A DNA stretch of 64,000 nucleotides from the IMG/VR virus record IMGVR_UViG_3300027689_000306. The stretch is one strand, 5' to 3'. Source of the DNA: an uncultured virus (IMG/VR IMGVR_UViG_3300027689_000306). Its lineage: Duplodnaviria > Heunggongvirae > Uroviricota > Caudoviricetes > Crassvirales. The notes under the pieces were generated by a model that saw nothing but the letters and a program-made list of their open reading frames with translations, was not told where the DNA came from and searched no databases. Each line of letters opens with the position of its first letter. The first letter of the stretch is position 1. Below are positions 1 through 64,000 of the stretch, piece by piece. The position numbers and the translations under genes are program-made.

Positions 1-2
1 GA

Positions 3-1322
3 GCTTCTGGAGTTATTGCAACATTTGCTACAGATAGTGGTGTACCAGGAATCACATCATTACCTGGAGGTAACTGGTCATTCATAACACACTTTGTAGC
101 AGCTGTTGGTGAAGACTGGGATATGGTTGCAAGAATTTATAAATATACAATAGGAGGAGTTTCTACACTAATAGGAACAACTAATTTAGTTCATATATTA
201 TTTCCTACCACTGCTGTACAACAAGCATATAGTGATACATTTGTCCCTGCTCAATCATTAGATCCTACAGATAGAATCTATGTTGAGATAGAAGTGATGA
301 ATGATAATCCTGTTTCATCAACAATAACTTTCTATACAGAAGGTACTACTTATTATTCATACGCACAAACAACATTTAATGCTCCTTCAGGAACTAGTGG
401 AACATCAGGAGTTGATGGAACTAGTGGAACTAGTGGAAGTACAGGAACTAGTGGATCCAGTGGAACAACAGGTACAAGTGGGACAAGTGGAAGCAGTGGA
501 TCTTCAGGTACCTCTGGTTCAAGTGGAACAACAGGAACTTCTGGTTCAACAGGAACAAGTGGAACAAGTGGTTCTAGTGGTTCAAGTGGTACGTCTGGTT
601 CATCAGGTACAACAGGTACATCAGGTACAAGTGCTACAGATGGAACAGGAGGAACTAGTGGGACTAGTGGTGCAAATGGTTTAGGATATTCAGGACTGTT
701 TGATATAGCACAATCTTTATCTATTGGTAATAATATAAGAACTCTTAATAATACAAGTTTAAGTGCAACACAAACAGCATTTACAGTAGGTCAAAGAATT
801 AGAGTGTTTGTCACTGCATCTCCAAGTGTTTGGATGGAAGGTCTTATAACAGGATTTGTTGGTAACGTACTTACATTTAATTCTGATTTATATGATGGCA
901 CTGGAACTTATACAGGATTTACAGTAACTGATGCAGGTAATCCAGGAGCAAATGGATCATCAGGAGCTACAGGAAGCTCAGGTACTTCTGGAATAAATGG
1001 AACTAGTGGATCTTCAGGAAGTTCAGGAATATCTGGAGCTGGTGGTTCAATTAAAAGTATAAACTTAGTTTCTACAAATACTAATGCAGGAAGTACAGCA
1101 AGTACAGATTATTTTTATTTTGGTTCAAATACAATAAACATTACATTACCAACAGCAGTGGGTAATGATAATTATTACACAATAAAGAATGTAGGAACAG
1201 GTGTTGTAACAATCAACACTACATCCTCACAAACAATAGATGGTAGCTTAACAGCTCCAATAAAAGTTCAATATTTATCATTAACATTAATTAGCGATGG
1301 TGCTAATTGGAATATTATATAA
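3..1322 (+). CDS. Tail-fibre/virion surface protein with collagen-like Gly-Thr/Ser-Ser triplet repeats (5' end lies before the window)
   Basis: The frame of ORF 123..1322 stays open back to position 3 (ASGVIATFATDSG...). It contains long G-X-Y runs (GTSGSS) and a C-terminal TITLPTAVG...TIKNVG...IDG...SDGANW domain typical of phage fibre proteins. Confidence 0.7.
   Translation, partial: ASGVIATFATDSGVPGITSLPGGNWSFITHFVAAVGEDWDMVARIYKYTIGGVSTLIGTTNLVHILFPTTAVQQAYSDTFVPAQSLDPTDRIYVEIEVMNDNPVSSTITFYTEGTTYYSYAQTTFNAPSGTSGTSGVDGTSGTSGSTGTSGSSGTTGTSGTSGSSGSSGTSGSSGTTGTSGSTGTSGTSGSSGSSGTSGSSGTTGTSGTSATDGTGGTSGTSGANGLGYSGLFDIAQSLSIGNNIRTLNNTSLSATQTAFTVGQRIRVFVTASPSVWMEGLITGFVGNVLTFNSDLYDGTGTYTGFTVTDAGNPGANGSSGATGSSGTSGINGTSGSSGSSGISGAGGSIKSINLVSTNTNAGSTASTDYFYFGSNTINITLPTAVGNDNYYTIKNVGTGVVTINTTSSQTIDGSLTAPIKVQYLSLTLISDGANWNII
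388..680 (+). repeat. Degenerate 9-bp (GTS/GSS/GTT) tandem coding repeat
   Basis: About 32 consecutive G-X-Y triplets, e.g. ggaactagt/ggaacaagt. A second shorter block lies near 935-1045. Confidence 0.9.
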
Positions 1323-1324
1323 TT

Positions 1325-1675
1325 ATGGCATATACACCTGTCTCACCCTCGTCTTATTTTGATTTAGTATCTTCTAGTGGTACTAACCCCACTGTTATTA
1401 AAGCAAGTGCTGGAACTGTTAATGGTTGGTACATATACAATTCAAATGGTTCTGCAAGAAAAGTTGCATTTCATAATATAGCTACAACACCAACAGCTGG
1501 TTCAGGAGTGGTAATGGCTTTAGTGATACCTCCTTTATCAGCAGCTAACGTTTCACTTCCTGATGGTATAACATTTACAACAGGAATTTCAATAACAACA
1601 GTGACAGGATTAGCAGAAGCAGACGCTACTGGAGTTGCTACAAATGATTTAGTAATTAACATATTTTATAAATAA
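1325..1675 (+). CDS. Small beta-rich virion protein
   Basis: ORF 1307..1675; the likelier start is MAYTP after the upstream stop. Thr/Ser/Ala-rich, in the fibre gene cluster. Confidence 0.55.
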   Translation: MAYTPVSPSSYFDLVSSSGTNPTVIKASAGTVNGWYIYNSNGSARKVAFHNIATTPTAGSGVVMALVIPPLSAANVSLPDGITFTTGISITTVTGLAEADATGVATNDLVINIFYK

Positions 1676-1679
1676 CATT

Positions 1680-2006
1680 ATGGCAAACTTACAACCTACA
1701 AACGTAATTACTTATCCATTAAATTGGGAGGCAAAATCTATTGAAATACCAGTTAATGCATTCCCATTATTTCCTCATACGGTTGAAGTATTTTGGAAGT
1801 TAATTGGAGATTCAAATTCATTCAGTGGCTCTACAACAATACCAAATAGTGTGGTATCACAATGGGGTACAGATGATGCTGTAATACAAGCTTATGTATT
1901 AAATCAATTAGGATTATCAGAAGCATTAACACCTATTGTTGTTGAAGCACCTGTAGTAATTAATGAAACACCTTTAGAAGAAACAACAGAAGAACCTATA
2001 GTATAA
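1680..2006 (+). CDS. Hypothetical protein, possible fibre assembly chaperone
   Basis: Tightly packed ORF with a WGTDD motif and acidic tail, lying between fibre genes. Confidence 0.5.
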   Translation: MANLQPTNVITYPLNWEAKSIEIPVNAFPLFPHTVEVFWKLIGDSNSFSGSTTIPNSVVSQWGTDDAVIQAYVLNQLGLSEALTPIVVEAPVVINETPLEETTEEPIV

Positions 2007-2007
2007 T

Positions 2008-4926
2008 ATGGATAAGTGGTTTTACAATCCAGGAAGTGTAAGCCCCATAGCTTTTCAAAACTTCACAAATTGGTATTCAGCACCAGGCGGCCCTAGTGGC
2101 GGTGGTACACTTGTATCATACCCTGTAGCTGGAGATAATGCATATTTGACATCAGAATCTGGAACTGGAACAATCACTATTAATAATGTAGTACAAGTTG
2201 ATATACTAGATTGTACAGGTTTTGCAGGTACAGTAAGTGGTAACGGAAATCTTTATATTTACAAAGAAATAATTCTTGGATCAACTGTAAATTTTTCACT
2301 TACTAATCTTATTCTTATTTATGGGTATCTAATTAATTGTAGTAACAATATTTTTAATGGCGGTACCATACAAATATACAGTGCAAGTGGTGGAAATCCT
2401 GTTTGTGATACAACTGATTTAAAAATTAATGGTGGAATAACTTTAGTAAACGGAGAACTAAGAACTCACACTAATTTTAATACTTACGGATTAGAAGCTA
2501 AAACATTTGTTGCAAATAGCTCTGATACTAAATCTTTTTTTCAATCTGATTCTACAAACAATGAATGGAAAATTACTGGAAACAGTGGCTACACTTGGTA
2601 TGTAGATAATGTTAACACAACTTGTATTGACCCTGCGTATGGAAGACTAGGTATTGTTACATTTACTGGTAGTTTTTATGGTACAGGTAATTATCATTAT
2701 TTTTTCCATTCAACATCTGTTATAGGAGAACCTGCAGAAGTTATTGTGGCAGGAGATTATGGTTCAAATACGGGTTTTTCGTTTACTTCTTCTAAAGTAT
2801 TCGATATTGTTTTTACATGTACAGGAAACCCCTCCATTTATTTTGGTGGTTTAACATTGTTAGGAAATATTAATTTTAATAATACATATGTAATATGGTC
2901 TAATGATATTATTTTTTCAACAGGATCTCATTCTTTGTATTTTAGTCCAAACATGAGTTTTACAGTATCTAATTTTAATATAGGTACAGGTGTAGAAGTT
3001 ATTATTGAAACTAATCCTGGCTCAGTATCTATAGCTGGAAATATAAATATTACTGGAGGCCTTTTAACAGCAAATGATAATTTTTTAAATGGCGGTACTT
3101 TTACTATTAATGGAGGAACATTTGATAGTAGTACAAGATTTGTTATTGGATCTGTAAGTATAACAAATGGGAGTATTACTAATTACGGTTTAGATAATAG
3201 AGTAAATGGCTCAGTGACTATCAATTCAGGGGGATCCTTTGAGAACAATGGGGAATTATCAATTAGTGGTAATACCGTTATTAATTCAGGGGGGTACTTT
3301 AATTCTTATGTTAAAACCACAATGAATGGAACTTTGATTATTAATGATGGGACATATGATGCACTATGGGATGATACTTCTTCTTTAAATTCTGTTGTAG
3401 GAACACTTACTTTAAATTCTGGAAATGTATTTGCTCATAATTTATCAATTGGTGCATTTTCAAGTTCTAATTCTAATGGAAGAAGTGTACAAGTAACAAA
3501 TTTATTTTTTACTGGAATTGGAACAATACTGTCAATTTCTGCAGCAAACCAAACAAATTTAGGTTTTTATGTTGAAAACATTACAGTAAGAGCAAATGAT
3601 TCTTCATCAAGGACACTAACTTTAAATAATGCAGTTTCTGTTTATGGTAATGTTACATTAGAGGGCAATGGTAATGGTGCAACCACAATGACTTTTGTAG
3701 CTGCTTCAGATAATTTTCCATGGGTAATAGTTACAAAACAAAATGGGTCATTAAATTTAGGTACTAGTACCATGAGAAGTTTAACCTTTGTTGAAGGTAG
3801 TACTATTTTGTGGTCATCAACATCTACTATTAACATAATAGAGCAGGAACTTAGACTTTGTAATTCAATGTCAGTTGGTTCTACACCTGGTGCTATAGCT
3901 TTTCCCGTAATCAATGAATATGATTCGCCAAGTTTTTACACTGCAAATAAAAATTTTACAGGTACTTTAGTTATATCTTCGCTATATGGATTAAAGATAT
4001 ATGGTAATTATACTTCTACAAGTTCTAGTACATCTGCAATAAGTGTATCAAATTATGGGCAAGTTATTTTTTATAATAATATAAGTCTTCCTAATAATGG
4101 TAATATAGCTATTAGCAGCGGTCAAGGTACTGGTAGTGGTTATTTTGCAAATGTAACATTACTTGGTAATACAACTATAGGTACTATTGGATGGACTGAT
4201 GCTGATGTATTTATAAGTAGTACCACATTAGCAGGATCAATAAATGCTTCAAGTTCAGGTAGTTTATATGTTTATCCAAATTCAATAATTAATATAGGTG
4301 TTAGTTTTGTTTCAAGTTCAACCGTTAATCAGAGATATATAGATTTAACCAATGCAATAATAAACTTAAATGGTACAGGAACTATTTGGAATATGTTAAA
4401 TGGAACATCACAGGGAGTACTTAATGTTAGTGGTTTTGAGGCAACAATAAATGTAAATAATAAAAGTACTGCATTATGCACATTGGCACTTGGCGGTAAT
4501 GGAATAGGTAATATTAATATTAACCGTACTAATAATGCCGCTTCTTCAACTACAAGCACAACTTTTAGTGGAGTTGGTAACGCTCATAGAAATTTTAGAG
4601 ATTTTACAATATTACCATCAAGTTCTGTACATCAAATTACATTTGCAGGAACAACTACTGGAATACCTACATATATTCATGACACTTTTCAAGTAGGTAA
4701 TACTACTAATAGAACTAATTTAGTATCATCATCTACTAATAGATTTTTTTTACAAAAAATAAATCCAGGATTAGTAATTTGTCCAAACGTAGCTATTACA
4801 AATTCAACAGCCCTTAATTCAAATACTTGGTATGCAATAAGCGGGTCAGTAAATAACGGTGGTAATACAAATTGGATATTCAATAGTGTTGTGCCAAGAA
4901 GATTAAGTTCTCTTGGTGCAGGATAA
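2008..4926 (+). CDS. Large beta-helix (autotransporter passenger/AIDA-like) tail spike or adhesin
   Basis: 972 aa, rich in G/N/S/T, with repeated xINxGG turns (TINSGG, VINSGG, TINGGT, TLNSGN). Confidence 0.65.
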   Translation: MDKWFYNPGSVSPIAFQNFTNWYSAPGGPSGGGTLVSYPVAGDNAYLTSESGTGTITINNVVQVDILDCTGFAGTVSGNGNLYIYKEIILGSTVNFSLTNLILIYGYLINCSNNIFNGGTIQIYSASGGNPVCDTTDLKINGGITLVNGELRTHTNFNTYGLEAKTFVANSSDTKSFFQSDSTNNEWKITGNSGYTWYVDNVNTTCIDPAYGRLGIVTFTGSFYGTGNYHYFFHSTSVIGEPAEVIVAGDYGSNTGFSFTSSKVFDIVFTCTGNPSIYFGGLTLLGNINFNNTYVIWSNDIIFSTGSHSLYFSPNMSFTVSNFNIGTGVEVIIETNPGSVSIAGNINITGGLLTANDNFLNGGTFTINGGTFDSSTRFVIGSVSITNGSITNYGLDNRVNGSVTINSGGSFENNGELSISGNTVINSGGYFNSYVKTTMNGTLIINDGTYDALWDDTSSLNSVVGTLTLNSGNVFAHNLSIGAFSSSNSNGRSVQVTNLFFTGIGTILSISAANQTNLGFYVENITVRANDSSSRTLTLNNAVSVYGNVTLEGNGNGATTMTFVAASDNFPWVIVTKQNGSLNLGTSTMRSLTFVEGSTILWSSTSTINIIEQELRLCNSMSVGSTPGAIAFPVINEYDSPSFYTANKNFTGTLVISSLYGLKIYGNYTSTSSSTSAISVSNYGQVIFYNNISLPNNGNIAISSGQGTGSGYFANVTLLGNTTIGTIGWTDADVFISSTTLAGSINASSSGSLYVYPNSIINIGVSFVSSSTVNQRYIDLTNAIINLNGTGTIWNMLNGTSQGVLNVSGFEATINVNNKSTALCTLALGGNGIGNININRTNNAASSTTSTTFSGVGNAHRNFRDFTILPSSSVHQITFAGTTTGIPTYIHDTFQVGNTTNRTNLVSSSTNRFFLQKINPGLVICPNVAITNSTALNSNTWYAISGSVNNGGNTNWIFNSVVPRRLSSLGAG

Positions 4927-4938
4927 TAATAAAAAAAG

Positions 4939-4959
4939 AAGCTCCTAATTAAGGAGCTT
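4939..4959. terminator. Bidirectional intrinsic terminator
   Basis: AAGCTCCT-AATTA-AGGAGCTT flanked by an A-tract and a T-tract between convergent genes. Confidence 0.85.
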
Positions 4960-7899
4960 TTTTATTTCATCTATCACCATCTCTGGTGTAACACTCTTCT
5001 GACATTCAAACTGTCTGTCTGTTCCTTTATGTACAGGACACCAATCCCAATCTCCTTTATCAAACTTATACTGTGGATCATTCCAACATCCATGGCACAC
5101 ACTCGTGTTCACTGGTCTATGACATGTAAACTCATGATGCTTATCAGTGAAGTTACTGATCATGATCACTGGTACATCTAATGCCCAAGCTAACCAGCTA
5201 AGCCCACTAGATAGTCCTATAAAGAATCTACTATTGTATATAGTAGTCATAGTGTTAGTCATTGAGTTGTCAAGTAATCCTTGACAGTTGTCAAATGGAT
5301 TATGCTCTAATGATGTATTTATCACTTTATATCCTTGATCATGTAGATAGTTAATCACCTCTTGCCAATGCTCTCTGGTCCAGAACTTACATCCTGCTGT
5401 AGAATTAGTAGCTATTGAAACTTGTCTCATTGCAAGATGTATTCTACTGTTTACAATCCTTGGTTTGATTTCTTCATAAGGAAGACCTAGAATGTTTGTA
5501 GCTGTCTGCTGTAATGGAATAGTGTTAGGAAGCTCAGGTTCTTTGTTTGAATTATAGAACCAACCAAGTTTGTACATAGCATATAGATTAGTTACATTAG
5601 TTCCTGGCTCAACAAACTCAAGCTCTGGATATGCATCTTCAAACAAGAAGTTCTTGAATGTACTTACAATCACATCACATCTGTGCTTCACTTTGAATTC
5701 TAATGCATAAGGCATCCAAGCTATTGTATCTCCTAAAGAAGAACTATCAAATGCAATGTACACTCTCTTACCTTCCAACTGTACGAATTTATTGTACACC
5801 TCAACACCATCTTTATACACAACTGTTCTCCAGTTAGTGTAATACTCTCTAGCAAGTTTTATCCAATGGTTACACTTTATTTTATCATGATGTATTAAAG
5901 TGGGACCATCATAAAACTCTACACGAAAGTCACTGGTAGATGTTCCTGTTATCTCTAAGAATGGTTGGCCTACGAAGTGTTGTGTTATATTATAATCATT
6001 TACGTCATTTTTGTGTGGAATAACAGACATTGCATGCTTATACAAATTTAAGTTATCCTTAGCAAAGAATATAGATGGGTTATCAATTGGTATAGGATAA
6101 TTTACAGGAGATGCTAACATACTTGTTATCTGTGGTACTATCATAATAGGATTTAGATTAGTTATATACTTAGTGAACATGTCTTTATATTGAGGAAGAT
6201 TTCTAGCTAGTATAGGTTTGCCATAACTAATAGCTTCTCTTAACACTAGCGGATTACATTCCCATGTAGAGTTAAACATAAACAAGTCTGCAGCTTTCAT
6301 AAACAAGTCAGTATTTGTTTGCTCTCCCCATATCTTTACATTATCAGGAACATCTTTCATTAATGGTTCCCAATAGTCTTTGAAGTTCCCAGCTTGGTTA
6401 CCTACAAAGTGGAAGTGTACATCTGGCATTTGTCTAGCTGCTTCTAATCCTTCTCCCTGGTTCTTTCCTTTAGTCCAAAGTCCTATGTTTACAACATGTT
6501 TCTTTGTTATATTCATTTCAAGATTTATTTGTGCAGCAGTTTGTTCAACCTTTTTTATAGGATTATAATCTATAGGATACTGAATCACTTCTTTATATCC
6601 ATCAAGACTAGCAAATGTATCTACATGATAAGGACTACAGAATGCATATGCATCTGGTGTAAACATTTTAGTCTCTGGTACAAAAGATATATCATGACAA
6701 GTTTCAATGATACGATATGATCTGTTATGATTGTATAATGATACGATCATTTCCCTATCTAATCTCTCAGACATTTCATCTATATGGATAACATCTGGGT
6801 TGAACTGTTGTATAATTTGAAACAGTTCCATTTTATCTTCATACAATGTGTGTACAGGAACAATATCCATTATCTTATTTCTCTGTACAACAAAGTCTAA
6901 ACTATGGCATTGATATTCTACAACATAGATCTGTACGTCTGTATAATCTTTTAATGCTTCTATTCTCTTAAGAAGAAACTGAGGCATACCACCTGTTGAG
7001 AGGTGAGGAGCAAGAAACATTATTCTCATAGATTTAGACATTTTAGACATTAGTTCAGACATTACAACAGGATCTTTCTCTCCATGTAAGAAGAATAGAT
7101 CCTGCTCACAAGCTGGCAATTTAAACCATGATCTTACATACTTACCCCAGTTATCTTCATTAAACACCTCATCAAACTTATCAAGACTGGCATTAGTATA
7201 TATATAAGGAAGACCATCTAAGAACTTATGTTTCCATAAGAGAACATTAACTATTGTCTCTTCGTGATAAGGGGCATAGTGTTGTGGATCTTTTAGTATC
7301 TCTGGATGATTACACATCCAACTCCACTCATTTAAGAATGGTATAGTGTTTTGACCAGCTACAAAGTAACCAGTTTGTCTATACTTATCTCTAACAGATT
7401 GATTTACATTAAACAATTCACATGCTGGATATTCTAATGTCTTAGCTAGTTCATTACTACCTCTTCCATTGATGAATAGATAGTCATATATACCTTCTGT
7501 GAAATACGGAAATTCCGAATTTGTAGGATAGTAGTTGAATATTCTATCTACATACTTAGTTGCTACACTGTCAGAATCTACATAACATATTATCTCAGCA
7601 AATCTCTTAAGAGCATCTTTAACTATAAGAGGTCTTTGTATTAGTAGATTGTATATTCTAGAATCATCTCTATCTATATAAGATGATTTTGGTACATCTT
7701 CCACATCACATTCCCAGTAAACAGTGTTAGCTCCAGGAACCTCCCTATGATCATTTAACATGTACACTGTAATTGGTATATCACTAAACTGTTGAATACT
7801 CTCTACAGCCATACATACAGTGCTGTAATAAGAAGTGTTTGCATATAGAACATACATTCTATCTGCTTTCATATTTTTATCTGTAAAACTATAAGGCAT
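4945..7899 (-). CDS. Tri-domain glycosyltransferase: GT-A (DxD) + GT4-like GT-B + AAH/TibC-type (BAHT) heptosyltransferase domain
   Basis: N-terminal YVDSDS; middle STGGMPQ and ECNPLVLREAISYG; C-terminal SLGDTIAW, FIGLSSGLSWLAW, CHGCWN, WCPxH, FEC. The annotated TTG start at 7920 overlaps the promoter, so ATG 7899 (or 7872) is likelier. Confidence 0.85.
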   Translation of the reverse strand: MPYSFTDKNMKADRMYVLYANTSYYSTVCMAVESIQQFSDIPITVYMLNDHREVPGANTVYWECDVEDVPKSSYIDRDDSRIYNLLIQRPLIVKDALKRFAEIICYVDSDSVATKYVDRIFNYYPTNSEFPYFTEGIYDYLFINGRGSNELAKTLEYPACELFNVNQSVRDKYRQTGYFVAGQNTIPFLNEWSWMCNHPEILKDPQHYAPYHEETIVNVLLWKHKFLDGLPYIYTNASLDKFDEVFNEDNWGKYVRSWFKLPACEQDLFFLHGEKDPVVMSELMSKMSKSMRIMFLAPHLSTGGMPQFLLKRIEALKDYTDVQIYVVEYQCHSLDFVVQRNKIMDIVPVHTLYEDKMELFQIIQQFNPDVIHIDEMSERLDREMIVSLYNHNRSYRIIETCHDISFVPETKMFTPDAYAFCSPYHVDTFASLDGYKEVIQYPIDYNPIKKVEQTAAQINLEMNITKKHVVNIGLWTKGKNQGEGLEAARQMPDVHFHFVGNQAGNFKDYWEPLMKDVPDNVKIWGEQTNTDLFMKAADLFMFNSTWECNPLVLREAISYGKPILARNLPQYKDMFTKYITNLNPIMIVPQITSMLASPVNYPIPIDNPSIFFAKDNLNLYKHAMSVIPHKNDVNDYNITQHFVGQPFLEITGTSTSDFRVEFYDGPTLIHHDKIKCNHWIKLAREYYTNWRTVVYKDGVEVYNKFVQLEGKRVYIAFDSSSLGDTIAWMPYALEFKVKHRCDVIVSTFKNFLFEDAYPELEFVEPGTNVTNLYAMYKLGWFYNSNKEPELPNTIPLQQTATNILGLPYEEIKPRIVNSRIHLAMRQVSIATNSTAGCKFWTREHWQEVINYLHDQGYKVINTSLEHNPFDNCQGLLDNSMTNTMTTIYNSRFFIGLSSGLSWLAWALDVPVIMISNFTDKHHEFTCHRPVNTSVCHGCWNDPQYKFDKGDWDWCPVHKGTDRQFECQKSVTPEMVIDEIKKLLN

Positions 7900-7917
7900 G
7901 GTATTTGATTTTGAAAA

Positions 7918-7925
7918 CAAAGGTA
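7918..7925 (-). promoter_or_regulatory. Bacteroidota-type -7 promoter element for the GT gene
   Basis: TACCTTTG on the - strand matches TAnnTTTG. Confidence 0.6.
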
Positions 7926-8001
7926 GGAAAAATATATTTACCTTATGCTATATTATGCTGGAAATATATTTTCAGCTCTTCATTATTCCAAATATAAATT
8001 C

Positions 8002-8009
8002 TACATTTG
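8002..8009 (+). promoter_or_regulatory. Bacteroidota-type -7 promoter element for the lysis operon
   Basis: TACATTTG in the divergent intergenic region. Confidence 0.6.
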
Positions 8010-8072
8010 TAGATAAATAGTTATACTATTGGATTTATAAAATTCTTTATATGTTATAAAATATCCCCAAAA

Positions 8073-8396
8073 ATGATCATGGAAAACAAGTTCGAAAAAC
8101 AAGTTGAAAAAGAATTAAAAAGCATGGACCAAAGACTTTACGATCTAGAAGAGAAGATGACCTCTATAGATACCAAACTAACACAAGTAGTGGATGCAAT
8201 ATTAGGTAATGCTTTAACAAAAACAGGGGGATTTGTTACAGATATTAATGAGCTTAAAGAAAGAATCAAAGACTTAGAAACTAAGATTCAGAAGCAAGAA
8301 GAGTTTAAGAAACGATTTACCTGGACTGTAGGTATAATCATAGGGATAGGTGTCTTATTACAATACGCATCTACACTATATAGAAATATTAAGTAA
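8073..8396 (+). CDS. Coiled-coil protein with C-terminal TM helix (holin/antiholin-like lysis protein)
   Basis: Heptad-rich N-terminus and hydrophobic WTVGIIIGIGVLL; first gene of the lysis cassette. Confidence 0.55.
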   Translation: MIMENKFEKQVEKELKSMDQRLYDLEEKMTSIDTKLTQVVDAILGNALTKTGGFVTDINELKERIKDLETKIQKQEEFKKRFTWTVGIIIGIGVLLQYASTLYRNIK

Positions 8397-8599
8397 TGAG
8401 TAGAAGAGAAAAAATAGATCTTTTTTTAAACAAATGGGTAAGTAGAAAACTTACAGTGTTTGTTGTAGCATCTGTTGGCCTTTTTTCTGCAAAGCTAACA
8501 TCATCTGATTGGGTGATCATTGCAACAGCATACATAGCTATTGAAGGTGCTACAAACATAGTTGAGCGTTTAATGAAAGCTAAAGGAACTACACTATGA
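8396..8599 (+). CDS. Putative holin (2 TM)
   Basis: 67 aa with an SRKL motif, two hydrophobic segments and a basic tail; upstream of the endolysin. Confidence 0.65.
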   Translation: MSRREKIDLFLNKWVSRKLTVFVVASVGLFSAKLTSSDWVIIATAYIAIEGATNIVERLMKAKGTTL

Positions 8600-8925
8600 T
8601 CTTAGCAAAGTTTCTTGATAGTCTTGAAAAACAATGGCTTGCTGTAGTGATAGCTGCATTGTGGTTATTCAGTTACACTGCTAGTCAAGAAAAGAATGCT
8701 CTTCTTCTTGAACAAACTAAACAGTTAGAAACACAAGTGTTGATTCTTGAAAAGCAAGCTCACAAGTCTGCTAAGGTGATTGATAGTCTTTCTAAGATAG
8801 ATACATTGATTGTTACAAAGATTAAAACCATTAAACAAAAAGAATATGTACAAATTAGGATTATTGATAGCTTGCCTGTTAGTGGGCTTCAAAGGTATTT
8901 CTCAGACCGCTATCCAGAAAGATAG
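8596..8925 (+). CDS. Putative inner-membrane spanin (Rz-like)
   Basis: N-terminal TM followed by a coiled coil; overlaps the next gene. Confidence 0.55.
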   Translation: MILAKFLDSLEKQWLAVVIAALWLFSYTASQEKNALLLEQTKQLETQVLILEKQAHKSAKVIDSLSKIDTLIVTKIKTIKQKEYVQIRIIDSLPVSGLQRYFSDRYPER

Positions 8926-9319
8926 TGTTGTTGTTCTAACAGAGAAACAATCTAGAGCTGTTGTTACAGATCTTGTACGTTATGATTTTGCTCAACAAGT
9001 AATCAAGTTACAAGAACAAAGAATCAAAAACTTTGAGAAGAAAGAGATTGAATTCAAGAATCAACTGGATATAAAAGATTCTATCATATTCTATCAGAAG
9101 GGTATGATTGATATACAAAAGGAGATTATCAAGAGTAAGAAACCTTTTGAAATACATGGATATGTTGGTGTTCAATCAACACAGTTTACACTAAGAGAAC
9201 CTACATTATATACAAGCCTAATGCTTGAGTTCACAAGATTCAACATAGGAGCTCAATACTTTGTACAACCAAGTAACCCACCAGGGTATAGTGTTGTTCT
9301 AGAATACAAATTATTTTAA
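8846..9319 (+). CDS. Putative outer-membrane spanin partner
   Basis: Likely start MYKLGLLIACLLVG (signal-peptide-like), then a coiled coil and amphipathic beta-strands ending YSVVLEYKLF. Confidence 0.5.
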   Translation: MYKLGLLIACLLVGFKGISQTAIQKDSVVVLTEKQSRAVVTDLVRYDFAQQVIKLQEQRIKNFEKKEIEFKNQLDIKDSIIFYQKGMIDIQKEIIKSKKPFEIHGYVGVQSTQFTLREPTLYTSLMLEFTRFNIGAQYFVQPSNPPGYSVVLEYKLF

Positions 9320-9330
9320 ACCAAATAGTA

Positions 9331-9759
9331 ATGGTAACAAGTGCACAGTGCTTAAAGAAGTGGGGTGATCCTACTGTTGTAACAAACGAAATGAAATATA
9401 TGACTGTTTGGGATGTACCTACTCACTTAGAGATAGGTGTTATTCCAAAAAAACTATATTGTAATAAACTGATTGTTGCTCCTTTGATTCAAGCGTTCGA
9501 TAACTTAATAGATAGAGACTTTGTTAAGGAGCTAAAAACATTCGATGGATGTTTCAATGTAAGAAGAAAGAGAGGGTTAACCTCTATGTCTTTACATTCC
9601 TGGGGTGTTGCAATTGATGTTAATGCTGCTTGGAATGGATTGAATAAAACTCCACAACTATCTGCAGGGTTTGTAAAATGTTTTACAGATGCTGGATTTG
9701 ATTGGGGAGGAACCTGGACTAGAAAAGATGGAATGCACTTCCAATTAAAATCTATATAA
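9331..9759 (+). CDS. Endolysin, peptidase M15 family
   Basis: SLHSWGVAID (SxHxxGxAxD) and WGGTW...DGMHFQ zinc-peptidase motifs. Confidence 0.9.
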   Translation: MVTSAQCLKKWGDPTVVTNEMKYMTVWDVPTHLEIGVIPKKLYCNKLIVAPLIQAFDNLIDRDFVKELKTFDGCFNVRRKRGLTSMSLHSWGVAIDVNAAWNGLNKTPQLSAGFVKCFTDAGFDWGGTWTRKDGMHFQLKSI

Positions 9760-9761
9760 CA

Positions 9762-9896
9762 ATGGCAAAACAAACCAACACAGTAGAGAAGAGAGTTAAG
9801 ATTAAAGTGAGCAGACCAGGTGTGCACGCTAAAACTAAAACATCTAAAATAAAAACATCTAAGCTTTACAAAAAAGCTTATAAAGGTCAAGGATAA
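9762..9896 (+). CDS. Small basic protein (KxYxGQG C-terminus), absent from ORF track
   Basis: 44 aa, MAKQTNTVEKRVKIKVSRPGVHAK...KKAYKGQG, tightly packed after the endolysin. Confidence 0.7.
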   Translation: MAKQTNTVEKRVKIKVSRPGVHAKTKTSKIKTSKLYKKAYKGQG

Positions 9897-9897
9897 A

Positions 9898-10050
9898 ATG
9901 GGAGATTGGGAATTAACATTCGCTCTCTATTGGCCTCACGATAGATTTGCTGTGGGATGGGATGTTCTACATGCTGATGAAGTATATAATTACAACACAT
10001 ATATATTGTATTTAGGAATACTTACAATAACATTAGATGTAAATAATTAA
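9898..10050 (+). CDS. Small hypothetical protein, absent from ORF track
   Basis: 50 aa, MGDWELTFALYWPHDRFAVGW...; starts 1 nt after the previous stop. Confidence 0.6.
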   Translation: MGDWELTFALYWPHDRFAVGWDVLHADEVYNYNTYILYLGILTITLDVNN

Positions 10051-10124
10051 ATTAGTTAGACTCGTTCTAACTATTTTTGTTATTTTATTTTGGTGAAAAA
10101 TAAACACTTATAGTGAAAAATACT

Positions 10125-10132
10125 TATTTTTG
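10125..10132 (+). promoter_or_regulatory. Bacteroidota-type -7 promoter element
   Basis: TATTTTTG 23 nt upstream of ORF 10156. Confidence 0.5.
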
Positions 10133-10155
10133 TATAATAAATAAAATTTAAAGAA

Positions 10156-11163
10156 ATGGCTATACCATCTAGACAGATAGGCTGGGGAACAGAAGATAAC
10201 CTATTATGGCAAATCTCTAAGCAATTAGAAAGACTAACTCAGGTGACAGGTAATAGTGTAAGTGGATCTCAAACACTTGCACAAACACTTGTTACTGGAA
10301 ACAATACAGGTGGGAATAATATACTATTAAATAGTACTGATGCAATACAGTTAGAAAATAATTCATCACTTAGAAAAGGAACTTATGACTTTGGTCAAGG
10401 TGGTGGTGTTTCACGTATATGTGGTGTAGACTATGAGGATATGTGGCAAGGTGGAATTAGACACGTATTTGATAGTCTTGGATATATCAGAAATTCAACA
10501 AATGGTTTTGGTATAATTCCTGATTCAAATTTTGATGAAGATTTAAGATTTAAAATTGGTTCATTTTGGAGTTTAGATGATGGTGCTACTTATGTATGTA
10601 CTGATGCAACAATAGGAGCTGCTGTTTGGGAATTATATTTTACACCTCCTAAGTATAAAGTGTTTACAGCTTTATTAACGCAAAGTGGGGATGAGGAAGT
10701 TTTTACTATTACAAGTGGATTATTAACAATAGGGATTACATATTACATAGATGATAATACTGGAAATTCTGATTTTACTAATGTTGGAGCTCCTAACAAC
10801 AATATAGGAACTTATTTTCTTGCAACAGGAACAACTCCTAATAGTTGGGGACAAGGGCTATTAGCATATACTAGTGGAGCACCAGTAGCAACTGTATTAG
10901 AGAATACTATTGGGAATATTTGGTTTAGTTATAATTATATTGGAACTTATGGTGTTAATTCAGATGGTTTATTTACATCTAATAAAACAACAACATTTAT
11001 TCAAAATGCAACTGATGATGCAAATAACAATTCAACAAATATACTTTTTGGACAAGATGAATACAATATTCAAATAATAACTGCTGCTAATGTAGGGGGT
11101 ATATTTTCAGATTATGATGGGCTATTGTATAACAATTCAATAGAAATAAGAGTTTATAACTAA
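10156..11163 (+). CDS. Modular virion protein with MAIPSRQIG N-terminal module
   Basis: Shares about 30 N-terminal aa with 11174 and 13093; C-terminal YKVFTALLTQSG...IEIRVY domain. Confidence 0.65.
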   Translation: MAIPSRQIGWGTEDNLLWQISKQLERLTQVTGNSVSGSQTLAQTLVTGNNTGGNNILLNSTDAIQLENNSSLRKGTYDFGQGGGVSRICGVDYEDMWQGGIRHVFDSLGYIRNSTNGFGIIPDSNFDEDLRFKIGSFWSLDDGATYVCTDATIGAAVWELYFTPPKYKVFTALLTQSGDEEVFTITSGLLTIGITYYIDDNTGNSDFTNVGAPNNNIGTYFLATGTTPNSWGQGLLAYTSGAPVATVLENTIGNIWFSYNYIGTYGVNSDGLFTSNKTTTFIQNATDDANNNSTNILFGQDEYNIQIITAANVGGIFSDYDGLLYNNSIEIRVYN

Positions 11164-11173
11164 TAAATAAAAC

Positions 11174-12037
11174 ATGGCAATACCTAGTAGACAAATTGGT
11201 TGGAGCACTAAAGCTAACTTACTATGGCAGATATCTAAACAATTAGAACGTCTGACATGTGTAACTGCTGGTGGATGTGGCACAACCACCACCACTACCA
11301 CTATTGGTCCTACTACCACTACTACTACCAGCACTATTGCTCCTACCACCACAACAACAACTACAATTTGTGTAGACTTTATTAATAGTATTGTTATTTC
11401 TGGTGGTTCATACACTGCTGCTAATGGAACTTATACAAGAGTTAATCCTTCAGGATCTTTTACATTAACAGGTGGAGGTGGTGCTATATTCTTTGGTGGA
11501 GATGCTTGGTATATTTTTAATACTTCAATTGGAAACGTTGCAAGAAATACATCTACACTAGGAACTGGAACATGGGAACCTTGGGCTCCTGGAAATTCAT
11601 CAGGAATTACTGCAGAGTATTTTTATTATACTTGTCCAACCACTACAACCACAACTAGTAGTTCTTCAACAACCACCACATCTACAACAGTGGCTCCAAC
11701 TACCACTAGTACAACAACTGCAGTTCCAACTACTACAACCACAACTAGTAGTAGTTCTTCAACAACAACAACCACTACTACAACTGTAACTGTTTATACA
11801 TATAATTTTGATAGTTGTTGCGAAGGTGGGTGTGCTGCAACAGTATATTCAACCTCTGCTTCAATAATAGTTGGAACTGTTTTCTATACCAATCCACAAT
11901 TAACTAATCAGTGGACTTCTCCTTGTTCTGATTATCTGTTAGACGGATGTGTTCCTTTAGGAGACTATGGTTTTGGAGGATATTATATTGTAGATGGTGT
12001 AGTTGTGTTGTTAGATAGAGGAGTAAATTGTCAATAA
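11174..12037 (+). CDS. Mucin-like Thr-tract protein with MAIPSRQIG module
   Basis: Shared N-terminal module and two poly-Thr/Ser tracts separating small domains. Confidence 0.75.
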   Translation: MAIPSRQIGWSTKANLLWQISKQLERLTCVTAGGCGTTTTTTTIGPTTTTTTSTIAPTTTTTTTICVDFINSIVISGGSYTAANGTYTRVNPSGSFTLTGGGGAIFFGGDAWYIFNTSIGNVARNTSTLGTGTWEPWAPGNSSGITAEYFYYTCPTTTTTTSSSSTTTTSTTVAPTTTSTTTAVPTTTTTTSSSSSTTTTTTTTVTVYTYNFDSCCEGGCAATVYSTSASIIVGTVFYTNPQLTNQWTSPCSDYLLDGCVPLGDYGFGGYYIVDGVVVLLDRGVNCQ

Positions 12038-12072
12038 TAAATAAAAAATAATCATATTAAACCAACTACATT

Positions 12073-13089
12073 ATGAAAGATTTAAAATTTGTACAAGCTT
12101 GCCCAAGCGATATTTATTACACATGGCAAGTGAACCTTTGGATGGAAAGTCTAAAAGAAATAGGACACTCTGACAAAGCAATCAATCTAATTTTTACTCC
12201 TAAAGGAAGAGAGAATAGAGATAAATGGAAACAGATAGAAGACCTGTATCCAGAAGGTGAGTTTCATTACTACGAGGATGAGGATAACTTAAATCGATTA
12301 TTAGGAATCTATATTCCTGTACTTAGACCATATGTTCTTTGGAAACATTTCAAGAAACATCCAGAGCTAAGTGAGAAAGCAATCTTCTATTGTGATTCTG
12401 ACATTTTATTCATGAAGGATTTCAATGTGGATCAGTTCTTAGAAGATGACATCAACTATCTATCAGATACAAATAGTTACATAAATGCTAAATATTTTGA
12501 TAGTAAGATACATCAAGTGCTACCAGAAAAACTGGAAGAGTATAAAGCTAGAGATGTTCTTGCAGAGATTGCAAGTGTTGTAGGAATAAGCAGAGAAATC
12601 TGTGAAGCTAACAATGATCATTCAGGAGGAGCACAATATCTATTAAAGAATTTAGATGGTGACTTCTGGAGTAAGGTGATGAATGATTGTATTCTTATAA
12701 GAAGCTATTTACAGACAGTGAATAGAGAATACTTTAAAGATGAAAATGCTGGATACCAAAGTTGGTGTGCTGATATGTGGGCTGTTCTTTGGAACATCTG
12801 GTTGAGAGACCAAGAAACAAAGGTGGTTCCTGAAATGGCTTTTGCATGGGCTACAGATCCTATATCAAAACTTGATAGTCATACAATCTTTCATAATGCA
12901 GGAATAGTTTCTGAAACAGGAAATGGTTACCCAGCTTTTTACAAAGGAAAATATCACATGGGAACTGATCCAACAAAAGATCCTAACTTAGACCTTGTCA
13001 TCAATGATGAGAATTCAAAGAAATATTGCACATCGTTTTATGCTACTAAGCTAAAAGAGATAAAAGATAAATATAAATTAGACTATTAA
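12073..13089 (+). CDS. GT-A glycosyltransferase resembling peptidyl-Ser galactosyltransferase / Hyp arabinosyltransferase (GT96/GT95)
   Basis: YYTWQ, YIPVLRP, FYCDSDILF (DxD), GGAQYLL and WCADMWA occur in the same order as the SERGT1/HPAT motif blocks. Confidence 0.7.
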   Translation: MKDLKFVQACPSDIYYTWQVNLWMESLKEIGHSDKAINLIFTPKGRENRDKWKQIEDLYPEGEFHYYEDEDNLNRLLGIYIPVLRPYVLWKHFKKHPELSEKAIFYCDSDILFMKDFNVDQFLEDDINYLSDTNSYINAKYFDSKIHQVLPEKLEEYKARDVLAEIASVVGISREICEANNDHSGGAQYLLKNLDGDFWSKVMNDCILIRSYLQTVNREYFKDENAGYQSWCADMWAVLWNIWLRDQETKVVPEMAFAWATDPISKLDSHTIFHNAGIVSETGNGYPAFYKGKYHMGTDPTKDPNLDLVINDENSKKYCTSFYATKLKEIKDKYKLDY

Positions 13090-13092
13090 GTA

Positions 13093-14994
13093 ATGGCTAT
13101 ACCAAGTAGACAAATAGGTGGAAGTACAAGAACATCTCTTCTTTGGCAGATCTCTAAGCAATTGGAAGAATTAATCTGTATTAGAAGTGGAGGCTGTGGT
13201 TCAACAACTACTACCACCACTACTATTATAGAACCTACCACTACTACAACTACATCTTACCCTATTCCTATAGAATGTATTGTATATAATGCTGCTAATG
13301 GTAACATATACATATATGATCCATTAACTAATTTATCAGTTGAAATACTTAATGATGAATCTCCTTATTTTCAAGTAGCAAATACTGATACAAAATTATG
13401 GAGTTCTCAAAGTGGTGGTTATGTACAAGAATATGATTTAACCTTTACTCCTGGTCCTTCACTTGTATTTAATAGATCAATTAATACTGGTAGTGTAACT
13501 GTTTCAGGAACATTTGCAATTGATAACACTACATTAATTGTAGGTGATGCTTTCACTCTAGGAATTTATGAATTAGATATAACTACTGCCACTTCAATAA
13601 ATACATTAAAAGGTGCTATAGAAATTGGATTTGTACCAAATGATATGTTATTAACTACTTCTGGTAAGTTAATAATAGTTGCAACTAATGCACCTACTAA
13701 TACTATTACAAAGGTATATCAATATGATTATGCTACTTGGACATTAGAAACAAATCTTAATTTAACTAGTCAATTGCCTGCATTAAATTATGGTATAGGG
13801 ATAGCAGAATATGATGGCGACATATACATATTTACAAGAATTGTTGAGTGTAATATTAACACTACACCATCAGGAGTTTACATATTAGATCCATTAACAA
13901 ATAACATAACTCTTGTAAATAGTACAGGACTTAGTTGTCCATCTGGAACATCTAGTTGGTTACCATGTAACACTACAAGTTTAACTAGCTCAAGTTCTAC
14001 AACTACTACAACAACAACTCTTTCTGCTGAATGTGCTATTGCATTTGCTAATAATAATAACAGTTTATTTGTAACTGATGGTTCTCCTACAACTTTTATA
14101 GAGTTTGATAGTTCAGCAAGTATTCCACAATCACCAAGTATTGCAACTACAATAAATAAACTTTTTGTATTAGTCAACGAAGATAATTTATTACAACCTG
14201 TTAGAAAGATATATGAATATAATATGTCATATTCTCCAAATTCACTAACGTTTGTTAGAGAAATAGATTATCCAGTTGGAGTAAATTCTTTAGGAAACGG
14301 AGCATGTGCATTAAGTGATACAATGTTAGTTGTACCTATACCACAATGTACTCCAGATTATGCAGTTTGTGTAAATCCAACACCTATAGTAAAATTAAAT
14401 ATATCAGGTTCTGTTGCTGTAATAGATTCTACTATTACTTACTTACCGATGTTTAATGAAACTACAACAGGTGGAGTACCTACAGGAAATGTTTATTCAA
14501 ATCTAATTACAGGTGATATAATTTACACTACAAATAATAAAATTATAACATTAGATCAAAATTCTACATGGCCTTTAGTAAGTTACATACATCAATATGA
14601 TGCTATAACTGGAAATTTAGAATTTGAACGAGTATTAGATACACCTTTATCTCCAACTTTACCAAGATTAGATGGTGCTGTTGGTATATTTGTATTTAAT
14701 TCAAATTTACATTTAATAAATAATACAGATCCTATTACAGGAGCAGGTACACAATCATACATATATCAAGTTGGTTTAACTAGTCCATATAACATAACTT
14801 CATTAGGTCAAGCATCTCCACTTTTATTATATGCTGATGGAAGTAATTCTGCTGGTTGTGTAAATGTTAGTTTCACTCCTAATATAATAACAACTACTAC
14901 TACTACTACCACAATACCACCCACTACAACTACAACAACAACACTAGCACCAAGTGGGTTTAACACGATCTATACATATTTTGAATCTTTATAA
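13093..14994 (+). CDS. Mucin-like protein with MAIPSRQIG module and two tandem propeller-like domains
   Basis: Shared N-terminus, three Thr tracts and an internal duplication of an approximately 230-280 aa domain. Confidence 0.7.
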   Translation: MAIPSRQIGGSTRTSLLWQISKQLEELICIRSGGCGSTTTTTTTIIEPTTTTTTSYPIPIECIVYNAANGNIYIYDPLTNLSVEILNDESPYFQVANTDTKLWSSQSGGYVQEYDLTFTPGPSLVFNRSINTGSVTVSGTFAIDNTTLIVGDAFTLGIYELDITTATSINTLKGAIEIGFVPNDMLLTTSGKLIIVATNAPTNTITKVYQYDYATWTLETNLNLTSQLPALNYGIGIAEYDGDIYIFTRIVECNINTTPSGVYILDPLTNNITLVNSTGLSCPSGTSSWLPCNTTSLTSSSSTTTTTTTLSAECAIAFANNNNSLFVTDGSPTTFIEFDSSASIPQSPSIATTINKLFVLVNEDNLLQPVRKIYEYNMSYSPNSLTFVREIDYPVGVNSLGNGACALSDTMLVVPIPQCTPDYAVCVNPTPIVKLNISGSVAVIDSTITYLPMFNETTTGGVPTGNVYSNLITGDIIYTTNNKIITLDQNSTWPLVSYIHQYDAITGNLEFERVLDTPLSPTLPRLDGAVGIFVFNSNLHLINNTDPITGAGTQSYIYQVGLTSPYNITSLGQASPLLLYADGSNSAGCVNVSFTPNIITTTTTTTTIPPTTTTTTTLAPSGFNTIYTYFESL

Positions 14995-14995
14995 T

Positions 14996-16249
14996 ATGGA
15001 AAACAATATTGAAAACATAAAACTGAAAGTACAAGAGTTAGCACTGTCCAACCCTAATGTTAACAGCATAGCTTATGGTTATAAGTTTGTTGGAGGTGAG
15101 CAAACTGATGAGCTTTGTATTATATATGGTGTTCAAGAGAAAAAACCTCTATCTGAACTATCTCCTGAAGAAATTGTACCTACTGAAATAATTGTAGGAG
15201 ATCAAGTCTTAAGAACAGATGTTTATGAAGTGAATATGGCAGAACTAATTGCTTGTAATCCTGTATGTGGACAAATAGCTGGACCTAACTCAGCTGTTAA
15301 CAGAGCTGTTACAAGACCGTTAGTAGGTGGTTTATCAATTACATCAACTAATCTATCTGGTTTTGTAGGAACTATGGGATTCATAGGAGTGCATACAGAA
15401 ACACAAACATTAGTAGGTGTTACTAATAACCACGTTATAATACAAGATGCATTCTATACATCAGAAAGAAACTTAGCTGGTGTTATTCAGAATGAATACT
15501 CTCCAATAGATTATATATATCAAAATGGAGAAGGTATAAGCCCTGCTAATATAGTAGGACAATCATTAAGATATGTTCCTATTGTTAAACAATCAACTGG
15601 AAATAACTATGTAGATGGTGCAATATTTTCTGTAGAAGCTGCAGACATTAATATAGCAACATCATATCGACAGGCTGGAGTTAGTGATTACACTCTTCCT
15701 CTACCATTTGCTTCAACAGCAGAGATAGATAATCTATTAACTACAAACCCAATGATCTATAGTTCTGGTAGAACTACAGGACCTAAAGGTGGTGCAAGTT
15801 GTCCAATGAGAATAGGTGCTTTATTTACAGTATTAAATATAAACTATAAATTACAAGGTGGTACTGCAGTAGCTACGTTTCTTGATCAAATAACATTTGT
15901 TAAACCAGAGAATGATCCTAGCTTAACAACTATTTGTTCTAATCCAATATTTGGTGGTGATTCAGGATCTGCATTAATTGCTGACTTTGGTGGTGTAAGA
16001 AAGATAATTGGATTGGTATTTGCTGCAGGATCAGTTGGAGGTATAGTTTATATTGGATATGCAAACAGAATTGATAGAGTGGCATCAGAACTAGGTATAG
16101 AAGCTTGGGATGGTACAGCTAAAGGCTATGTAGATCCAGCATCAATTACATATAAAACTACCTACAATGGTAGCTCAAATAAAATATTAAATTGTGATGG
16201 TACAAACTACTGGCAAGTAGGATTAACCACATTAGATACACCTTGTTAA
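14996..16249 (+). CDS. Trypsin-like serine protease (Nal1-like) with N-terminal pro-domain
   Basis: GTMG, TNNHV (His), VDGA (Asp), GRTTG and GDSGS (Ser). Likely start MENN, 1 nt after the upstream stop. Confidence 0.85.
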   Translation: MENNIENIKLKVQELALSNPNVNSIAYGYKFVGGEQTDELCIIYGVQEKKPLSELSPEEIVPTEIIVGDQVLRTDVYEVNMAELIACNPVCGQIAGPNSAVNRAVTRPLVGGLSITSTNLSGFVGTMGFIGVHTETQTLVGVTNNHVIIQDAFYTSERNLAGVIQNEYSPIDYIYQNGEGISPANIVGQSLRYVPIVKQSTGNNYVDGAIFSVEAADINIATSYRQAGVSDYTLPLPFASTAEIDNLLTTNPMIYSSGRTTGPKGGASCPMRIGALFTVLNINYKLQGGTAVATFLDQITFVKPENDPSLTTICSNPIFGGDSGSALIADFGGVRKIIGLVFAAGSVGGIVYIGYANRIDRVASELGIEAWDGTAKGYVDPASITYKTTYNGSSNKILNCDGTNYWQVGLTTLDTPC

Positions 16250-16283
16250 ACCTAAACTATTAACCATAAATTAAAAAAAAGAA

Positions 16284-16769
16284 ATGGGAAGCATTAATTC
16301 AAGACCTTTAAAGGCTTATGTTAGATTCGATGGATCTGGCAGAATAGTTGCAGGAAGCTTAGTTCTTAGAAAGAATAAGCCTAAAGTTGGTAAGTGGAAA
16401 GAGATTTCAGCATATGAGTGCTGTAATCCTACAACCACTACATCCACTACAGCTGCACCAACAACATCAACAACATCTAGTTCTACTAGTACAACAACAA
16501 CCACAGTAGCACCTACAACGACTACCACTACAACAACTTTTCCAGGGTATTATACATGGTTAATGGGTAAAAGCACTAGTGCAGCCGCTGCATGTGCTGA
16601 ACCTACTGCTCCTATATATTCAGCAGTTACTCCATTAGATCTTGGTGTAATTTTGTATGCAAATACAGGATTAACTGTTCCTGCATCTCCTTCATGGTAT
16701 GCAGTTGGTGGTAGAGCATATGAAGTGGATGGAACTGGTGAAATTATAACGGAAACTTTGTGTCCATAA
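16284..16769 (+). CDS. Thr-tract protein with LKAYVRFDGSGRIV N-terminal module
   Basis: The N-module ends ECC, followed by a Thr/Ser tract and a small C-domain similar to that of 11174. Confidence 0.75.
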   Translation: MGSINSRPLKAYVRFDGSGRIVAGSLVLRKNKPKVGKWKEISAYECCNPTTTTSTTAAPTTSTTSSSTSTTTTTVAPTTTTTTTTFPGYYTWLMGKSTSAAAACAEPTAPIYSAVTPLDLGVILYANTGLTVPASPSWYAVGGRAYEVDGTGEIITETLCP

Positions 16770-16785
16770 TAACTAAAAAATAATC

Positions 16786-16995
16786 ATGGCTAGAAATAAT
16801 AATAATAAGCTTAAAGCTTTTGTACGTTTTGATGGTTCAGGACGTATTGTACCAAGTAGTTTAATTGTACAAGCATTTAAACCTGCTGTAGGTAACTATA
16901 AACAAATTGATGCTAAAGAGTGTTGTAATTATACAACTACAACCACTACCACTGTAGCTCCAACTACAACTAGCACAACTACAATTCCTGGATAA
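16786..16995 (+). CDS. Short paralog: RFDGSGRIV module plus Thr tail only
   Basis: LKAFVRFDGSGRIVPSSL...KECCNYTTTT. Confidence 0.75.
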   Translation: MARNNNNKLKAFVRFDGSGRIVPSSLIVQAFKPAVGNYKQIDAKECCNYTTTTTTTVAPTTTSTTTIPG

Positions 16996-16997
16996 TC

Positions 16998-17414
16998 ATG
17001 GCAGTGAAATCATTATTTCCAGATGATATGATGAAATCATCATCATCTGAAGGCTTAACGTTAGACAGTATAGCTGCAAAGCTTACTTACTTTCATGAGC
17101 AATTACATCTGCTACATTGGCAAACAACTAGTTATGCACAGCATCAAGCTCTAGGAGCATTGTACGATTATGTACATGATTTTAAAGATGGGTTAGTAGA
17201 AAAGATTATGGGCTATACAGGTAAAAGACCTAGTGCTTATAAAATTGAACCTCTTATAGAATGTAAACCAGAAATTTGTATAAACAATTTATTGAATTTT
17301 GCATCTGCTTTAAAGATGTATGGAGAAGTAAATAGTTTTCATGATGTGTGCAACTTAGCAGATGCACTATCAGGAGAAACAGCTAAAACTAAATATCTAT
17401 TAACATTGTCATAA
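16998..17414 (+). CDS. Ferritin/Dps-like protein (DUF5856-like)
   Basis: LHLLHWQTTSYAQHQALGALYD...DGLVE and C-terminal KYLLTL. Confidence 0.75.
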   Translation: MAVKSLFPDDMMKSSSSEGLTLDSIAAKLTYFHEQLHLLHWQTTSYAQHQALGALYDYVHDFKDGLVEKIMGYTGKRPSAYKIEPLIECKPEICINNLLNFASALKMYGEVNSFHDVCNLADALSGETAKTKYLLTLS

Positions 17415-17701
17415 TGGAGATAAACAGAAAACATTTTCCAAAGGTGATGCAAGATAATGATGAAATCTTTCTTGCACACCTAGAAGGTGTAATAAGTTCT
17501 GTTGATGAATTATGTAGTCTAGAGATTACAAGAAATGCTGATAGCTATAGATTCAGAATAGCAGCAAGTCTTCCTAAGTATAACAATATGCTTATAGAAG
17601 AAATACTTAAGTTTTGTAACATGTTCAACATTAGAGTGGACATGAGTAAATCAATTAAAACATCGAGTGTAATAACATTTGAAATAACCTTAAAAGAATA
17701 A
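17414..17701 (+). CDS. Hypothetical protein
   Basis: 95-aa ORF translationally coupled to the upstream gene. Confidence 0.6.
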
Positions 17702-17705
17702 AATT

Positions 17706-18758
17706 ATGCCAACATTTATTAAAACAGGATTTTGGGAAAAAAAGAAATCAGGATACAATCAAGAATTAAATCTTGACAATCTTATTGATAACGCTATATC
17801 TACTTCTGGTCTTAACTTTACTGGTTATGATTATGAGATTAATGTTAGTCAAATAGATGGAAGTGATACCACTGGTGATGGTGGTTTACTTACACCTGTA
17901 GCAACTATTACTAAAGCATTAACTTTAGTATCAGGACAAAGAAAAACAATAATTATACATCCAGGAAACTACACTGAAAGTCCATCAATTACAAGTCAGT
18001 ATACAGTATTGGTTGCTGCTGGAACTTCTGGAGTTATTGGTGGAAATGTTTTAATCTCTGGAACTGTAAGCACAAGTGTTGGTTGTACCATTTCAGGATT
18101 AAAGATGACAAACCTAAGTATTACTGCACCAACTGGTACAGGAAATGTTAATATACTTAACAATGATATTACTGGCACACTTACAAAAAGTAGCTCTGCT
18201 GATTACACACTTATTCGTTTCTCTGACATAGGTGCTGTTAATATTACGAGTACTGCTGGAACAGTAGCTATTTTTGGTGGTAATCCAAGCTTTATTACAG
18301 TTAATAATGCTGGGGCAAGAGTGCTTGTAAGAAATGCGGTTGCTATTTCCCCTGTTGTGTTAGCTGGTAATGCAACTTTTGCAGATAGTATAATAATTGC
18401 TACAAGCTCTACAGCAAACGCACTTACCACATCTGCAGGAACTATTATTACTTTAGCAAGTAGCCAAATTGTAATCCCAACATTTCAAAATGTTGCTAGA
18501 GTTTCTTTAAGTGGTTTTTACTCAATATTTAATACTGTTTATGATAAAGCAAACTCAACATTAGCTTCTTTATCCGCAAGCGGTGGTTCTACTGATTCTA
18601 TTGATTATTTCCAATTTATAAATGCAGATAGACTTCTTATGCAGAATGGAACAGCTCCTACTGCTAGCTTAACAGGTGGAGGGATTATGTATGTAGAAGC
18701 TGGAGCTCTAAAATATAGAGGTTCTTCAGGAACAATAACAACAATAGGCCCAGCATAA
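17706..18758 (+). CDS. Pectin-lyase-like beta-helix virion protein (DUF1565-type start)
   Basis: [13 protein letters not shown]...PVATITKAL...[10 protein letters not shown] motif. Confidence 0.7.
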
Positions 18759-18764
18759 AATAAA

Positions 18765-18796
18765 TTTGCAAGTGTAACAAATTTATTATACATTTG
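18765..18796 (+). promoter_or_regulatory. Bacteroidota-type promoter
   Basis: TTTG (18765-68), 20-nt spacer, TACATTTG (18789-96). Confidence 0.75.
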
Positions 18797-18825
18797 TTAC
18801 ATAAATCAATTAAATAATTTACATT

Positions 18826-19077
18826 ATGGCACAGTATGATCCTGCAAAAAGGTACACATGGACTCCTGAAGACACATTCACATTAACAGGAGCACAGTTT
18901 GGGTTAATCCTAAACACAGTTAGATCTTATCTATCATCAGAGGAAGCAGCACGCTTTCAACTAATGGTTCAGACTAATGAAGTGATTGAAAAATTAATGA
19001 TTGATGGTGTTCAGAATGATACCATTAAGGAAGTGGTAGAAGAATCAATAGAAGAATTATCTTCTAAAGACCTTTAA
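18826..19077 (+). CDS. Hypothetical protein
   Basis: 83-aa ORF between a promoter and a terminator. Confidence 0.65.
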   Translation: MAQYDPAKRYTWTPEDTFTLTGAQFGLILNTVRSYLSSEEAARFQLMVQTNEVIEKLMIDGVQNDTIKEVVEESIEELSSKDL

Positions 19078-19086
19078 ATCAACATA

Positions 19087-19115
19087 CCTGTTGGGTGACG
19101 AAAAACAGGTGTTTT
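19087..19115 (+). terminator. Probable intrinsic terminator
   Basis: ACCTGTT...AACAGGT followed by GTTTT. Confidence 0.5.
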
Positions 19116-19138
19116 ATTAAGAACAAAAGCACTTCTCT

Positions 19139-19342
19139 ATGAGAATATACGAACCAAAGAATCGAATAGATGTTACAACCCCCAAGGGAGATGGGATGAT
19201 TTGGTTAGTGACTGATTATGGTCATGAAACAGATACCATCTATACAATTATAATTAATCAAACAGGTGAGATGTGGCAATACACTCACAAAGACATTATT
19301 GTTAAACCCAATATAACATTTAAACGCTATGGCAACAATTAA
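19139..19342 (+). CDS. Hypothetical protein
   Basis: 67 aa with V.TPKG.G and DYG.E motifs. Confidence 0.6.
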   Translation: MRIYEPKNRIDVTTPKGDGMIWLVTDYGHETDTIYTIIINQTGEMWQYTHKDIIVKPNITFKRYGNN

Positions 19343-19751
19343 AAAAGCACCAAAGGCTCAATTTGGTAAAATGATTAGATCAGGAATCAAACGAATTTCT
19401 GGTGAAGCAAAAGCTATCAAATCTGGAGTAAAAGAAGGAGTGAAAGGATATAAAAAAGAAAAGTTTTTTAATAAACTTAAAGACCCAAATAGTCCAATAC
19501 CAAAAATGCCTAAAGGAATGGGTTTCAAATCTGGTGGTACAGTTGGTAAAATGAGAAATGGTGGATCTTTATCTGGACTTAAAGCCTCAAACAAAAGAGT
19601 TGGTCCTGTAGATCCTAATGGAGCATTCACAAAGGTGCAAGAGAAAACATTAGCTGGTGCTAAAGGTAAAGCTAAACTTACAGCAGACAAACAACTTGGT
19701 GCTACTAAGATGAAAATGGGTGGCAGAATGACTAAAGGTAAAAAGTGCTAA
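19329..19751 (+). CDS. Lys-rich protein with KxGG repeats
   Basis: FKSGG, MRNGG, MKMGG; very basic. Confidence 0.7.
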   Translation: MATIKKAPKAQFGKMIRSGIKRISGEAKAIKSGVKEGVKGYKKEKFFNKLKDPNSPIPKMPKGMGFKSGGTVGKMRNGGSLSGLKASNKRVGPVDPNGAFTKVQEKTLAGAKGKAKLTADKQLGATKMKMGGRMTKGKKC

Positions 19752-19754
19752 GTC

Positions 19755-20228
19755 ATGAAAGCTATTAAGAAAGCAGTTAATGGTACTACCACCAAAAAAA
19801 CTACTATAAGACCAGGTGCTACAAAAGATAGTACAGTATATTTTAGAAATGAAGTTAAAGATATAAATGAAAAAATAAAAAAAGTAATACCAAATCTTCC
19901 AAAATTTATTTCTAACGATAAGAGTGATAATAAAAAAAGTCAAGAGATGAGAAATTTAGTTTCTGAAAAAAACAAAGCAATTTCCAATCAACTTAGACAG
20001 TCTAATAAAGGCAAGATTGGTTATGATGCTAATGGATTTCCTAAAAAGAAAGCTGGTGGTTCTATAAAAGCTAAAGATGGTAAATGGATGCAGAAAGTCT
20101 CTGCTTCTATTAAACGTAGAGGTACTGCTGGTAAATGTACACCAATCACTAAACCTGGTTGTACTGGTAGAGCTAAAGCTCTTGCTAAAACATTCAAGAA
20201 GATTGCTAAATCTAATAAAAAGAAATAA
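19755..20228 (+). CDS. Lys-rich protein with KxGG motif
   Basis: KKAGG, AKDGKW...CTP...C...LAKTFKK. Confidence 0.7.
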   Translation: MKAIKKAVNGTTTKKTTIRPGATKDSTVYFRNEVKDINEKIKKVIPNLPKFISNDKSDNKKSQEMRNLVSEKNKAISNQLRQSNKGKIGYDANGFPKKKAGGSIKAKDGKWMQKVSASIKRRGTAGKCTPITKPGCTGRAKALAKTFKKIAKSNKKK

Positions 20229-20746
20229 TGTCTAAGTTAAATCCCCAAAAAGCATCAGCCTATGTAGGCCCTGGTGTACTACGTAAAGGTGGTAAGATAA
20301 CACCTGTTCCTGATGGTCATCTTATTAAGAAGACTGGTAAATTTAAAGGAAGTACATTGAAATCTGGTGGTGCTATTAAAAAAGCTAAATCTGGAGCTTC
20401 AACAACAACAACAAAGACTACTAATCCTATAGGAGTAAAATTCTTTAAAGAAGGAAAAAATTATAAAGCTCAAGTTACTAAAAAGGTAGGTGAGAAAAAT
20501 GCAACGTATGAAGCTCTTTCTCCTAACATGGACGTTGCTAAAGAATTAGCAAATAAAAAAGCTTTGACTAATCCAGCTGATTCTTTAAGAACAAGAAAGA
20601 ATGGTGGTATGTTAAAGCGTGCTGATGGTTCATATTCTAAACGTGGATTATGGGATAATATCAGAGCTAACAAAGGAAGTGGAAAGAAGCCTACTAAACA
20701 GATGTTAGTACAAGAGAAAAAGATTAACGCTAAATCTAAGAAATAA
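20228..20746 (+). CDS. Lys-rich protein with KxGG repeats
   Basis: LRKGG, LKSGG, RKNGG, GLWDNIRA. Confidence 0.7.
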   Translation: MSKLNPQKASAYVGPGVLRKGGKITPVPDGHLIKKTGKFKGSTLKSGGAIKKAKSGASTTTTKTTNPIGVKFFKEGKNYKAQVTKKVGEKNATYEALSPNMDVAKELANKKALTNPADSLRTRKNGGMLKRADGSYSKRGLWDNIRANKGSGKKPTKQMLVQEKKINAKSKK

Positions 20747-21024
20747 TGGCAAGTGCAGCATGGCAAAGAAAAGAAGGAAAGAATCCTTCTGGAGGACTAA
20801 ATGCTAAAGGTGTGGCATCTTATAGAGCTGCTAACCCTGGTAGCAAACTTAAAACAGCTGTAACCACTAAACCTTCTAAACTTAAACCTGGAAGTAAAGC
20901 TGCTGGTAGACGTAAGTCTTTCTGCAGTAGAATGTCAGGTATGAAGAAGAAACTTACTAGTGCTAAGACAGCTAAAGACCCTAACTCAAGAATCAATAAG
21001 TCTCTACGTAAGTGGAATTGTTAA
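20746..21024 (+). CDS. Basic phage protein (DUF6321-like)
   Basis: AWQRKEGKNPSGGLNAKG...RRKSFCSRM...SRINKSLRKWNC. Confidence 0.75.
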   Translation: MASAAWQRKEGKNPSGGLNAKGVASYRAANPGSKLKTAVTTKPSKLKPGSKAAGRRKSFCSRMSGMKKKLTSAKTAKDPNSRINKSLRKWNC

Positions 21025-21043
21025 ACAATTAAAATAATATATA

Positions 21044-21532
21044 ATGGCAACAATGAAAAAAATGGTAGCTAAAAAAGCTCAATCTGGATTAGGAATGAAA
21101 TCTGTTAAATCTGGATATGATAATAACTCAGGTGTAACAAGAGCTGATTTTGTTGCAATAGGTAAAGGTACAGCTAAGTCTGGAACTAAGATGAAAAAAG
21201 CAATGAGTGGATATGGTGGTAAAGCTGCTTCTATGGTTCCTATGAAAATGGGTGGTGCTATTAAAAAAGCACAAGATGGTGGAGATATACCAGGATTAGC
21301 TGAAAGAGCAGGACCTATGGTAAAAACAAAAACAAAAGTACGTTCTCCAGATGGTAATTATGTTACAAAAAAAGTGACTACAAACAAACCTAATTCAAAG
21401 AATTCTACTACTAAAACTCGTAGAACATTACAAGGATTTATAACTGGTGCTCCTAGAGTAAATGATTTAAAGAATGGTGGTAAAATGAAGTCTGGTGGAT
21501 CTATGAAAAAATGCAAGTATGGCTGCAAGTAA
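21044..21532 (+). CDS. Lys/Met-rich protein with KxGG repeats
   Basis: MKMGG, AQDGG, LKNGG, MKSGG. Confidence 0.7.
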   Translation: MATMKKMVAKKAQSGLGMKSVKSGYDNNSGVTRADFVAIGKGTAKSGTKMKKAMSGYGGKAASMVPMKMGGAIKKAQDGGDIPGLAERAGPMVKTKTKVRSPDGNYVTKKVTTNKPNSKNSTTKTRRTLQGFITGAPRVNDLKNGGKMKSGGSMKKCKYGCK

Positions 21533-21686
21533 ATCTATGACTTCTGGTAAAGCTAAGAAGAGTGGTAAGCCTAGAATGGCTCCTAAGGTGAAACCACCTA
21601 ACCCAATCAATGGGAATTATATGAAGGAAGCTGGTGATGAAGGTACAAAGAGACCTTTATTTAAAAAGAAAAGAATATCAAAATAA
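21519..21686 (+). CDS. Small basic protein, absent from ORF track
   Basis: 55 aa, MAASKSMTSGKAKKSGKPRMAPK...; fills the gap up to the terminator. Confidence 0.6.
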   Translation: MAASKSMTSGKAKKSGKPRMAPKVKPPNPINGNYMKEAGDEGTKRPLFKKKRISK

Positions 21687-21687
21687 T

Positions 21688-21711
21688 AAAGCCTCCTTGA
21701 TTGGAGGCTTT
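21688..21711. terminator. Bidirectional terminator at the strand switch
   Basis: AAAGCCTCC-TTGATT-GGAGGCTTT followed by a T-tract. Confidence 0.85.
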
Positions 21712-21713
21712 TT

Positions 21714-22364
21714 TTATAATGTGTATTGATTTGAATATACATTACCTTCAAATAACTTATACCTTATACCAAACTTATGTAATAAGTATGGGAGGCTAAG
21801 TTGGTCTTGAACAGACCATATACAATTGTGGTAAAACCATTCCTTCATTACATTGTGTTCTTTATTAGCTACAATGTCTTTAGAATATATGAATGTGCCA
21901 CATTCAAAGAGAACATTATCTATCCAAGATGCATCTTTAAAATACTCATCCACTTGCTCTTTCATTCTTTCTCCGTTATATCTATCTAGAAGATATTGAT
22001 TACCTGTATTCATTAAACTGATTACAAAATCTAATTCTTGTTTAACAGAACTTCTTCCTGAATGTGCAAAGAAACAAGCATCTACACCAATACATGCATC
22101 TACCATTCTCTCTATAGATGATTCATCTGATATTGAAAATCCAGAATCCATCCATATATAATAATCATACCCAGGATGATCTTCCCAAACTACTATCTTA
22201 GGTATTTTACCACGTAGTCTAGGTGACATAGCTTTTGTTCTTGGAGATTCTGTTTTATTATCTATTCTATTAAATACTATCTCATATCTATCAGACACTT
22301 GATCTACCCATTTAGAACGTAATTCTCCACCAAATAAAGCTGTACTAACTAATACTCTAATCAT
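21714..22364 (-). CDS. DUF616/TOD1-MUCI70-like glycosyltransferase
   Basis: YIWMDS, H.GR.SV..E and QDQLSLPY motifs. Confidence 0.7.
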   Translation of the reverse strand: MIRVLVSTALFGGELRSKWVDQVSDRYEIVFNRIDNKTESPRTKAMSPRLRGKIPKIVVWEDHPGYDYYIWMDSGFSISDESSIERMVDACIGVDACFFAHSGRSSVKQELDFVISLMNTGNQYLLDRYNGERMKEQVDEYFKDASWIDNVLFECGTFIYSKDIVANKEHNVMKEWFYHNCIWSVQDQLSLPYLLHKFGIRYKLFEGNVYSNQYTL

Positions 22365-22372
22365 AATAATTA

Positions 22373-22933
22373 TTATTTAAGTCCCATATACCAACCATAT
22401 GGACCAATGTTTTGTATTTTAAAACCATGTTGATTAAGTAGGAACATAGATGCATCTGTTAAAGACTTCCAATTTGGATTCATCCAATCGTGAAAGCTCA
22501 CAATTATCTGATCGATTTTTGAGAAGTCTTCACTGTCCATTGAATGTAATAATGGAAACTCTGCACCCTCTATATTCATTTTCAATATAGAGATGTCTGT
22601 GATGTTATATTTAGTACAGAAACTTTTCCAACTAATGGAAGGAATCCATTCTCCAGAATCAGAACTATCACTTGATATATGTGATGCATCTTTTTGGTAT
22701 GTCATTTTGATTAAACCATCAAAACTACCAACCACTCCTTTGAACAACTCAGCACCATTTGGAACTTCATTCTCAAATGGATCAGCTCCAATCACTGTTT
22801 TCTTTCCAATGAATATCTCTGACCAGTTCCAATGAACACAGCCTAAATCTATTATACAACCATCATGAGCAAATGCTCTATCGTCAACTCTGGAATAGTT
22901 TTCTCCAGAAATAGTTTGAATTAAATTTCCCAT
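22373..22933 (-). CDS. FkbM-family SAM methyltransferase
   Basis: IIDLGC, ILKMNIEGAE, QIIVSFH. Confidence 0.8.
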   Translation of the reverse strand: MGNLIQTISGENYSRVDDRAFAHDGCIIDLGCVHWNWSEIFIGKKTVIGADPFENEVPNGAELFKGVVGSFDGLIKMTYQKDASHISSDSSDSGEWIPSISWKSFCTKYNITDISILKMNIEGAEFPLLHSMDSEDFSKIDQIIVSFHDWMNPNWKSLTDASMFLLNQHGFKIQNIGPYGWYMGLK

Positions 22934-23682
22934 TATTTGTTTATATAATCTTTTAGCATTTGTTTATAATCTTTATTCCAATGAGGATTTAAATGAACCT
23001 CTCCTGTAGGAATTAATCCTTTTTGTCTTAGATCTTCTATATGATCACTGTGTCTCTGTATGATGTTAGGTCTATCTGCAGTGTCTGTACCTTGTCCAGA
23101 TTGATGATAACCTCTACCACCCCACATGTAGAACCAAGAACATTCTTCATTAGGAGGACTAGCTAAAACCATTCCTTGTCTTCCTAGATTCTGTAGAGCT
23201 ATAACTAATGTCATATCTCCACCAGCATTCTGTATTGGACTTTTTCCAATTGCTTCCCAAGCTTTCTTGCTATATACAATACCTGAGTTACCAAGACCCA
23301 TTATCTTTGTAATATTAGGCTCATTATAGAACACACCATTTTCCCAATGTAATATGTTAGCATCTGGTCTCCAAAACTTAGCTATGTTAGAGAGATGATT
23401 AGACAAAGCTACATCATCATCATCCCATACAGCAATAAGTTCTCCAGAACATAGTTCTATAGCATAGTTCTCTTTATCTCCTATGGTAGGAAATGTTTCA
23501 TCTAGATTAAAGATTTTTATCTCTGGATGATCGTACACTAACTTCTGTAGAGGGTAGTCATTAACTATAATAAGTTCTTTCTTACCAGGATACTCCTGAA
23601 TGAGGAAGCTTTGTATTGCTTCCTCAAGAGTATCTACTCTTCCATAAGTTATACATTTACAACTAATAAAAGGATATTCCAT
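22933..23682 (-). CDS. GT2-family glycosyltransferase
   Basis: ISCKCITYGR, ELIIVND, VWDDDD. Confidence 0.85.
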   Translation of the reverse strand: MEYPFISCKCITYGRVDTLEEAIQSFLIQEYPGKKELIIVNDYPLQKLVYDHPEIKIFNLDETFPTIGDKENYAIELCSGELIAVWDDDDVALSNHLSNIAKFWRPDANILHWENGVFYNEPNITKIMGLGNSGIVYSKKAWEAIGKSPIQNAGGDMTLVIALQNLGRQGMVLASPPNEECSWFYMWGGRGYHQSGQGTDTADRPNIIQRHSDHIEDLRQKGLIPTGEVHLNPHWNKDYKQMLKDYINK

Positions 23683-23683
23683 A

Positions 23684-23965
23684 TTACCAAATCATTATAA
23701 CATCAAATGGAGATACAAGTAATACTTGCTCATCATCTGATAGAGGAACTATTGGAGCCTTTGATAAAGCTGCTGGATCTACAAGAACATAATCACCTAC
23801 AACTACTTCCATGTTAGCTGTACCAATACTATGAACTCTAAGTTTGCCCATCTTCTTAATCATTTCTTTTTCTAAAGCTTCTTTTGTATTCTCATCTACA
23901 ATAAGTTTGCTTTCTTCTTTCTTTGGTATCTCTAAATAGATACGATTTCCTAATAATTGTGCCAT
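23684..23965 (-). CDS. GroES-like co-chaperonin
   Basis: LLGNRIYL...SIG...VVVGDYVL; 93 aa. Confidence 0.6.
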   Translation of the reverse strand: MAQLLGNRIYLEIPKKEESKLIVDENTKEALEKEMIKKMGKLRVHSIGTANMEVVVGDYVLVDPAALSKAPIVPLSDDEQVLLVSPFDVIMIW

Positions 23966-24240
23966 TATTTAATTTCAAATAGGTTAATAAATCTTTTTGT
24001 GTCTTCTGCATTCAATGTAATTTCTGATTGAACTGTCTCTCTAACTTTTTTGAATCCTTTCATCTTGTTAGTCTTAAGATCAATATCTGGTTGTTCTGTA
24101 ACACGCTCATTGAAATCATCTAGGATAACAATAAGACCTGCTTCATCATTCTCTAAGGTTCTAATCACCTTGTTAACATTTAAAGAAGCTATATACTCCT
24201 TATTGCCAATAATGGCTGTGTAAAAAAATTGGTTTTTCAT
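23965..24240 (-). CDS. Hypothetical protein
   Basis: Coupled 91-aa ORF. Confidence 0.6.
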   Translation of the reverse strand: MKNQFFYTAIIGNKEYIASLNVNKVIRTLENDEAGLIVILDDFNERVTEQPDIDLKTNKMKGFKKVRETVQSEITLNAEDTKRFINLFEIK

Positions 24241-24248
24241 AGTTGTTT

Positions 24249-24896
24249 TTAATTATATTCGTTATCTAATATTTTACCTACAAGATCACTTCTGTGATTA
24301 GCTTTAAGTTTGATCCATTCTATACCTTCTATCTTCTTAGATATGTCTATAGCATATGATAGACCAGTGTATGATTCCTTGATATCTTTTTGTTCATTAT
24401 CACCGTTAATGATAATCTTTCCACTTTTACCAAGTCTGGTTAGTATAGCGAGCATTTCCCCTTTTGACAGGTTCTGTGCTTCTTCCACCACCAACACATC
24501 ATCAATAGTCTTACCACGTATAAACTGCACAGGATAAGCGACCACTTTTTTATTCTTAACCAGTTCCTGAATCTTAAGTTTATCATAGCATTTCTCTAAG
24601 TTTTCTTGAAAGGCCTCAAGGTATGGATTAAACTTGTCTTCTAAATCACCAGGTAAGAATCCTAATGAACTTCCCACTTCGATTGTAGCTCTTGTAACAT
24701 AAATGTGATTACATTGTTTCTTCATTAAGAAATCTAAAGCTGCTTGGGCACACACTAAAGACTTACCACTTCCTGCTCTACCAGTAACAATAACTATTTG
24801 GTTATCTATTATTAACTGTTTAGCGAGCTTCTGTTCTTCATTAAGTGTAACAGCATATTTGATATCACTCTTACGTTCCCTGTTAGGTTCTTTCAT
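24249..24896 (-). CDS. phoH: PhoH-like ATPase
   Basis: GRAGSGKS, LGFLPGDL, FIRGKT, EEAQN, LTRLG, GD.EQ.D. Confidence 0.95.
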   Translation of the reverse strand: MKEPNRERKSDIKYAVTLNEEQKLAKQLIIDNQIVIVTGRAGSGKSLVCAQAALDFLMKKQCNHIYVTRATIEVGSSLGFLPGDLEDKFNPYLEAFQENLEKCYDKLKIQELVKNKKVVAYPVQFIRGKTIDDVLVVEEAQNLSKGEMLAILTRLGKSGKIIINGDNEQKDIKESYTGLSYAIDISKKIEGIEWIKLKANHRSDLVGKILDNEYN

Positions 24897-25281
24897 ATTT
24901 AAGGTTTAATTGATTACGTCTTCTATTAACCTCCTCATATCTATACATATCGTTTTCTACGTTAGAATGCTCCTCAAGTGTCAAAAGTATAATATTTTCT
25001 TCATCTAAACAAGCTTCTGGGTATTTTTCTTTTGGTAAAATATGATGGAAGTATGTAGACATAGGTTCTTTCCCTAAATATTGCCCACTAATTTCACTAT
25101 AATGTGCCCTTTTCTTCCATATATCCAGAAACATCTCTCTTTGTTGGATATATCCATCACTAACCACCTTTTTGGCAGTTAATGATGGTTTTATCTCACA
25201 TTGTTGTAATGATTTTCTAGGTTTATGCTGAAAGCAATAGTCGCTATCAGAGTTCTTTCCACATGTCTTACATTTCATCAT
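24883..25281 (-). CDS. HNH-like nuclease with N-terminal Cys motif
   Basis: CKTCG...CFQH; FHHILPK..YPE...NIILLT..EH. Confidence 0.6.
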   Translation of the reverse strand: MMKCKTCGKNSDSDYCFQHKPRKSLQQCEIKPSLTAKKVVSDGYIQQREMFLDIWKKRAHYSEISGQYLGKEPMSTYFHHILPKEKYPEACLDEENIILLTLEEHSNVENDMYRYEEVNRRRNQLNLKYERT

Positions 25282-25474
25282 CCTCTGTATTAGACTTAGT
25301 TACCTTTGGATCTGGTAACATTGCTTTAGGAAAGACTAATGGTTCTTTTATAACCTCTTTACAATGACAAAGTTTCACTGTAGCAGACATGTTAGAATTG
25401 TAGGGAGCAAACTTGTACCCCCCACATTTCTTACATATATCATTTATTGATGTAAACAATAGATTATCTAACAT
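25268..25474 (-). CDS. Small Zn-finger protein
   Basis: CKKCG...CHC. Confidence 0.5.
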   Translation of the reverse strand: MLDNLLFTSINDICKKCGGYKFAPYNSNMSATVKLCHCKEVIKEPLVFPKAMLPDPKVTKSNTEDDEM

Positions 25475-26553
25475 TACACCTCAGAATCAAATAAGTTAGC
25501 TGGTTCTGGAACTACAACAACATCTTCTTCCACTTCTATTTCTTCTATAGGAAGATCAGTTTCATTAATCTTAGCTATAATCTTTTCTCTTAGTTCATCA
25601 TAGAACTCTGGATTGTCTACAACCAACTGTTTGAATTCTTCTAAGTCATACTTAGTTCCATCAACAGTCATTGTTTTACCATACTTACGTCCTAACTCAA
25701 ACTCATTAAGAAGAGACATCATCTCATCAAGAACATCTATCCCTTTACCATACACAATCTCAAACTCTGATTTTCTATATGGAGGAGACATCTTATTCTT
25801 AATAGCTTTTAGCTTAGTAATGTTACCATAGTTTACATCACCATCTTTAGCTAAGGTTCTGCTCACCTCTATTCTTACATCACTGTAGAATTTAAGAGCA
25901 TGACCACCTTGTGTAGTAGTAGGATTACCAAACATAACACCAATCTTCTCACGATACTGACTGATTACAATAACACATACATTATTTTGTGATAGAGCAC
26001 CTTTTAATTTTGGATAAGCATTACTGTTCAATAAAGCTTTTCTACCGATTGTAGAGTCTCCTACATCACCATCAAGCATCTTCTTAGGTATAAGTGAACT
26101 ATCTGAATCTATGATAACAAGATCAATTTCTCCTGTTTGGATCATCTCCATAGCAATGTTGAAACCTTCCTCACCACATGATGGTTGAGCAATCAACATC
26201 TTAGTTGTGTCCACTCCTAGTTTCTTGAAGTAGTTCTTATCAACAGCATGCTCACCATCGATATACAATACAGTACCTCCAGCTTTCTGACACTCTGCAG
26301 CAGCATGACCACAGATTGTAGATTTACCTGTACCTTCCCATCCCATAAGCTCATATAGCTTACCTTTTACAAATCCTCCTACACCGAGTGTGATATGATC
26401 AAAACCAATACTACCTGTACTGATTACATCATAATCTCCTCCTGCTTTAGAATCTAGTGCTAGAATTGAACCAACACCATACTTCTTGTTTAAACTTTCC
26501 ATTGCTGCTAGACATTTGCTTTCAGCCTCTTTTACTACTTTTTTTGCTGCCAT
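25474..26553 (-). CDS. recA: RecA/UvsX recombinase
   Basis: ISTGS, GWEGTGKST, YIDGEHA, SQYREKIGVMFGNP.TT.GG.ALKFY, KNK. The annotated TTG at 26604 is the -33 promoter element, so MAAKK (26553) is taken as the start. Confidence 0.95.
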   Translation of the reverse strand: MAAKKVVKEAESKCLAAMESLNKKYGVGSILALDSKAGGDYDVISTGSIGFDHITLGVGGFVKGKLYELMGWEGTGKSTICGHAAAECQKAGGTVLYIDGEHAVDKNYFKKLGVDTTKMLIAQPSCGEEGFNIAMEMIQTGEIDLVIIDSDSSLIPKKMLDGDVGDSTIGRKALLNSNAYPKLKGALSQNNVCVIVISQYREKIGVMFGNPTTTQGGHALKFYSDVRIEVSRTLAKDGDVNYGNITKLKAIKNKMSPPYRKSEFEIVYGKGIDVLDEMMSLLNEFELGRKYGKTMTVDGTKYDLEEFKQLVVDNPEFYDELREKIIAKINETDLPIEEIEVEEDVVVVPEPANLFDSEV

Positions 26554-26573
26554 TTTATTGATTTTTAATTGTT

Positions 26574-26604
26574 TAAAGATAGTTATTTTTCTGCTTTTTT
26601 GCAA
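26574..26604 (-). promoter_or_regulatory. Bacteroidota-type promoter for recA
   Basis: TTG, 20-nt spacer, TATCTTTA. Confidence 0.55.
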
Positions 26605-26736
26605 GTGAAATGTCAGGTTTTTTCCATCATTTACCTGACTTTTTGTGGTAAGAAATTCTTACATACCACTTAGGAAAAAAAAGCCCCGAATTTCTTCAGG
26701 GCCTTCTCCACAATTAAAAAAACAGAACAGAACTCT

Positions 26737-26910
26737 TTATTCACTTGTTCTAAGTGATGTATTTCCTTTTTCACTTTTATCATAAGGACAATGTCTGCAT
26801 TGATTTCCACAGCAAGGACCTCTTTTCTCTAGATATTCTTTGGTGAAATGAATTCTCCCATCTTCTAGATAGTAATCTTTCCCTTCTATAAATTCTTTCT
26901 TATTATCCAT
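26737..26910 (-). CDS. DUF5522-like Cys-rich small protein, absent from ORF track
   Basis: 57 aa, MDNKKEFIEGKDYYLEDGRIHFTKEYLEKRGPCCGNQCRHCPY... Confidence 0.8.
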   Translation of the reverse strand: MDNKKEFIEGKDYYLEDGRIHFTKEYLEKRGPCCGNQCRHCPYDKSEKGNTSLRTSE

Positions 26911-27209
26911 TATTTATTCATTTTAGATTCGTATATATAATAGTTTATCACTATTGGTGTTTGCAGACGTTGATATAAGAATTGTTCATATGAAAAATCA
27001 CGTTCCATACTTTTTAATCTTTTATCACCACGTAACTCTTCTAATTGTTTATACGTATATACAGCATTTCCTTTTGGTCCATCAGTTTTATATCTCTTCA
27101 TTTTCATATTACTGATCTTGTTCCTTACAGATTTCTCAGACATACCTAACATGAAAGCCATTTCTGCAATGTTATAATATCTAACTTGCTCTATTCCCTT
27201 CATTACCAA
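26910..27209 (-). CDS. HTH DNA-binding protein
   Basis: YNIAEMAFMLGMSEKSVRN helix-turn-helix. Confidence 0.65.
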   Translation of the reverse strand: MVMKGIEQVRYYNIAEMAFMLGMSEKSVRNKISNMKMKRYKTDGPKGNAVYTYKQLEELRGDKRLKSMERDFSYEQFLYQRLQTPIVINYYIYESKMNK

Positions 27210-27426
27210 GTTGTTTTAAAAGTTCTCTCTCATCCTCTAATACATATCTATACTTAGCATCTTTATATTCTTCCAATATGATTGGATTCTGTATCTTTCT
27301 AAAGAAGTTATCACTCTTAGTTTCTACAGCTAGAATGATGTGAGCATCTGTATATCCACAAACGTATCCTTGATACTTTGGGTGCACTATTAGCATTTTC
27401 TTAAACTTGTTGAATACTGTTTCCAT
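27181..27426 (-). CDS. Hypothetical protein
   Basis: Overlapping operon ORF. Confidence 0.55.
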   Translation of the reverse strand: METVFNKFKKMLIVHPKYQGYVCGYTDAHIILAVETKSDNFFRKIQNPIILEEYKDAKYRYVLEDERELLKQLGNEGNRAS

Positions 27427-27736
27427 TTCTATCTAGGTTTAAACTTCTTAATCTGTGTTCTATCTCGTATTCCACTTTCAGAATAAAATTAATTTTCTCT
27501 TCAAGTTCTTGCTCTAGGATTCTTCCTGCAAATGGCATAATCTCTTGTAGATTTGTATACACCTTTGCTAATCCATGTTTTGTAGTGATTTCACTATATA
27601 GAAATCCAGGGATCCATGTAAGATCATTGAACACTTGATCTACATATGCTAACACAGATGGAAGTTCTATAAGCATTCCAGATTCACCATCTAAATATGC
27701 TTTATATTTCTCATTAAATTCTTTATTCGTTCTCAT
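27401..27736 (-). CDS. Hypothetical protein
   Basis: Overlapping operon ORF. Confidence 0.55.
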   Translation of the reverse strand: MRTNKEFNEKYKAYLDGESGMLIELPSVLAYVDQVFNDLTWIPGFLYSEITTKHGLAKVYTNLQEIMPFAGRILEQELEEKINFILKVEYEIEHRLRSLNLDRNGNSIQQV

Positions 27737-28112
27737 CAGTCTTTTCTTCAGGGGTTAATTGTTTCTCTAAGATTTCAAATGCAGCTTCTATAGCAAATAG
27801 CTCTGCTTCTTTTCTTGTTTTATAAAAAGATTGATCATCTGCTTCTTCTACAGCCCAAGTAAATCCAAAATTATCATGATATTTAATTACTATAATAACA
27901 TCATGCTTATCAAATACATCAAATAAGTTTCTTGGGTTTACATCAATTAGTATAGCCACCTTATCATTATCTATTCCTTGTTCAAGCATATATTGTTTGA
28001 ATCCTTCAGGTACTGTATCATCGTTAAATGATTCCAACATTTGGTTCATAAACCAATCCCTAACAACTTTTGCTGTTAAGGGATAATTTTCTAATAATTC
28101 TAATCCTTTCAT
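27723..28112 (-). CDS. Hypothetical protein
   Basis: Contains a YKTRKEAE..AIE.AF motif seen in phage small proteins. Confidence 0.6.
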   Translation of the reverse strand: MKGLELLENYPLTAKVVRDWFMNQMLESFNDDTVPEGFKQYMLEQGIDNDKVAILIDVNPRNLFDVFDKHDVIIVIKYHDNFGFTWAVEEADDQSFYKTRKEAELFAIEAAFEILEKQLTPEEKTDENE

Positions 28113-28113
28113 A

Positions 28114-28317
28114 TTAATCTATTGTTTCTTGTTCATGTAAAGTTAACGATGCTTCTATCCACCACACTCTTTCAAAATCATACTCACTTAGTGGATCAAG
28201 CTCTTTAGCTGCATTGTATTTGATGTCATACATCATTGCAACCATTTCACAGAATTCAGCAGCTTTATCTGCTCCATATTCTTCTATTATTAATTCTAAG
28301 ACTTCTCTGTTAGACAT
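28114..28317 (-). CDS. Hypothetical protein
   Basis: Operon ORF. Confidence 0.5.
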   Translation of the reverse strand: MSNREVLELIIEEYGADKAAEFCEMVAMMYDIKYNAAKELDPLSEYDFERVWWIEASLTLHEQETID

Positions 28318-28871
28318 AACTCTTTTATTTTATCAATTTCTAAAACTTCCTTTGATTCATCGAATCCATCCCACACTTCATAATCATCTCCCATCACCTC
28401 TTTTAAATTTATTCCAAGCTTATCTTCCCAAAACTCTATGAGATCTTCAGTCTTCTTGAACACTCTAGTCTGCAAACTCATTTCATCTTTGTCCAATCCA
28501 TCTCTCACTATTTTAACAGACTTAGGAAATTCATTCTGAAATGCTTTTGATGTCTTGGAATATTTACCTTGTTTAACAAGTTCATAATCTTTTTTGTATT
28601 TCTTATCAAGCTGATACACAACAACAACAAATCCATCTTCATAATCATAATCCTCTATAATAGCTTTTGTTCGTTCATACTCGTGATCAAGAAACTCTCT
28701 GAACTTATCTAGGTTTTCAGGTTTGAAAAGAATGTACACAGCATCTTCATACTGTGTTTCATTCTTATCATCCTTTACATAACCATTAATAAATCCATTG
28801 TTCTTTAAAGAGTCTTTTGGAAACCTCAATGTGGGCACCATAAATATGCTAGTTATTGTCTTTTTTACCAT
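28296..28871 (-). CDS. Conserved-looking hypothetical protein (GKYSK motif)
   Basis: 191 aa, coupled to the exonuclease gene. Confidence 0.6.
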   Translation of the reverse strand: MVKKTITSIFMVPTLRFPKDSLKNNGFINGYVKDDKNETQYEDAVYILFKPENLDKFREFLDHEYERTKAIIEDYDYEDGFVVVVYQLDKKYKKDYELVKQGKYSKTSKAFQNEFPKSVKIVRDGLDKDEMSLQTRVFKKTEDLIEFWEDKLGINLKEVMGDDYEVWDGFDESKEVLEIDKIKELCLTEKS

Positions 28872-29926
28872 TATGTTCCTTTAATATTTACTACTCCGTT
28901 AGACAAATAATTCTTGTGGCTTATATCCCATGTATCTGTTTCAACACACCAGCTCAATGCAGCTATCAAATCTCCTACACCAGGATAAGTTCTTCCTTTA
29001 TGTACAAATCCATGATAAGCATCTCCCATATCATCAATATCTAGTGTATATATAAGAGGTTGATAATAGTTTGTGCTATCACATACAATAAACTTTAGAT
29101 ATTCCACTACATATCCATAATAAGGACTCTCTGGATCATCTACTAGTTTTATCATTGCATAGAAATAAAGATAGGCCTGAATGTACGCTCTTCTGTACAA
29201 GTAATACTCTTCATAGAAGTTTTCTACAGACCATGTGCACTTAAGATCGTAAGGTTGAATAGTCTTCTTATCATGATCAATCACCACTTTATCCAACATA
29301 CTCTTGAACTTATGTCCATCTATTTCATATCCCTCTACTTGCATTTGATCTATGATTTCATACCTAGAGCTGTTCACTAGATTAACAATTGGTCCTGTAG
29401 TACTATTAGTCTTAAGTCTTTCTACGATCTTCTCAGCTATTGATATTTCTGTAGTGTTAACCACAGTTAGATTCTTACTTCTAACTCTTCTGATTTCATT
29501 GTAATAGATTTCAGCCTCACTTCCTATGAACTTACTTATCACAGCTTCATATTTGATTTTGAATCCTGATATACGATATGCCTCTAGAGAAAGTTCTGAA
29601 AAATCTATAACCACTTTTCCTTGATCATTTGTTGCAAGTTCTGTACATTTATACAACGCTTCAACAAAATCTAACATAAGTCCTGTAGGTGTAGAAACAC
29701 AAGATGACATATAGAACTTATCATCAAATAGATGTGGTTCCATAAGTAGGGTCTCGACTATTCTACCCATATTAGCTGCAGCTGTATCTTTGTCTTCTAC
29801 CTTCTCTCCAAGGAAATACTTCTTGTAATACTTCTTTCTATCTGTTGAGAAATCTTTCAATGAACTACTACTGTCCATCACCACTGCTCTGTATTGAGCT
29901 TCTGTCTTTGCTGTTCCTTTTATCAT
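28871..29926 (-). CDS. PD-(D/E)XK exonuclease (RecE/DUF3799-like)
   Basis: SSSSLK, G.IVE.LL, KSMLD, YDLK, Y.IQA.LY. Confidence 0.8.
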   Translation of the reverse strand: MIKGTAKTEAQYRAVVMDSSSSLKDFSTDRKKYYKKYFLGEKVEDKDTAAANMGRIVETLLMEPHLFDDKFYMSSCVSTPTGLMLDFVEALYKCTELATNDQGKVVIDFSELSLEAYRISGFKIKYEAVISKFIGSEAEIYYNEIRRVRSKNLTVVNTTEISIAEKIVERLKTNSTTGPIVNLVNSSRYEIIDQMQVEGYEIDGHKFKSMLDKVVIDHDKKTIQPYDLKCTWSVENFYEEYYLYRRAYIQAYLYFYAMIKLVDDPESPYYGYVVEYLKFIVCDSTNYYQPLIYTLDIDDMGDAYHGFVHKGRTYPGVGDLIAALSWCVETDTWDISHKNYLSNGVVNIKGT

Positions 29927-30153
29927 AATGTTTGTTTAAATGCTTCTATAATTTGTGGATACAAAGCTCGTATCTCCCTTGGTACTCTAGCAAAGAACCA
30001 TCTCACCTCTAGTTCATATTCTTCTCCTCCATTATCTAATCCCTGAGGATGTATTAACCAGAAGTAATGGTATTTACCTTCATGTTCTATGTGTCCTTCA
30101 TGCCACACCTCACTAAATGCAGGTGTCTTATTTATTGTTATTGCGTTTTTCAT
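29923..30153 (-). CDS. Hypothetical protein
   Basis: Operon ORF. Confidence 0.55.
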   Translation of the reverse strand: MKNAITINKTPAFSEVWHEGHIEHEGKYHYFWLIHPQGLDNGGEEYELEVRWFFARVPREIRALYPQIIEAFKQTL

Positions 30154-30532
30154 TGGTTTTTGATTTTTTTTCTTTTAATGTTTTTACATCATGACATGTA
30201 GTGCATAACACTTGTAGGTTGTCTTGCTCACAGAATAATCTCTCAACAAATCCTGGAAGATCTTCTGCACAGTTTAAGCTACCTGCAGGCTTTATGTGAT
30301 CTACATTGATATTCTTTTCAGTAGTCCAAACTTTGCACTTCTTACATTGGTATTCGTATTTTTGACGTTTACTAGGACCTTTGTAATCTCTACGTGCATT
30401 TAGTTTACATACTGATATAGGCTTCCACCATCTACTCTTTTGTCTCAAAGCACTTCTTATGAAGCTCCAGAAGGCTGCTTCACTCATTGTACCACTGCAT
30501 CTTGTCTTTGGGACTAACACTCTCTTTGCCAT
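30128..30532 (-). CDS. HNH endonuclease
   Basis: CKKC...VDHIKP...NLQVLCTTCH. Likely start MAKRV, downstream of the promoter. Confidence 0.85.
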   Translation of the reverse strand: MAKRVLVPKTRCSGTMSEAAFWSFIRSALRQKSRWWKPISVCKLNARRDYKGPSKRQKYEYQCKKCKVWTTEKNINVDHIKPAGSLNCAEDLPGFVERLFCEQDNLQVLCTTCHDVKTLKEKKSKTNEKRNNNK

Positions 30533-30550
30533 AGGTTTATAATTAAGTTC

Positions 30551-30579
30551 TGTCGCAAATATAGTAAACATTTGCGACA
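30551..30579 (-). promoter_or_regulatory. Promoter -7 element within a perfect 10-bp inverted repeat
   Basis: TGTCGCAAAT-N9-ATTTGCGACA; TATATTTG on the - strand at 30556-30563. Confidence 0.65.
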
Positions 30580-30595
30580 AAACTATAATTATTAC

Positions 30596-32122
30596 TTACT
30601 TAATTGTACTAACACGTTTGCTTATGCTAGCTTTCATCTCACTAAGAGAATTAACAATATTAGTTATTTCTTCTGCAGAGATAGCTGGTAAGTTGAATTC
30701 ATACTTTCTAGATTCAGCTGCAAATCCATCTTTCACTTTCTCAGCAAGAGATTCTAATTCACGAATAGCATAATCTTCATCTAGTTGTATTGTATCAAAC
30801 TGAGCATCATGTAAGATTCTAGTAGCTTCTTCTCTTGGTACAGTCATAATTGGAAGATACTCATAACATCTACCTTTGTGTTGACCAATACCTACCACCT
30901 TCATAGGATTGATAAGAACAATAACAGATTGATCACCACATCCAACATAGTGAATCTGGTCTGCTGTGAAGTGAAGACCTGCAGCAGCACAATCTTGTGT
31001 ACTCCAGTTACAATCTTCTTTAGGCATACTAGTCACTTGTCCAATACGGATATCAAATGTTTTAGTCCAATCATCTGTAAATCTATTCTCTGCTCTATTA
31101 GGAAGATCTAGATAAAGCTCTACAAGACTACCAATCTTTTGGCCATGATTAACAGCCCATGTTTCAGTGTAAGTATATTCTTCCACTTCTCCTGATTCAT
31201 CACATGTTTCACAATCAATCCATTCACCATCTTCCCAGCTATCTTCATCTTCCCATCCACAATCACCTAAGCAATCAGGACATGTTGTAGATGTGTGAGT
31301 TTCTTCTTTGAATAGTTTGTCATCATGTACAAGTTTGTATTCACCATCTTCTAAGAACACTGTGTACTCAGAAGGATTCTTCTTCCATACAGCTTTCACC
31401 TTGTTATAGGCATTACTGATGAAGTGAACTAGCTCTGGAGAACCATGAAGAGTTACAACATTTCTCAATGCTACAACAAATCCTTGTCTAGTGATTCTAA
31501 AAGAATTCTCTGCTAAGAATCTGTATAACTCATGTGCCACTTCAGCTCTTGGGTTTAAACAACACCACATGAAGAAGTTCTTCAATGCTACATAATTATC
31601 ATCATTATTTAACTGTGTATTGAAATCTTCTTGAGATGGTTCATTACTCACTCTATCTACTACAGCAATGAATTCTTCAACTAATAATTGAGGAAGACTT
31701 CTAGATGTACCATTTAGATAAACTGTTGTACCCTCCACTCTAAAATCAGGAAGAACAGCAAGTAATTCTATACCCTGTTGTAAAACTTTGATTCTTTCTG
31801 TTTCAGCTCTTAGTTTTTCTACATCAGCTGTCACTTCATGAGAAGCTACAATAGCATGAATTTCATGCACACTTCTTGCATTAGAAATAGCATAATAATC
31901 TTCTTCTGTTGCATTAGGTTTAGTCAATACACTTCCATCTCTCAACACTACAGTGAGTGTATCATTTACCAATCTAAGGTTTAAGAATGGTTTCTCAAAC
32001 ACTTCATTAGGAGCTTGATCTTCTTGCTCCATTAAACTCTCCAATTTGTTAGCTACCACTTTAGCTATTGCATTTTCTGCTGTTTGCTTGAACCAGTCAA
32101 GACTTAGGAATTTGTTGCTCAT
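30596..32122 (-). CDS. rIIB: RIIB-like protein with inserted Cys4 zinc finger
   Basis: FF..C.LNP, ELYRFL, C-terminal CAAAGLH...INP..VV...KGRC; follows rIIA. Confidence 0.75.
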   Translation of the reverse strand: MSNKFLSLDWFKQTAENAIAKVVANKLESLMEQEDQAPNEVFEKPFLNLRLVNDTLTVVLRDGSVLTKPNATEEDYYAISNARSVHEIHAIVASHEVTADVEKLRAETERIKVLQQGIELLAVLPDFRVEGTTVYLNGTSRSLPQLLVEEFIAVVDRVSNEPSQEDFNTQLNNDDNYVALKNFFMWCCLNPRAEVAHELYRFLAENSFRITRQGFVVALRNVVTLHGSPELVHFISNAYNKVKAVWKKNPSEYTVFLEDGEYKLVHDDKLFKEETHTSTTCPDCLGDCGWEDEDSWEDGEWIDCETCDESGEVEEYTYTETWAVNHGQKIGSLVELYLDLPNRAENRFTDDWTKTFDIRIGQVTSMPKEDCNWSTQDCAAAGLHFTADQIHYVGCGDQSVIVLINPMKVVGIGQHKGRCYEYLPIMTVPREEATRILHDAQFDTIQLDEDYAIRELESLAEKVKDGFAAESRKYEFNLPAISAEEITNIVNSLSEMKASISKRVSTIK

Positions 32123-32152
32123 TGTATTTAATTTTAATTGTTACTTTTTAAT

Positions 32153-32174
32153 AAAGGGGGATTTCTCCCCCCTT
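32153..32174. terminator. Hairpin/terminator between rIIA and rIIB
   Basis: AAAGGGGG-ATTTCT-CCCCCTTT. Confidence 0.6.
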
Positions 32175-32177
32175 TCT

Positions 32178-34514
32178 TTAATCTACTAAATCTTCTATTG
32201 TTTCTTCTGTTAACACTTCTTCATTGATTCTAATGTTGTAATGTTTTAAATTCACTCTGTGCTTGTAATACTTAAATAAGTCAGTCATTACATTAACCAT
32301 TGGATCTTCTTGTTGATAATAACCTGCTCTTCCACACAATGGTTGTAAGAATGGAAGTTTATTAAACAGTTCTATCATCTCCAGAATCTCTGGATAAATG
32401 TTCTGATCAAACAGATTGTGCTCTTCAGCCACTTCTAACATAGCTTTCTTCAACTCATCATTTGTAGATACATAGTTAGCAGTTCTATAATTAGATAGAG
32501 TTCTTAGTTTGGTAGATAGATCAGTGGATACATATCCTATTATATCTATTCTATCAAACACGCTTCTATACTTATTCATCATATCATTGATTAACGTTGA
32601 TGTGATTATTCTCTTGAATGGTGCTGTTTTCCCCTCCATAAATTTGTCATATGATATTAAATTGTGTATGTCTAATTGTTCTACTATCTTAAGTTCTCTA
32701 GCAGAAAATGTAATTACTTCCATCTTCTGTTTACCCATTATGCCATATAAAGCATCAAGCTTCAAATAGTCATCATGGTGAGCATAAACCTTCAGGTGCT
32801 TAGCACTCTCAAGATTTTCTAACTTATATAATTGAGAATCAAACTTACACTTTCTACCATCATTCCATCTCATTAGGTCTACACCTTTCTTACAAACAAT
32901 CTCTCCTTGTATCTTAAGTCTCTTACCACTTGCTGTAGTAGAAGCCACTTTAGCTTTCTTCTTACTATCAATAAATGCTTGTGGTACAACTAGTTTATCA
33001 AGACTATGGAATTGCTCTTCTACCAAAGACATAATGTGTTGATATTCTTTAATAACAGCTCTCCATTGCTGTTTTGGATAGTCTTTAAGATGTAACAAGT
33101 GATAATACGTATGAAGATCAAACTTAGCAGGAATTCCTAACTTCATAGGAGCAGCTCGTTTAACAATGAAATTGTATTCACTCTCTTTACATGTAGATCT
33201 TAGATAGTCTTTCTTAATCTGAGGAATTCTGTCATCAAATACCCATATTCTAGCATGGTCATTACAAATACTCTCTAGGTTATATCCATAGGTATAATGT
33301 ATATCTGTGTTCTGCATTCTTTTATATCTCAATAAGAACTTAGAAGGGAATGCACCATTCAACATGTTTTGTTTATACTTTGTATACAAAGCAGGGAAGT
33401 TCAATAGCTTAACATCTTCTATCTCTGGGATAGAAACTTTTATTGTAGAAAATTGAAGGAAATCATCAATTACTCTTGAACCACCATTAGGCATTGTAAG
33501 TCTATGACCATTCTTCTCAAGATGATTGATTACAGATTTGATATCATTACCTTCACCTAGTTGTTCATTGTACTTAGTAACAAAATAATCTGCCACCTGA
33601 CTAAGCTTAGTCTTAATGATTTGCTTGGCCTCTTGTGTATATCTAATAGATTCTCTGTTAGGAGTTGGATATAGTCCATCACTCAATGAAAATCTAAGAG
33701 CTACAGGGAAATCAATTCTATCTATACCCACCTTCTCAAAGTCTAGAGGATAATACACATTATCAAGACAAATATGCACTCTATCATCTGTACTCATCTC
33801 AGAGAACTGGAAGTGTGTATGTCTAGAGATAACAAAATCATTGGTGATTGTAGTATCATCTGGTACATCAAAATATACACTCTCGAAATAGCACAACTGC
33901 TCTTTAATCTTCTTACGAAACTGATATGCATCACTGTATTTAACAGGAATAATGATTTTTACACCATTAGCTTCTGTTGTAGGTGTTTCATACAAAAGAT
34001 CAATTGTGTTAACATCTTCTCCTTCATACATCATATACTTACGTTCTATTCCATCTTTTCTACATACAAAGTAGAAACTAGATGAATAAGCAAGAGGTGC
34101 TTTGAAACCAAGGCCCATCATACCAAGCTCAGTGTTACTGTCACGCTTGGTAGACTTACCATACTTACTGATAATGTTCTTCACATCATCAGCATCAAGA
34201 CCAATACCAAAATCCTCTACACAAAACTCATAGTTATATGCTGTTGAAGATTTGAATGATACAATGATAGGAGTGTCCACTCCAGCTCTTCTATGGCTAT
34301 CTAGTGCATTGGATGCACATTCTCTGATAGCAGAGCCTATATCATCAGAATATAAATTCTTACTTAACATCTGCATCAATACTTGAGCAGAATCTAAGTC
34401 TAGGGACATTCCAATTGATTCTTGTGCTTGTCCTTCTGTTAGGACGTTTGCTTCTGTCTGTTTTTCTAAAATCATTTTTTCTAGTTTTAAATTGCTGTTC
34501 TCTTTATCAACCAA
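32178..34514 (-). CDS. rIIA: RIIA-like protein with N-terminal GHKL ATPase domain
   Basis: LYSD...IRECASNALDSH, DFGIG, GLGFKAPLAY, PTPNRESI. The true start may be MILEK at 34475. Confidence 0.8.
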   Translation of the reverse strand: MVDKENSNLKLEKMILEKQTEANVLTEGQAQESIGMSLDLDSAQVLMQMLSKNLYSDDIGSAIRECASNALDSHRRAGVDTPIIVSFKSSTAYNYEFCVEDFGIGLDADDVKNIISKYGKSTKRDSNTELGMMGLGFKAPLAYSSSFYFVCRKDGIERKYMMYEGEDVNTIDLLYETPTTEANGVKIIIPVKYSDAYQFRKKIKEQLCYFESVYFDVPDDTTITNDFVISRHTHFQFSEMSTDDRVHICLDNVYYPLDFEKVGIDRIDFPVALRFSLSDGLYPTPNRESIRYTQEAKQIIKTKLSQVADYFVTKYNEQLGEGNDIKSVINHLEKNGHRLTMPNGGSRVIDDFLQFSTIKVSIPEIEDVKLLNFPALYTKYKQNMLNGAFPSKFLLRYKRMQNTDIHYTYGYNLESICNDHARIWVFDDRIPQIKKDYLRSTCKESEYNFIVKRAAPMKLGIPAKFDLHTYYHLLHLKDYPKQQWRAVIKEYQHIMSLVEEQFHSLDKLVVPQAFIDSKKKAKVASTTASGKRLKIQGEIVCKKGVDLMRWNDGRKCKFDSQLYKLENLESAKHLKVYAHHDDYLKLDALYGIMGKQKMEVITFSARELKIVEQLDIHNLISYDKFMEGKTAPFKRIITSTLINDMMNKYRSVFDRIDIIGYVSTDLSTKLRTLSNYRTANYVSTNDELKKAMLEVAEEHNLFDQNIYPEILEMIELFNKLPFLQPLCGRAGYYQQEDPMVNVMTDLFKYYKHRVNLKHYNIRINEEVLTEETIEDLVD

Positions 34515-34741
34515 AGACCTCTATGATTAAGATCTAGGTATATTGTTCTAATTGGTTTTGTATCACTTAAATCATTTAAATTCAAGACTTCCACTTTAGT
34601 ACTACTATATGCAGCCCAAGTTCTATTCTTAGCTAGCACAAGAGGTCTTATGATTTTTATTCTTCTAAGACCACTACCACATCCATAAATAACTTCATCA
34701 CCTACAAGTAGGTTTTCAATTTTAATAATTTGATTTTCCAT
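34487..34741 (-). CDS. Hypothetical protein
   Basis: 84-aa operon ORF. Confidence 0.55.
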   Translation of the reverse strand: MENQIIKIENLLVGDEVIYGCGSGLRRIKIIRPLVLAKNRTWAAYSSTKVEVLNLNDLSDTKPIRTIYLDLNHRGLWLIKRTAI

Positions 34742-34752
34742 GTTTTAATTGT

Positions 34753-35472
34753 TTAAAAGGGTGCATCAACATCTAACCAGTGAACGCTAAACCCATTGTT
34801 TTCTTCTAATAATCTATTTACTTTGCTAAACACACCTTCTGTATCCCATTCTGTTCCTTTGTAAGAAGCACTAGCTGGATGAGACACCTCAAACACATGT
34901 GTAAATATACCTGTGTATTTTTTGTATCTAGCTGCTTCTTTACCAAGAAAGATGATTGGTACACCTAAGTGGTTTATAATTTCCTCAAACAGATACTTGA
35001 TAAATGGTTCCCATATTTCTATGTGAGAACCTGCTTTATTCATCTCTGTTGTTAATGCTGCATTAAGCATAAGTACACCCTGATGAGCTATAAAGCTTAC
35101 ATCTGGGTTCTTTATAATACTTAAGTTTAGCCCATCGTAGAATTCTCTCTCCATAGCACCATAGAATTGAGCTAATGAAGGTTGAACTTGCTCTGTTATA
35201 GAACAACCCATAAGTAATCCATCTGCTACTGGAGTATCATTCTTGAATGTGTGATAGGGGCACATACCCATTACTACCACTTTAAGATCATCTAGTGATG
35301 TTTCTTTAAAGCATCTCCAAACATTTGCAGATATAGGAGCAACCTTCTTACCTCTCTTACTCTCTGCTTTTAGATATGCATAAATCTTATCACACTGTTC
35401 ACTCTCAATGAATGGTCTCATCTTAGCATGCCAAGATGGATGAAACTGATGTTTAAAATTATCCCAATTCAT
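34753..35472 (-). CDS. ung: Family-1 uracil-DNA glycosylase-like protein (non-canonical motif A)
   Basis: LKVVVMGMCPYH, PSL, QGVLMLNAALT, SHPAS. Confidence 0.8.
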   Translation of the reverse strand: MNWDNFKHQFHPSWHAKMRPFIESEQCDKIYAYLKAESKRGKKVAPISANVWRCFKETSLDDLKVVVMGMCPYHTFKNDTPVADGLLMGCSITEQVQPSLAQFYGAMEREFYDGLNLSIIKNPDVSFIAHQGVLMLNAALTTEMNKAGSHIEIWEPFIKYLFEEIINHLGVPIIFLGKEAARYKKYTGIFTHVFEVSHPASASYKGTEWDTEGVFSKVNRLLEENNGFSVHWLDVDAPF

Positions 35473-36470
35473 ATTAATTCTCTTTGTGTTAAATATTTCT
35501 CTATTGTCTTTAGTCCATGTATGCGTGCTAGATCAGCCCAATCTTTAATTCCTTCATCTAGATAAAGCCTTGGTACATTGCAATACTCAAAATCAAACCT
35601 ATCAGTTATCAGTTGAGAATTCTTTACACCAGTTTCATCACTATCGAAGCTTAAGATTTGTCTATCAGAATTTTCTTTTAGATATTCAACGTTCTCTTCA
35701 GAGAAACATCCCATACCTTCATTTTGGACAGCACAGCAACATGGAAATACTTTTTTCATTACCATGTAATCCTTCTTACTCTTATTGATGAATGCTACAT
35801 CACAATCTCTGATGTCTTCTAGTCCATCCATCATGGTAATAGGCACATTATTAGGCATCCACTTATTCTTTTTATCAGCAAATGGTCTGTAGATTTTCCA
35901 ATGTCCTTCATATAGATAACCAAACCTCAACTCAGAATCCTTAATAGGAAACTTTTGTTTGTTGAGATAGACAGTGTCTATTGAATATACATTGTTAGCT
36001 CTAAGATCATCTATGTCCTGGTAATACTCATTCCAATATGCTAGTTCTTCGTGTGTAAACTTTCTAGTCTTCACTTGAATGAAATACTCACGTTTAGATG
36101 TAGCTGTTGGTTGTGCATAATTAGAAACAATCCTCTCGTAATTCCTTGTAGAGGTTCCACTGACAATCCCTAGATCAAAATCCCTATCAATCATTAGTAA
36201 GGCATCATTGAGACTTACATTGAATAACATCATAACAAAATTAAAACATCCACCTTTTCTGCTGGAATCTCCAAAATCTATGAAGTTCAATGCTCCTCCT
36301 CTATATCCTATAATGAATGAAGGATTCTTTTCGTTTCTAAAGGGAGAATAAGTAACTGTATTAATTTTCCAATTCTGATGTGGCATATACATTTTGTAGA
36401 TATCATATTCAGATATCTTATCTAGTATGCTATCAGGTGTTAAGTTTATTCTTTTTCTTCCTTTTATCAT
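35469..36470 (-). CDS. DNA primase (crAss-type TOPRIM)
   Basis: SPFRNEKNPSF, DFG, WKIYRP, FDSDETG, KDWAD. Likely start MIKGRK. Confidence 0.85.
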   Translation of the reverse strand: MIKGRKRINLTPDSILDKISEYDIYKMYMPHQNWKINTVTYSPFRNEKNPSFIIGYRGGALNFIDFGDSSRKGGCFNFVMMLFNVSLNDALLMIDRDFDLGIVSGTSTRNYERIVSNYAQPTATSKREYFIQVKTRKFTHEELAYWNEYYQDIDDLRANNVYSIDTVYLNKQKFPIKDSELRFGYLYEGHWKIYRPFADKKNKWMPNNVPITMMDGLEDIRDCDVAFINKSKKDYMVMKKVFPCCCAVQNEGMGCFSEENVEYLKENSDRQILSFDSDETGVKNSQLITDRFDFEYCNVPRLYLDEGIKDWADLARIHGLKTIEKYLTQRELI

Positions 36471-36531
36471 AGCTTTAAAATAAAAAACCCTCACCATTTC
36501 TGATGAGGGCTCTTACTAACAATTAATTGAA

Positions 36532-37404
36532 TTAATAATCGTCACCATCATCAGATATGAATGCATCAGAGGCCACTAGGTTATCATCTGCATTATAATC
36601 TTGAAGGTCTTTAAATGTGAAATGATCTTTACAACCATATTCACCTATTACATTTACAACAAATTTCTCGTGTGCTTTCAAATCTTTAGGTTTCTTGTTC
36701 TTAAGATCTGCCTGCAATCTTTTGCTTCCATAATCAACAAGTCTGAATTGTTTTAGTGCATATCCACCTAAGAAAGCTTTATTGTAGATTCCTTGATATT
36801 CTTTAGACTCTCCATCTCTCTCTTTAACTATTACAGTTGCAAGAGCTACAACAGACTTAGCCCATTCTCCATCAATTTGGTCCTTAAGATCTTTTACATT
36901 ACCACGCATCAACTTCTTCCATTCCAATTGTAGAACAGTTTCTGAATCACGATAGTCAAGATCAGCTAACCATGTACGCATAAAGTTGTAAAGATCTTCT
37001 TCACCTGTATATGCTACACGATAATCTCTTCCTTTAGTAAACCAATCAGCTAGATCATTTTCATCAGCTGCCCAAGTACACATACCAATAGAATTGATAT
37101 ATTGTTTCTTAGTAAAATCTTTATTCTCTCTCTCCTTGTCTTCTAAGAAGAATGACACCTTGAATTTATCTTCAGCATTAACCTTTTGTAACCATACGTC
37201 AACACGTAGATAACTGTTACCATCTTTTGTCTCACCTAAATACTCAGCAGCTTTGCTATCTTCTTTAAGCTCCATTCCTAGAATGTCTTTAAACTCTTCT
37301 GCTGTTGGGTTAACAGCAACCACGTTTGCTTCAAACAAACCTACTTTCTTTCCGAAATCACTATTTCCTGTGTTTTCTCTCTTTTTTCCTCCGATACTAC
37401 TCAT
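36532..37404 (-). CDS. Putative single-stranded DNA-binding protein
   Basis: VVAVNPT, YINSIG...W and an acidic tail (SDDGDDY); lies between the Sak4-like ATPase and primase. Confidence 0.6.
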   Translation of the reverse strand: MSSIGGKKRENTGNSDFGKKVGLFEANVVAVNPTAEEFKDILGMELKEDSKAAEYLGETKDGNSYLRVDVWLQKVNAEDKFKVSFFLEDKERENKDFTKKQYINSIGMCTWAADENDLADWFTKGRDYRVAYTGEEDLYNFMRTWLADLDYRDSETVLQLEWKKLMRGNVKDLKDQIDGEWAKSVVALATVIVKERDGESKEYQGIYNKAFLGGYALKQFRLVDYGSKRLQADLKNKKPKDLKAHEKFVVNVIGEYGCKDHFTFKDLQDYNADDNLVASDAFISDDGDDY

Positions 37405-37416
37405 CTTAATTTAATT

Positions 37417-38088
37417 TTAGTTATAATATTCATTTAATGTATTCACTACTAGTTGTAAGTCATTAGGTATTTTTGTTTCTGCAAACATACCATCAGGACT
37501 TTTAGCTGGAATCTTTTTGTAACGATTTGTTACAAATTCATAATTAGTAGTTCCATCTTTATTTTCTTCTACATTAGTGTATAACACCACTGTAAATAAT
37601 CCTTCAAGATTGATTTGATTATCAATAAGTTTTCCTGATGTTTTCATCTTGTATCCTATGATATCTCCACCATCTTCAATAGTGTCTGGGTGAGAAAAAT
37701 AGAAAACAGTTAAATCATCTCTCAAATGTCTAGCAGTTTTAATCATTGCAACAGTGTCTCTAGCCATAACACTGAACTTCTCATAACCTTTTTCCATTGC
37801 TTTATCAAGCATTGTGAATCCCATTACATAATTGCTATCCTCTAGGATTATTTGTTTAATGTGAGGAGCTTTTTCAGAAATAGTTCTTAACAAACGAGTG
37901 ATCTCGTTAGCATCATCTACTTCCTTGTAATTCTTGTTTTCTACGTTGTAAAGTTTTTCAGAGCCCTTGAATGGTAACTCTTTCTTTGCAACATTAATAA
38001 TGTACGTTTCTTCTGGATTTAGATGTTTGATACTAGTTGATTTACCTGTACCTGTAGCACCAACAATCCCTACTAATTTACTTGCCAT
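37417..38088 (-). CDS. AAA_24/Sak4-like ATPase
   Basis: GATGTGKSTS, KELPFK, GKLID, EGLFTVVL, AKSP.GMF, IPND. Confidence 0.85.
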   Translation of the reverse strand: MASKLVGIVGATGTGKSTSIKHLNPEETYIINVAKKELPFKGSEKLYNVENKNYKEVDDANEITRLLRTISEKAPHIKQIILEDSNYVMGFTMLDKAMEKGYEKFSVMARDTVAMIKTARHLRDDLTVFYFSHPDTIEDGGDIIGYKMKTSGKLIDNQINLEGLFTVVLYTNVEENKDGTTNYEFVTNRYKKIPAKSPDGMFAETKIPNDLQLVVNTLNEYYN

Positions 38089-38129
38089 TGTTTTTTTACT
38101 TTAGTTATTAATTATTTAATTTTAAGGTA

Positions 38130-38160
38130 TAAAGATACAACAAATTCTCAACAAAGTCAA
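38130..38160 (-). promoter_or_regulatory. Bacteroidota-type promoter
   Basis: TTG, 20-nt spacer, TATCTTTA. Confidence 0.55.
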
Positions 38161-38163
38161 GGA

Positions 38164-39240
38164 TTATATGTATTTTATTTTGTTTGTGTCAAAGAATTCT
38201 AATGCTTTCTGCAACCACTTAAGCTCTGTAGGTTCTGTGGTGCTGACAATATAAATGTGTGCTTTCTTATCAGGAGTGTTATACTCCATGGCCATACATC
38301 TATTGATCTTCTGAGCTAGATTCTCTGCATTACTATCAAAGTAGTTTATGATCACCTTGTTAAGAGGTTTGTACGTCACACCTGTGTTACCAATCTTTAC
38401 AACAGCTAGGTGTTTACCTTCTCCTTCAGCAAAATCTTCAAAGACCTCTTTCTCTTTAGACTTATTATGATAGGAAGGAATTCCTAGATTGTCTGCAACA
38501 GCTGTGGTACCACAAAATACTAACACTCTCTCTTCAGCATGTTTCTCTAGCAACGCTCTTGTTGCTTTCACCTTGGCTAATGATGATTGTATTAGTCTCA
38601 TTCTAGCAAGACGTATAAACATAGTGTCATTACCAGCATTCTGTAGCTTATTGATTACCCAGGTGAGTGCATCAAACTGTCTTTTTTCAGTCTTTTGCTT
38701 ACCCTTGTAATCCTGCAGCGTAACATTGTCTAATGGCACTCTAATAACATGGATTTCATAATCTACAATAACTCCTTCCTCAATTGCTTTTTCAATTGGA
38801 TAATGGGCTATTACATGAAGATCTAATTCTTCTTCAAGAGTTCGTTCTGTCCAACTGGATAATGTACCAGTTAAACCAAGGATCTGTCCATTAACATCGA
38901 ACAGATCCTTACACACTTCTATTTGAGCCTCGCTCAACAAGTGTATCTCATCAATAATGACAACATCAAAGCTTAACTCAGCATACTTCTTTAATGATAG
39001 ATGTGTAGTGTATGTGACAATGCTGTCATCAAACCCTAGCTCTTCAAAATCAGCTTGCCAAGCATCTCTAATCTTATTATCTGGATAAGCAATCAATATG
39101 CTCTCAGGATTGATTTTCTCTAGAGCTAGTATACTAGTTCTAATCTTACCAAACCTAGGACATAAGTTCAATATGCCATACTTACCATGCTTGAGCCATA
39201 CATCAGCAAACTCTTTCTGTCTTTTATCTCTTATTGTCAT
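38164..39240 (-). CDS. SF2 (DExH) helicase
   Basis: PRFGK, IIDEIH, GLTGT, LVFC, QKINR. Confidence 0.85.
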   Translation of the reverse strand: MTIRDKRQKEFADVWLKHGKYGILNLCPRFGKIRTSILALEKINPESILIAYPDNKIRDAWQADFEELGFDDSIVTYTTHLSLKKYAELSFDVVIIDEIHLLSEAQIEVCKDLFDVNGQILGLTGTLSSWTERTLEEELDLHVIAHYPIEKAIEEGVIVDYEIHVIRVPLDNVTLQDYKGKQKTEKRQFDALTWVINKLQNAGNDTMFIRLARMRLIQSSLAKVKATRALLEKHAEERVLVFCGTTAVADNLGIPSYHNKSKEKEVFEDFAEGEGKHLAVVKIGNTGVTYKPLNKVIINYFDSNAENLAQKINRCMAMEYNTPDKKAHIYIVSTTEPTELKWLQKALEFFDTNKIKYI

Positions 39241-39422
39241 TCTTCAAGTTGTATATAATCATCTAACTCTAAACATTCTGCATCATTAATATAAAGAGTG
39301 TTTTGATCCATATCAAAGTCCATTGCTCCTAATTCATGTGCAGGTTCAAACCCACCCCAAAATTTAACTTCTGCATCTTTAGGACACTTTTTTAATATTT
39401 TAATTAATTCTTGTACTTTCAT
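39237..39422 (-). CDS. Small phage protein
   Basis: MKVQELIKILKKCPKDAEV N-terminus, common in phage small proteins. Confidence 0.65.
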   Translation of the reverse strand: MKVQELIKILKKCPKDAEVKFWGGFEPAHELGAMDFDMDQNTLYINDAECLELDDYIQLEE

Positions 39423-40486
39423 TCTCTTAAGAAATATGATTTGTTAGTAATAGATTCATAATCACTGTCTGTGATGTCTTTTTTTCTTGGGAGCTCTTTG
39501 AACATACCAATCTGGCCTAAGAAACCAAGACCAATACGCACATCATCTTCTCCATAAGAATTCTTGATTAGTCTCAAGCTTCTGAAGTATTTAGCTCCAT
39601 ATTGATCTTTTAGTTTATCTAGATCATAACCTGATGGGTCAGCCACCTTGTATCTCATAGGATCAAACAAGGCCATAACAACATCAGCATCATTCTGTGT
39701 TGCAGAACTGTCTGCAAAATCCTCTAGCTGAGGTTCTACATCACCATTCTTTATCCTAGAAGGATTAGATATGTCACGATTGAATTGACTAACAACCACT
39801 GGTGAATATCCATAGAAGTCACGAGCATATCTCAGCTCATCAGACATCTTATCAATAGCTTGTTTCTTGGTAGGTTGAGCAGATGTTAGTTTCAATAGAC
39901 CAATATGATCTATAACTACCATAGTTATCTGACTTGGATCATCTGGAATATATATCTTGTTCCATTGATCTAGTTGCTCAATTTTACCATTCTTTAGTGC
40001 ATAGTCTTTTAGTTCTTTAGCTATACCTACAGGGTTCTCTGGTCCATCAATGATTGTAACGATTTCACTTAGTTGTTCTACATAATCTCTATAGTGTAGA
40101 AACAAGTCATGTTCATCTTTAGTCATCTTTTCAGTCCAACCAAGCAACTTACCTACAGGAATGATTATACCCTGGTCTAGAAATATTTTACGAGATACCC
40201 ATTTGGCCATCTTGTATGTTCTACTTCTCTCCATGGACCTATACCACACCTTCACCTTGATGCCTGAAGCTAGGCCTTTTTTAGAAAGAGCCCAATCAAC
40301 AGGATTAAGAACAAAAGCATCATCAATAAAAGATGTCTTACCAGAACCAGTTAGTCCACCTACAAGATAATACATACTCTTACGAATACCTACATATCTG
40401 GTAAGCCTATCAAATCCCATAGGAATTCCTCTGTTTAGATCATTAAGGCCTTTCTCAACCTCTGCATTTAATAGTTCAAAACTCAT
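39419..40486 (-). CDS. DnaB-like replicative helicase
   Basis: GGLTGSGKT, SME, IDHIGL, VSQFNR, QNDADVV, IKN. Confidence 0.9.
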   Translation of the reverse strand: MSFELLNAEVEKGLNDLNRGIPMGFDRLTRYVGIRKSMYYLVGGLTGSGKTSFIDDAFVLNPVDWALSKKGLASGIKVKVWYRSMERSRTYKMAKWVSRKIFLDQGIIIPVGKLLGWTEKMTKDEHDLFLHYRDYVEQLSEIVTIIDGPENPVGIAKELKDYALKNGKIEQLDQWNKIYIPDDPSQITMVVIDHIGLLKLTSAQPTKKQAIDKMSDELRYARDFYGYSPVVVSQFNRDISNPSRIKNGDVEPQLEDFADSSATQNDADVVMALFDPMRYKVADPSGYDLDKLKDQYGAKYFRSLRLIKNSYGEDDVRIGLGFLGQIGMFKELPRKKDITDSDYESITNKSYFLRE

Positions 40487-41112
40487 ATATCTGTTCCTCC
40501 TTTTGGTTTTTGTGGTGCTATGTCTACCTTAGCTCCATCTCTGATTAATTCAACAAATCCATTAAATGCTTTTTGATTTAGATATACAGATGAGCCCATC
40601 ATGAATGTAAGTCTATTACTATTTGTAGCAATAGAAGCTTCTTTCTTCTGTAATACCTCATACTTCAAAGCTTCTATAAGCTCTGCAGCTGTATACTCTC
40701 CATCTAATATAATCTTATCAAACTTTAGTCTACAGTCATCTTTATACAGTCTGAGTGATCTAGTACCTGGATATGTCTTACCCTTGTATTCAACTTTATC
40801 AGTACCTGGATAGTTCTTCCACCACTCTTCAAAGTCTGTTGTGGCAGGTTTCCTTCTTATTAGTTTTCCTGTACTCTTAGTGTTCATGAATTCCAATAAG
40901 TCTCTACCTAATGTTGTGATCTTCTCATCATCTGCTGTTATAAGTCCTTTTCTTATCAAAGAATGGTAGACAGAACCAATCTTCATACTTCCATCACATA
41001 GTGGGGAAACATCATATTGCTCGTCTACCAACTTCAATAAGAATATTACATCTAAGTTATAACCTCTTTTGATGAGCTCTTCGAACTGTTCTGGTGTTAC
41101 ATTCAGCCTCAT
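40483..41112 (-). CDS. Putative replication initiator / helicase loader
   Basis: N-terminal wHTH-like segment and FEEWWKNYP...YLNQ domain; directly upstream of the helicase. Confidence 0.55.
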   Translation of the reverse strand: MRLNVTPEQFEELIKRGYNLDVIFLLKLVDEQYDVSPLCDGSMKIGSVYHSLIRKGLITADDEKITTLGRDLLEFMNTKSTGKLIRRKPATTDFEEWWKNYPGTDKVEYKGKTYPGTRSLRLYKDDCRLKFDKIILDGEYTAAELIEALKYEVLQKKEASIATNSNRLTFMMGSSVYLNQKAFNGFVELIRDGAKVDIAPQKPKGGTDI

Positions 41113-41272
41113 CTGTTAATATTGGTATTTCGGTTTTAATAATTGCAGGCAGTCTATTTCTAGACTCCTGTTCTTCCTCCCATTGTTGCCAAGAAGCCTC
41201 AATATCTTTCTGTCTTTCTATAGCATAGATATGGTCATTGGGATGCTCCCAATCTTCTATTAACCAGTCCAC
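41057..41272 (-). CDS. Hypothetical protein
   Basis: Coupled operon ORF. Confidence 0.45.
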   Translation of the reverse strand: MDWLIEDWEHPNDHIYAIERQKDIEASWQQWEEEQESRNRLPAIIKTEIPILTDEAECNTRTVRRAHQKRL

Positions 41273-41538
41273 TATTCAGCTTTTCTAGGTCTTCCAACAG
41301 GTTTTTTATCAACTTGTGCATCATTTGCAACAGTTGGTTTCTTCTTGTTTCTTTTCTTGTAGTATTTCTTCTTAGGTTTGTCCATAGAATCAATAACATC
41401 TTTCTTAGGGATGTATGTCACTTTTCTAGGTTGAAACTTAGGCTCTTCTTCTTTAACTTCTGGAGCATTCTTAAATGAAGAATACATAATAACTGCTGCT
41501 ACAATAGCTACGGAAATAATAATAATAAGTAAATTCAT
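41272..41538 (-). CDS. Membrane-anchored basic protein with AT-hook-like GRPRK tail
   Basis: N-terminal TM, Lys-rich, ends KKPVGRPRKAE. Confidence 0.55.
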   Translation of the reverse strand: MNLLIIIISVAIVAAVIMYSSFKNAPEVKEEEPKFQPRKVTYIPKKDVIDSMDKPKKKYYKKRNKKKPTVANDAQVDKKPVGRPRKAE

Positions 41539-41801
41539 AGTTCTTCTTGTTTAATTCTTAAGCCAAATTGTAGGTTAAACCACCCAAATGTTACTTCAGC
41601 TCTTGATTTGTTAAATTTAAAAATCTTCTTTAATAGAGGAATAGCATAACGCTTGAATTCCTCATGTTGTTCTTGTGTCATGGTATTATTATGATACCAC
41701 ATTGGATCATCACTTACATCTAGCACTGTCTTACCAATCATGTTTAATTGGTATTCAACTAGATGATCAGAGATGTTTGTTCGATTGATCTTTGCTCTCA
41801 T
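41535..41801 (-). CDS. Hypothetical protein
   Basis: 88 aa ending WFNLQFGL. Confidence 0.6.
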   Translation of the reverse strand: MRAKINRTNISDHLVEYQLNMIGKTVLDVSDDPMWYHNNTMTQEQHEEFKRYAIPLLKKIFKFNKSRAEVTFGWFNLQFGLRIKQEEL

Positions 41802-43762
41802 TAGAATAGATTTAATTGATTAGGTATAAAGACTGTTTTGATTCTTTTACCCTCAGTCTGAATCTTTGTTATGATTCTGTTAGCTTTCTCAATATAGTAA
41901 TCATAGTTGACATTATCAACAGCACTACCTTTTGGTAGATAATTACAAACTTTACATACCCATTCACCTGCTTCTATCTGACTGATAGCTGCAGCTCTGG
42001 TTTGACATTCTGGATTCTTCACTTTAAAGATTTTATCTCCTGTGTTAGATACATAATAACGTATAAGCTTATCGTACACTGTAACTTCTCCTGTGATTCT
42101 ATTAGTTCCCTCATAATGGAAACTTCTGGTTGCTTTTTGTCTTAGACAAAAGTCATATAGATTTTGATGATTACGTATCGTAATATCAACAGGTACACCA
42201 TGAACAAACCACTGCTCAAGAGCAATCGGAACCACTCTTGCTGATTTATTCTTGTGTAACTCAAAGTCAGTAAGGAAATCACCTTTCTTTTTAATCTCTC
42301 CATTGGTCATAATTGCTAAGTAATCATTAACAGTACTAAAGATAATCTTGGAATAATCTGTACGTTCTAACTCATATTGAGTTAGCTCACACCACCAGTC
42401 ATTAAGCTTGTGCATCAAAGGAATAAGTTCTTTCTTAATCTTGATAGTTACACCATCTGTGTTTGCAGAGATCACATGTATGCCATTCAATTCATATTGC
42501 TCGATAAGCATCATTAGACTAAGCTCACCAGTAATTGTGGTGAACATAGTTAACTGCCTATCAAATATCCATGATTGCATATCAGATGACTTACCATACA
42601 CAGAGTTAACTGCAAGTTTAAGAGCTCCTACAATTCCCTTAATTTTCTTATCGCTCTTTGCAAGCGGTTTAAGCTCCAATCTTTTATCAAACATCTGTTT
42701 GTATCCCCGAAGGAATTCTTTTCCCAAATGAGCAGGAAATTGCCCATTGTTGATGATGATAGCTGGATAGTAACTAGACACATCCCAATCGATTATCTCA
42801 CACTCTTCATCAGCTTCAAACACATATGGTTTGTTCTCTGTATGAAGACCACCTTTCATAAAAGAATATACATTTCCATAGAAATCTATATGCTCTTTGA
42901 AATCATCTTGAAGACCCAATTGAGTCTTCTTCATTCTTTTTAAGAAATCACTAAGTTCTGTAGTTTGAAAAACTACATATTTAGCAATGCAATTCTTAAG
43001 ATCTATATTCTTTCTGAAATATCCTTTTCTAGGAAGTTCTTTATACTCAATACCTTTCTCTGAGCAATAATACTTCTTGATCATTTCATCACCTATCTTA
43101 CTATCTGAATAGTTCAGACATGGAATACCAAACTCTTCATAGATATCTTGTCTAAGCTCTATTTGATTGTTTCCTTTGTACAATGGATGATCTGTATCAC
43201 CAGTGGTGACTTTATAGAATTCATAAGTTGCATCAACATCATTATAACAGTAGTCGATTGTTAGTTCAATCTCCTCTTTTGTCATATTGGTTTTACTATG
43301 ATGAATAGGCATTTCTTCAATGTTCTCTAAGTCCATCTCAAACTCAAGCCTCTTAAGGCTCACCATACGATTCTTATTATCGTAGTGATTGATCTTAAAT
43401 AGATCTATTTGTTTAAGACTTAGTTCGTGCTCTCTGTACTCAGGGAACACATCATAGTTAGCATCATGTATAACATCAGCTGCTTTCTGTGCTATCTTGG
43501 CAGTGATCTCTAGATTACTTAGCTCATGCCAATTGTCATAGTTTCTTAAGATCCATTCAACAACTTGACTGTCAAAGCGTAGATTATTATATCCAACCCA
43601 ATAAGCATCAGCATTAGCTTCTGTGTATCTAACAAACTTATCTAGTTCGTTCTTCCATTTAGATACTTGAAAGCTCTTACCAGCTTTACCAGGCACCATA
43701 CATACAACTAAGAATAGTTCTTGCATGGTTTCTATGTCATATATTATTACATCTTCTTTCAT
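41801..43762 (-). CDS. polB: Family B DNA polymerase
   Basis: Exonuclease motifs YDIET, GYNNLRFD, YCYNDV; polymerase motifs DWDVSSYYP, KLAVNSVYGK, ANTDG. Confidence 0.95.
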   Translation of the reverse strand: MKEDVIIYDIETMQELFLVVCMVPGKAGKSFQVSKWKNELDKFVRYTEANADAYWVGYNNLRFDSQVVEWILRNYDNWHELSNLEITAKIAQKAADVIHDANYDVFPEYREHELSLKQIDLFKINHYDNKNRMVSLKRLEFEMDLENIEEMPIHHSKTNMTKEEIELTIDYCYNDVDATYEFYKVTTGDTDHPLYKGNNQIELRQDIYEEFGIPCLNYSDSKIGDEMIKKYYCSEKGIEYKELPRKGYFRKNIDLKNCIAKYVVFQTTELSDFLKRMKKTQLGLQDDFKEHIDFYGNVYSFMKGGLHTENKPYVFEADEECEIIDWDVSSYYPAIIINNGQFPAHLGKEFLRGYKQMFDKRLELKPLAKSDKKIKGIVGALKLAVNSVYGKSSDMQSWIFDRQLTMFTTITGELSLMMLIEQYELNGIHVISANTDGVTIKIKKELIPLMHKLNDWWCELTQYELERTDYSKIIFSTVNDYLAIMTNGEIKKKGDFLTDFELHKNKSARVVPIALEQWFVHGVPVDITIRNHQNLYDFCLRQKATRSFHYEGTNRITGEVTVYDKLIRYYVSNTGDKIFKVKNPECQTRAAAISQIEAGEWVCKVCNYLPKGSAVDNVNYDYYIEKANRIITKIQTEGKRIKTVFIPNQLNLF

Positions 43763-43956
43763 TGTCTTGTTGTGTTTTTATGATCTTTCCAATCTAGCCA
43801 AAAGCCTATTGCTACAATAATGTTCATTCCAAATGATGCAAGGATCTCTGTTATGTCTTCATAGATATTAGTAGTAAGATGGATATGTCCCACCATCCAA
43901 AAAGGAATAGCGAGATTATTTGATATCCATCTTACTAAATAATTTATAAACTTCAT
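43759..43956 (-). CDS. Small membrane protein
   Basis: Likely start MKFINY; the annotated TTG at 43965 lies in TATCTTTG (43963-70). Two hydrophobic segments. Confidence 0.55.
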   Translation of the reverse strand: MKFINYLVRWISNNLAIPFWMVGHIHLTTNIYEDITEILASFGMNIIVAIGFWLDWKDHKNTTRQ

Positions 43957-43999
43957 AGCTTGCAAAGATAATCAAAATTATTATATTATTCTAATAATT

Positions 44000-44482
44000 T
44001 TAGTTATCAAAGTAATATCTAACGTGATCTTGGAAGACTACTATTCTACTTGGTACACCAGTGAATGACATTACACCAACAGGCACTTCAATACCTATTT
44101 CAGCAGGTTGTCTTTCAGTTGGTTTCTCAATGATTTCTTCACAGATCTCTTGTACAATCTCTTGTGCTTCATTAGCTTTGATATCTTCCATTATCTCTTC
44201 TACTCTTTGTTCATAGTTAGAAAATAAAGATCCTTCTAATGGATCAAATTTCATTATGACACTTGGTCTAGGAGCTTTTCTAACTCTTGGTCTTTTAGTA
44301 GGACCATCATAAGTCTTGGTAATCTTTCTTGTTAGTTTAGAAAGTTTAAGCACTTTACCATAAAGTCCTGAAACAGGTCTTCCCCATCTTGATGCTAATT
44401 CATGAGCAATGATGGCAATAGGTTTACCTGTTCTGATTTCTTGTTTAATCTCGTTAATTTGCTTTGCTGTGTAATGTTTCAT
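44000..44482 (-). CDS. Hypothetical protein with N-terminal HTH-like segment
   Basis: YTAKQINEIK...IAHELA...GRPVSG. Confidence 0.5.
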   Translation of the reverse strand: MKHYTAKQINEIKQEIRTGKPIAIIAHELASRWGRPVSGLYGKVLKLSKLTRKITKTYDGPTKRPRVRKAPRPSVIMKFDPLEGSLFSNYEQRVEEIMEDIKANEAQEIVQEICEEIIEKPTERQPAEIGIEVPVGVMSFTGVPSRIVVFQDHVRYYFDN

Positions 44483-44530
44483 AGCTTTGTTAATTTAATG
44501 TTTATAAATAATTTAATTGATTCTCTGTTA

Positions 44531-44977
44531 TTATATGTCTTCTAGTCCATCCATTAAGGTACCGTCCCAGTCTTCATCATCTTCTTCTGGTGCAAGTGAT
44601 AACACCACTCTATCATCTATTGAAACTACACCATATTCATCCACTTCTATATCAACATAACCATCGAGTTCTCTCAATAGATAATTGATATCTTCTAATG
44701 TAACATCTCTGTACTCATCAGAATCATCTCCATCATCCCACCAACCTATTTCATCATGTGAAGCAAGTAACCCTCCTTCATCATCAATGATAACTAGTTC
44801 TACAGGTGCACCATGTTTGCTCATGAATGCATCAGCATCTTCAGGAACCTCTTCAAGCTCAAATAGCTCAATGTATGGTTCTATCACACCAACAGATATT
44901 CTGTTAATGAAAAGCATACCCTCCTCCAATTCTGTAGGAAGGTAGCTTGACAATGATATTTCTGCTGGATACCACAT
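44531..44977 (-). CDS. Highly acidic hypothetical protein
   Basis: 148 aa, very D/E-rich. Confidence 0.6.
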   Translation of the reverse strand: MWYPAEISLSSYLPTELEEGMLFINRISVGVIEPYIELFELEEVPEDADAFMSKHGAPVELVIIDDEGGLLASHDEIGWWDDGDDSDEYRDVTLEDINYLLRELDGYVDIEVDEYGVVSIDDRVVLSLAPEEDDEDWDGTLMDGLEDI

Positions 44978-45333
44978 TAGAAATCTCTTTTTGGTGATGG
45001 TTCAGCAATTTTGTACACTGAATGTATACTAGATAGTCTTAATAGAATGTGAAGCTGTTCAGCCTCTAGATAGTTTATCTCTTTCTTTGAGTTAACACCA
45101 ATGATTTCTATACCATTACCTGTGTCTACTAGTTGCATAGCTACAGTCTTTCTAACATTATCAGCCCATTCAAAGTCATCACTATAATATAGTGTATGAA
45201 CTGTAGCTTCTTTTGTAGCTTCTAGTTTGTGATAATCATATTCATGTGTATCATTGATATAGATTTCTTCTCTGTATAACACATCGCTGGTGTTATCAAT
45301 TACATCTTGTATTTCTTTTTTTAGTGTTGCCAT
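44977..45333 (-). CDS. Hypothetical protein
   Basis: Coupled ORF preceded by the CCTTAATAAC motif. Confidence 0.6.
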   Translation of the reverse strand: MATLKKEIQDVIDNTSDVLYREEIYINDTHEYDYHKLEATKEATVHTLYYSDDFEWADNVRKTVAMQLVDTGNGIEIIGVNSKKEINYLEAEQLHILLRLSSIHSVYKIAEPSPKRDF

Positions 45334-45334
45334 T

Positions 45335-45637
45335 TTATTCTTTTGTTATTAAGGTTAATGCTTTTTTGTGTCCTTCAAGAGCATCTTCATAAGATGTATA
45401 TCTGTCTTGATATTGGTCATGTTCTCCTCCAAATATCATAGTTTCCCATAATATTGGTGTATTACCTTTTGGCCAAGCATGATCTAATCCAAGAAATACT
45501 GTTGATACCCATACACCATCATCAAGATGATCTTGTTTAACCACCTTTCTTTCTAGATTTTCATCCAACCACTTTGCTGCCTCAGTTATAGAAGCAGCAG
45601 CAATTGGTTTATTGTTATTGTCTAATGTATACCACAT
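45335..45637 (-). CDS. Conserved phage protein (VSTVFLGLDH...ETMIFGG family)
   Basis: VSTVFLGLDH, WETMIFGG, RY.S..DAL.GH motifs. Confidence 0.7.
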   Translation of the reverse strand: MWYTLDNNNKPIAAASITEAAKWLDENLERKVVKQDHLDDGVWVSTVFLGLDHAWPKGNTPILWETMIFGGEHDQYQDRYTSYEDALEGHKKALTLITKE

Positions 45638-45639
45638 AA

Positions 45640-45873
45640 TTAAAATCCTGCTAGTTTAGAAATTCCATCTTTATGACTTAACACATAAGCAAGATCATCT
45701 TCTTGTTTAGGTGTCAATTGTTTAATAGTGGATATCAAATTGATTCTACTATATGTGATATCTTCACCATATAAGTTTGTAAGATTGTCTCCAATCTCTC
45801 TCATCTTATCATAACTAAATACTGTTACAGGGTCACCATATTGGTCTACCCACTTTCCGTTTTCTATTTTCAT
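45640..45873 (-). CDS. Hypothetical protein
   Basis: Operon ORF. Confidence 0.55.
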   Translation of the reverse strand: MKIENGKWVDQYGDPVTVFSYDKMREIGDNLTNLYGEDITYSRINLISTIKQLTPKQEDDLAYVLSHKDGISKLAGF

Positions 45874-46103
45874 GATTGTTGTTCTATTACTTTTGTTATT
45901 ATTTCTTCATACACTTCATCACTAAGTAAATCAGTGATAACTATTCCTTCTAACTTAACTGATGATATTTCAAACTCAGCAGAACATCCTGGATGTCCAG
46001 ACATATCACTATAATACATAACCATTGGTTCTGCTGGAGAATAATATCCACTCACCTCTAAACGTACATCATATACATTTACTTCTGTTTCTATTTCTTT
46101 CAT
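45870..46103 (-). CDS. Small acidic phage protein
   Basis: Y.PAE...G.PG...EFEI..V pattern. Confidence 0.6.
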   Translation of the reverse strand: MKEIETEVNVYDVRLEVSGYYSPAEPMVMYYSDMSGHPGCSAEFEISSVKLEGIVITDLLSDEVYEEIITKVIEQQS

Positions 46104-46166
46104 GTTATTTCTTTTTATTGATTAAAAGAATAAGGGCTCCACTACAGAGCCCTTGAATTCTCCTCC

Positions 46167-46313
46167 TTAATAACCCAACTGTTGAAGTTGTTTTATATTG
46201 GCCTCTACAATATACACACCTTGTGATATTGTACATGCAAATGCAATACTCATTGCAAATGCTAATTGTCTGAACTGATAGAACTCAGTTGGTTTCATTT
46301 TGATTGTTTTCAT
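46167..46313 (-). CDS. Small hypothetical protein, absent from ORF track
   Basis: 48 aa, MKTIKMKPTEFYQFRQLAF...LQQLGY, preceded by the CCTTAATAA motif. Confidence 0.6.
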   Translation of the reverse strand: MKTIKMKPTEFYQFRQLAFAMSIAFACTISQGVYIVEANIKQLQQLGY

Positions 46314-46342
46314 GTTTTTTTAATTATTAAGGATTTATAAAT

Positions 46343-46370
46343 AAAAAAGCCTCTAGTTTCCTAGAAGCTT
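46343..46370 (-). terminator. tmRNA terminator
   Basis: AAGCTTCTAG-GAAA-CTAGAGGCTT followed by a T-tract, immediately after the tmRNA 3' end. Confidence 0.75.
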
Positions 46371-46372
46371 AG

Positions 46373-46693
46373 TGGAGGTGAGGAGAGTCGAACTCCTGTC
46401 CAAACTACGTTCATTAATACAATTTATACAGCTTATAGGGTCAAGCTAGGCTTGAGATAATCCACCACTCTGTTTAATCTAACAGAGAAATCTTTGAATG
46501 TTTAGGCTGCTACAGCAACTTCTTCTCCTAATAAAGAGAATACTTTGTTCATGTTAGCTTCGATTTGTGCGTTGTCTCCTAGAGATACTACACGAGTAAT
46601 AGATTTGCCATTTAATAAATTCACCTTAGTTTACAGTTATCTCTCTGGCTGATTGTATTAATTATTGGTAACCTGTCAAAACCAGTCACCCCC
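46373..46693 (-). ncRNA. ssrA: tmRNA (transfer-messenger RNA)
   Basis: 5' GGGGGTGACTGGTTTTGACAGG and 3' GGACAGGAGTTCGACTCTCCTCACCTCCA. Acceptor stem has the G3:U70 alanine determinant and a T-loop TTCGA; internal ORF ends ...VAVAA*. CCA is not encoded. Confidence 0.93.
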
Positions 46694-46707
46694 AATAAAT
46701 ATCCCTG

Positions 46708-46739
46708 CAAATATACATCACAGGGATAAATAAAACAAA
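46708..46739 (-). promoter_or_regulatory. Promoter for tmRNA
   Basis: TTTG, 20-nt spacer, TATATTTG just upstream of the tmRNA 5' end. Confidence 0.75.
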
Positions 46740-46748
46740 CAAATTAAC

Positions 46749-48146
46749 CTAAACTTTAATAAGCTGAGCTCCAAGCTCTGCAGAATGGCTATACACCTCT
46801 CCATTGTTAACAACTTCGATTTGTTTACCACCTGTAGCAAGACAAAGATCTCTAAGCTCATTACTAAACTCCATTAGTGACACAGCATTCACCTTGTAAG
46901 GGAATTTCTCTGTACCAATTTCATCTTGACCATCATTGATAATAAGAATCTCTGGCTTCTCTTGTGAAAGATCAACCTGAAGATTACATAGTTTACCACT
47001 AGATATTTCATTAGAAATATACTCAACCATCTCACCAACTTCTGTGTTACCACCATTTGGTTCATTAGAGAAATGTCTCCAGAATTCTATTACATCCTCT
47101 CTATTCTTGATGTGTTGGAAATTAAGCTCTTCTGGATCATCAACAAAATAGCTAAAGAACACTTCAGCTTCTCCTTGCATAACATATTTGAACCTGTCTA
47201 TTAATATAGCATTCACCCAGATCTGTTTCTGTTCTTCATGCATACTTCCAGAGAAATCTAATATAATAATGATCTTCTGAATCTGTTCTTTTCTATCAAC
47301 TGGGACATTAACTGTCAAGTCTTTAGTTAAGAACTTAGTTGCGAAGTTGGGAAACATCTTCTGATATAGATCAATCATGTGAAACTGTGCATAGTCTCTC
47401 ATAATCATCTTAGCATACTGATCAGAGTTGCTTACAATCTTCTCACTGATTTCTTTCTCCACCTTAAACTCAGATCCAAATGCACCAACAAGAGATAGAT
47501 TGTTTAATATCTCCATCTTTCTATTTTTGCTCAGTTCATTTAGTTCTAATTGTTCATTGATGTTAGGATCATTGTACACCTTTCTATCGAAATCTAATGC
47601 ATTCTTCATCTCAAGTTTTTCTTCTTCATCATCTATTGGATCACCATATTCATCAGTTAGATTCTGTCTTATCTTCAAATAGATAGAAATAGCTTGTTCC
47701 AATGGTGTGTAACCAGGAATATAACTGTCAAATATACCATCATACAGTTCTTTCTTCTGATTGTATGTGTTTTGTTCAGCCTCATCTAGAGTGTCAAACG
47801 CAACATACTTCTCAGCTATATAGTCTGTATCTTCTACCATCTTAAGATAGCATACACGAGCTAATTCTTTGATTGTATCAATAGATGCTTGCTTATTAGC
47901 AGTCACCTTCTTCTTAATCTCTTTAGCTGTTGGTGTTATGTAACTAATAGGATCTTTAACAAACAAATCATCGTTATCATCATCTAGTTCTGTAAGGAAC
48001 GAATATGCTGACCAACCACTACTCTTACTCCAGCCACCACTATATAAACTCTTCCAACCACCTTTACTCTTTTTAGGAGTATAGGTTGGGGCATAATAAC
48101 TACCATAAAAGTCGTCATCATACCCATCTCCCCATATACTCTTCAT
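46749..48146 (-). CDS. vWA (MIDAS) domain protein, partner of the MoxR ATPase
   Basis: ILDFSGSM (DxSxS), GGNT, IINDG. Confidence 0.85.
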   Translation of the reverse strand: MKSIWGDGYDDDFYGSYYAPTYTPKKSKGGWKSLYSGGWSKSSGWSAYSFLTELDDDNDDLFVKDPISYITPTAKEIKKKVTANKQASIDTIKELARVCYLKMVEDTDYIAEKYVAFDTLDEAEQNTYNQKKELYDGIFDSYIPGYTPLEQAISIYLKIRQNLTDEYGDPIDDEEEKLEMKNALDFDRKVYNDPNINEQLELNELSKNRKMEILNNLSLVGAFGSEFKVEKEISEKIVSNSDQYAKMIMRDYAQFHMIDLYQKMFPNFATKFLTKDLTVNVPVDRKEQIQKIIIILDFSGSMHEEQKQIWVNAILIDRFKYVMQGEAEVFFSYFVDDPEELNFQHIKNREDVIEFWRHFSNEPNGGNTEVGEMVEYISNEISSGKLCNLQVDLSQEKPEILIINDGQDEIGTEKFPYKVNAVSLMEFSNELRDLCLATGGKQIEVVNNGEVYSHSAELGAQLIKV

Positions 48147-49453
48147 TATAGAAATGTAATGATTGATAAATCTTTATTAGCTTTATCATGCGCTTGTGTA
48201 GCTGCTTTAACTAGTTGTGCATGTACAGAAGCAATATCATCACTCACTGTTAGTCCCTTCAAGTCTTTGATCTGTAGCTCAACCTTCTTCAATTGAGCTT
48301 TATACACCTTCTCTTCAGTTTGTGTAGATAATGGAAGACTAGATAATGCATCAAGAGACTCTTGTAAGTTAGTAGATAGTTCTCTAAACTTAAGTGTAGA
48401 CTCAAACTTCTTGATAGCTTCTGCAATCAATGATGGTTTCTTAGCAAACTCTGCAATGAATGATAATGATTCTGGACCACATTGATCATACACTTGATAT
48501 GCTGTAACAGCCACACGAGGTGAAATGGTTATACCATTCTTAGCATACTCTTGTAATAGATAAGGAATTACTGGATCCACGTTATCTACACCAAACTTAC
48601 TCTCTAGTAATTTGTTGTATGTAATCTCTGTGTAATTGTCCCAGATAACATTAAGCTCTAATGGAAATCTCTCCATCAATGCTTTCAATGACATGTTCTT
48701 AGAGAATTCATCACGAGTTCTATTTGTACAACATACAATGAACTTAGTTTTGATATCATATATCTGTGTACCATTTCTGAATGTACCACTAGATAATATA
48801 TCTTTCAATTGCTCTAATATGAAATCAGGTGCATCGAATAACTCTTCGAAGATAACATATTCATGATTCATGAATGAATTATCTACTAGATACTCTATCT
48901 TACCTGTCTTCTCAAATGTAGGAATATCAAGACCACCAAACAATCTGTCTGTTGTCATACCTGTACCCATGGTAATGATGTAAGGGTTGATTCCTTTTGA
49001 TTTCAAGAAATCTAATGTGATTTCTGATTTACCATGTCCTCCTGGACCATACAATACAACATTCTTGTTTGTTGCAAGTCCTACATTTAGGATGTTGATA
49101 GTTTTGTCCATGAATACGAACTTCTGTGTTGTGTTTTCCACTGTAATTTTTGCTGATTTTCTCATTTTTGTTTTCTTTGTTATTAAGGAATTTTGATTAA
49201 TTTGTTTTAATACGTCTAATAGATCTATTGGTTCTTCTTCTTTGATGATACAATCACATGCTTTGAACATCCAATCCTCATGTTTAAACTCTTCGTTTCT
49301 TTCAATGTATACATTATGTTTATCAGGAATATCCTGTCCATAGTATTCATCCATTTCATGGTCTTCATTCCATGCAATTGGACAATTGTATTTATTATTC
49401 CAAAGACCATCTCTCTTAAACTCTTCTTCTGTCTTGAATCTATATTTACTCAT
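48146..49453 (-). CDS. MoxR/RavA-like AAA+ ATPase (possible internal start at 49165)
   Basis: GPGGHGKS, IFEELFD, CTN, ALMERF. Confidence 0.85.
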   Translation of the reverse strand: MSKYRFKTEEEFKRDGLWNNKYNCPIAWNEDHEMDEYYGQDIPDKHNVYIERNEEFKHEDWMFKACDCIIKEEEPIDLLDVLKQINQNSLITKKTKMRKSAKITVENTTQKFVFMDKTINILNVGLATNKNVVLYGPGGHGKSEITLDFLKSKGINPYIITMGTGMTTDRLFGGLDIPTFEKTGKIEYLVDNSFMNHEYVIFEELFDAPDFILEQLKDILSSGTFRNGTQIYDIKTKFIVCCTNRTRDEFSKNMSLKALMERFPLELNVIWDNYTEITYNKLLESKFGVDNVDPVIPYLLQEYAKNGITISPRVAVTAYQVYDQCGPESLSFIAEFAKKPSLIAEAIKKFESTLKFRELSTNLQESLDALSSLPLSTQTEEKVYKAQLKKVELQIKDLKGLTVSDDIASVHAQLVKAATQAHDKANKDLSIITFL

Positions 49454-49496
49454 AGCTTTAATATAAAAAGAGAGCCATTACAGCTCTCTTATTAGT

Positions 49497-49967
49497 CTAG
49501 TCTTCATTCTCTTCATCATGTTGACGTTTAATCATCTTGATTAAGAAATCTCTAAGTTCTTCTGGTATGTCATCACTACTGATTGGACCACCTTCACTTT
49601 GTTCTTTAGCTAGCTTATCAAGCATTTCTTTGAACTCTTCTGGAACATCATTAGCATCTAATGCTATCCCTTTCATCTTACTAGCCATTTTCTCAGCAAA
49701 ATCTTCAAGTCTGTGTTGTAAGAAGAATGATGCCAAGACTACTAATTGAGAATAACTAAATTCATTAGCACATGCTTCTACCAATTCACTTGGTGAACTA
49801 TCTTCTCTTAGTCCATTCTTTTCATCAAATAAATAGTCTTTTAAGACTTGCTTCACTTGATCATCAAGATCATCTAAATATGATTCTTGAACACCTATTG
49901 CATTGTGTAACTTTTTCTGACCATGGTCAAAGGTGAATATACCACCTTGAGTTGTTGTACTACTCAT
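49497..49967 (-). CDS. Acidic hypothetical protein
   Basis: 156-aa ORF preceded by CCTTAATAAC. Confidence 0.6.
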   Translation of the reverse strand: MSSTTTQGGIFTFDHGQKKLHNAIGVQESYLDDLDDQVKQVLKDYLFDEKNGLREDSSPSELVEACANEFSYSQLVVLASFFLQHRLEDFAEKMASKMKGIALDANDVPEEFKEMLDKLAKEQSEGGPISSDDIPEELRDFLIKMIKRQHDEENED

Positions 49968-49979
49968 GTTATTAAGGAA

Positions 49980-50135
49980 TTATTGGTTAATTGTTTGTCG
50001 AAATTCTTTTATTTCTTCTGATACTACACCTCTTCTGAAGGTGTACAGCACTTCAACTATTAGTCTTTTAGATAATATTCTTCTATAACTATTAGTTGAA
50101 GCCACTAATGTACCTCTCTGTATTCTAGGTCTCAT
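49980..50135 (-). CDS. Small hypothetical protein
   Basis: Likely start MRPRIQRG, with ATGA overlap on the upstream stop. Confidence 0.45.
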   Translation of the reverse strand: MRPRIQRGTLVASTNSYRRILSKRLIVEVLYTFRRGVVSEEIKEFRQTINQ

Positions 50136-50347
50136 AATATACAACACAATGAAAGAATGAATGTAAATACAATGAAACATGTTAGCATAATAGCACATAA
50201 TGCAATGTTTTGTCTCTTACGTAATGTAAGTTCATTTTCCAATACTGATATTAATCGATTCTTCAGTCTCAAAGATTCTTCTTGAGAACTTACTAGATCT
50301 TCTAATAGCTCTACCTTGTAGAGTAAATCTAATGTACTTTCCATCAC
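50132..50347 (-). CDS. Small coiled-coil plus TM protein
   Basis: C-terminal hydrophobic helix. Confidence 0.55.
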   Translation of the reverse strand: MMESTLDLLYKVELLEDLVSSQEESLRLKNRLISVLENELTLRKRQNIALCAIMLTCFIVFTFILSLCCIL

Positions 50348-50505
50348 TCTTTATCTGCTATTGACATACCAATAATTATTGGACATGTGATTGGACTAAA
50401 TGCTAGAATGAACCAAGACTCTACAGGTATTTTACCATCTCCATGAGATTGTATCATCATACCTAGATTAACTAGGTATGTGATAATAATATATAATGCT
50501 ATCAT
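50344..50505 (-). CDS. Small membrane protein, absent from ORF track
   Basis: 53 aa, MIALYIIITYLVNLGMM...FSPITCPIIIG; 4-nt overlaps at both ends. Confidence 0.55.
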   Translation of the reverse strand: MIALYIIITYLVNLGMMIQSHGDGKIPVESWFILAFSPITCPIIIGMSIADKE

Positions 50506-50693
50506 AAACCGATAAGATTATCAAAACAACTATCTAAGATGTCTTGTAGGTTATACTTCTCTTGTTGTAACTCATTAATACGTTCGTCAATGATATGAAC
50601 ATTCACATCATCGTTACATTCTTTAAGACTATCTAATGAATATATTTCATTGTGAATATCTTGTAACCTGTATTGTATGTCTTCTACTCTCAT
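50502..50693 (-). CDS. Small coiled-coil protein
   Basis: 63-aa ORF. Confidence 0.5.
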   Translation of the reverse strand: MRVEDIQYRLQDIHNEIYSLDSLKECNDDVNVHIIDERINELQQEKYNLQDILDSCFDNLIGL

Positions 50694-50696
50694 GAT

Positions 50697-50834
50697 CTAT
50701 ACAGCTCTATGATTAGACCAATACCTTCTTTGTTGTTTGCATCTTGATGCACAACTCTCGGTGCATATAGCAACAAGAATTAATGTTGTAATGATATACA
50801 ACATTCCTAATGTAGTGTAAGGACGTTTTTTCAT
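50697..50834 (-). CDS. Small putative lipoprotein, absent from ORF track
   Basis: 45 aa, MKKRPYTTLGMLYIITTLILVAICTESCASR...; basic N-terminus, hydrophobic core, S-C. Confidence 0.5.
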   Translation of the reverse strand: MKKRPYTTLGMLYIITTLILVAICTESCASRCKQQRRYWSNHRAV

Positions 50835-50839
50835 GTTAT

Positions 50840-51193
50840 TTAGTTATTAAGGGTTTTAAAATGTATTCTCTTTGGAAACTTACCATCAAACACAAACTTT
50901 GTAACATCACATAACCACACAGGAGAAAATCCTAGATGATATATGCAACCATTTGGTGGTGTATTTATTACTTTTTTCAGTGTTTCATATCCATCAGGAC
51001 ATTCTTGATCTGTTAATAGATCCATTAGCACTGTATCACCATTGTTTGATAGATGATCTAATAATGTATCAGCACCACCTACCATTTGTAACTCACCTTT
51101 ACTTCCAGTCCAATTAGGAAGATCAATATACCATCGACCTTCCTCTTTATTGAATCTGTATGCATTCTTGTTCTTTCTTAAATCTATAGCCAT
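50840..51193 (-). CDS. Hypothetical protein (WYIDLP...LQMVGGAD family)
   Basis: F.KE..RWYIDLP.W...LQMVGGADTLLD...WLCDVTKFVF. Likely start MAIDL. Confidence 0.65.
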   Translation of the reverse strand: MAIDLRKNKNAYRFNKEEGRWYIDLPNWTGSKGELQMVGGADTLLDHLSNNGDTVLMDLLTDQECPDGYETLKKVINTPPNGCIYHLGFSPVWLCDVTKFVFDGKFPKRIHFKTLNN

Positions 51194-51206
51194 TTTTCGT
51201 TTTTTT

Positions 51207-51419
51207 TCATAACCAATTGTCTTTAATTTGTTTATCAAGATCACATGCTACAATAACACTTGGCATCCAACCAAATACTAACATAAGCATTAATGTTCCA
51301 CCATGTGTGTAACATTCACGTAAGGATAGATCAGATAAGAAATATCCAATAAGACTCATAAGAGTCCATGTACCAATAGCTGTAAATATAACAGCTAACA
51401 TAATTTTTGTTGTCTTCAT
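51207..51419 (-). CDS. Small 2-TM membrane protein
   Basis: Two hydrophobic segments. Confidence 0.6.
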   Translation of the reverse strand: MKTTKIMLAVIFTAIGTWTLMSLIGYFLSDLSLRECYTHGGTLMLMLVFGWMPSVIVACDLDKQIKDNWL

Positions 51420-51431
51420 TTTTGTTTGTTA

Positions 51432-51599
51432 TTAAGGATTAATATCTTCATTCATTGCTATTTGTACTATTGAATTAGCATGTGTAATAGTTTCATTGTT
51501 TTCACAATCACTACCAACCAATAAACATGCATATTCTTCTAATATACTATATGCTTCTAGCACTGCGTCTAATTGACTTTTAAGTTTGTCTGTTTCCAT
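51432..51599 (-). CDS. Small hypothetical protein, absent from ORF track
   Basis: 55 aa, METDKLKSQLDAVLEAY...EDINP; the stop lies in the CCTTAATAA motif. Confidence 0.55.
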   Translation of the reverse strand: METDKLKSQLDAVLEAYSILEEYACLLVGSDCENNETITHANSIVQIAMNEDINP

Positions 51600-51610
51600 T
51601 TTATTTGTTA

Positions 51611-51838
51611 TTAAGGATTTAATTCATATTCTTCTATTCTACATTCTTGTCTTATATCAGTCCATTCTGGATAGTTAAGAGAAGCTTTGCTATATTGCTC
51701 AAATAATTCATCTATCTTAGCAATAGCAGATTTTTGTTCCTTATACACACCATGAATAGATTCATACTTATGTGATGAATAGTGTGTAGGTTCCATTTCA
51801 TTTATTGTAGTGCAAAATACTATGTATACTTTGTTCAT
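51611..51838 (-). CDS. Small phage protein
   Basis: KVYIV...I.GVY...A...IEEYEL pattern. Confidence 0.65.
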   Translation of the reverse strand: MNKVYIVFCTTINEMEPTHYSSHKYESIHGVYKEQKSAIAKIDELFEQYSKASLNYPEWTDIRQECRIEEYELNP

Positions 51839-51865
51839 GTTTGTTTGTTATTAATGAGATTAAAT

Positions 51866-52042
51866 ATAATTACCAAAGGCTTCCAACCCTAGCACTCCGT
51901 TTACTTAGTAATTACAATAATAGCATCTCAATTATGGTAGGCAGCACTTTCCTACTTTTATTCCCTAATTAGATGTTTGAGCCAAGAAACCTGGACTAAG
52001 GTGCATTGTTGTTCCGTCTTATGCTAACTGATTCTAATTATA
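51866..52042 (-). ncRNA. Candidate structured non-coding RNA
   Basis: ORF-free stretch of about 175 nt with nested complementary segments (see findings). Confidence 0.45.
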
Positions 52043-52066
52043 AAGGGCCCGTAGAAGAGCCCATTA

Positions 52067-52348
52067 TTACAATGCTAATGAATATAAATCAGGATGTTCT
52101 ATCTTCACTTTAAGAGAAATGTATTCATCGTGTAGAGAAGAAAGTCTTCTATCTAACACTTTACTAACATCATTTCTAATAGATAACAATTCATCTATAG
52201 AGAGAGAGTTATAATCTACTGATCCATTCTCTTCTTTATACACTCCTAGTTTAGTATTAGGATTTAGATCTTTACCTAACATTCCACTTAACTCTTCTAT
52301 TGTAAGATCTGTACGTCTCAATAGCTTATTGATTCTAATGTATGCCAT
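52067..52348 (-). CDS. Hypothetical protein
   Basis: 93-aa ORF flanked by GGCTC/GAGCC hairpins. Confidence 0.55.
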   Translation of the reverse strand: MAYIRINKLLRRTDLTIEELSGMLGKDLNPNTKLGVYKEENGSVDYNSLSIDELLSIRNDVSKVLDRRLSSLHDEYISLKVKIEHPDLYSLAL

Positions 52349-52391
52349 AATTGTTATTTGTTAAAGGCTCCTGTGAAAGAGCCTATTATTA

Positions 52392-52703
52392 TTATTGTCC
52401 AATATGAGCATAAGAATATAACTCATCATGTGTTAAACATTTTATTCTACATGAATATGAAACACTATCGTGTCCATCGTGATATGAAATAAGATAGTTA
52501 TATGTATAATAGTCATAACCATCAATAGAATAATAATCACATGTACAAGGAAAGTCAATGAAGTCTCTATACTCAAATGATGATGTATGTTCTTTACCTC
52601 TATTCTCTTTATATGTATTCTTAAAGTCTATATAGTCTATCTCTTCTAACTCACGTCCATGTAAGTGTAATTGTGCGAATGCTTTAGCTTGATTTGTCTC
52701 CAT
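52392..52703 (-). CDS. Tyr-rich hypothetical protein
   Basis: 103-aa ORF. Confidence 0.5.
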   Translation of the reverse strand: METNQAKAFAQLHLHGRELEEIDYIDFKNTYKENRGKEHTSSFEYRDFIDFPCTCDYYSIDGYDYYTYNYLISYHDGHDSVSYSCRIKCLTHDELYSYAHIGQ

Positions 52704-52921
52704 AATGCTATATTTATTTAGTTATGATGTTGTTTGTTTGTTTGTTGTTTTATACATAGTTTATGTGCCTATGTGTACACTGCTATTCTTTCACACTCAA
52801 GAAAAAGTTTTTTTCTCCCTCGTAAAAAGTTTTTATACATATATATAAGGAATAAGTCATGAATGGAATTATTTCACCCACCCATGACTCTTCTCCACCC
52901 TTATATATGAGTAAAACAGGG

Positions 52922-53275
52922 CTATTCTAGCCCTGCATACTCGTCTGCATTAACCATTGCAGTTGGTTTGAAGTTCTCAACAGTCATTGCTTCCAATGTC
53001 AATTGGTTTCTTCTAACGCCAATCATCTTCTTAAAGGTAACATAACCTACCATAGCAAGTTTACCTTCATCATTAGGCTCAATCTTTAGGCTTTCAATTC
53101 CGCCTGCTCCTAGTTCATTGTGAAAGTTTTCATCGTTGCTGATAAAAACTTTACCTTCATAAATGTAACGACGATAGTTTTGTCCTTCCATTTTTGTTCC
53201 TTTAGCGTAAGGAAATAATTTACCATCTGTTTGGATCTCTGCTACTTCTGTAGCGTTTAATTTTTGAATTGCCAT
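52922..53275 (-). CDS. Hypothetical protein, first gene of the leftward arm
   Basis: Likely start MAIQKL after an A-rich leader. Confidence 0.6.
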   Translation of the reverse strand: MAIQKLNATEVAEIQTDGKLFPYAKGTKMEGQNYRRYIYEGKVFISNDENFHNELGAGGIESLKIEPNDEGKLAMVGYVTFKKMIGVRRNQLTLEAMTVENFKPTAMVNADEYAGLE

Positions 53276-53411
53276 TTTGTTCTGTTTTAATGGATTTAGT
53301 GGGGGAGCACCCTGCTCACCCAAACGTAGGTGGGGTAGCGAATTGGAAGTACTCTACACACCCACATACACAATAGGTTTACCAATTTGGGAAAAAATTT
53401 TTGAAAAAAAG

Positions 53412-53444
53412 TTTGGAATGTATAAGAATTATATTATACCTTTG
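53412..53444 (+). promoter_or_regulatory. Bacteroidota-type promoter
   Basis: TTTG, 21-nt spacer, TACCTTTG. Confidence 0.65.
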
Positions 53445-53545
53445 GCGGGTGGGTGGGTTTGTTCTTAGATATAGAAGTTCTTTTGTATACATCTATATAA
53501 AGTTTTCATAATATAGCATTGGAATAAATATTTCTTATATATATG

Positions 53546-53575
53546 TTGATTGTAAATATTTATTCTATATCTTTG
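53546..53575 (+). promoter_or_regulatory. Bacteroidota-type promoter for the packaging operon
   Basis: TTG, 19-nt spacer, TATCTTTG, 16 nt before the ATG. Confidence 0.7.
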
Positions 53576-53591
53576 TCAAAACTAAATCAAG

Positions 53592-53981
53592 ATGATAGTA
53601 CAAAGACTTAAGAAAGATGTAAGTACAGATATAGAACTAGCTATTAAGTATTATAGTATTCTATCTGCTATAAACAATCTACATCTAACAGAAAGAGAGA
53701 TACAACTCATATCCTTTACAGCTATTAAGGGAAACATCACCTATGCTAATGTGAGAGAAGAGTTCTGTAAGACATACAACAGTACATCTCCATCAATCAA
53801 CAACATCATCAGTAAGCTTAAGAGAATAGGTATATTCATCAAGGAGAATGGTAAGGTGAAGGTGAATCCTGTCATCTCTATTGATTTCACTAAAGATTTA
53901 ATATTAGAAATAAAACTACTACATGAAGAGACCATCAACAATGTCAGTGAAGGAGTGGATCATCAAGAGGATGTCCATTAA
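53592..53981 (+). CDS. Winged-helix DNA-binding protein
   Basis: LTEREIQL...SINNIISKLKRIGIF...VNP. Confidence 0.7.
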   Translation: MIVQRLKKDVSTDIELAIKYYSILSAINNLHLTEREIQLISFTAIKGNITYANVREEFCKTYNSTSPSINNIISKLKRIGIFIKENGKVKVNPVISIDFTKDLILEIKLLHEETINNVSEGVDHQEDVH

Positions 53982-54285
53982 TATGGTGATATCAGAGAAG
54001 ATTATTGATTCTGTTGTAACACATCAGTTTGATTCTGCTAATGACGCATTGAATATACATAAGAGTGTAGAGATCTCTGGGTTTGGTAAGTTCTATTTCA
54101 ATCAGAAGAAAGCTCTTGCACAATACAATAAGTTGTTGGCTATTAAACAAGCATACGAGAATACATTATTAGATCAAGAGATAACAGCTACAAAGAGAAA
54201 TGCTGTAGAGCTAAAACTACAAATCATTGAATCCAGTATTAAAACATTAAAACCAAAAATAGATGAGCCTGGGACAAATATATGA
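53923..54285 (+). CDS. HU/IHF-like DNA-binding protein
   Basis: SVEISGFGKF motif; crAss-like position. Confidence 0.7.
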   Translation: MKRPSTMSVKEWIIKRMSINMVISEKIIDSVVTHQFDSANDALNIHKSVEISGFGKFYFNQKKALAQYNKLLAIKQAYENTLLDQEITATKRNAVELKLQIIESSIKTLKPKIDEPGTNI

Positions 54286-54538
54286 GGGATGGAAGAATCA
54301 TCTTCTTCCTGAAGAGAACGAAAAATCTTTCCTACAACAGGTTAGTCAAGAAAGACTAGCTATATGTGGAGCTTGTGATGAGCATTCTTCTAATAAGAAG
54401 GATTACAAATCATTAAGACCAGATGCACACTGTGCAGAATGCGGATGTACATTGTCTGCTAAAACAAAATGTTTAACATGCGAATGCCCATTGAAGAAAT
54501 GGGTAGCACAATCCTTACCAGATGAACTCACTACGTAA
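54263..54538 (+). CDS. Cys-rich Zn-binding protein
   Basis: RLAICGAC...CAECGCTL.AKT...CPLKKW. Confidence 0.7.
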   Translation: MSLGQIYEGWKNHLLPEENEKSFLQQVSQERLAICGACDEHSSNKKDYKSLRPDAHCAECGCTLSAKTKCLTCECPLKKWVAQSLPDELTT

Positions 54539-54770
54539 AATACCACTAGAGGGACTTATACAAATCCTTACAAATCTGTTTGAAGAGGGAGCTGATTATA
54601 TTGATATATCAGGACAACAAGATAACAGAGAAGAAGGACCAATTGATGTTATTAAAATAACAGTGAAGCCTGAATATATGACAGATGATAGTGAGATGGA
54701 AATAGAAGTGGATATGGAAGGAGAAAGACCTGCATCACTATCTGAAGAGGATTTAAATGATCTTATATAA
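54522..54770 (+). CDS. Acidic hypothetical protein
   Basis: Operon ORF. Confidence 0.55.
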   Translation: MNSLRKIPLEGLIQILTNLFEEGADYIDISGQQDNREEGPIDVIKITVKPEYMTDDSEMEIEVDMEGERPASLSEEDLNDLI

Positions 54771-55045
54771 TGAAAGCTCCTAACTACTATCGTCAAATTG
54801 TACAAACATTGGTACGCTTACAAAAAGCCTATCCTACGTATAACATAGGAAGACATATTTCCACAGCATTGGATGAATATTCAGATGTATGGGGTGTGTC
54901 TGACAAAGAGTTCTTGTATGCTATACAGAAGTATGAAATAGAACTTAACATAGATGGTCCTCACATAGATGATAAAGAGATAGAGGAGATTATAAAAGAT
55001 GGCATGAATTTAGACAGCATCTTTGAGGAAGAGGAGGAATACTAA
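54770..55045 (+). CDS. Hypothetical protein
   Basis: Coupled ORF. Confidence 0.55.
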   Translation: MKAPNYYRQIVQTLVRLQKAYPTYNIGRHISTALDEYSDVWGVSDKEFLYAIQKYEIELNIDGPHIDDKEIEEIIKDGMNLDSIFEEEEEY

Positions 55046-55056
55046 AAAACAAAACA

Positions 55057-55389
55057 ATGGCAATAAAGAAAACTACATATATAAATACAGAACTTGATTG
55101 GGCTGAAGAACAGTTATCAAGCTGGAAACAATACGTTGATGCTAATCCCTTACATACATTAGAGGATAGAATCAAATGGAAAGAAACTAAAGCTGGTGGA
55201 GCAATGCCTATGGTGATTGCATCTATTGAAGCACAGGGTAAGTTTGTACAAGAGACAATGAAGAACTATTTAGCTCTCTTAGAACAAGTAGAGAAACTAC
55301 GTGAGAAAGAAGAAGCTAAAGTGGTACCTATAAGAGGTGGTGGTGAGCTAGGAAGTATGGCAGAAGATTTCTTAAAAGGTAGAAGATAA
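55057..55389 (+). CDS. Hypothetical protein, possible terminase small subunit
   Basis: Helical, ends in IRGG, directly upstream of and coupled to terL; positional inference only. Confidence 0.4.
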   Translation: MAIKKTTYINTELDWAEEQLSSWKQYVDANPLHTLEDRIKWKETKAGGAMPMVIASIEAQGKFVQETMKNYLALLEQVEKLREKEEAKVVPIRGGGELGSMAEDFLKGRR

Positions 55390-57416
55390 TGTTAGATGGC
55401 TTACAAAGTATTGATTACAAGGATTGGTTCATCAATCAGAAGAGAGTTCCACAGAAAGATTCAGAGGAGTATAGGGAATTCTATGCCTATCATAAACAAC
55501 TATGTATTGATGGCTGTACAATGGGAGGAGTATATATTAACCCTTTTCTATATTGGCATTTAAACTTCTGGAATACAGAGGTGGATATTATAGATGATAG
55601 AGGACGTATATCACAGAAATATGCTAACCCATATCTACGTGATAACGAGTGGATTATTACAAACGAAATAGATAGAGCACATACAGAAAAGAAAGGCCTA
55701 GTCATACTGGGCATTCGTCGTTTAGCTAAGTCAGTAATTGAGAGCTCCTACATAGGTCATGGTGCAACGTTCGATGAGAACTCCCAGAACATTATAGCAG
55801 GACTAAATGCTCCCGATATAAAGCTTATTACAGATAAGATTGACAAAGGATTAAACTTCTTACCAGAAGCCTGGAGATGGCAGAGGGTAGAAGACAACTG
55901 GAAAAACCAAGTTACATTAGGGATCAAGACAAAAGCAGGAGAGAGAATCCCCTTTTCTCAGATCCTTATTCGTAACTTAGATGGTGGTAACAATGAAGAG
56001 GCTATTGCAGGTACAAAACCTAGAAGGCTTATTATTGATGAGATAGGTAAGGGTAATTTCCTAAGAGGATTACAAGCTGCAACACCAGGTTTTACTACAC
56101 CATTTGGTTGGGGATGTTCTCCAATTCTAACTGGTACAGGTGGAGATATGCAAAACTTCATGGATGCAAAGAGCTTAATGTTCGATGTAGAGAATTTCAA
56201 CTTCTTAGAATATAAGAGTGCTAAAGATGATCAAAGAATTCATGGCTTATTCATCTCCCATAAATATAGAATGGAAGCTAAGGAAGATTCTTCTTTAGGA
56301 GCTTATCTAGAACAACCAGCAGATTCTGAGTTACATAATGTAAAGATGCTAGTCTCTAATGAAGAGAAAGCAGATGAGATTACAAATACTAATCTTGAAA
56401 GATTAAAGAAAGCTGGTGATAGACTAGCTTATTTAAAAGAGAAGATGTACTATCCACAAGAGGTGGATGATATATTCTTGAATGAGGATACAAACATCTT
56501 TGATATAGAAGCAGCTAAACGTCAGAAGACCAGACTATTAGCACAAGAAAGAACAGGAACACCTGTTGTTTTATATGATGATGGTGATGGTGTGAAACAT
56601 GAGTTTACAGATAAGCGTCCTATATCAAACTTCCCTCTCAAGAATAGTGATCAGAAAGATGCTCCTGTAGTGATATATGAGTTTCCAATTGATAGTCCTC
56701 CATATGGATTATATGTTGCAGGGATTGACCCTTATAGACAAGGAAAGTCTGCATATTCTAGTTCATTAGGATCTGTCTATATATACAAACGTATGCATGC
56801 TATTTCTGGAGAGAAGTATCAAGATATGTTTGTAGCTAGCTATTGTGCTAGGCCAGAGAAGAAAGAAACATGGGAAGAGCAAGCTAGATATTTAATCAAG
56901 TATTACAATGCTAGAGCTCTATGTGAGAACGACGAGATATCTTTTATAGACTACATGATAGCCAAAGGAGATGCTCATTATCTAGAGAAACAACCAGATT
57001 GGTTAAAAGAAATAGTTCCAAACACCACTGTTAGAAGGGATTACGGAATACATAGATCTTCTGAGAAAATACGAGACTTCTTACATGGAGCTCTTAAGAA
57101 ATATACAGAAGAAGTGATACATACAGAGAAGGATGAAGATGGAAACATTAAGTCTGAGATAAAGGGTATGGCCAAGATATTTGATCCTGTACTATTAGAA
57201 GAGATGATTCAGTATAATGAATCAGGTAACTTTGATAGAATCATTGCTGCAGAGCTTGCAATAGCTCTTGCTATGAAACTAGATCCCATTATGGGAAAAA
57301 TAGGAGGAGAGCAAGATGTAAGAATACAATCAATGTTCAAGAAGAACAAAAAGAATAGGCTGTTTACAGAAAGCAGACCAATGTTTAACACACCAAAAAA
57401 TAAATTGTTTACATAA
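55389..57416 (+). CDS. terL: Terminase large subunit
   Basis: YWHLNF, RRLAKS (crAss-type Walker A), IIDEIG, GTGG, GIDPY, GNFDR. Confidence 0.92.
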   Translation: MLDGLQSIDYKDWFINQKRVPQKDSEEYREFYAYHKQLCIDGCTMGGVYINPFLYWHLNFWNTEVDIIDDRGRISQKYANPYLRDNEWIITNEIDRAHTEKKGLVILGIRRLAKSVIESSYIGHGATFDENSQNIIAGLNAPDIKLITDKIDKGLNFLPEAWRWQRVEDNWKNQVTLGIKTKAGERIPFSQILIRNLDGGNNEEAIAGTKPRRLIIDEIGKGNFLRGLQAATPGFTTPFGWGCSPILTGTGGDMQNFMDAKSLMFDVENFNFLEYKSAKDDQRIHGLFISHKYRMEAKEDSSLGAYLEQPADSELHNVKMLVSNEEKADEITNTNLERLKKAGDRLAYLKEKMYYPQEVDDIFLNEDTNIFDIEAAKRQKTRLLAQERTGTPVVLYDDGDGVKHEFTDKRPISNFPLKNSDQKDAPVVIYEFPIDSPPYGLYVAGIDPYRQGKSAYSSSLGSVYIYKRMHAISGEKYQDMFVASYCARPEKKETWEEQARYLIKYYNARALCENDEISFIDYMIAKGDAHYLEKQPDWLKEIVPNTTVRRDYGIHRSSEKIRDFLHGALKKYTEEVIHTEKDEDGNIKSEIKGMAKIFDPVLLEEMIQYNESGNFDRIIAAELAIALAMKLDPIMGKIGGEQDVRIQSMFKKNKKNRLFTESRPMFNTPKNKLFT

Positions 57417-60001
57417 TGGCAATAATTAGATATACAAAAGACGCAACCATTAGATATGCTTATCTAAACATCTTCCCAGATCAGTTCAAAACAGAGAAGG
57501 AAAAGATGGATGAGAGTTGGATAAAGAATACAATGGATTATTTTTCTAACAAAGCATATGCTGAGTATGTAAAGAACAGAGATACATTCGTTAAGAATTA
57601 TGATCTTATGAAAGGAATCTTACGTATGGAAGATTTCTATCAAGAACCAGAGGTGAGAAGCTTCACAGACGTACTAACATCTGATTTAGAACTTCCTGCA
57701 TACGTGAAGATGTATTCTATTGTTACCACTCCTGTAAATGAGTTAGTAGGAGAAATCTCTAAAAGACCAGATACATTTAGGGTGAAAGCTTTTGATGATG
57801 ATAGTCAAGCAGAAGAACTACAATTCAAAACAGATACATTACAACAATATGTTATTGGTCAAGTTCAACAACAACTTGCTCAGAAAGCAGCTTTACAAGG
57901 ACAAGAGATTGATCCTGAACAATTGCAACAAATGACAATGGAACAGGTTAAGGATGAGCTAGATAGCTATACATCTATTGCTGAGAAATGGGCCAACCAC
58001 ATTCTTACATGTCAGAAAGCTGAATTCAATATTAAAGAAAAATCTGAAGATGCGTTTAGAGACTTACTGATATCTGCTAGAGAATTTTATCACATATATG
58101 AAGACAATTCAAAACTTGGTTTTAATGTTGAAGTGGCTAACCCAAAGAACACTTGGTTTCTTACTACTCCTGATAGAAAGTTTATATCTGATCCCACAGG
58201 GAGAGCTCAAGGAGCTTATGCTGCTGGTACAGTACAAGTTATGGAACTTTCAGAGATTATTGAAAGCATACCAGATCTTACTAAAGAAGAGATAGATCAC
58301 TTACGTTCCTCTCTTCAGGATTATGGATTGATCAATGTTAGAGAATCTAATCTTGGTAATCCAGATGCTATTCCTGGACAAGACTCTGTAATGTATGATA
58401 CCTTTGACCCTCTTGTGTTACAAACAAGAATGATCATTGAATCAGAGATGAAAGAGAATAATGATGGACTAAAAGACTTCTTAGGTCTTACCAATAATGT
58501 AAGTTCATTCGGATATAAGTATGTAGTGGTTAGAAGCTATTGGATCTCTAAGAGAAAGATAGGTAAGTTAATCTACATAGATGATATGGGTAATGAGCAA
58601 TCATTGATTGTTGATGAATCATACAAATCAGGAACTGTTCCTACACAACAATCATTAGAATGGGGATGGGTAAATGAATGGTATCAAGGAACTAAAATTG
58701 GTCCAGACATTTATCATATCAAACCATTTAAATTATTAAACTATTGTCCTATTATAGGAACAACATATGAGGTGAAGAACACAGAGGCTAAATCTCTTGT
58801 AGATCTTATGAAACCTTTTCAAGTGATTTATAATGTATGTATGAACCAATTGTACAAACTTCTAGAGAAAGAAGTTGGTAAGGTGCAGCTTATGTCATTG
58901 AGACATATTCCTATTCCTAAAGATGGAGATGCACAAGATGCTCTTGACATATGGGAAATGGAAGCACGTAATAGAGGTGTGGTGTTTATTGATGACAGCC
59001 CAGAGAACTTAAAATCTCCTAGTTCATTCAATCAGTTTACAGCTCTTGATCTTACACGTACGCAGGAGATACAATCTAGATATACATTAGCTCAACAAAT
59101 GAAACAAGAGTGTTGGGAACTTGTAGGTATGTCTAGACAACGTATGGGATCTGTAGCTGCATCTGAAAGTGCTACAGGAACAAACACTGCTATGCAACAA
59201 AGTTATTCTCAAACAGAGCCTCTTTTCGTTGCTCACGAGTATGTGCTTGGACAATTCTATCAAGCTATTATAGATGCTGCTCTTTATGTAGAATCATCTA
59301 AACCACAATCTACGCTTTCATACATCACTTCTGAAGGACAATCTGCATTCGTACAAGTGAATGGATCAGATCTTAAATTCAGAGACTTAAAAGTGTTCCT
59401 TACTAATAGACCAGAAGACACTCAAATGTTTAATGAGCTTAGACAACTTTCTCAAGCCATTATTCAAAATGGTGGCACGCTTTATGATGTAGTGGAACTA
59501 TATAGTACTAAGTCTCAAAGAGAACTTAAGAAAACATTTAAAGATCTTAGAGATAGACAGATTGCTCAACAAGAACAAGCTAACAAGTTGCAACAACAAC
59601 AAATGCAACAACAACAAGAACAAGCTCAAGCTACATTACAACAAACTGCCCAACTTGCTCAAGAGAAACAAGCTAATGATGATTATCAAAAACAACTTGA
59701 TAGAATCTCTAAAGAGAAGATTGCTATTATACAAGCTACAGGATTTGGTAATGTAGAATCAGAGGATATTAATGCTAATGCTGTTCCTGATGTATTGGAA
59801 ATCAGTAAGTTAAATGCTGAAGAAAATAAAGCTAACAAAGACTTTGGATTAAAGATGGCTGATATACAAGCTAAGAATAAACAAGCATCTGATAAAATGT
59901 CCATAGAGAAAGACAAATTACAAGTGGCAAGAGAGAATATGGACAATGATCTTGCTGTTGCAAAAGAGAATGCCAAGGGCAGAAATAACAAAAAAGATTA
60001 A
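57416..60001 (+). CDS. Portal protein
   Basis: 861 aa after terL; L.GE..KRP, SLVDLMKPFQ..YN, G.SRQR.G and a Gln-rich coiled C-terminus as in crAss portals. Confidence 0.9.
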   Translation: MAIIRYTKDATIRYAYLNIFPDQFKTEKEKMDESWIKNTMDYFSNKAYAEYVKNRDTFVKNYDLMKGILRMEDFYQEPEVRSFTDVLTSDLELPAYVKMYSIVTTPVNELVGEISKRPDTFRVKAFDDDSQAEELQFKTDTLQQYVIGQVQQQLAQKAALQGQEIDPEQLQQMTMEQVKDELDSYTSIAEKWANHILTCQKAEFNIKEKSEDAFRDLLISAREFYHIYEDNSKLGFNVEVANPKNTWFLTTPDRKFISDPTGRAQGAYAAGTVQVMELSEIIESIPDLTKEEIDHLRSSLQDYGLINVRESNLGNPDAIPGQDSVMYDTFDPLVLQTRMIIESEMKENNDGLKDFLGLTNNVSSFGYKYVVVRSYWISKRKIGKLIYIDDMGNEQSLIVDESYKSGTVPTQQSLEWGWVNEWYQGTKIGPDIYHIKPFKLLNYCPIIGTTYEVKNTEAKSLVDLMKPFQVIYNVCMNQLYKLLEKEVGKVQLMSLRHIPIPKDGDAQDALDIWEMEARNRGVVFIDDSPENLKSPSSFNQFTALDLTRTQEIQSRYTLAQQMKQECWELVGMSRQRMGSVAASESATGTNTAMQQSYSQTEPLFVAHEYVLGQFYQAIIDAALYVESSKPQSTLSYITSEGQSAFVQVNGSDLKFRDLKVFLTNRPEDTQMFNELRQLSQAIIQNGGTLYDVVELYSTKSQRELKKTFKDLRDRQIAQQEQANKLQQQQMQQQQEQAQATLQQTAQLAQEKQANDDYQKQLDRISKEKIAIIQATGFGNVESEDINANAVPDVLEISKLNAEENKANKDFGLKMADIQAKNKQASDKMSIEKDKLQVARENMDNDLAVAKENAKGRNNKKD

Positions 60002-60008
60002 AATAATT

Positions 60009-60024
60009 CCCCTCTTCGGAGGGG
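60009..60024 (+). other. UUCG tetraloop hairpin after the portal gene
   Basis: CCCCTC-TTCG-GAGGGG with no U-tract on the + strand. Confidence 0.6.
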
Positions 60025-60145
60025 CAAAAACACATTAATGCTATATTATCTGGAAAATTGGATCAGATGAACCAATAACACTTTGATATTAAATAGTGTT
60101 GTTATACTTTTACATAAATAAAACCAAACATAAATACAACTACAT

Positions 60146-61411
60146 ATGGCTGATAATTTAGAAACTATGGGTAACTTTAGTATCCAAGATACTATGGAAA
60201 TGGGAATGGGTAACCAAGAACTATTAAATGACTTGTTTTCCCCTGAGACATCTACTTCTAATCCAGAAGATGTTACACCTATTATTAAAGACGTAAATAC
60301 TCCTGATGCTCCTGAAGCTCCAGCAGTGAAAAAAGGTAAGGACATTGTTCCTCCTAAAAGCGTTGATGGTAAAACAGATGAAGAAAAAGGAGAAGGACAA
60401 TCTATGATTGCTGATTTCTTAAGTGATAATGAAGATGATGAAGATGATACACCACCTCCAGCAAAACCTGCAAAAGCTCCAGTAGCTGCTGCTGATGATA
60501 ATGCAGATGATGAGGATGAGCCTTCTGAAGGTACACAATTCACTGCTCTTGCAAATGATCTTTACAAACTAGGTGTATTCACTAATGATGATGATGAAGA
60601 TCCAGAAACAGTAACCACTGCAGAAGAGTTCTTAGAAAGATTTAATAATGAGAAGAAAAAAGGTGCCTCTGAAATGGTACAAAACTTCATAGCACAATTT
60701 GGAGAAGATTACCAAGAAGCGTTTGATGCCATATTTGTAAAGGGAGTTAATCCTAAGGAGTATTTTGGTACATATAATCAGATAGTTAATTTCGCTGAGA
60801 TGGATCTTAGTGATGAAAACAATCAGATGAGAATTATGAAACAAGCTTTAGCTGATCAAGGATTTGATGCTGAAGATGTAGAAACAGAAATCGAAAGACT
60901 TCAAAACTATGGTGATCTTGAAAGCGTAGCTACTAAACACCACAAAGTGTTAGTTAAAAAAGAGGCAGCTAAGTTACAACAACTAGAACAGAAATCTGAA
61001 GCTGAGTTAAGACAAAAAGCTCAAATCAGAAATCAATATATAGACAATGTACAAACCATCTTGCAAGAGAAGGTTAAAGCAAAAGAGTTTGATGGAATTC
61101 CTATCAATCCAAAATTAGCAACAGAACTACAAGACTTCTTATTAGTTGACAAGTGGAAAACTCCTACAGGAGAAACACTAACAGACTTTGATCGTGCTAT
61201 CCTGGATATGAAAAGACCAGAGAACCATGCAACAAAAGTTAAATTAGGACTACTTATGAAAATGTTGGAGAAAGATCCTACATTATCAACTATACAAAGA
61301 ACAGGTGTGACTAAACAGTCTAACCAATTGTTCGGAGAAGTTGCAAGACAAGTGACTAAACAAAAGTCAACTACTAGTTCAGGAGCTAAACCTAATTCAT
61401 GGTTCTTATAA
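60146..61411 (+). CDS. Acidic scaffold-like structural protein upstream of MCP
   Basis: D/E/P-rich N-terminus and helical C-terminus; conserved crAss position between portal and MCP. Confidence 0.65.
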   Translation: MADNLETMGNFSIQDTMEMGMGNQELLNDLFSPETSTSNPEDVTPIIKDVNTPDAPEAPAVKKGKDIVPPKSVDGKTDEEKGEGQSMIADFLSDNEDDEDDTPPPAKPAKAPVAAADDNADDEDEPSEGTQFTALANDLYKLGVFTNDDDEDPETVTTAEEFLERFNNEKKKGASEMVQNFIAQFGEDYQEAFDAIFVKGVNPKEYFGTYNQIVNFAEMDLSDENNQMRIMKQALADQGFDAEDVETEIERLQNYGDLESVATKHHKVLVKKEAAKLQQLEQKSEAELRQKAQIRNQYIDNVQTILQEKVKAKEFDGIPINPKLATELQDFLLVDKWKTPTGETLTDFDRAILDMKRPENHATKVKLGLLMKMLEKDPTLSTIQRTGVTKQSNQLFGEVARQVTKQKSTTSSGAKPNSWFL

Positions 61412-61447
61412 CAAAAATAAATAATTAACAACAAAAACGAATAAACA

Positions 61448-63010
61448 ATGGCAATTCAAACAATCCCAGGTTTAACAGGTTTTACTTATGCTCGTGTAGC
61501 GTCTATGGACAAACGTGCGGTAGGAAAACTTACTGACTCAAATCACTTGGAAAGTTTTCACTCTACTGAGCCTGCTGATTATGACAAGAAAATCATTTCT
61601 TTATATACTCAAAGCTCATTGTATAGTAATGACTTCCTTGACATGATCAACAAAAGCACACCTTATTACATTGATAATAATAGTGATGCTTGGAAATGGC
61701 AAATCGCTGTTCCTTACAAATTCCCAAAAATCATTGACATCCCTACTTCTACGCAAGATCTTATCTTAGCTGGAAAAACAGGTATCGATGGTCAAGAGTT
61801 TTCTTTAATTTTAGATACTAATGAGTTTTCTAAAAATGCTATCATTTCTGTAGGTACTCGTCAGTACGGTCCTAGATTCTATGTAATCAAAGATCCTCAG
61901 CCATGGAACATGGGTTACTTGTATTCATTTACATTAGTAAGTGACAATCCACAAGTTGATTTTGTTAATCCTATCTTCTTACAGTATGGTGTTGAACTAG
62001 AATTAGTTGATGCTGCTATTGGTGAATTTGATCAAGACTTATTAGGTCTTCCAAGATTAGGTGAGCAAATCACAATGTTCGAATCTTTAGGTTCTGCATA
62101 TGGATATGAGCACAAAATCACTGAATGGGCTGATGACAAAATGATGAGAGATTCTTCTGGAAAACCTCTTGACATTTTAGTGTATGCTCCACAAAGACGT
62201 AACCAATTACCTTTAACTCGTAATGATGTTAAATGGGAACCGTTCATTGAGTTCTGGATGCGTAAATCTATGTTAGAGTTGAAAGTTAAACGTATGATCT
62301 GGGCTAAACCAGGTACAGTTAAAACTAACGGTTCTAAACAAGAATTGAAAAGAACATCTGCTGGTGTATACCACAGAATGAGAAACAATGGTAACTTAGT
62401 ACAATACAATAGAGGTGAATTCTCTGCTAACTTAATCCGTTCTGTATTTGGAGATTTATTCTACAGAAGAGTGGATGTGAAAGATAGAAGTGTTAAGATG
62501 TATACTAATGAGGCTGGATTCGATGTATTCCAACAAGCTTTAAAAACAGATGCATTAAATTCAGGTCTTACTTTCATGGCTGATTCTGGAAACAGATACA
62601 TGCAAGGAGAAGGACAACACATCACTTACAACTTTGCATTTGATGCAATGGTAACTCGTGAGACTGGACGTGTTGAATTGATTCACTTAAAAGAATTAGA
62701 TTTACCACAATCTAACTTAGAATTTGGACAAAACAAAAAGAGCACTCCAGTATTTATGGTGTTTGATGTTTCTCCAATGTCTGATGGATCAATGGTAAAC
62801 AACATTAGAGAAGTGAGAATGAAAGGTGCTCCTTCTATGACATGGGGTTATATTGATGGTACTCGTCACCACTTAGGTTTTGCTAAGTCTCAAGGTATGA
62901 GTTCTGCTAATAAATTCCCAGGATACGAAATCTGGATGAAAGACAGATGTGATGTATTTATTGAAGATCTATCTAGAACTGTGTTGATCGAGGAAATCCC
63001 ACAATTCTAA
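61448..63010 (+). CDS. Major capsid protein
   Basis: 520 aa, LTDSNHL N-terminal motif, YTNEAG; crAss terL-portal-X-MCP gene order. Confidence 0.88.
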   Translation: MAIQTIPGLTGFTYARVASMDKRAVGKLTDSNHLESFHSTEPADYDKKIISLYTQSSLYSNDFLDMINKSTPYYIDNNSDAWKWQIAVPYKFPKIIDIPTSTQDLILAGKTGIDGQEFSLILDTNEFSKNAIISVGTRQYGPRFYVIKDPQPWNMGYLYSFTLVSDNPQVDFVNPIFLQYGVELELVDAAIGEFDQDLLGLPRLGEQITMFESLGSAYGYEHKITEWADDKMMRDSSGKPLDILVYAPQRRNQLPLTRNDVKWEPFIEFWMRKSMLELKVKRMIWAKPGTVKTNGSKQELKRTSAGVYHRMRNNGNLVQYNRGEFSANLIRSVFGDLFYRRVDVKDRSVKMYTNEAGFDVFQQALKTDALNSGLTFMADSGNRYMQGEGQHITYNFAFDAMVTRETGRVELIHLKELDLPQSNLEFGQNKKSTPVFMVFDVSPMSDGSMVNNIREVRMKGAPSMTWGYIDGTRHHLGFAKSQGMSSANKFPGYEIWMKDRCDVFIEDLSRTVLIEEIPQF

Positions 63011-63022
63011 TAAAGAAAACGT

Positions 63023-63066
63023 AGATGTGTTGCTTCCCATTATAGAACAGCACACATCTCTTTTTT
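63023..63066 (+). terminator. Terminator after MCP
   Basis: AGATGTG...CACATCT stem followed by CTTTTTT. Confidence 0.65.
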
Positions 63067-63208
63067 CCGAGATGAGTCCCCTCACCTCCTCTCCCTCCCA
63101 GAGGGGATGATTCTCAAACCTAGAGTGATGGATTGTGGTTTCACAGTCGCATTCCCTTCAATGGGAACACTCTTCTAAAATAAACCAAATATTTAATTAA
63201 ACTACATT

Positions 63209-64000
63209 ATGGGTAAAACAGGCAAAATCTCTACGATAAAACGTGAGTATAACAGTTCTCAACTGCAAACAATGGACAGTGGACTATCGCAAAAAGGATT
63301 TACAAGAATTCCTGGAACAGGAGTATTCAAGTATCCTTATAAAGAATTAGATGGAAAGTATAGAACAGGATTAGATCCAGATTCTACTTATATCAAAAGA
63401 ATTGCAGATCCAACTGAAAGAGAGTTAGAAATAGAAAGAGTAACTAAACTTAAAGCAAGACTTGAGAATGAGTTAGGTGATATTGATTTAGGACCTCGTT
63501 CAAAATTCTGGAATTATGGGTTATCAACTTCTACAGATGATCAAACACATGTACAACCAGTTAAATTGTTAGATGGTGATAATTACTTTGACCTAGCAGT
63601 TCCTTTTCAAGAGATAGCTTTTTCATGGTTAAGAGTACATCCAACTATTGCATCTTCTCACCAAGCATGGGAAAGAGGAGAATATCCAGCAGATACACAA
63701 TTTTATGTTGTTGATGATGAGATAGAAAATGCAGTGATCTACAAGAAAAAACAATTGATTAACAAAGCTATTGTTAAGTTTGATTCTATGACTCAAGAGA
63801 AGAAACGTAAAGTTGCAAGACTTTTAGGTCTTCCAGTATCAGAAGATACAATGGAAGAAGTTGTTTATAATCAAGTAGATAACGTATTGAAACAAACAGA
63901 ATTCAAGAATGGTAAATATTCAGGATTGAATCCAGTTGAAGTGTTCAATAGATTTGCTGACATGAAAGAAGATTTACTCCATATACAAGATTTAATTAAA
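63209..64000 (+). CDS. Conserved crAss-like protein downstream of MCP (partial, runs off window)
   Basis: Open frame MGKTGKISTIKREY...GKYRTGLD...FW...HP.IA; not in the ORF track because it has no stop. Confidence 0.8.
   Translation, partial: MGKTGKISTIKREYNSSQLQTMDSGLSQKGFTRIPGTGVFKYPYKELDGKYRTGLDPDSTYIKRIADPTERELEIERVTKLKARLENELGDIDLGPRSKFWNYGLSTSTDDQTHVQPVKLLDGDNYFDLAVPFQEIAFSWLRVHPTIASSHQAWERGEYPADTQFYVVDDEIENAVIYKKKQLINKAIVKFDSMTQEKKRKVARLLGLPVSEDTMEEVVYNQVDNVLKQTEFKNGKYSGLNPVEVFNRFADMKEDLLHIQDLIK

Follow-up and report, generated by a model that had tools for sequence, protein, structure and literature searches.

The glycosylation of phage particles has been described for Mycobacterium phages (Freeman et al. 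2023, Cell Host Microbe 31:1216, as cited in PMC12619734 and PMC12582341), and according to the citing passage in PMC12619734, capsid and tail-tube subunits carry C-terminal glycans, which are described as a shield. The glycosyltransferase families GT95 (HPAT) and GT96 (SERGT1) are, according to a passage of PMC8012813, related to one another and both act on the peptide backbone, and the HPATs are Golgi type II membrane proteins. Here, we characterize a phage locus that combines a putative transferase with genes encoding long Thr tracts.

Thr-tract genes and their genomic context

The 64-kb stretch of DNA that was analyzed (the window) is assigned to a crAss-like phage on the basis of its structural genes. 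Terminase, portal, and Crassvirus-type major capsid genes are located on the plus strand at positions 55389..63010, outside of the putative glycosylation system. Terminase and portal were recognized by PHROG profiles (phrog_6681, phrog_6547), and the capsid protein, encoded at 61448..63010, matched PF23898 with an E value of 7.4e-28 and 97.6 bits versus a cut-off of 27. The closest cultured capsids are remote (22-25% identity) and belong to Flavobacterium and Leptolyngbya phages; relatives with complete genomes have about 110-119 kb. The crAss-like kinship would imply a Bacteroidota host.

Six consecutive Thr codons were found 25 times in the window, exclusively on the plus strand from 11282 to 16952, and all matches were within four genes, starting at 11174, 13093, 16284, and 16786 (0 in 100 shuffles). 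The initial annotation was thus correct in placing Thr/Ser(Pro)-tract genes at these positions, co-directional with the transferase gene. With their mixture of third positions (ACT/ACA/ACC/ACG), the runs have the appearance of protein sequence under selection. An origin as a DNA microsatellite was rejected on the basis of this mixture, the restriction to one strand, and the location inside ORFs.

All four genes encode candidate acceptors and are on the plus strand. The gene at 11174..12037 encodes a head, a Thr tract (about 11282-11364), a small domain, a long Thr/Ser tract (about 11639-11784), and a Cys-rich tip. The gene at 13093..14994 encodes a head and three Thr tracts (about 13204-13253, 13999-14018, and 14890-14942) that separate two similar-looking domains, the first of which gave a weak Kelch/propeller match below the cut-off (E 0.0056). 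Both share the N-terminal head of about 30 residues (MAIPSRQIG...LLWQISKQLE) with the product of 10156..11163 (plus strand), which has no Thr tract. A second head type (KAYVRFDGSGRIV...ECC) is common to the product of 16284..16769, where it is followed by a Thr/Ser tract and a small tip, and that of 16786..16995, a protein of 69 amino acids with a C-terminal Thr tail. In two relatives (L001, L035), the heads are retained, while tips and gene numbers differ.

Modelling of three copies of residues 1-165 of the 10156..11163 product resulted in a trimer with contacts between head residues 13-31 of different chains. The trimer score was 0.69 versus 0.00 for the best of three controls; the mark for this score, calibrated with two-copy complexes only, was reached by 21 of the 30 solved pairs, but by none of the 23 single chains. 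The runs shared at least 66% of contacts, and the pLDDT was at least 60. The model lends some support to a fibre-like, trimeric organization. A PHROG family match was obtained for none of the four tract proteins, whose location in the virion is presumed. In the relative G165, a protein of 2398 aa with matches to virion structural families is interrupted by Thr tracts. The major capsid protein of the source phage has no Thr tail.

In addition to the tract-less 10156..11163, the interval with the tract genes also holds a protease-like gene at about 14969..16249 (plus strand), which has a GDSGS motif, matches phrog_20754, and does not contain a Thr tract; this gene is present twice in L001. A collagen-like fibre gene and a gene for an M15 endolysin are located upstream of the plus-strand block that contains the transferase and tract genes. 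On the minus strand, a multi-domain glycosyltransferase gene (4945..7920) with matches to GT-B group 1 and family 9 is a possible candidate for chain extension. A minus-strand cluster that may provide glycan extension or capping (21714..23682) consists of genes for an FkbM methyltransferase and a GT2 glycosyltransferase and of a gene with a weak MUCI70-like match (E 0.0064).

The putative transferase and its relatives

The gene at 12073..13089 (plus strand) encodes a predicted soluble, single-domain GT-A glycosyltransferase of 338 amino acids. The motifs YYTWQ, YIPVLRP, FYCDSDILF, GGAQYLL, and WCADMWA were present in the order in which they had initially been reported. The product matched the phrog_4417 profile over its full length (E 1.4e-53; residues 5-321 align with profile positions 2-287 of 293); Pfam, NCBIfam, and PDB sequence searches gave no match, with not a single Pfam family at E values up to 1. 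In an alignment of 95 relatives, D108, D110, H274, Q229, and G185-G186 were invariant. The D108-S-D110 motif, encoded at about 12394-12402, presumably binds a metal. It is preceded in the structure model by strand 103-107, and its position behind the fourth strand, together with the C-terminal His, is as expected for GT-A. The first strand begins at residue 4, no N-terminal hydrophobic segment precedes it, and neither a type II membrane anchor nor secretory targeting was found in sequence and model.

The fold search assigned a GT-A fold to the model, from which sugar transfer is predicted. Among the top folds, the LPS-type GT8 enzymes LgtC and WbbM were level with glycogenin; Skp1 alpha-galactosyltransferase, GlyE, and LARGE1 also tied with or were close behind glycogenin, and the best match among viral structures was A0A6J5SW30 (TM 0.83). 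The identity to GT8-like retaining enzymes (glycogenin, LgtC, GlyE, Skp1 alpha-galactosyltransferase) and to the PBCV-1 capsid glycosyltransferase (PDB 2p6w) was about 9-14%, and no sequence-level match to GT8-type or PBCV-1 enzymes was found. Membership in GT8 was rejected, as the likeness is structural only and no family model matched.

The order of the motifs had led to the proposal of an SERGT1/HPAT-like enzyme. SERGT1-like sequences were collected by scanning metagenomes with a motif; of the eight scan loci that were read, four had intact SERGT1-like domains and four did not. Five such domains from scan loci passed PF23452 at 49-76 bits, and their homologues carry the name peptidyl serine alpha-galactosyltransferase. 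An hhalign comparison of the phage family with a profile of 40 SERGT1-like sequences resulted in a probability of 88.8 and an E value of 2.5e-6, with an alignment limited to the N-terminal 127 columns and 13-17% identity between the phage transferase and SERGT1-like sequences over the aligned columns. As a control, a single GT2 sequence reached 0.6 versus 5.7 for a single SERGT1-like sequence. YYTWQ, YIPVLRP, and the DxD were aligned with their SERGT1-like counterparts, in the register that had been proposed for these first three motifs; the C-terminal motifs, outside of the program's alignment, are colinear by eye only.

When an SERGT1-like model was compared with a library of viral structures, the best match (TM 0.60, next 0.47) was A0A6J5SW30, also the top match of the phage transferase model; LP65 Orf49, another member of the phage family, ranked only 30th. 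In the Atlas search, 22 of 30 named hits were in clusters with PF23452 on 10% or 58% of members. The listed fold-search rows contained no HPAT or SERGT1 entry, and therefore the structural comparison rests on two predicted models and the viral-structure library. PF23452 had no hit in the 12073..13089 product (cut-off 23.9 bits) and reached 3 of the 95 relatives, the best with 15.4 bits versus the 23.9 needed; membership in GT95/GT96 was thus rejected. As judged by profiles and models, the enzyme is a distant relative of SERGT1/HPAT outside the family, so that kinship and GT-A fold remain from the initial proposal, but not membership. The computable observations that would have refuted the initial proposal were not made, although the LPS-type GT8 enzymes share the top ranks with glycogenin.

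Like SERGT1/HPAT, the phage enzyme has a GT-A fold, the same set of top structural neighbours, an N-terminal half that can be aligned through the DxD, and, by eye, a similar order of C-terminal motifs. Unlike an SERGT1-like protein with two domains (L505), it has only one, and unlike HPATs, it has no membrane anchor. The proposed acceptors are Thr runs, in contrast to the Ser-Hyp repeats of SERGT1/HPAT.

The phrog_4417 family, also labelled 'prophage pi2 protein 34', includes Lactococcus 1706 orf14, bIL285 orf45, Enterococcus phiFL1A gp51, and proteins of VPE25 and Chryseobacterium MA9V-3. Clustering at 90% yielded 2712 relatives, and at 50% 767 representatives remained. The identity to relatives is 26-35%, the coverage of the query reaches 80% or more in 74 of 77 tblastn records, and all of the 60 rows listed carry an annotation as hypothetical or unknown. 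The hosts of the 77 records are Bacteroidota and several Bacillota genera; no Mycobacterium phage was among them. The titles and abstract beginnings listed by literature searches contained no link of the family or of poly-Thr tails to phage glycosylation; the gene lists of Freeman et al. 2023 could include the family.

The majority of the top structural matches lengthen existing sugars and do not start chains, and the acceptors of Skp1 alpha-galactosyltransferase, LgtC, WbbM, GlyE, and LARGE1 are sugars. That these enzymes tie with or closely follow glycogenin would fit an enzyme that adds the next sugar to Thr tags primed by a host transferase or another phage transferase. Phages that have Thr tails without the gene (see below) would also fit, as would streptococcal host systems that glycosylate Ser/Thr-rich regions, as reported in PMC12041528. 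However, PMC8012813 describes the peptide backbone as the target of the nearest characterized kin, SGT1 and HPAT. Among 150 listed representatives, longer relatives fuse the transferase domain to GT2/6/7/29 domains, and these look like the extenders. Moreover, because the hosts span Bacteroidota and several Bacillota genera, a single shared host initiator is unlikely. We thus regard a role restricted to the second sugar as unlikely and favor addition of the first sugar.

Enzyme and Thr runs across phages

A fetched locus was scored as Thr-positive if it contained six Thr codons at any position; the counts come from related genomes and are not phylogenetically independent. Among close relatives, 76 of 80 loci contained a six-Thr run, and the one of the other four that was read (L035) had shorter Thr runs. 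In the crAss-like lineage, enzyme and Thr runs were both present in 50 of 50 cases, so that this lineage offers no contrast. Of the 77 matching records of cultured phages, 13 were hand-chosen across hosts and fetched. Twelve had a six-Thr run, and SAC12B had PTTV-type repeats instead. In 1706 and phiFL1A, capsid and tail tube both have a C-terminal poly-Thr tail, and the tail-tube gene is followed by that of the enzyme. Tagged capsids belong to several families (phrog_544, 29, 10, and 909), as do tagged tail tubes (phrog_238, 88, 2645, and 6686).

For a matched test, three tail-tube queries yielded 187 loci, 149 of which were searched for the enzyme across whole records, many of them fragments and from related genomes; the 38 loci left out were distant bIL285-type loci with no Thr run. 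Both features were present in 12 phiFL1A-type, 14 bIL285-type, and 35 iLp84-type loci, and neither in 15, 28, and 36, respectively. Nine further iLp84-type loci had Thr runs only. Four of these were fragments too short to reach the usual position of the gene, and five were true exceptions, i.e. non-truncated, Lacticaseibacillus-type loci with a Thr-tailed tail tube and no enzyme; in the one that was read (L328), the tail-tube gene is behind an enzyme-less head module. The enzyme occurred without a Thr run in 0 of 61 enzyme-positive records, in agreement with the co-occurrence that the initial annotation had expected. Both states were found at similar tail-tube identities (79-87% and 64-68% for the phiFL1A type, 89-97% for the iLp84 type), which suggests that the cassette was repeatedly gained or lost. 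L328 and L360, which lack the cassette, have a Big_2 Ig-like gene after that of the capsid.

For the reverse test, nine Thr codons were matched to viral sequences, which yielded 125 matches, 80 of them with flanks. The enzyme was found in 7 of these 80 loci and, when whole records were searched, in 7 of 41 (from 50 hand-picked). Therefore, the enzyme predicts the Thr tag, but the Thr tag does not predict the enzyme. G202 (74% complete) encodes structural proteins with Thr tails, and the nearest record, G001 (72% complete), contains Thr runs; neither gave an enzyme hit. PF23452 did not match in five Thr-rich records without the enzyme, but this search was uninformative because the controls were equally silent. 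Cellular genomes contained 11 loci with the enzyme. Of three checked, two have Thr runs, and in the third (L619), there is no more than a short Thr-rich tail, which is encoded by the adjacent tail-tube gene. On a Bacteroidota plasmid (L624), a homologue fused to a GT2/GT7-like domain adjoins a LanC-like gene, and no Thr run is present.

The frequency of poly-Thr without the enzyme and the plasmid homologue beside a LanC-like gene could also indicate that Thr runs are plain linkers, that the target is elsewhere (host envelope, DNA, or a small peptide), and that linkage alone explains the co-occurrence; phage transferases acting on DNA and on the host serotype are reported in a passage of PMC12619734. 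Against this stand the 0 of 61 enzyme-positive records without a run, the tails on capsid and tail-tube genes, which represent differing protein families and lie at a distance of several genes from that of the enzyme, and the location of the enzyme gene within head-tail operons. In addition, a terminal tail joins nothing. We therefore consider a target other than the Thr tags to be quite improbable.

Proposed mechanism and comparison with mycobacteriophages

Fold, conserved catalytic-type residues, kinship, gene order, and co-occurrence, all established by computation, make it likely, in our judgment, that Thr tags on the phage's own particle proteins are O-glycosylated in the cytoplasm by this enzyme. 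Late in infection, the soluble, metal-dependent GT-A enzyme would take a host nucleotide-sugar and move the sugar to Thr/Ser hydroxyls of the low-complexity poly-Thr tags; most likely it would add the first sugar with retention of configuration. Transfer of a group other than a plain sugar (sugar-phosphate or nucleotidyl) to the tags by an enzyme with this GT-A fold seems very improbable. Other transferases of the window may lengthen the glycan. In the crAss-like lineage, small head-plus-tip proteins, which are probably trimeric fibres, would carry the tags as linkers or tails, and dense glycosylation would therefore result in extended mucin-like stalks. In phages of Gram-positive hosts, the tags would be C-terminal tails of capsid and tail-tube subunits. 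A shielding purpose would fit these terminal tails, and a stiff-stalk purpose would fit the head-tract-tip proteins, while the exchange with Ig-like genes suggests a role in surface interaction or adhesion.

The chances appear evenly balanced for a more general view, namely a portable 'glyco-tag' system, in which an unnamed, widespread family, sister to the plant GT95/GT96 enzymes, starts O-glycans directly on encoded poly-Thr tags, and any surface protein of Bacteroidota and Bacillota phages, be it capsid, tail tube, or fibre, can receive a tag, with the cassette being exchanged for Ig-like decoration domains. If true, a prokaryotic or phage root would be indicated for the extensin-initiating enzymes. 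The crAss-like lineage would build trimeric mucin-like bottle-brush fibres, and a glycan-coated virion would be the norm in an abundant phage group. O-glycosylation of the Thr tags, if it holds, would in itself assign a role to a large hypothetical family, would bear on the immunogenicity of therapeutic phages and on the interpretation of phage proteomics and cryo-EM data, and might provide a soluble, cytoplasmic, tag-directed O-glycosyltransferase for glycoengineering. The cultured phages Lactococcus 1706 and bIL285 carry the enzyme and are accessible for testing.

Virion glycosylation itself is known from mycobacteriophages, with which the present system was compared through citing passages. 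Both involve a phage-encoded glycosyltransferase, in the present case a predicted one. According to these passages, the mycobacteriophage system glycosylates the C-termini of capsid and tail-tube proteins, and it is on these proteins that phages with relatives of the enzyme studied here have C-terminal Thr tails. In contrast to mycobacteriophages, the putative tags in the window are on small fibre-like proteins and not on the major capsid protein, the acceptor is a dedicated poly-Thr tag, and the hosts are Bacteroidota and Bacillota. If the proposal is true, virion glycosylation extends from mycobacteriophages to dairy, gut, and crAss-like phages via an apparently different, unnamed enzyme family with a recognizable acceptor tag. 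In summary, the dedicated tag, the host phyla, and apparently also the enzyme family are new in comparison with the mycobacteriophage system.

Genes in and around the tract cluster of the window

Two genes accompany the transferase and its Thr/Ser-tract neighbours. A protease-like gene (14969-16249) lies inside the tract cluster; it is present in two copies in one relative (L001), and is absent among the ORFs listed for another (L035). Directly after the cluster follows a DUF5856/ferritin-like gene (phrog_858, 16998-17414), and the transferase was present in all 50 of the 50 records that were fetched via this gene and searched.

Outside the cluster, a collagen-like gene (123-1322; PF01391, tail-fibre PHROGs) encodes Gly-X-Y repeats in which X and Y are almost all Ser or Thr, and this composition makes the repeats a further candidate acceptor for glycosylation. 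Carbohydrate-active genes are found on the minus strand at 4945-7920 and 21714-23682, namely genes for a 991-aa multi-domain transferase, a GT2 enzyme and an FkbM methyltransferase as well as a weakly MUCI70-like gene. In relatives, the gene content varies at both slots. In addition, the stretch 19329-21532 holds genes for five small proteins with a very high Lys content, in which motifs containing GG recur; no family match was found for these five proteins, which are possibly DNA-binding virion cargo.

Loci without a detected transferase or without a Thr run

In two Lacticaseibacillus-type prophages without the transferase (L328 and L360, 8205-8471), a Big_2 Ig-like gene fills the slot that is occupied by the Thr gene and the transferase in relatives. 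Several structural proteins of an unrelated phage (record G202, 74% complete; locus L096, 9997-13843) end in C-terminal poly-Thr tails, and no member of the transferase family was detectable in this record. A second enzyme family may act there, or the respective part of the record may be missing.

Outside phages, plasmid pB3-10 of Rhizosphaericola mali carries a transferase homologue fused to a GT2/GT7-like domain (locus L624, 11995-14835). It adjoins a weakly LanC-like gene, and no Thr run was found at the locus. This gene neighbourhood suggests that the family may also be active in peptide-modification clusters.

Thr-coding stretches behind capsid and tail-tube genes

In three phages, Thr-coding stretches lie behind structural genes. 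The capsid gene of Lactococcus phage bIL285 ends at a TAA, past which an in-frame Thr tail follows (locus L083, 7932-7986) that resembles the Thr tail of the tail tube; the equivalent position holds the same Thr run in 14 relatives. Read-through and a fixed premature stop are both possible. In a Staphylococcus phage (L091), an overlapping Thr-rich ORF is placed behind the tail-tube gene. In Enterococcus phage VPE25, a Thr-rich stretch of about 45 codons lies in the -1 frame directly 3' of the capsid stop (locus L086, 7740-7885), preceded by an A-AAG sequence. This arrangement is a candidate for a programmed frameshift, by which a minority of the capsids would be tagged.
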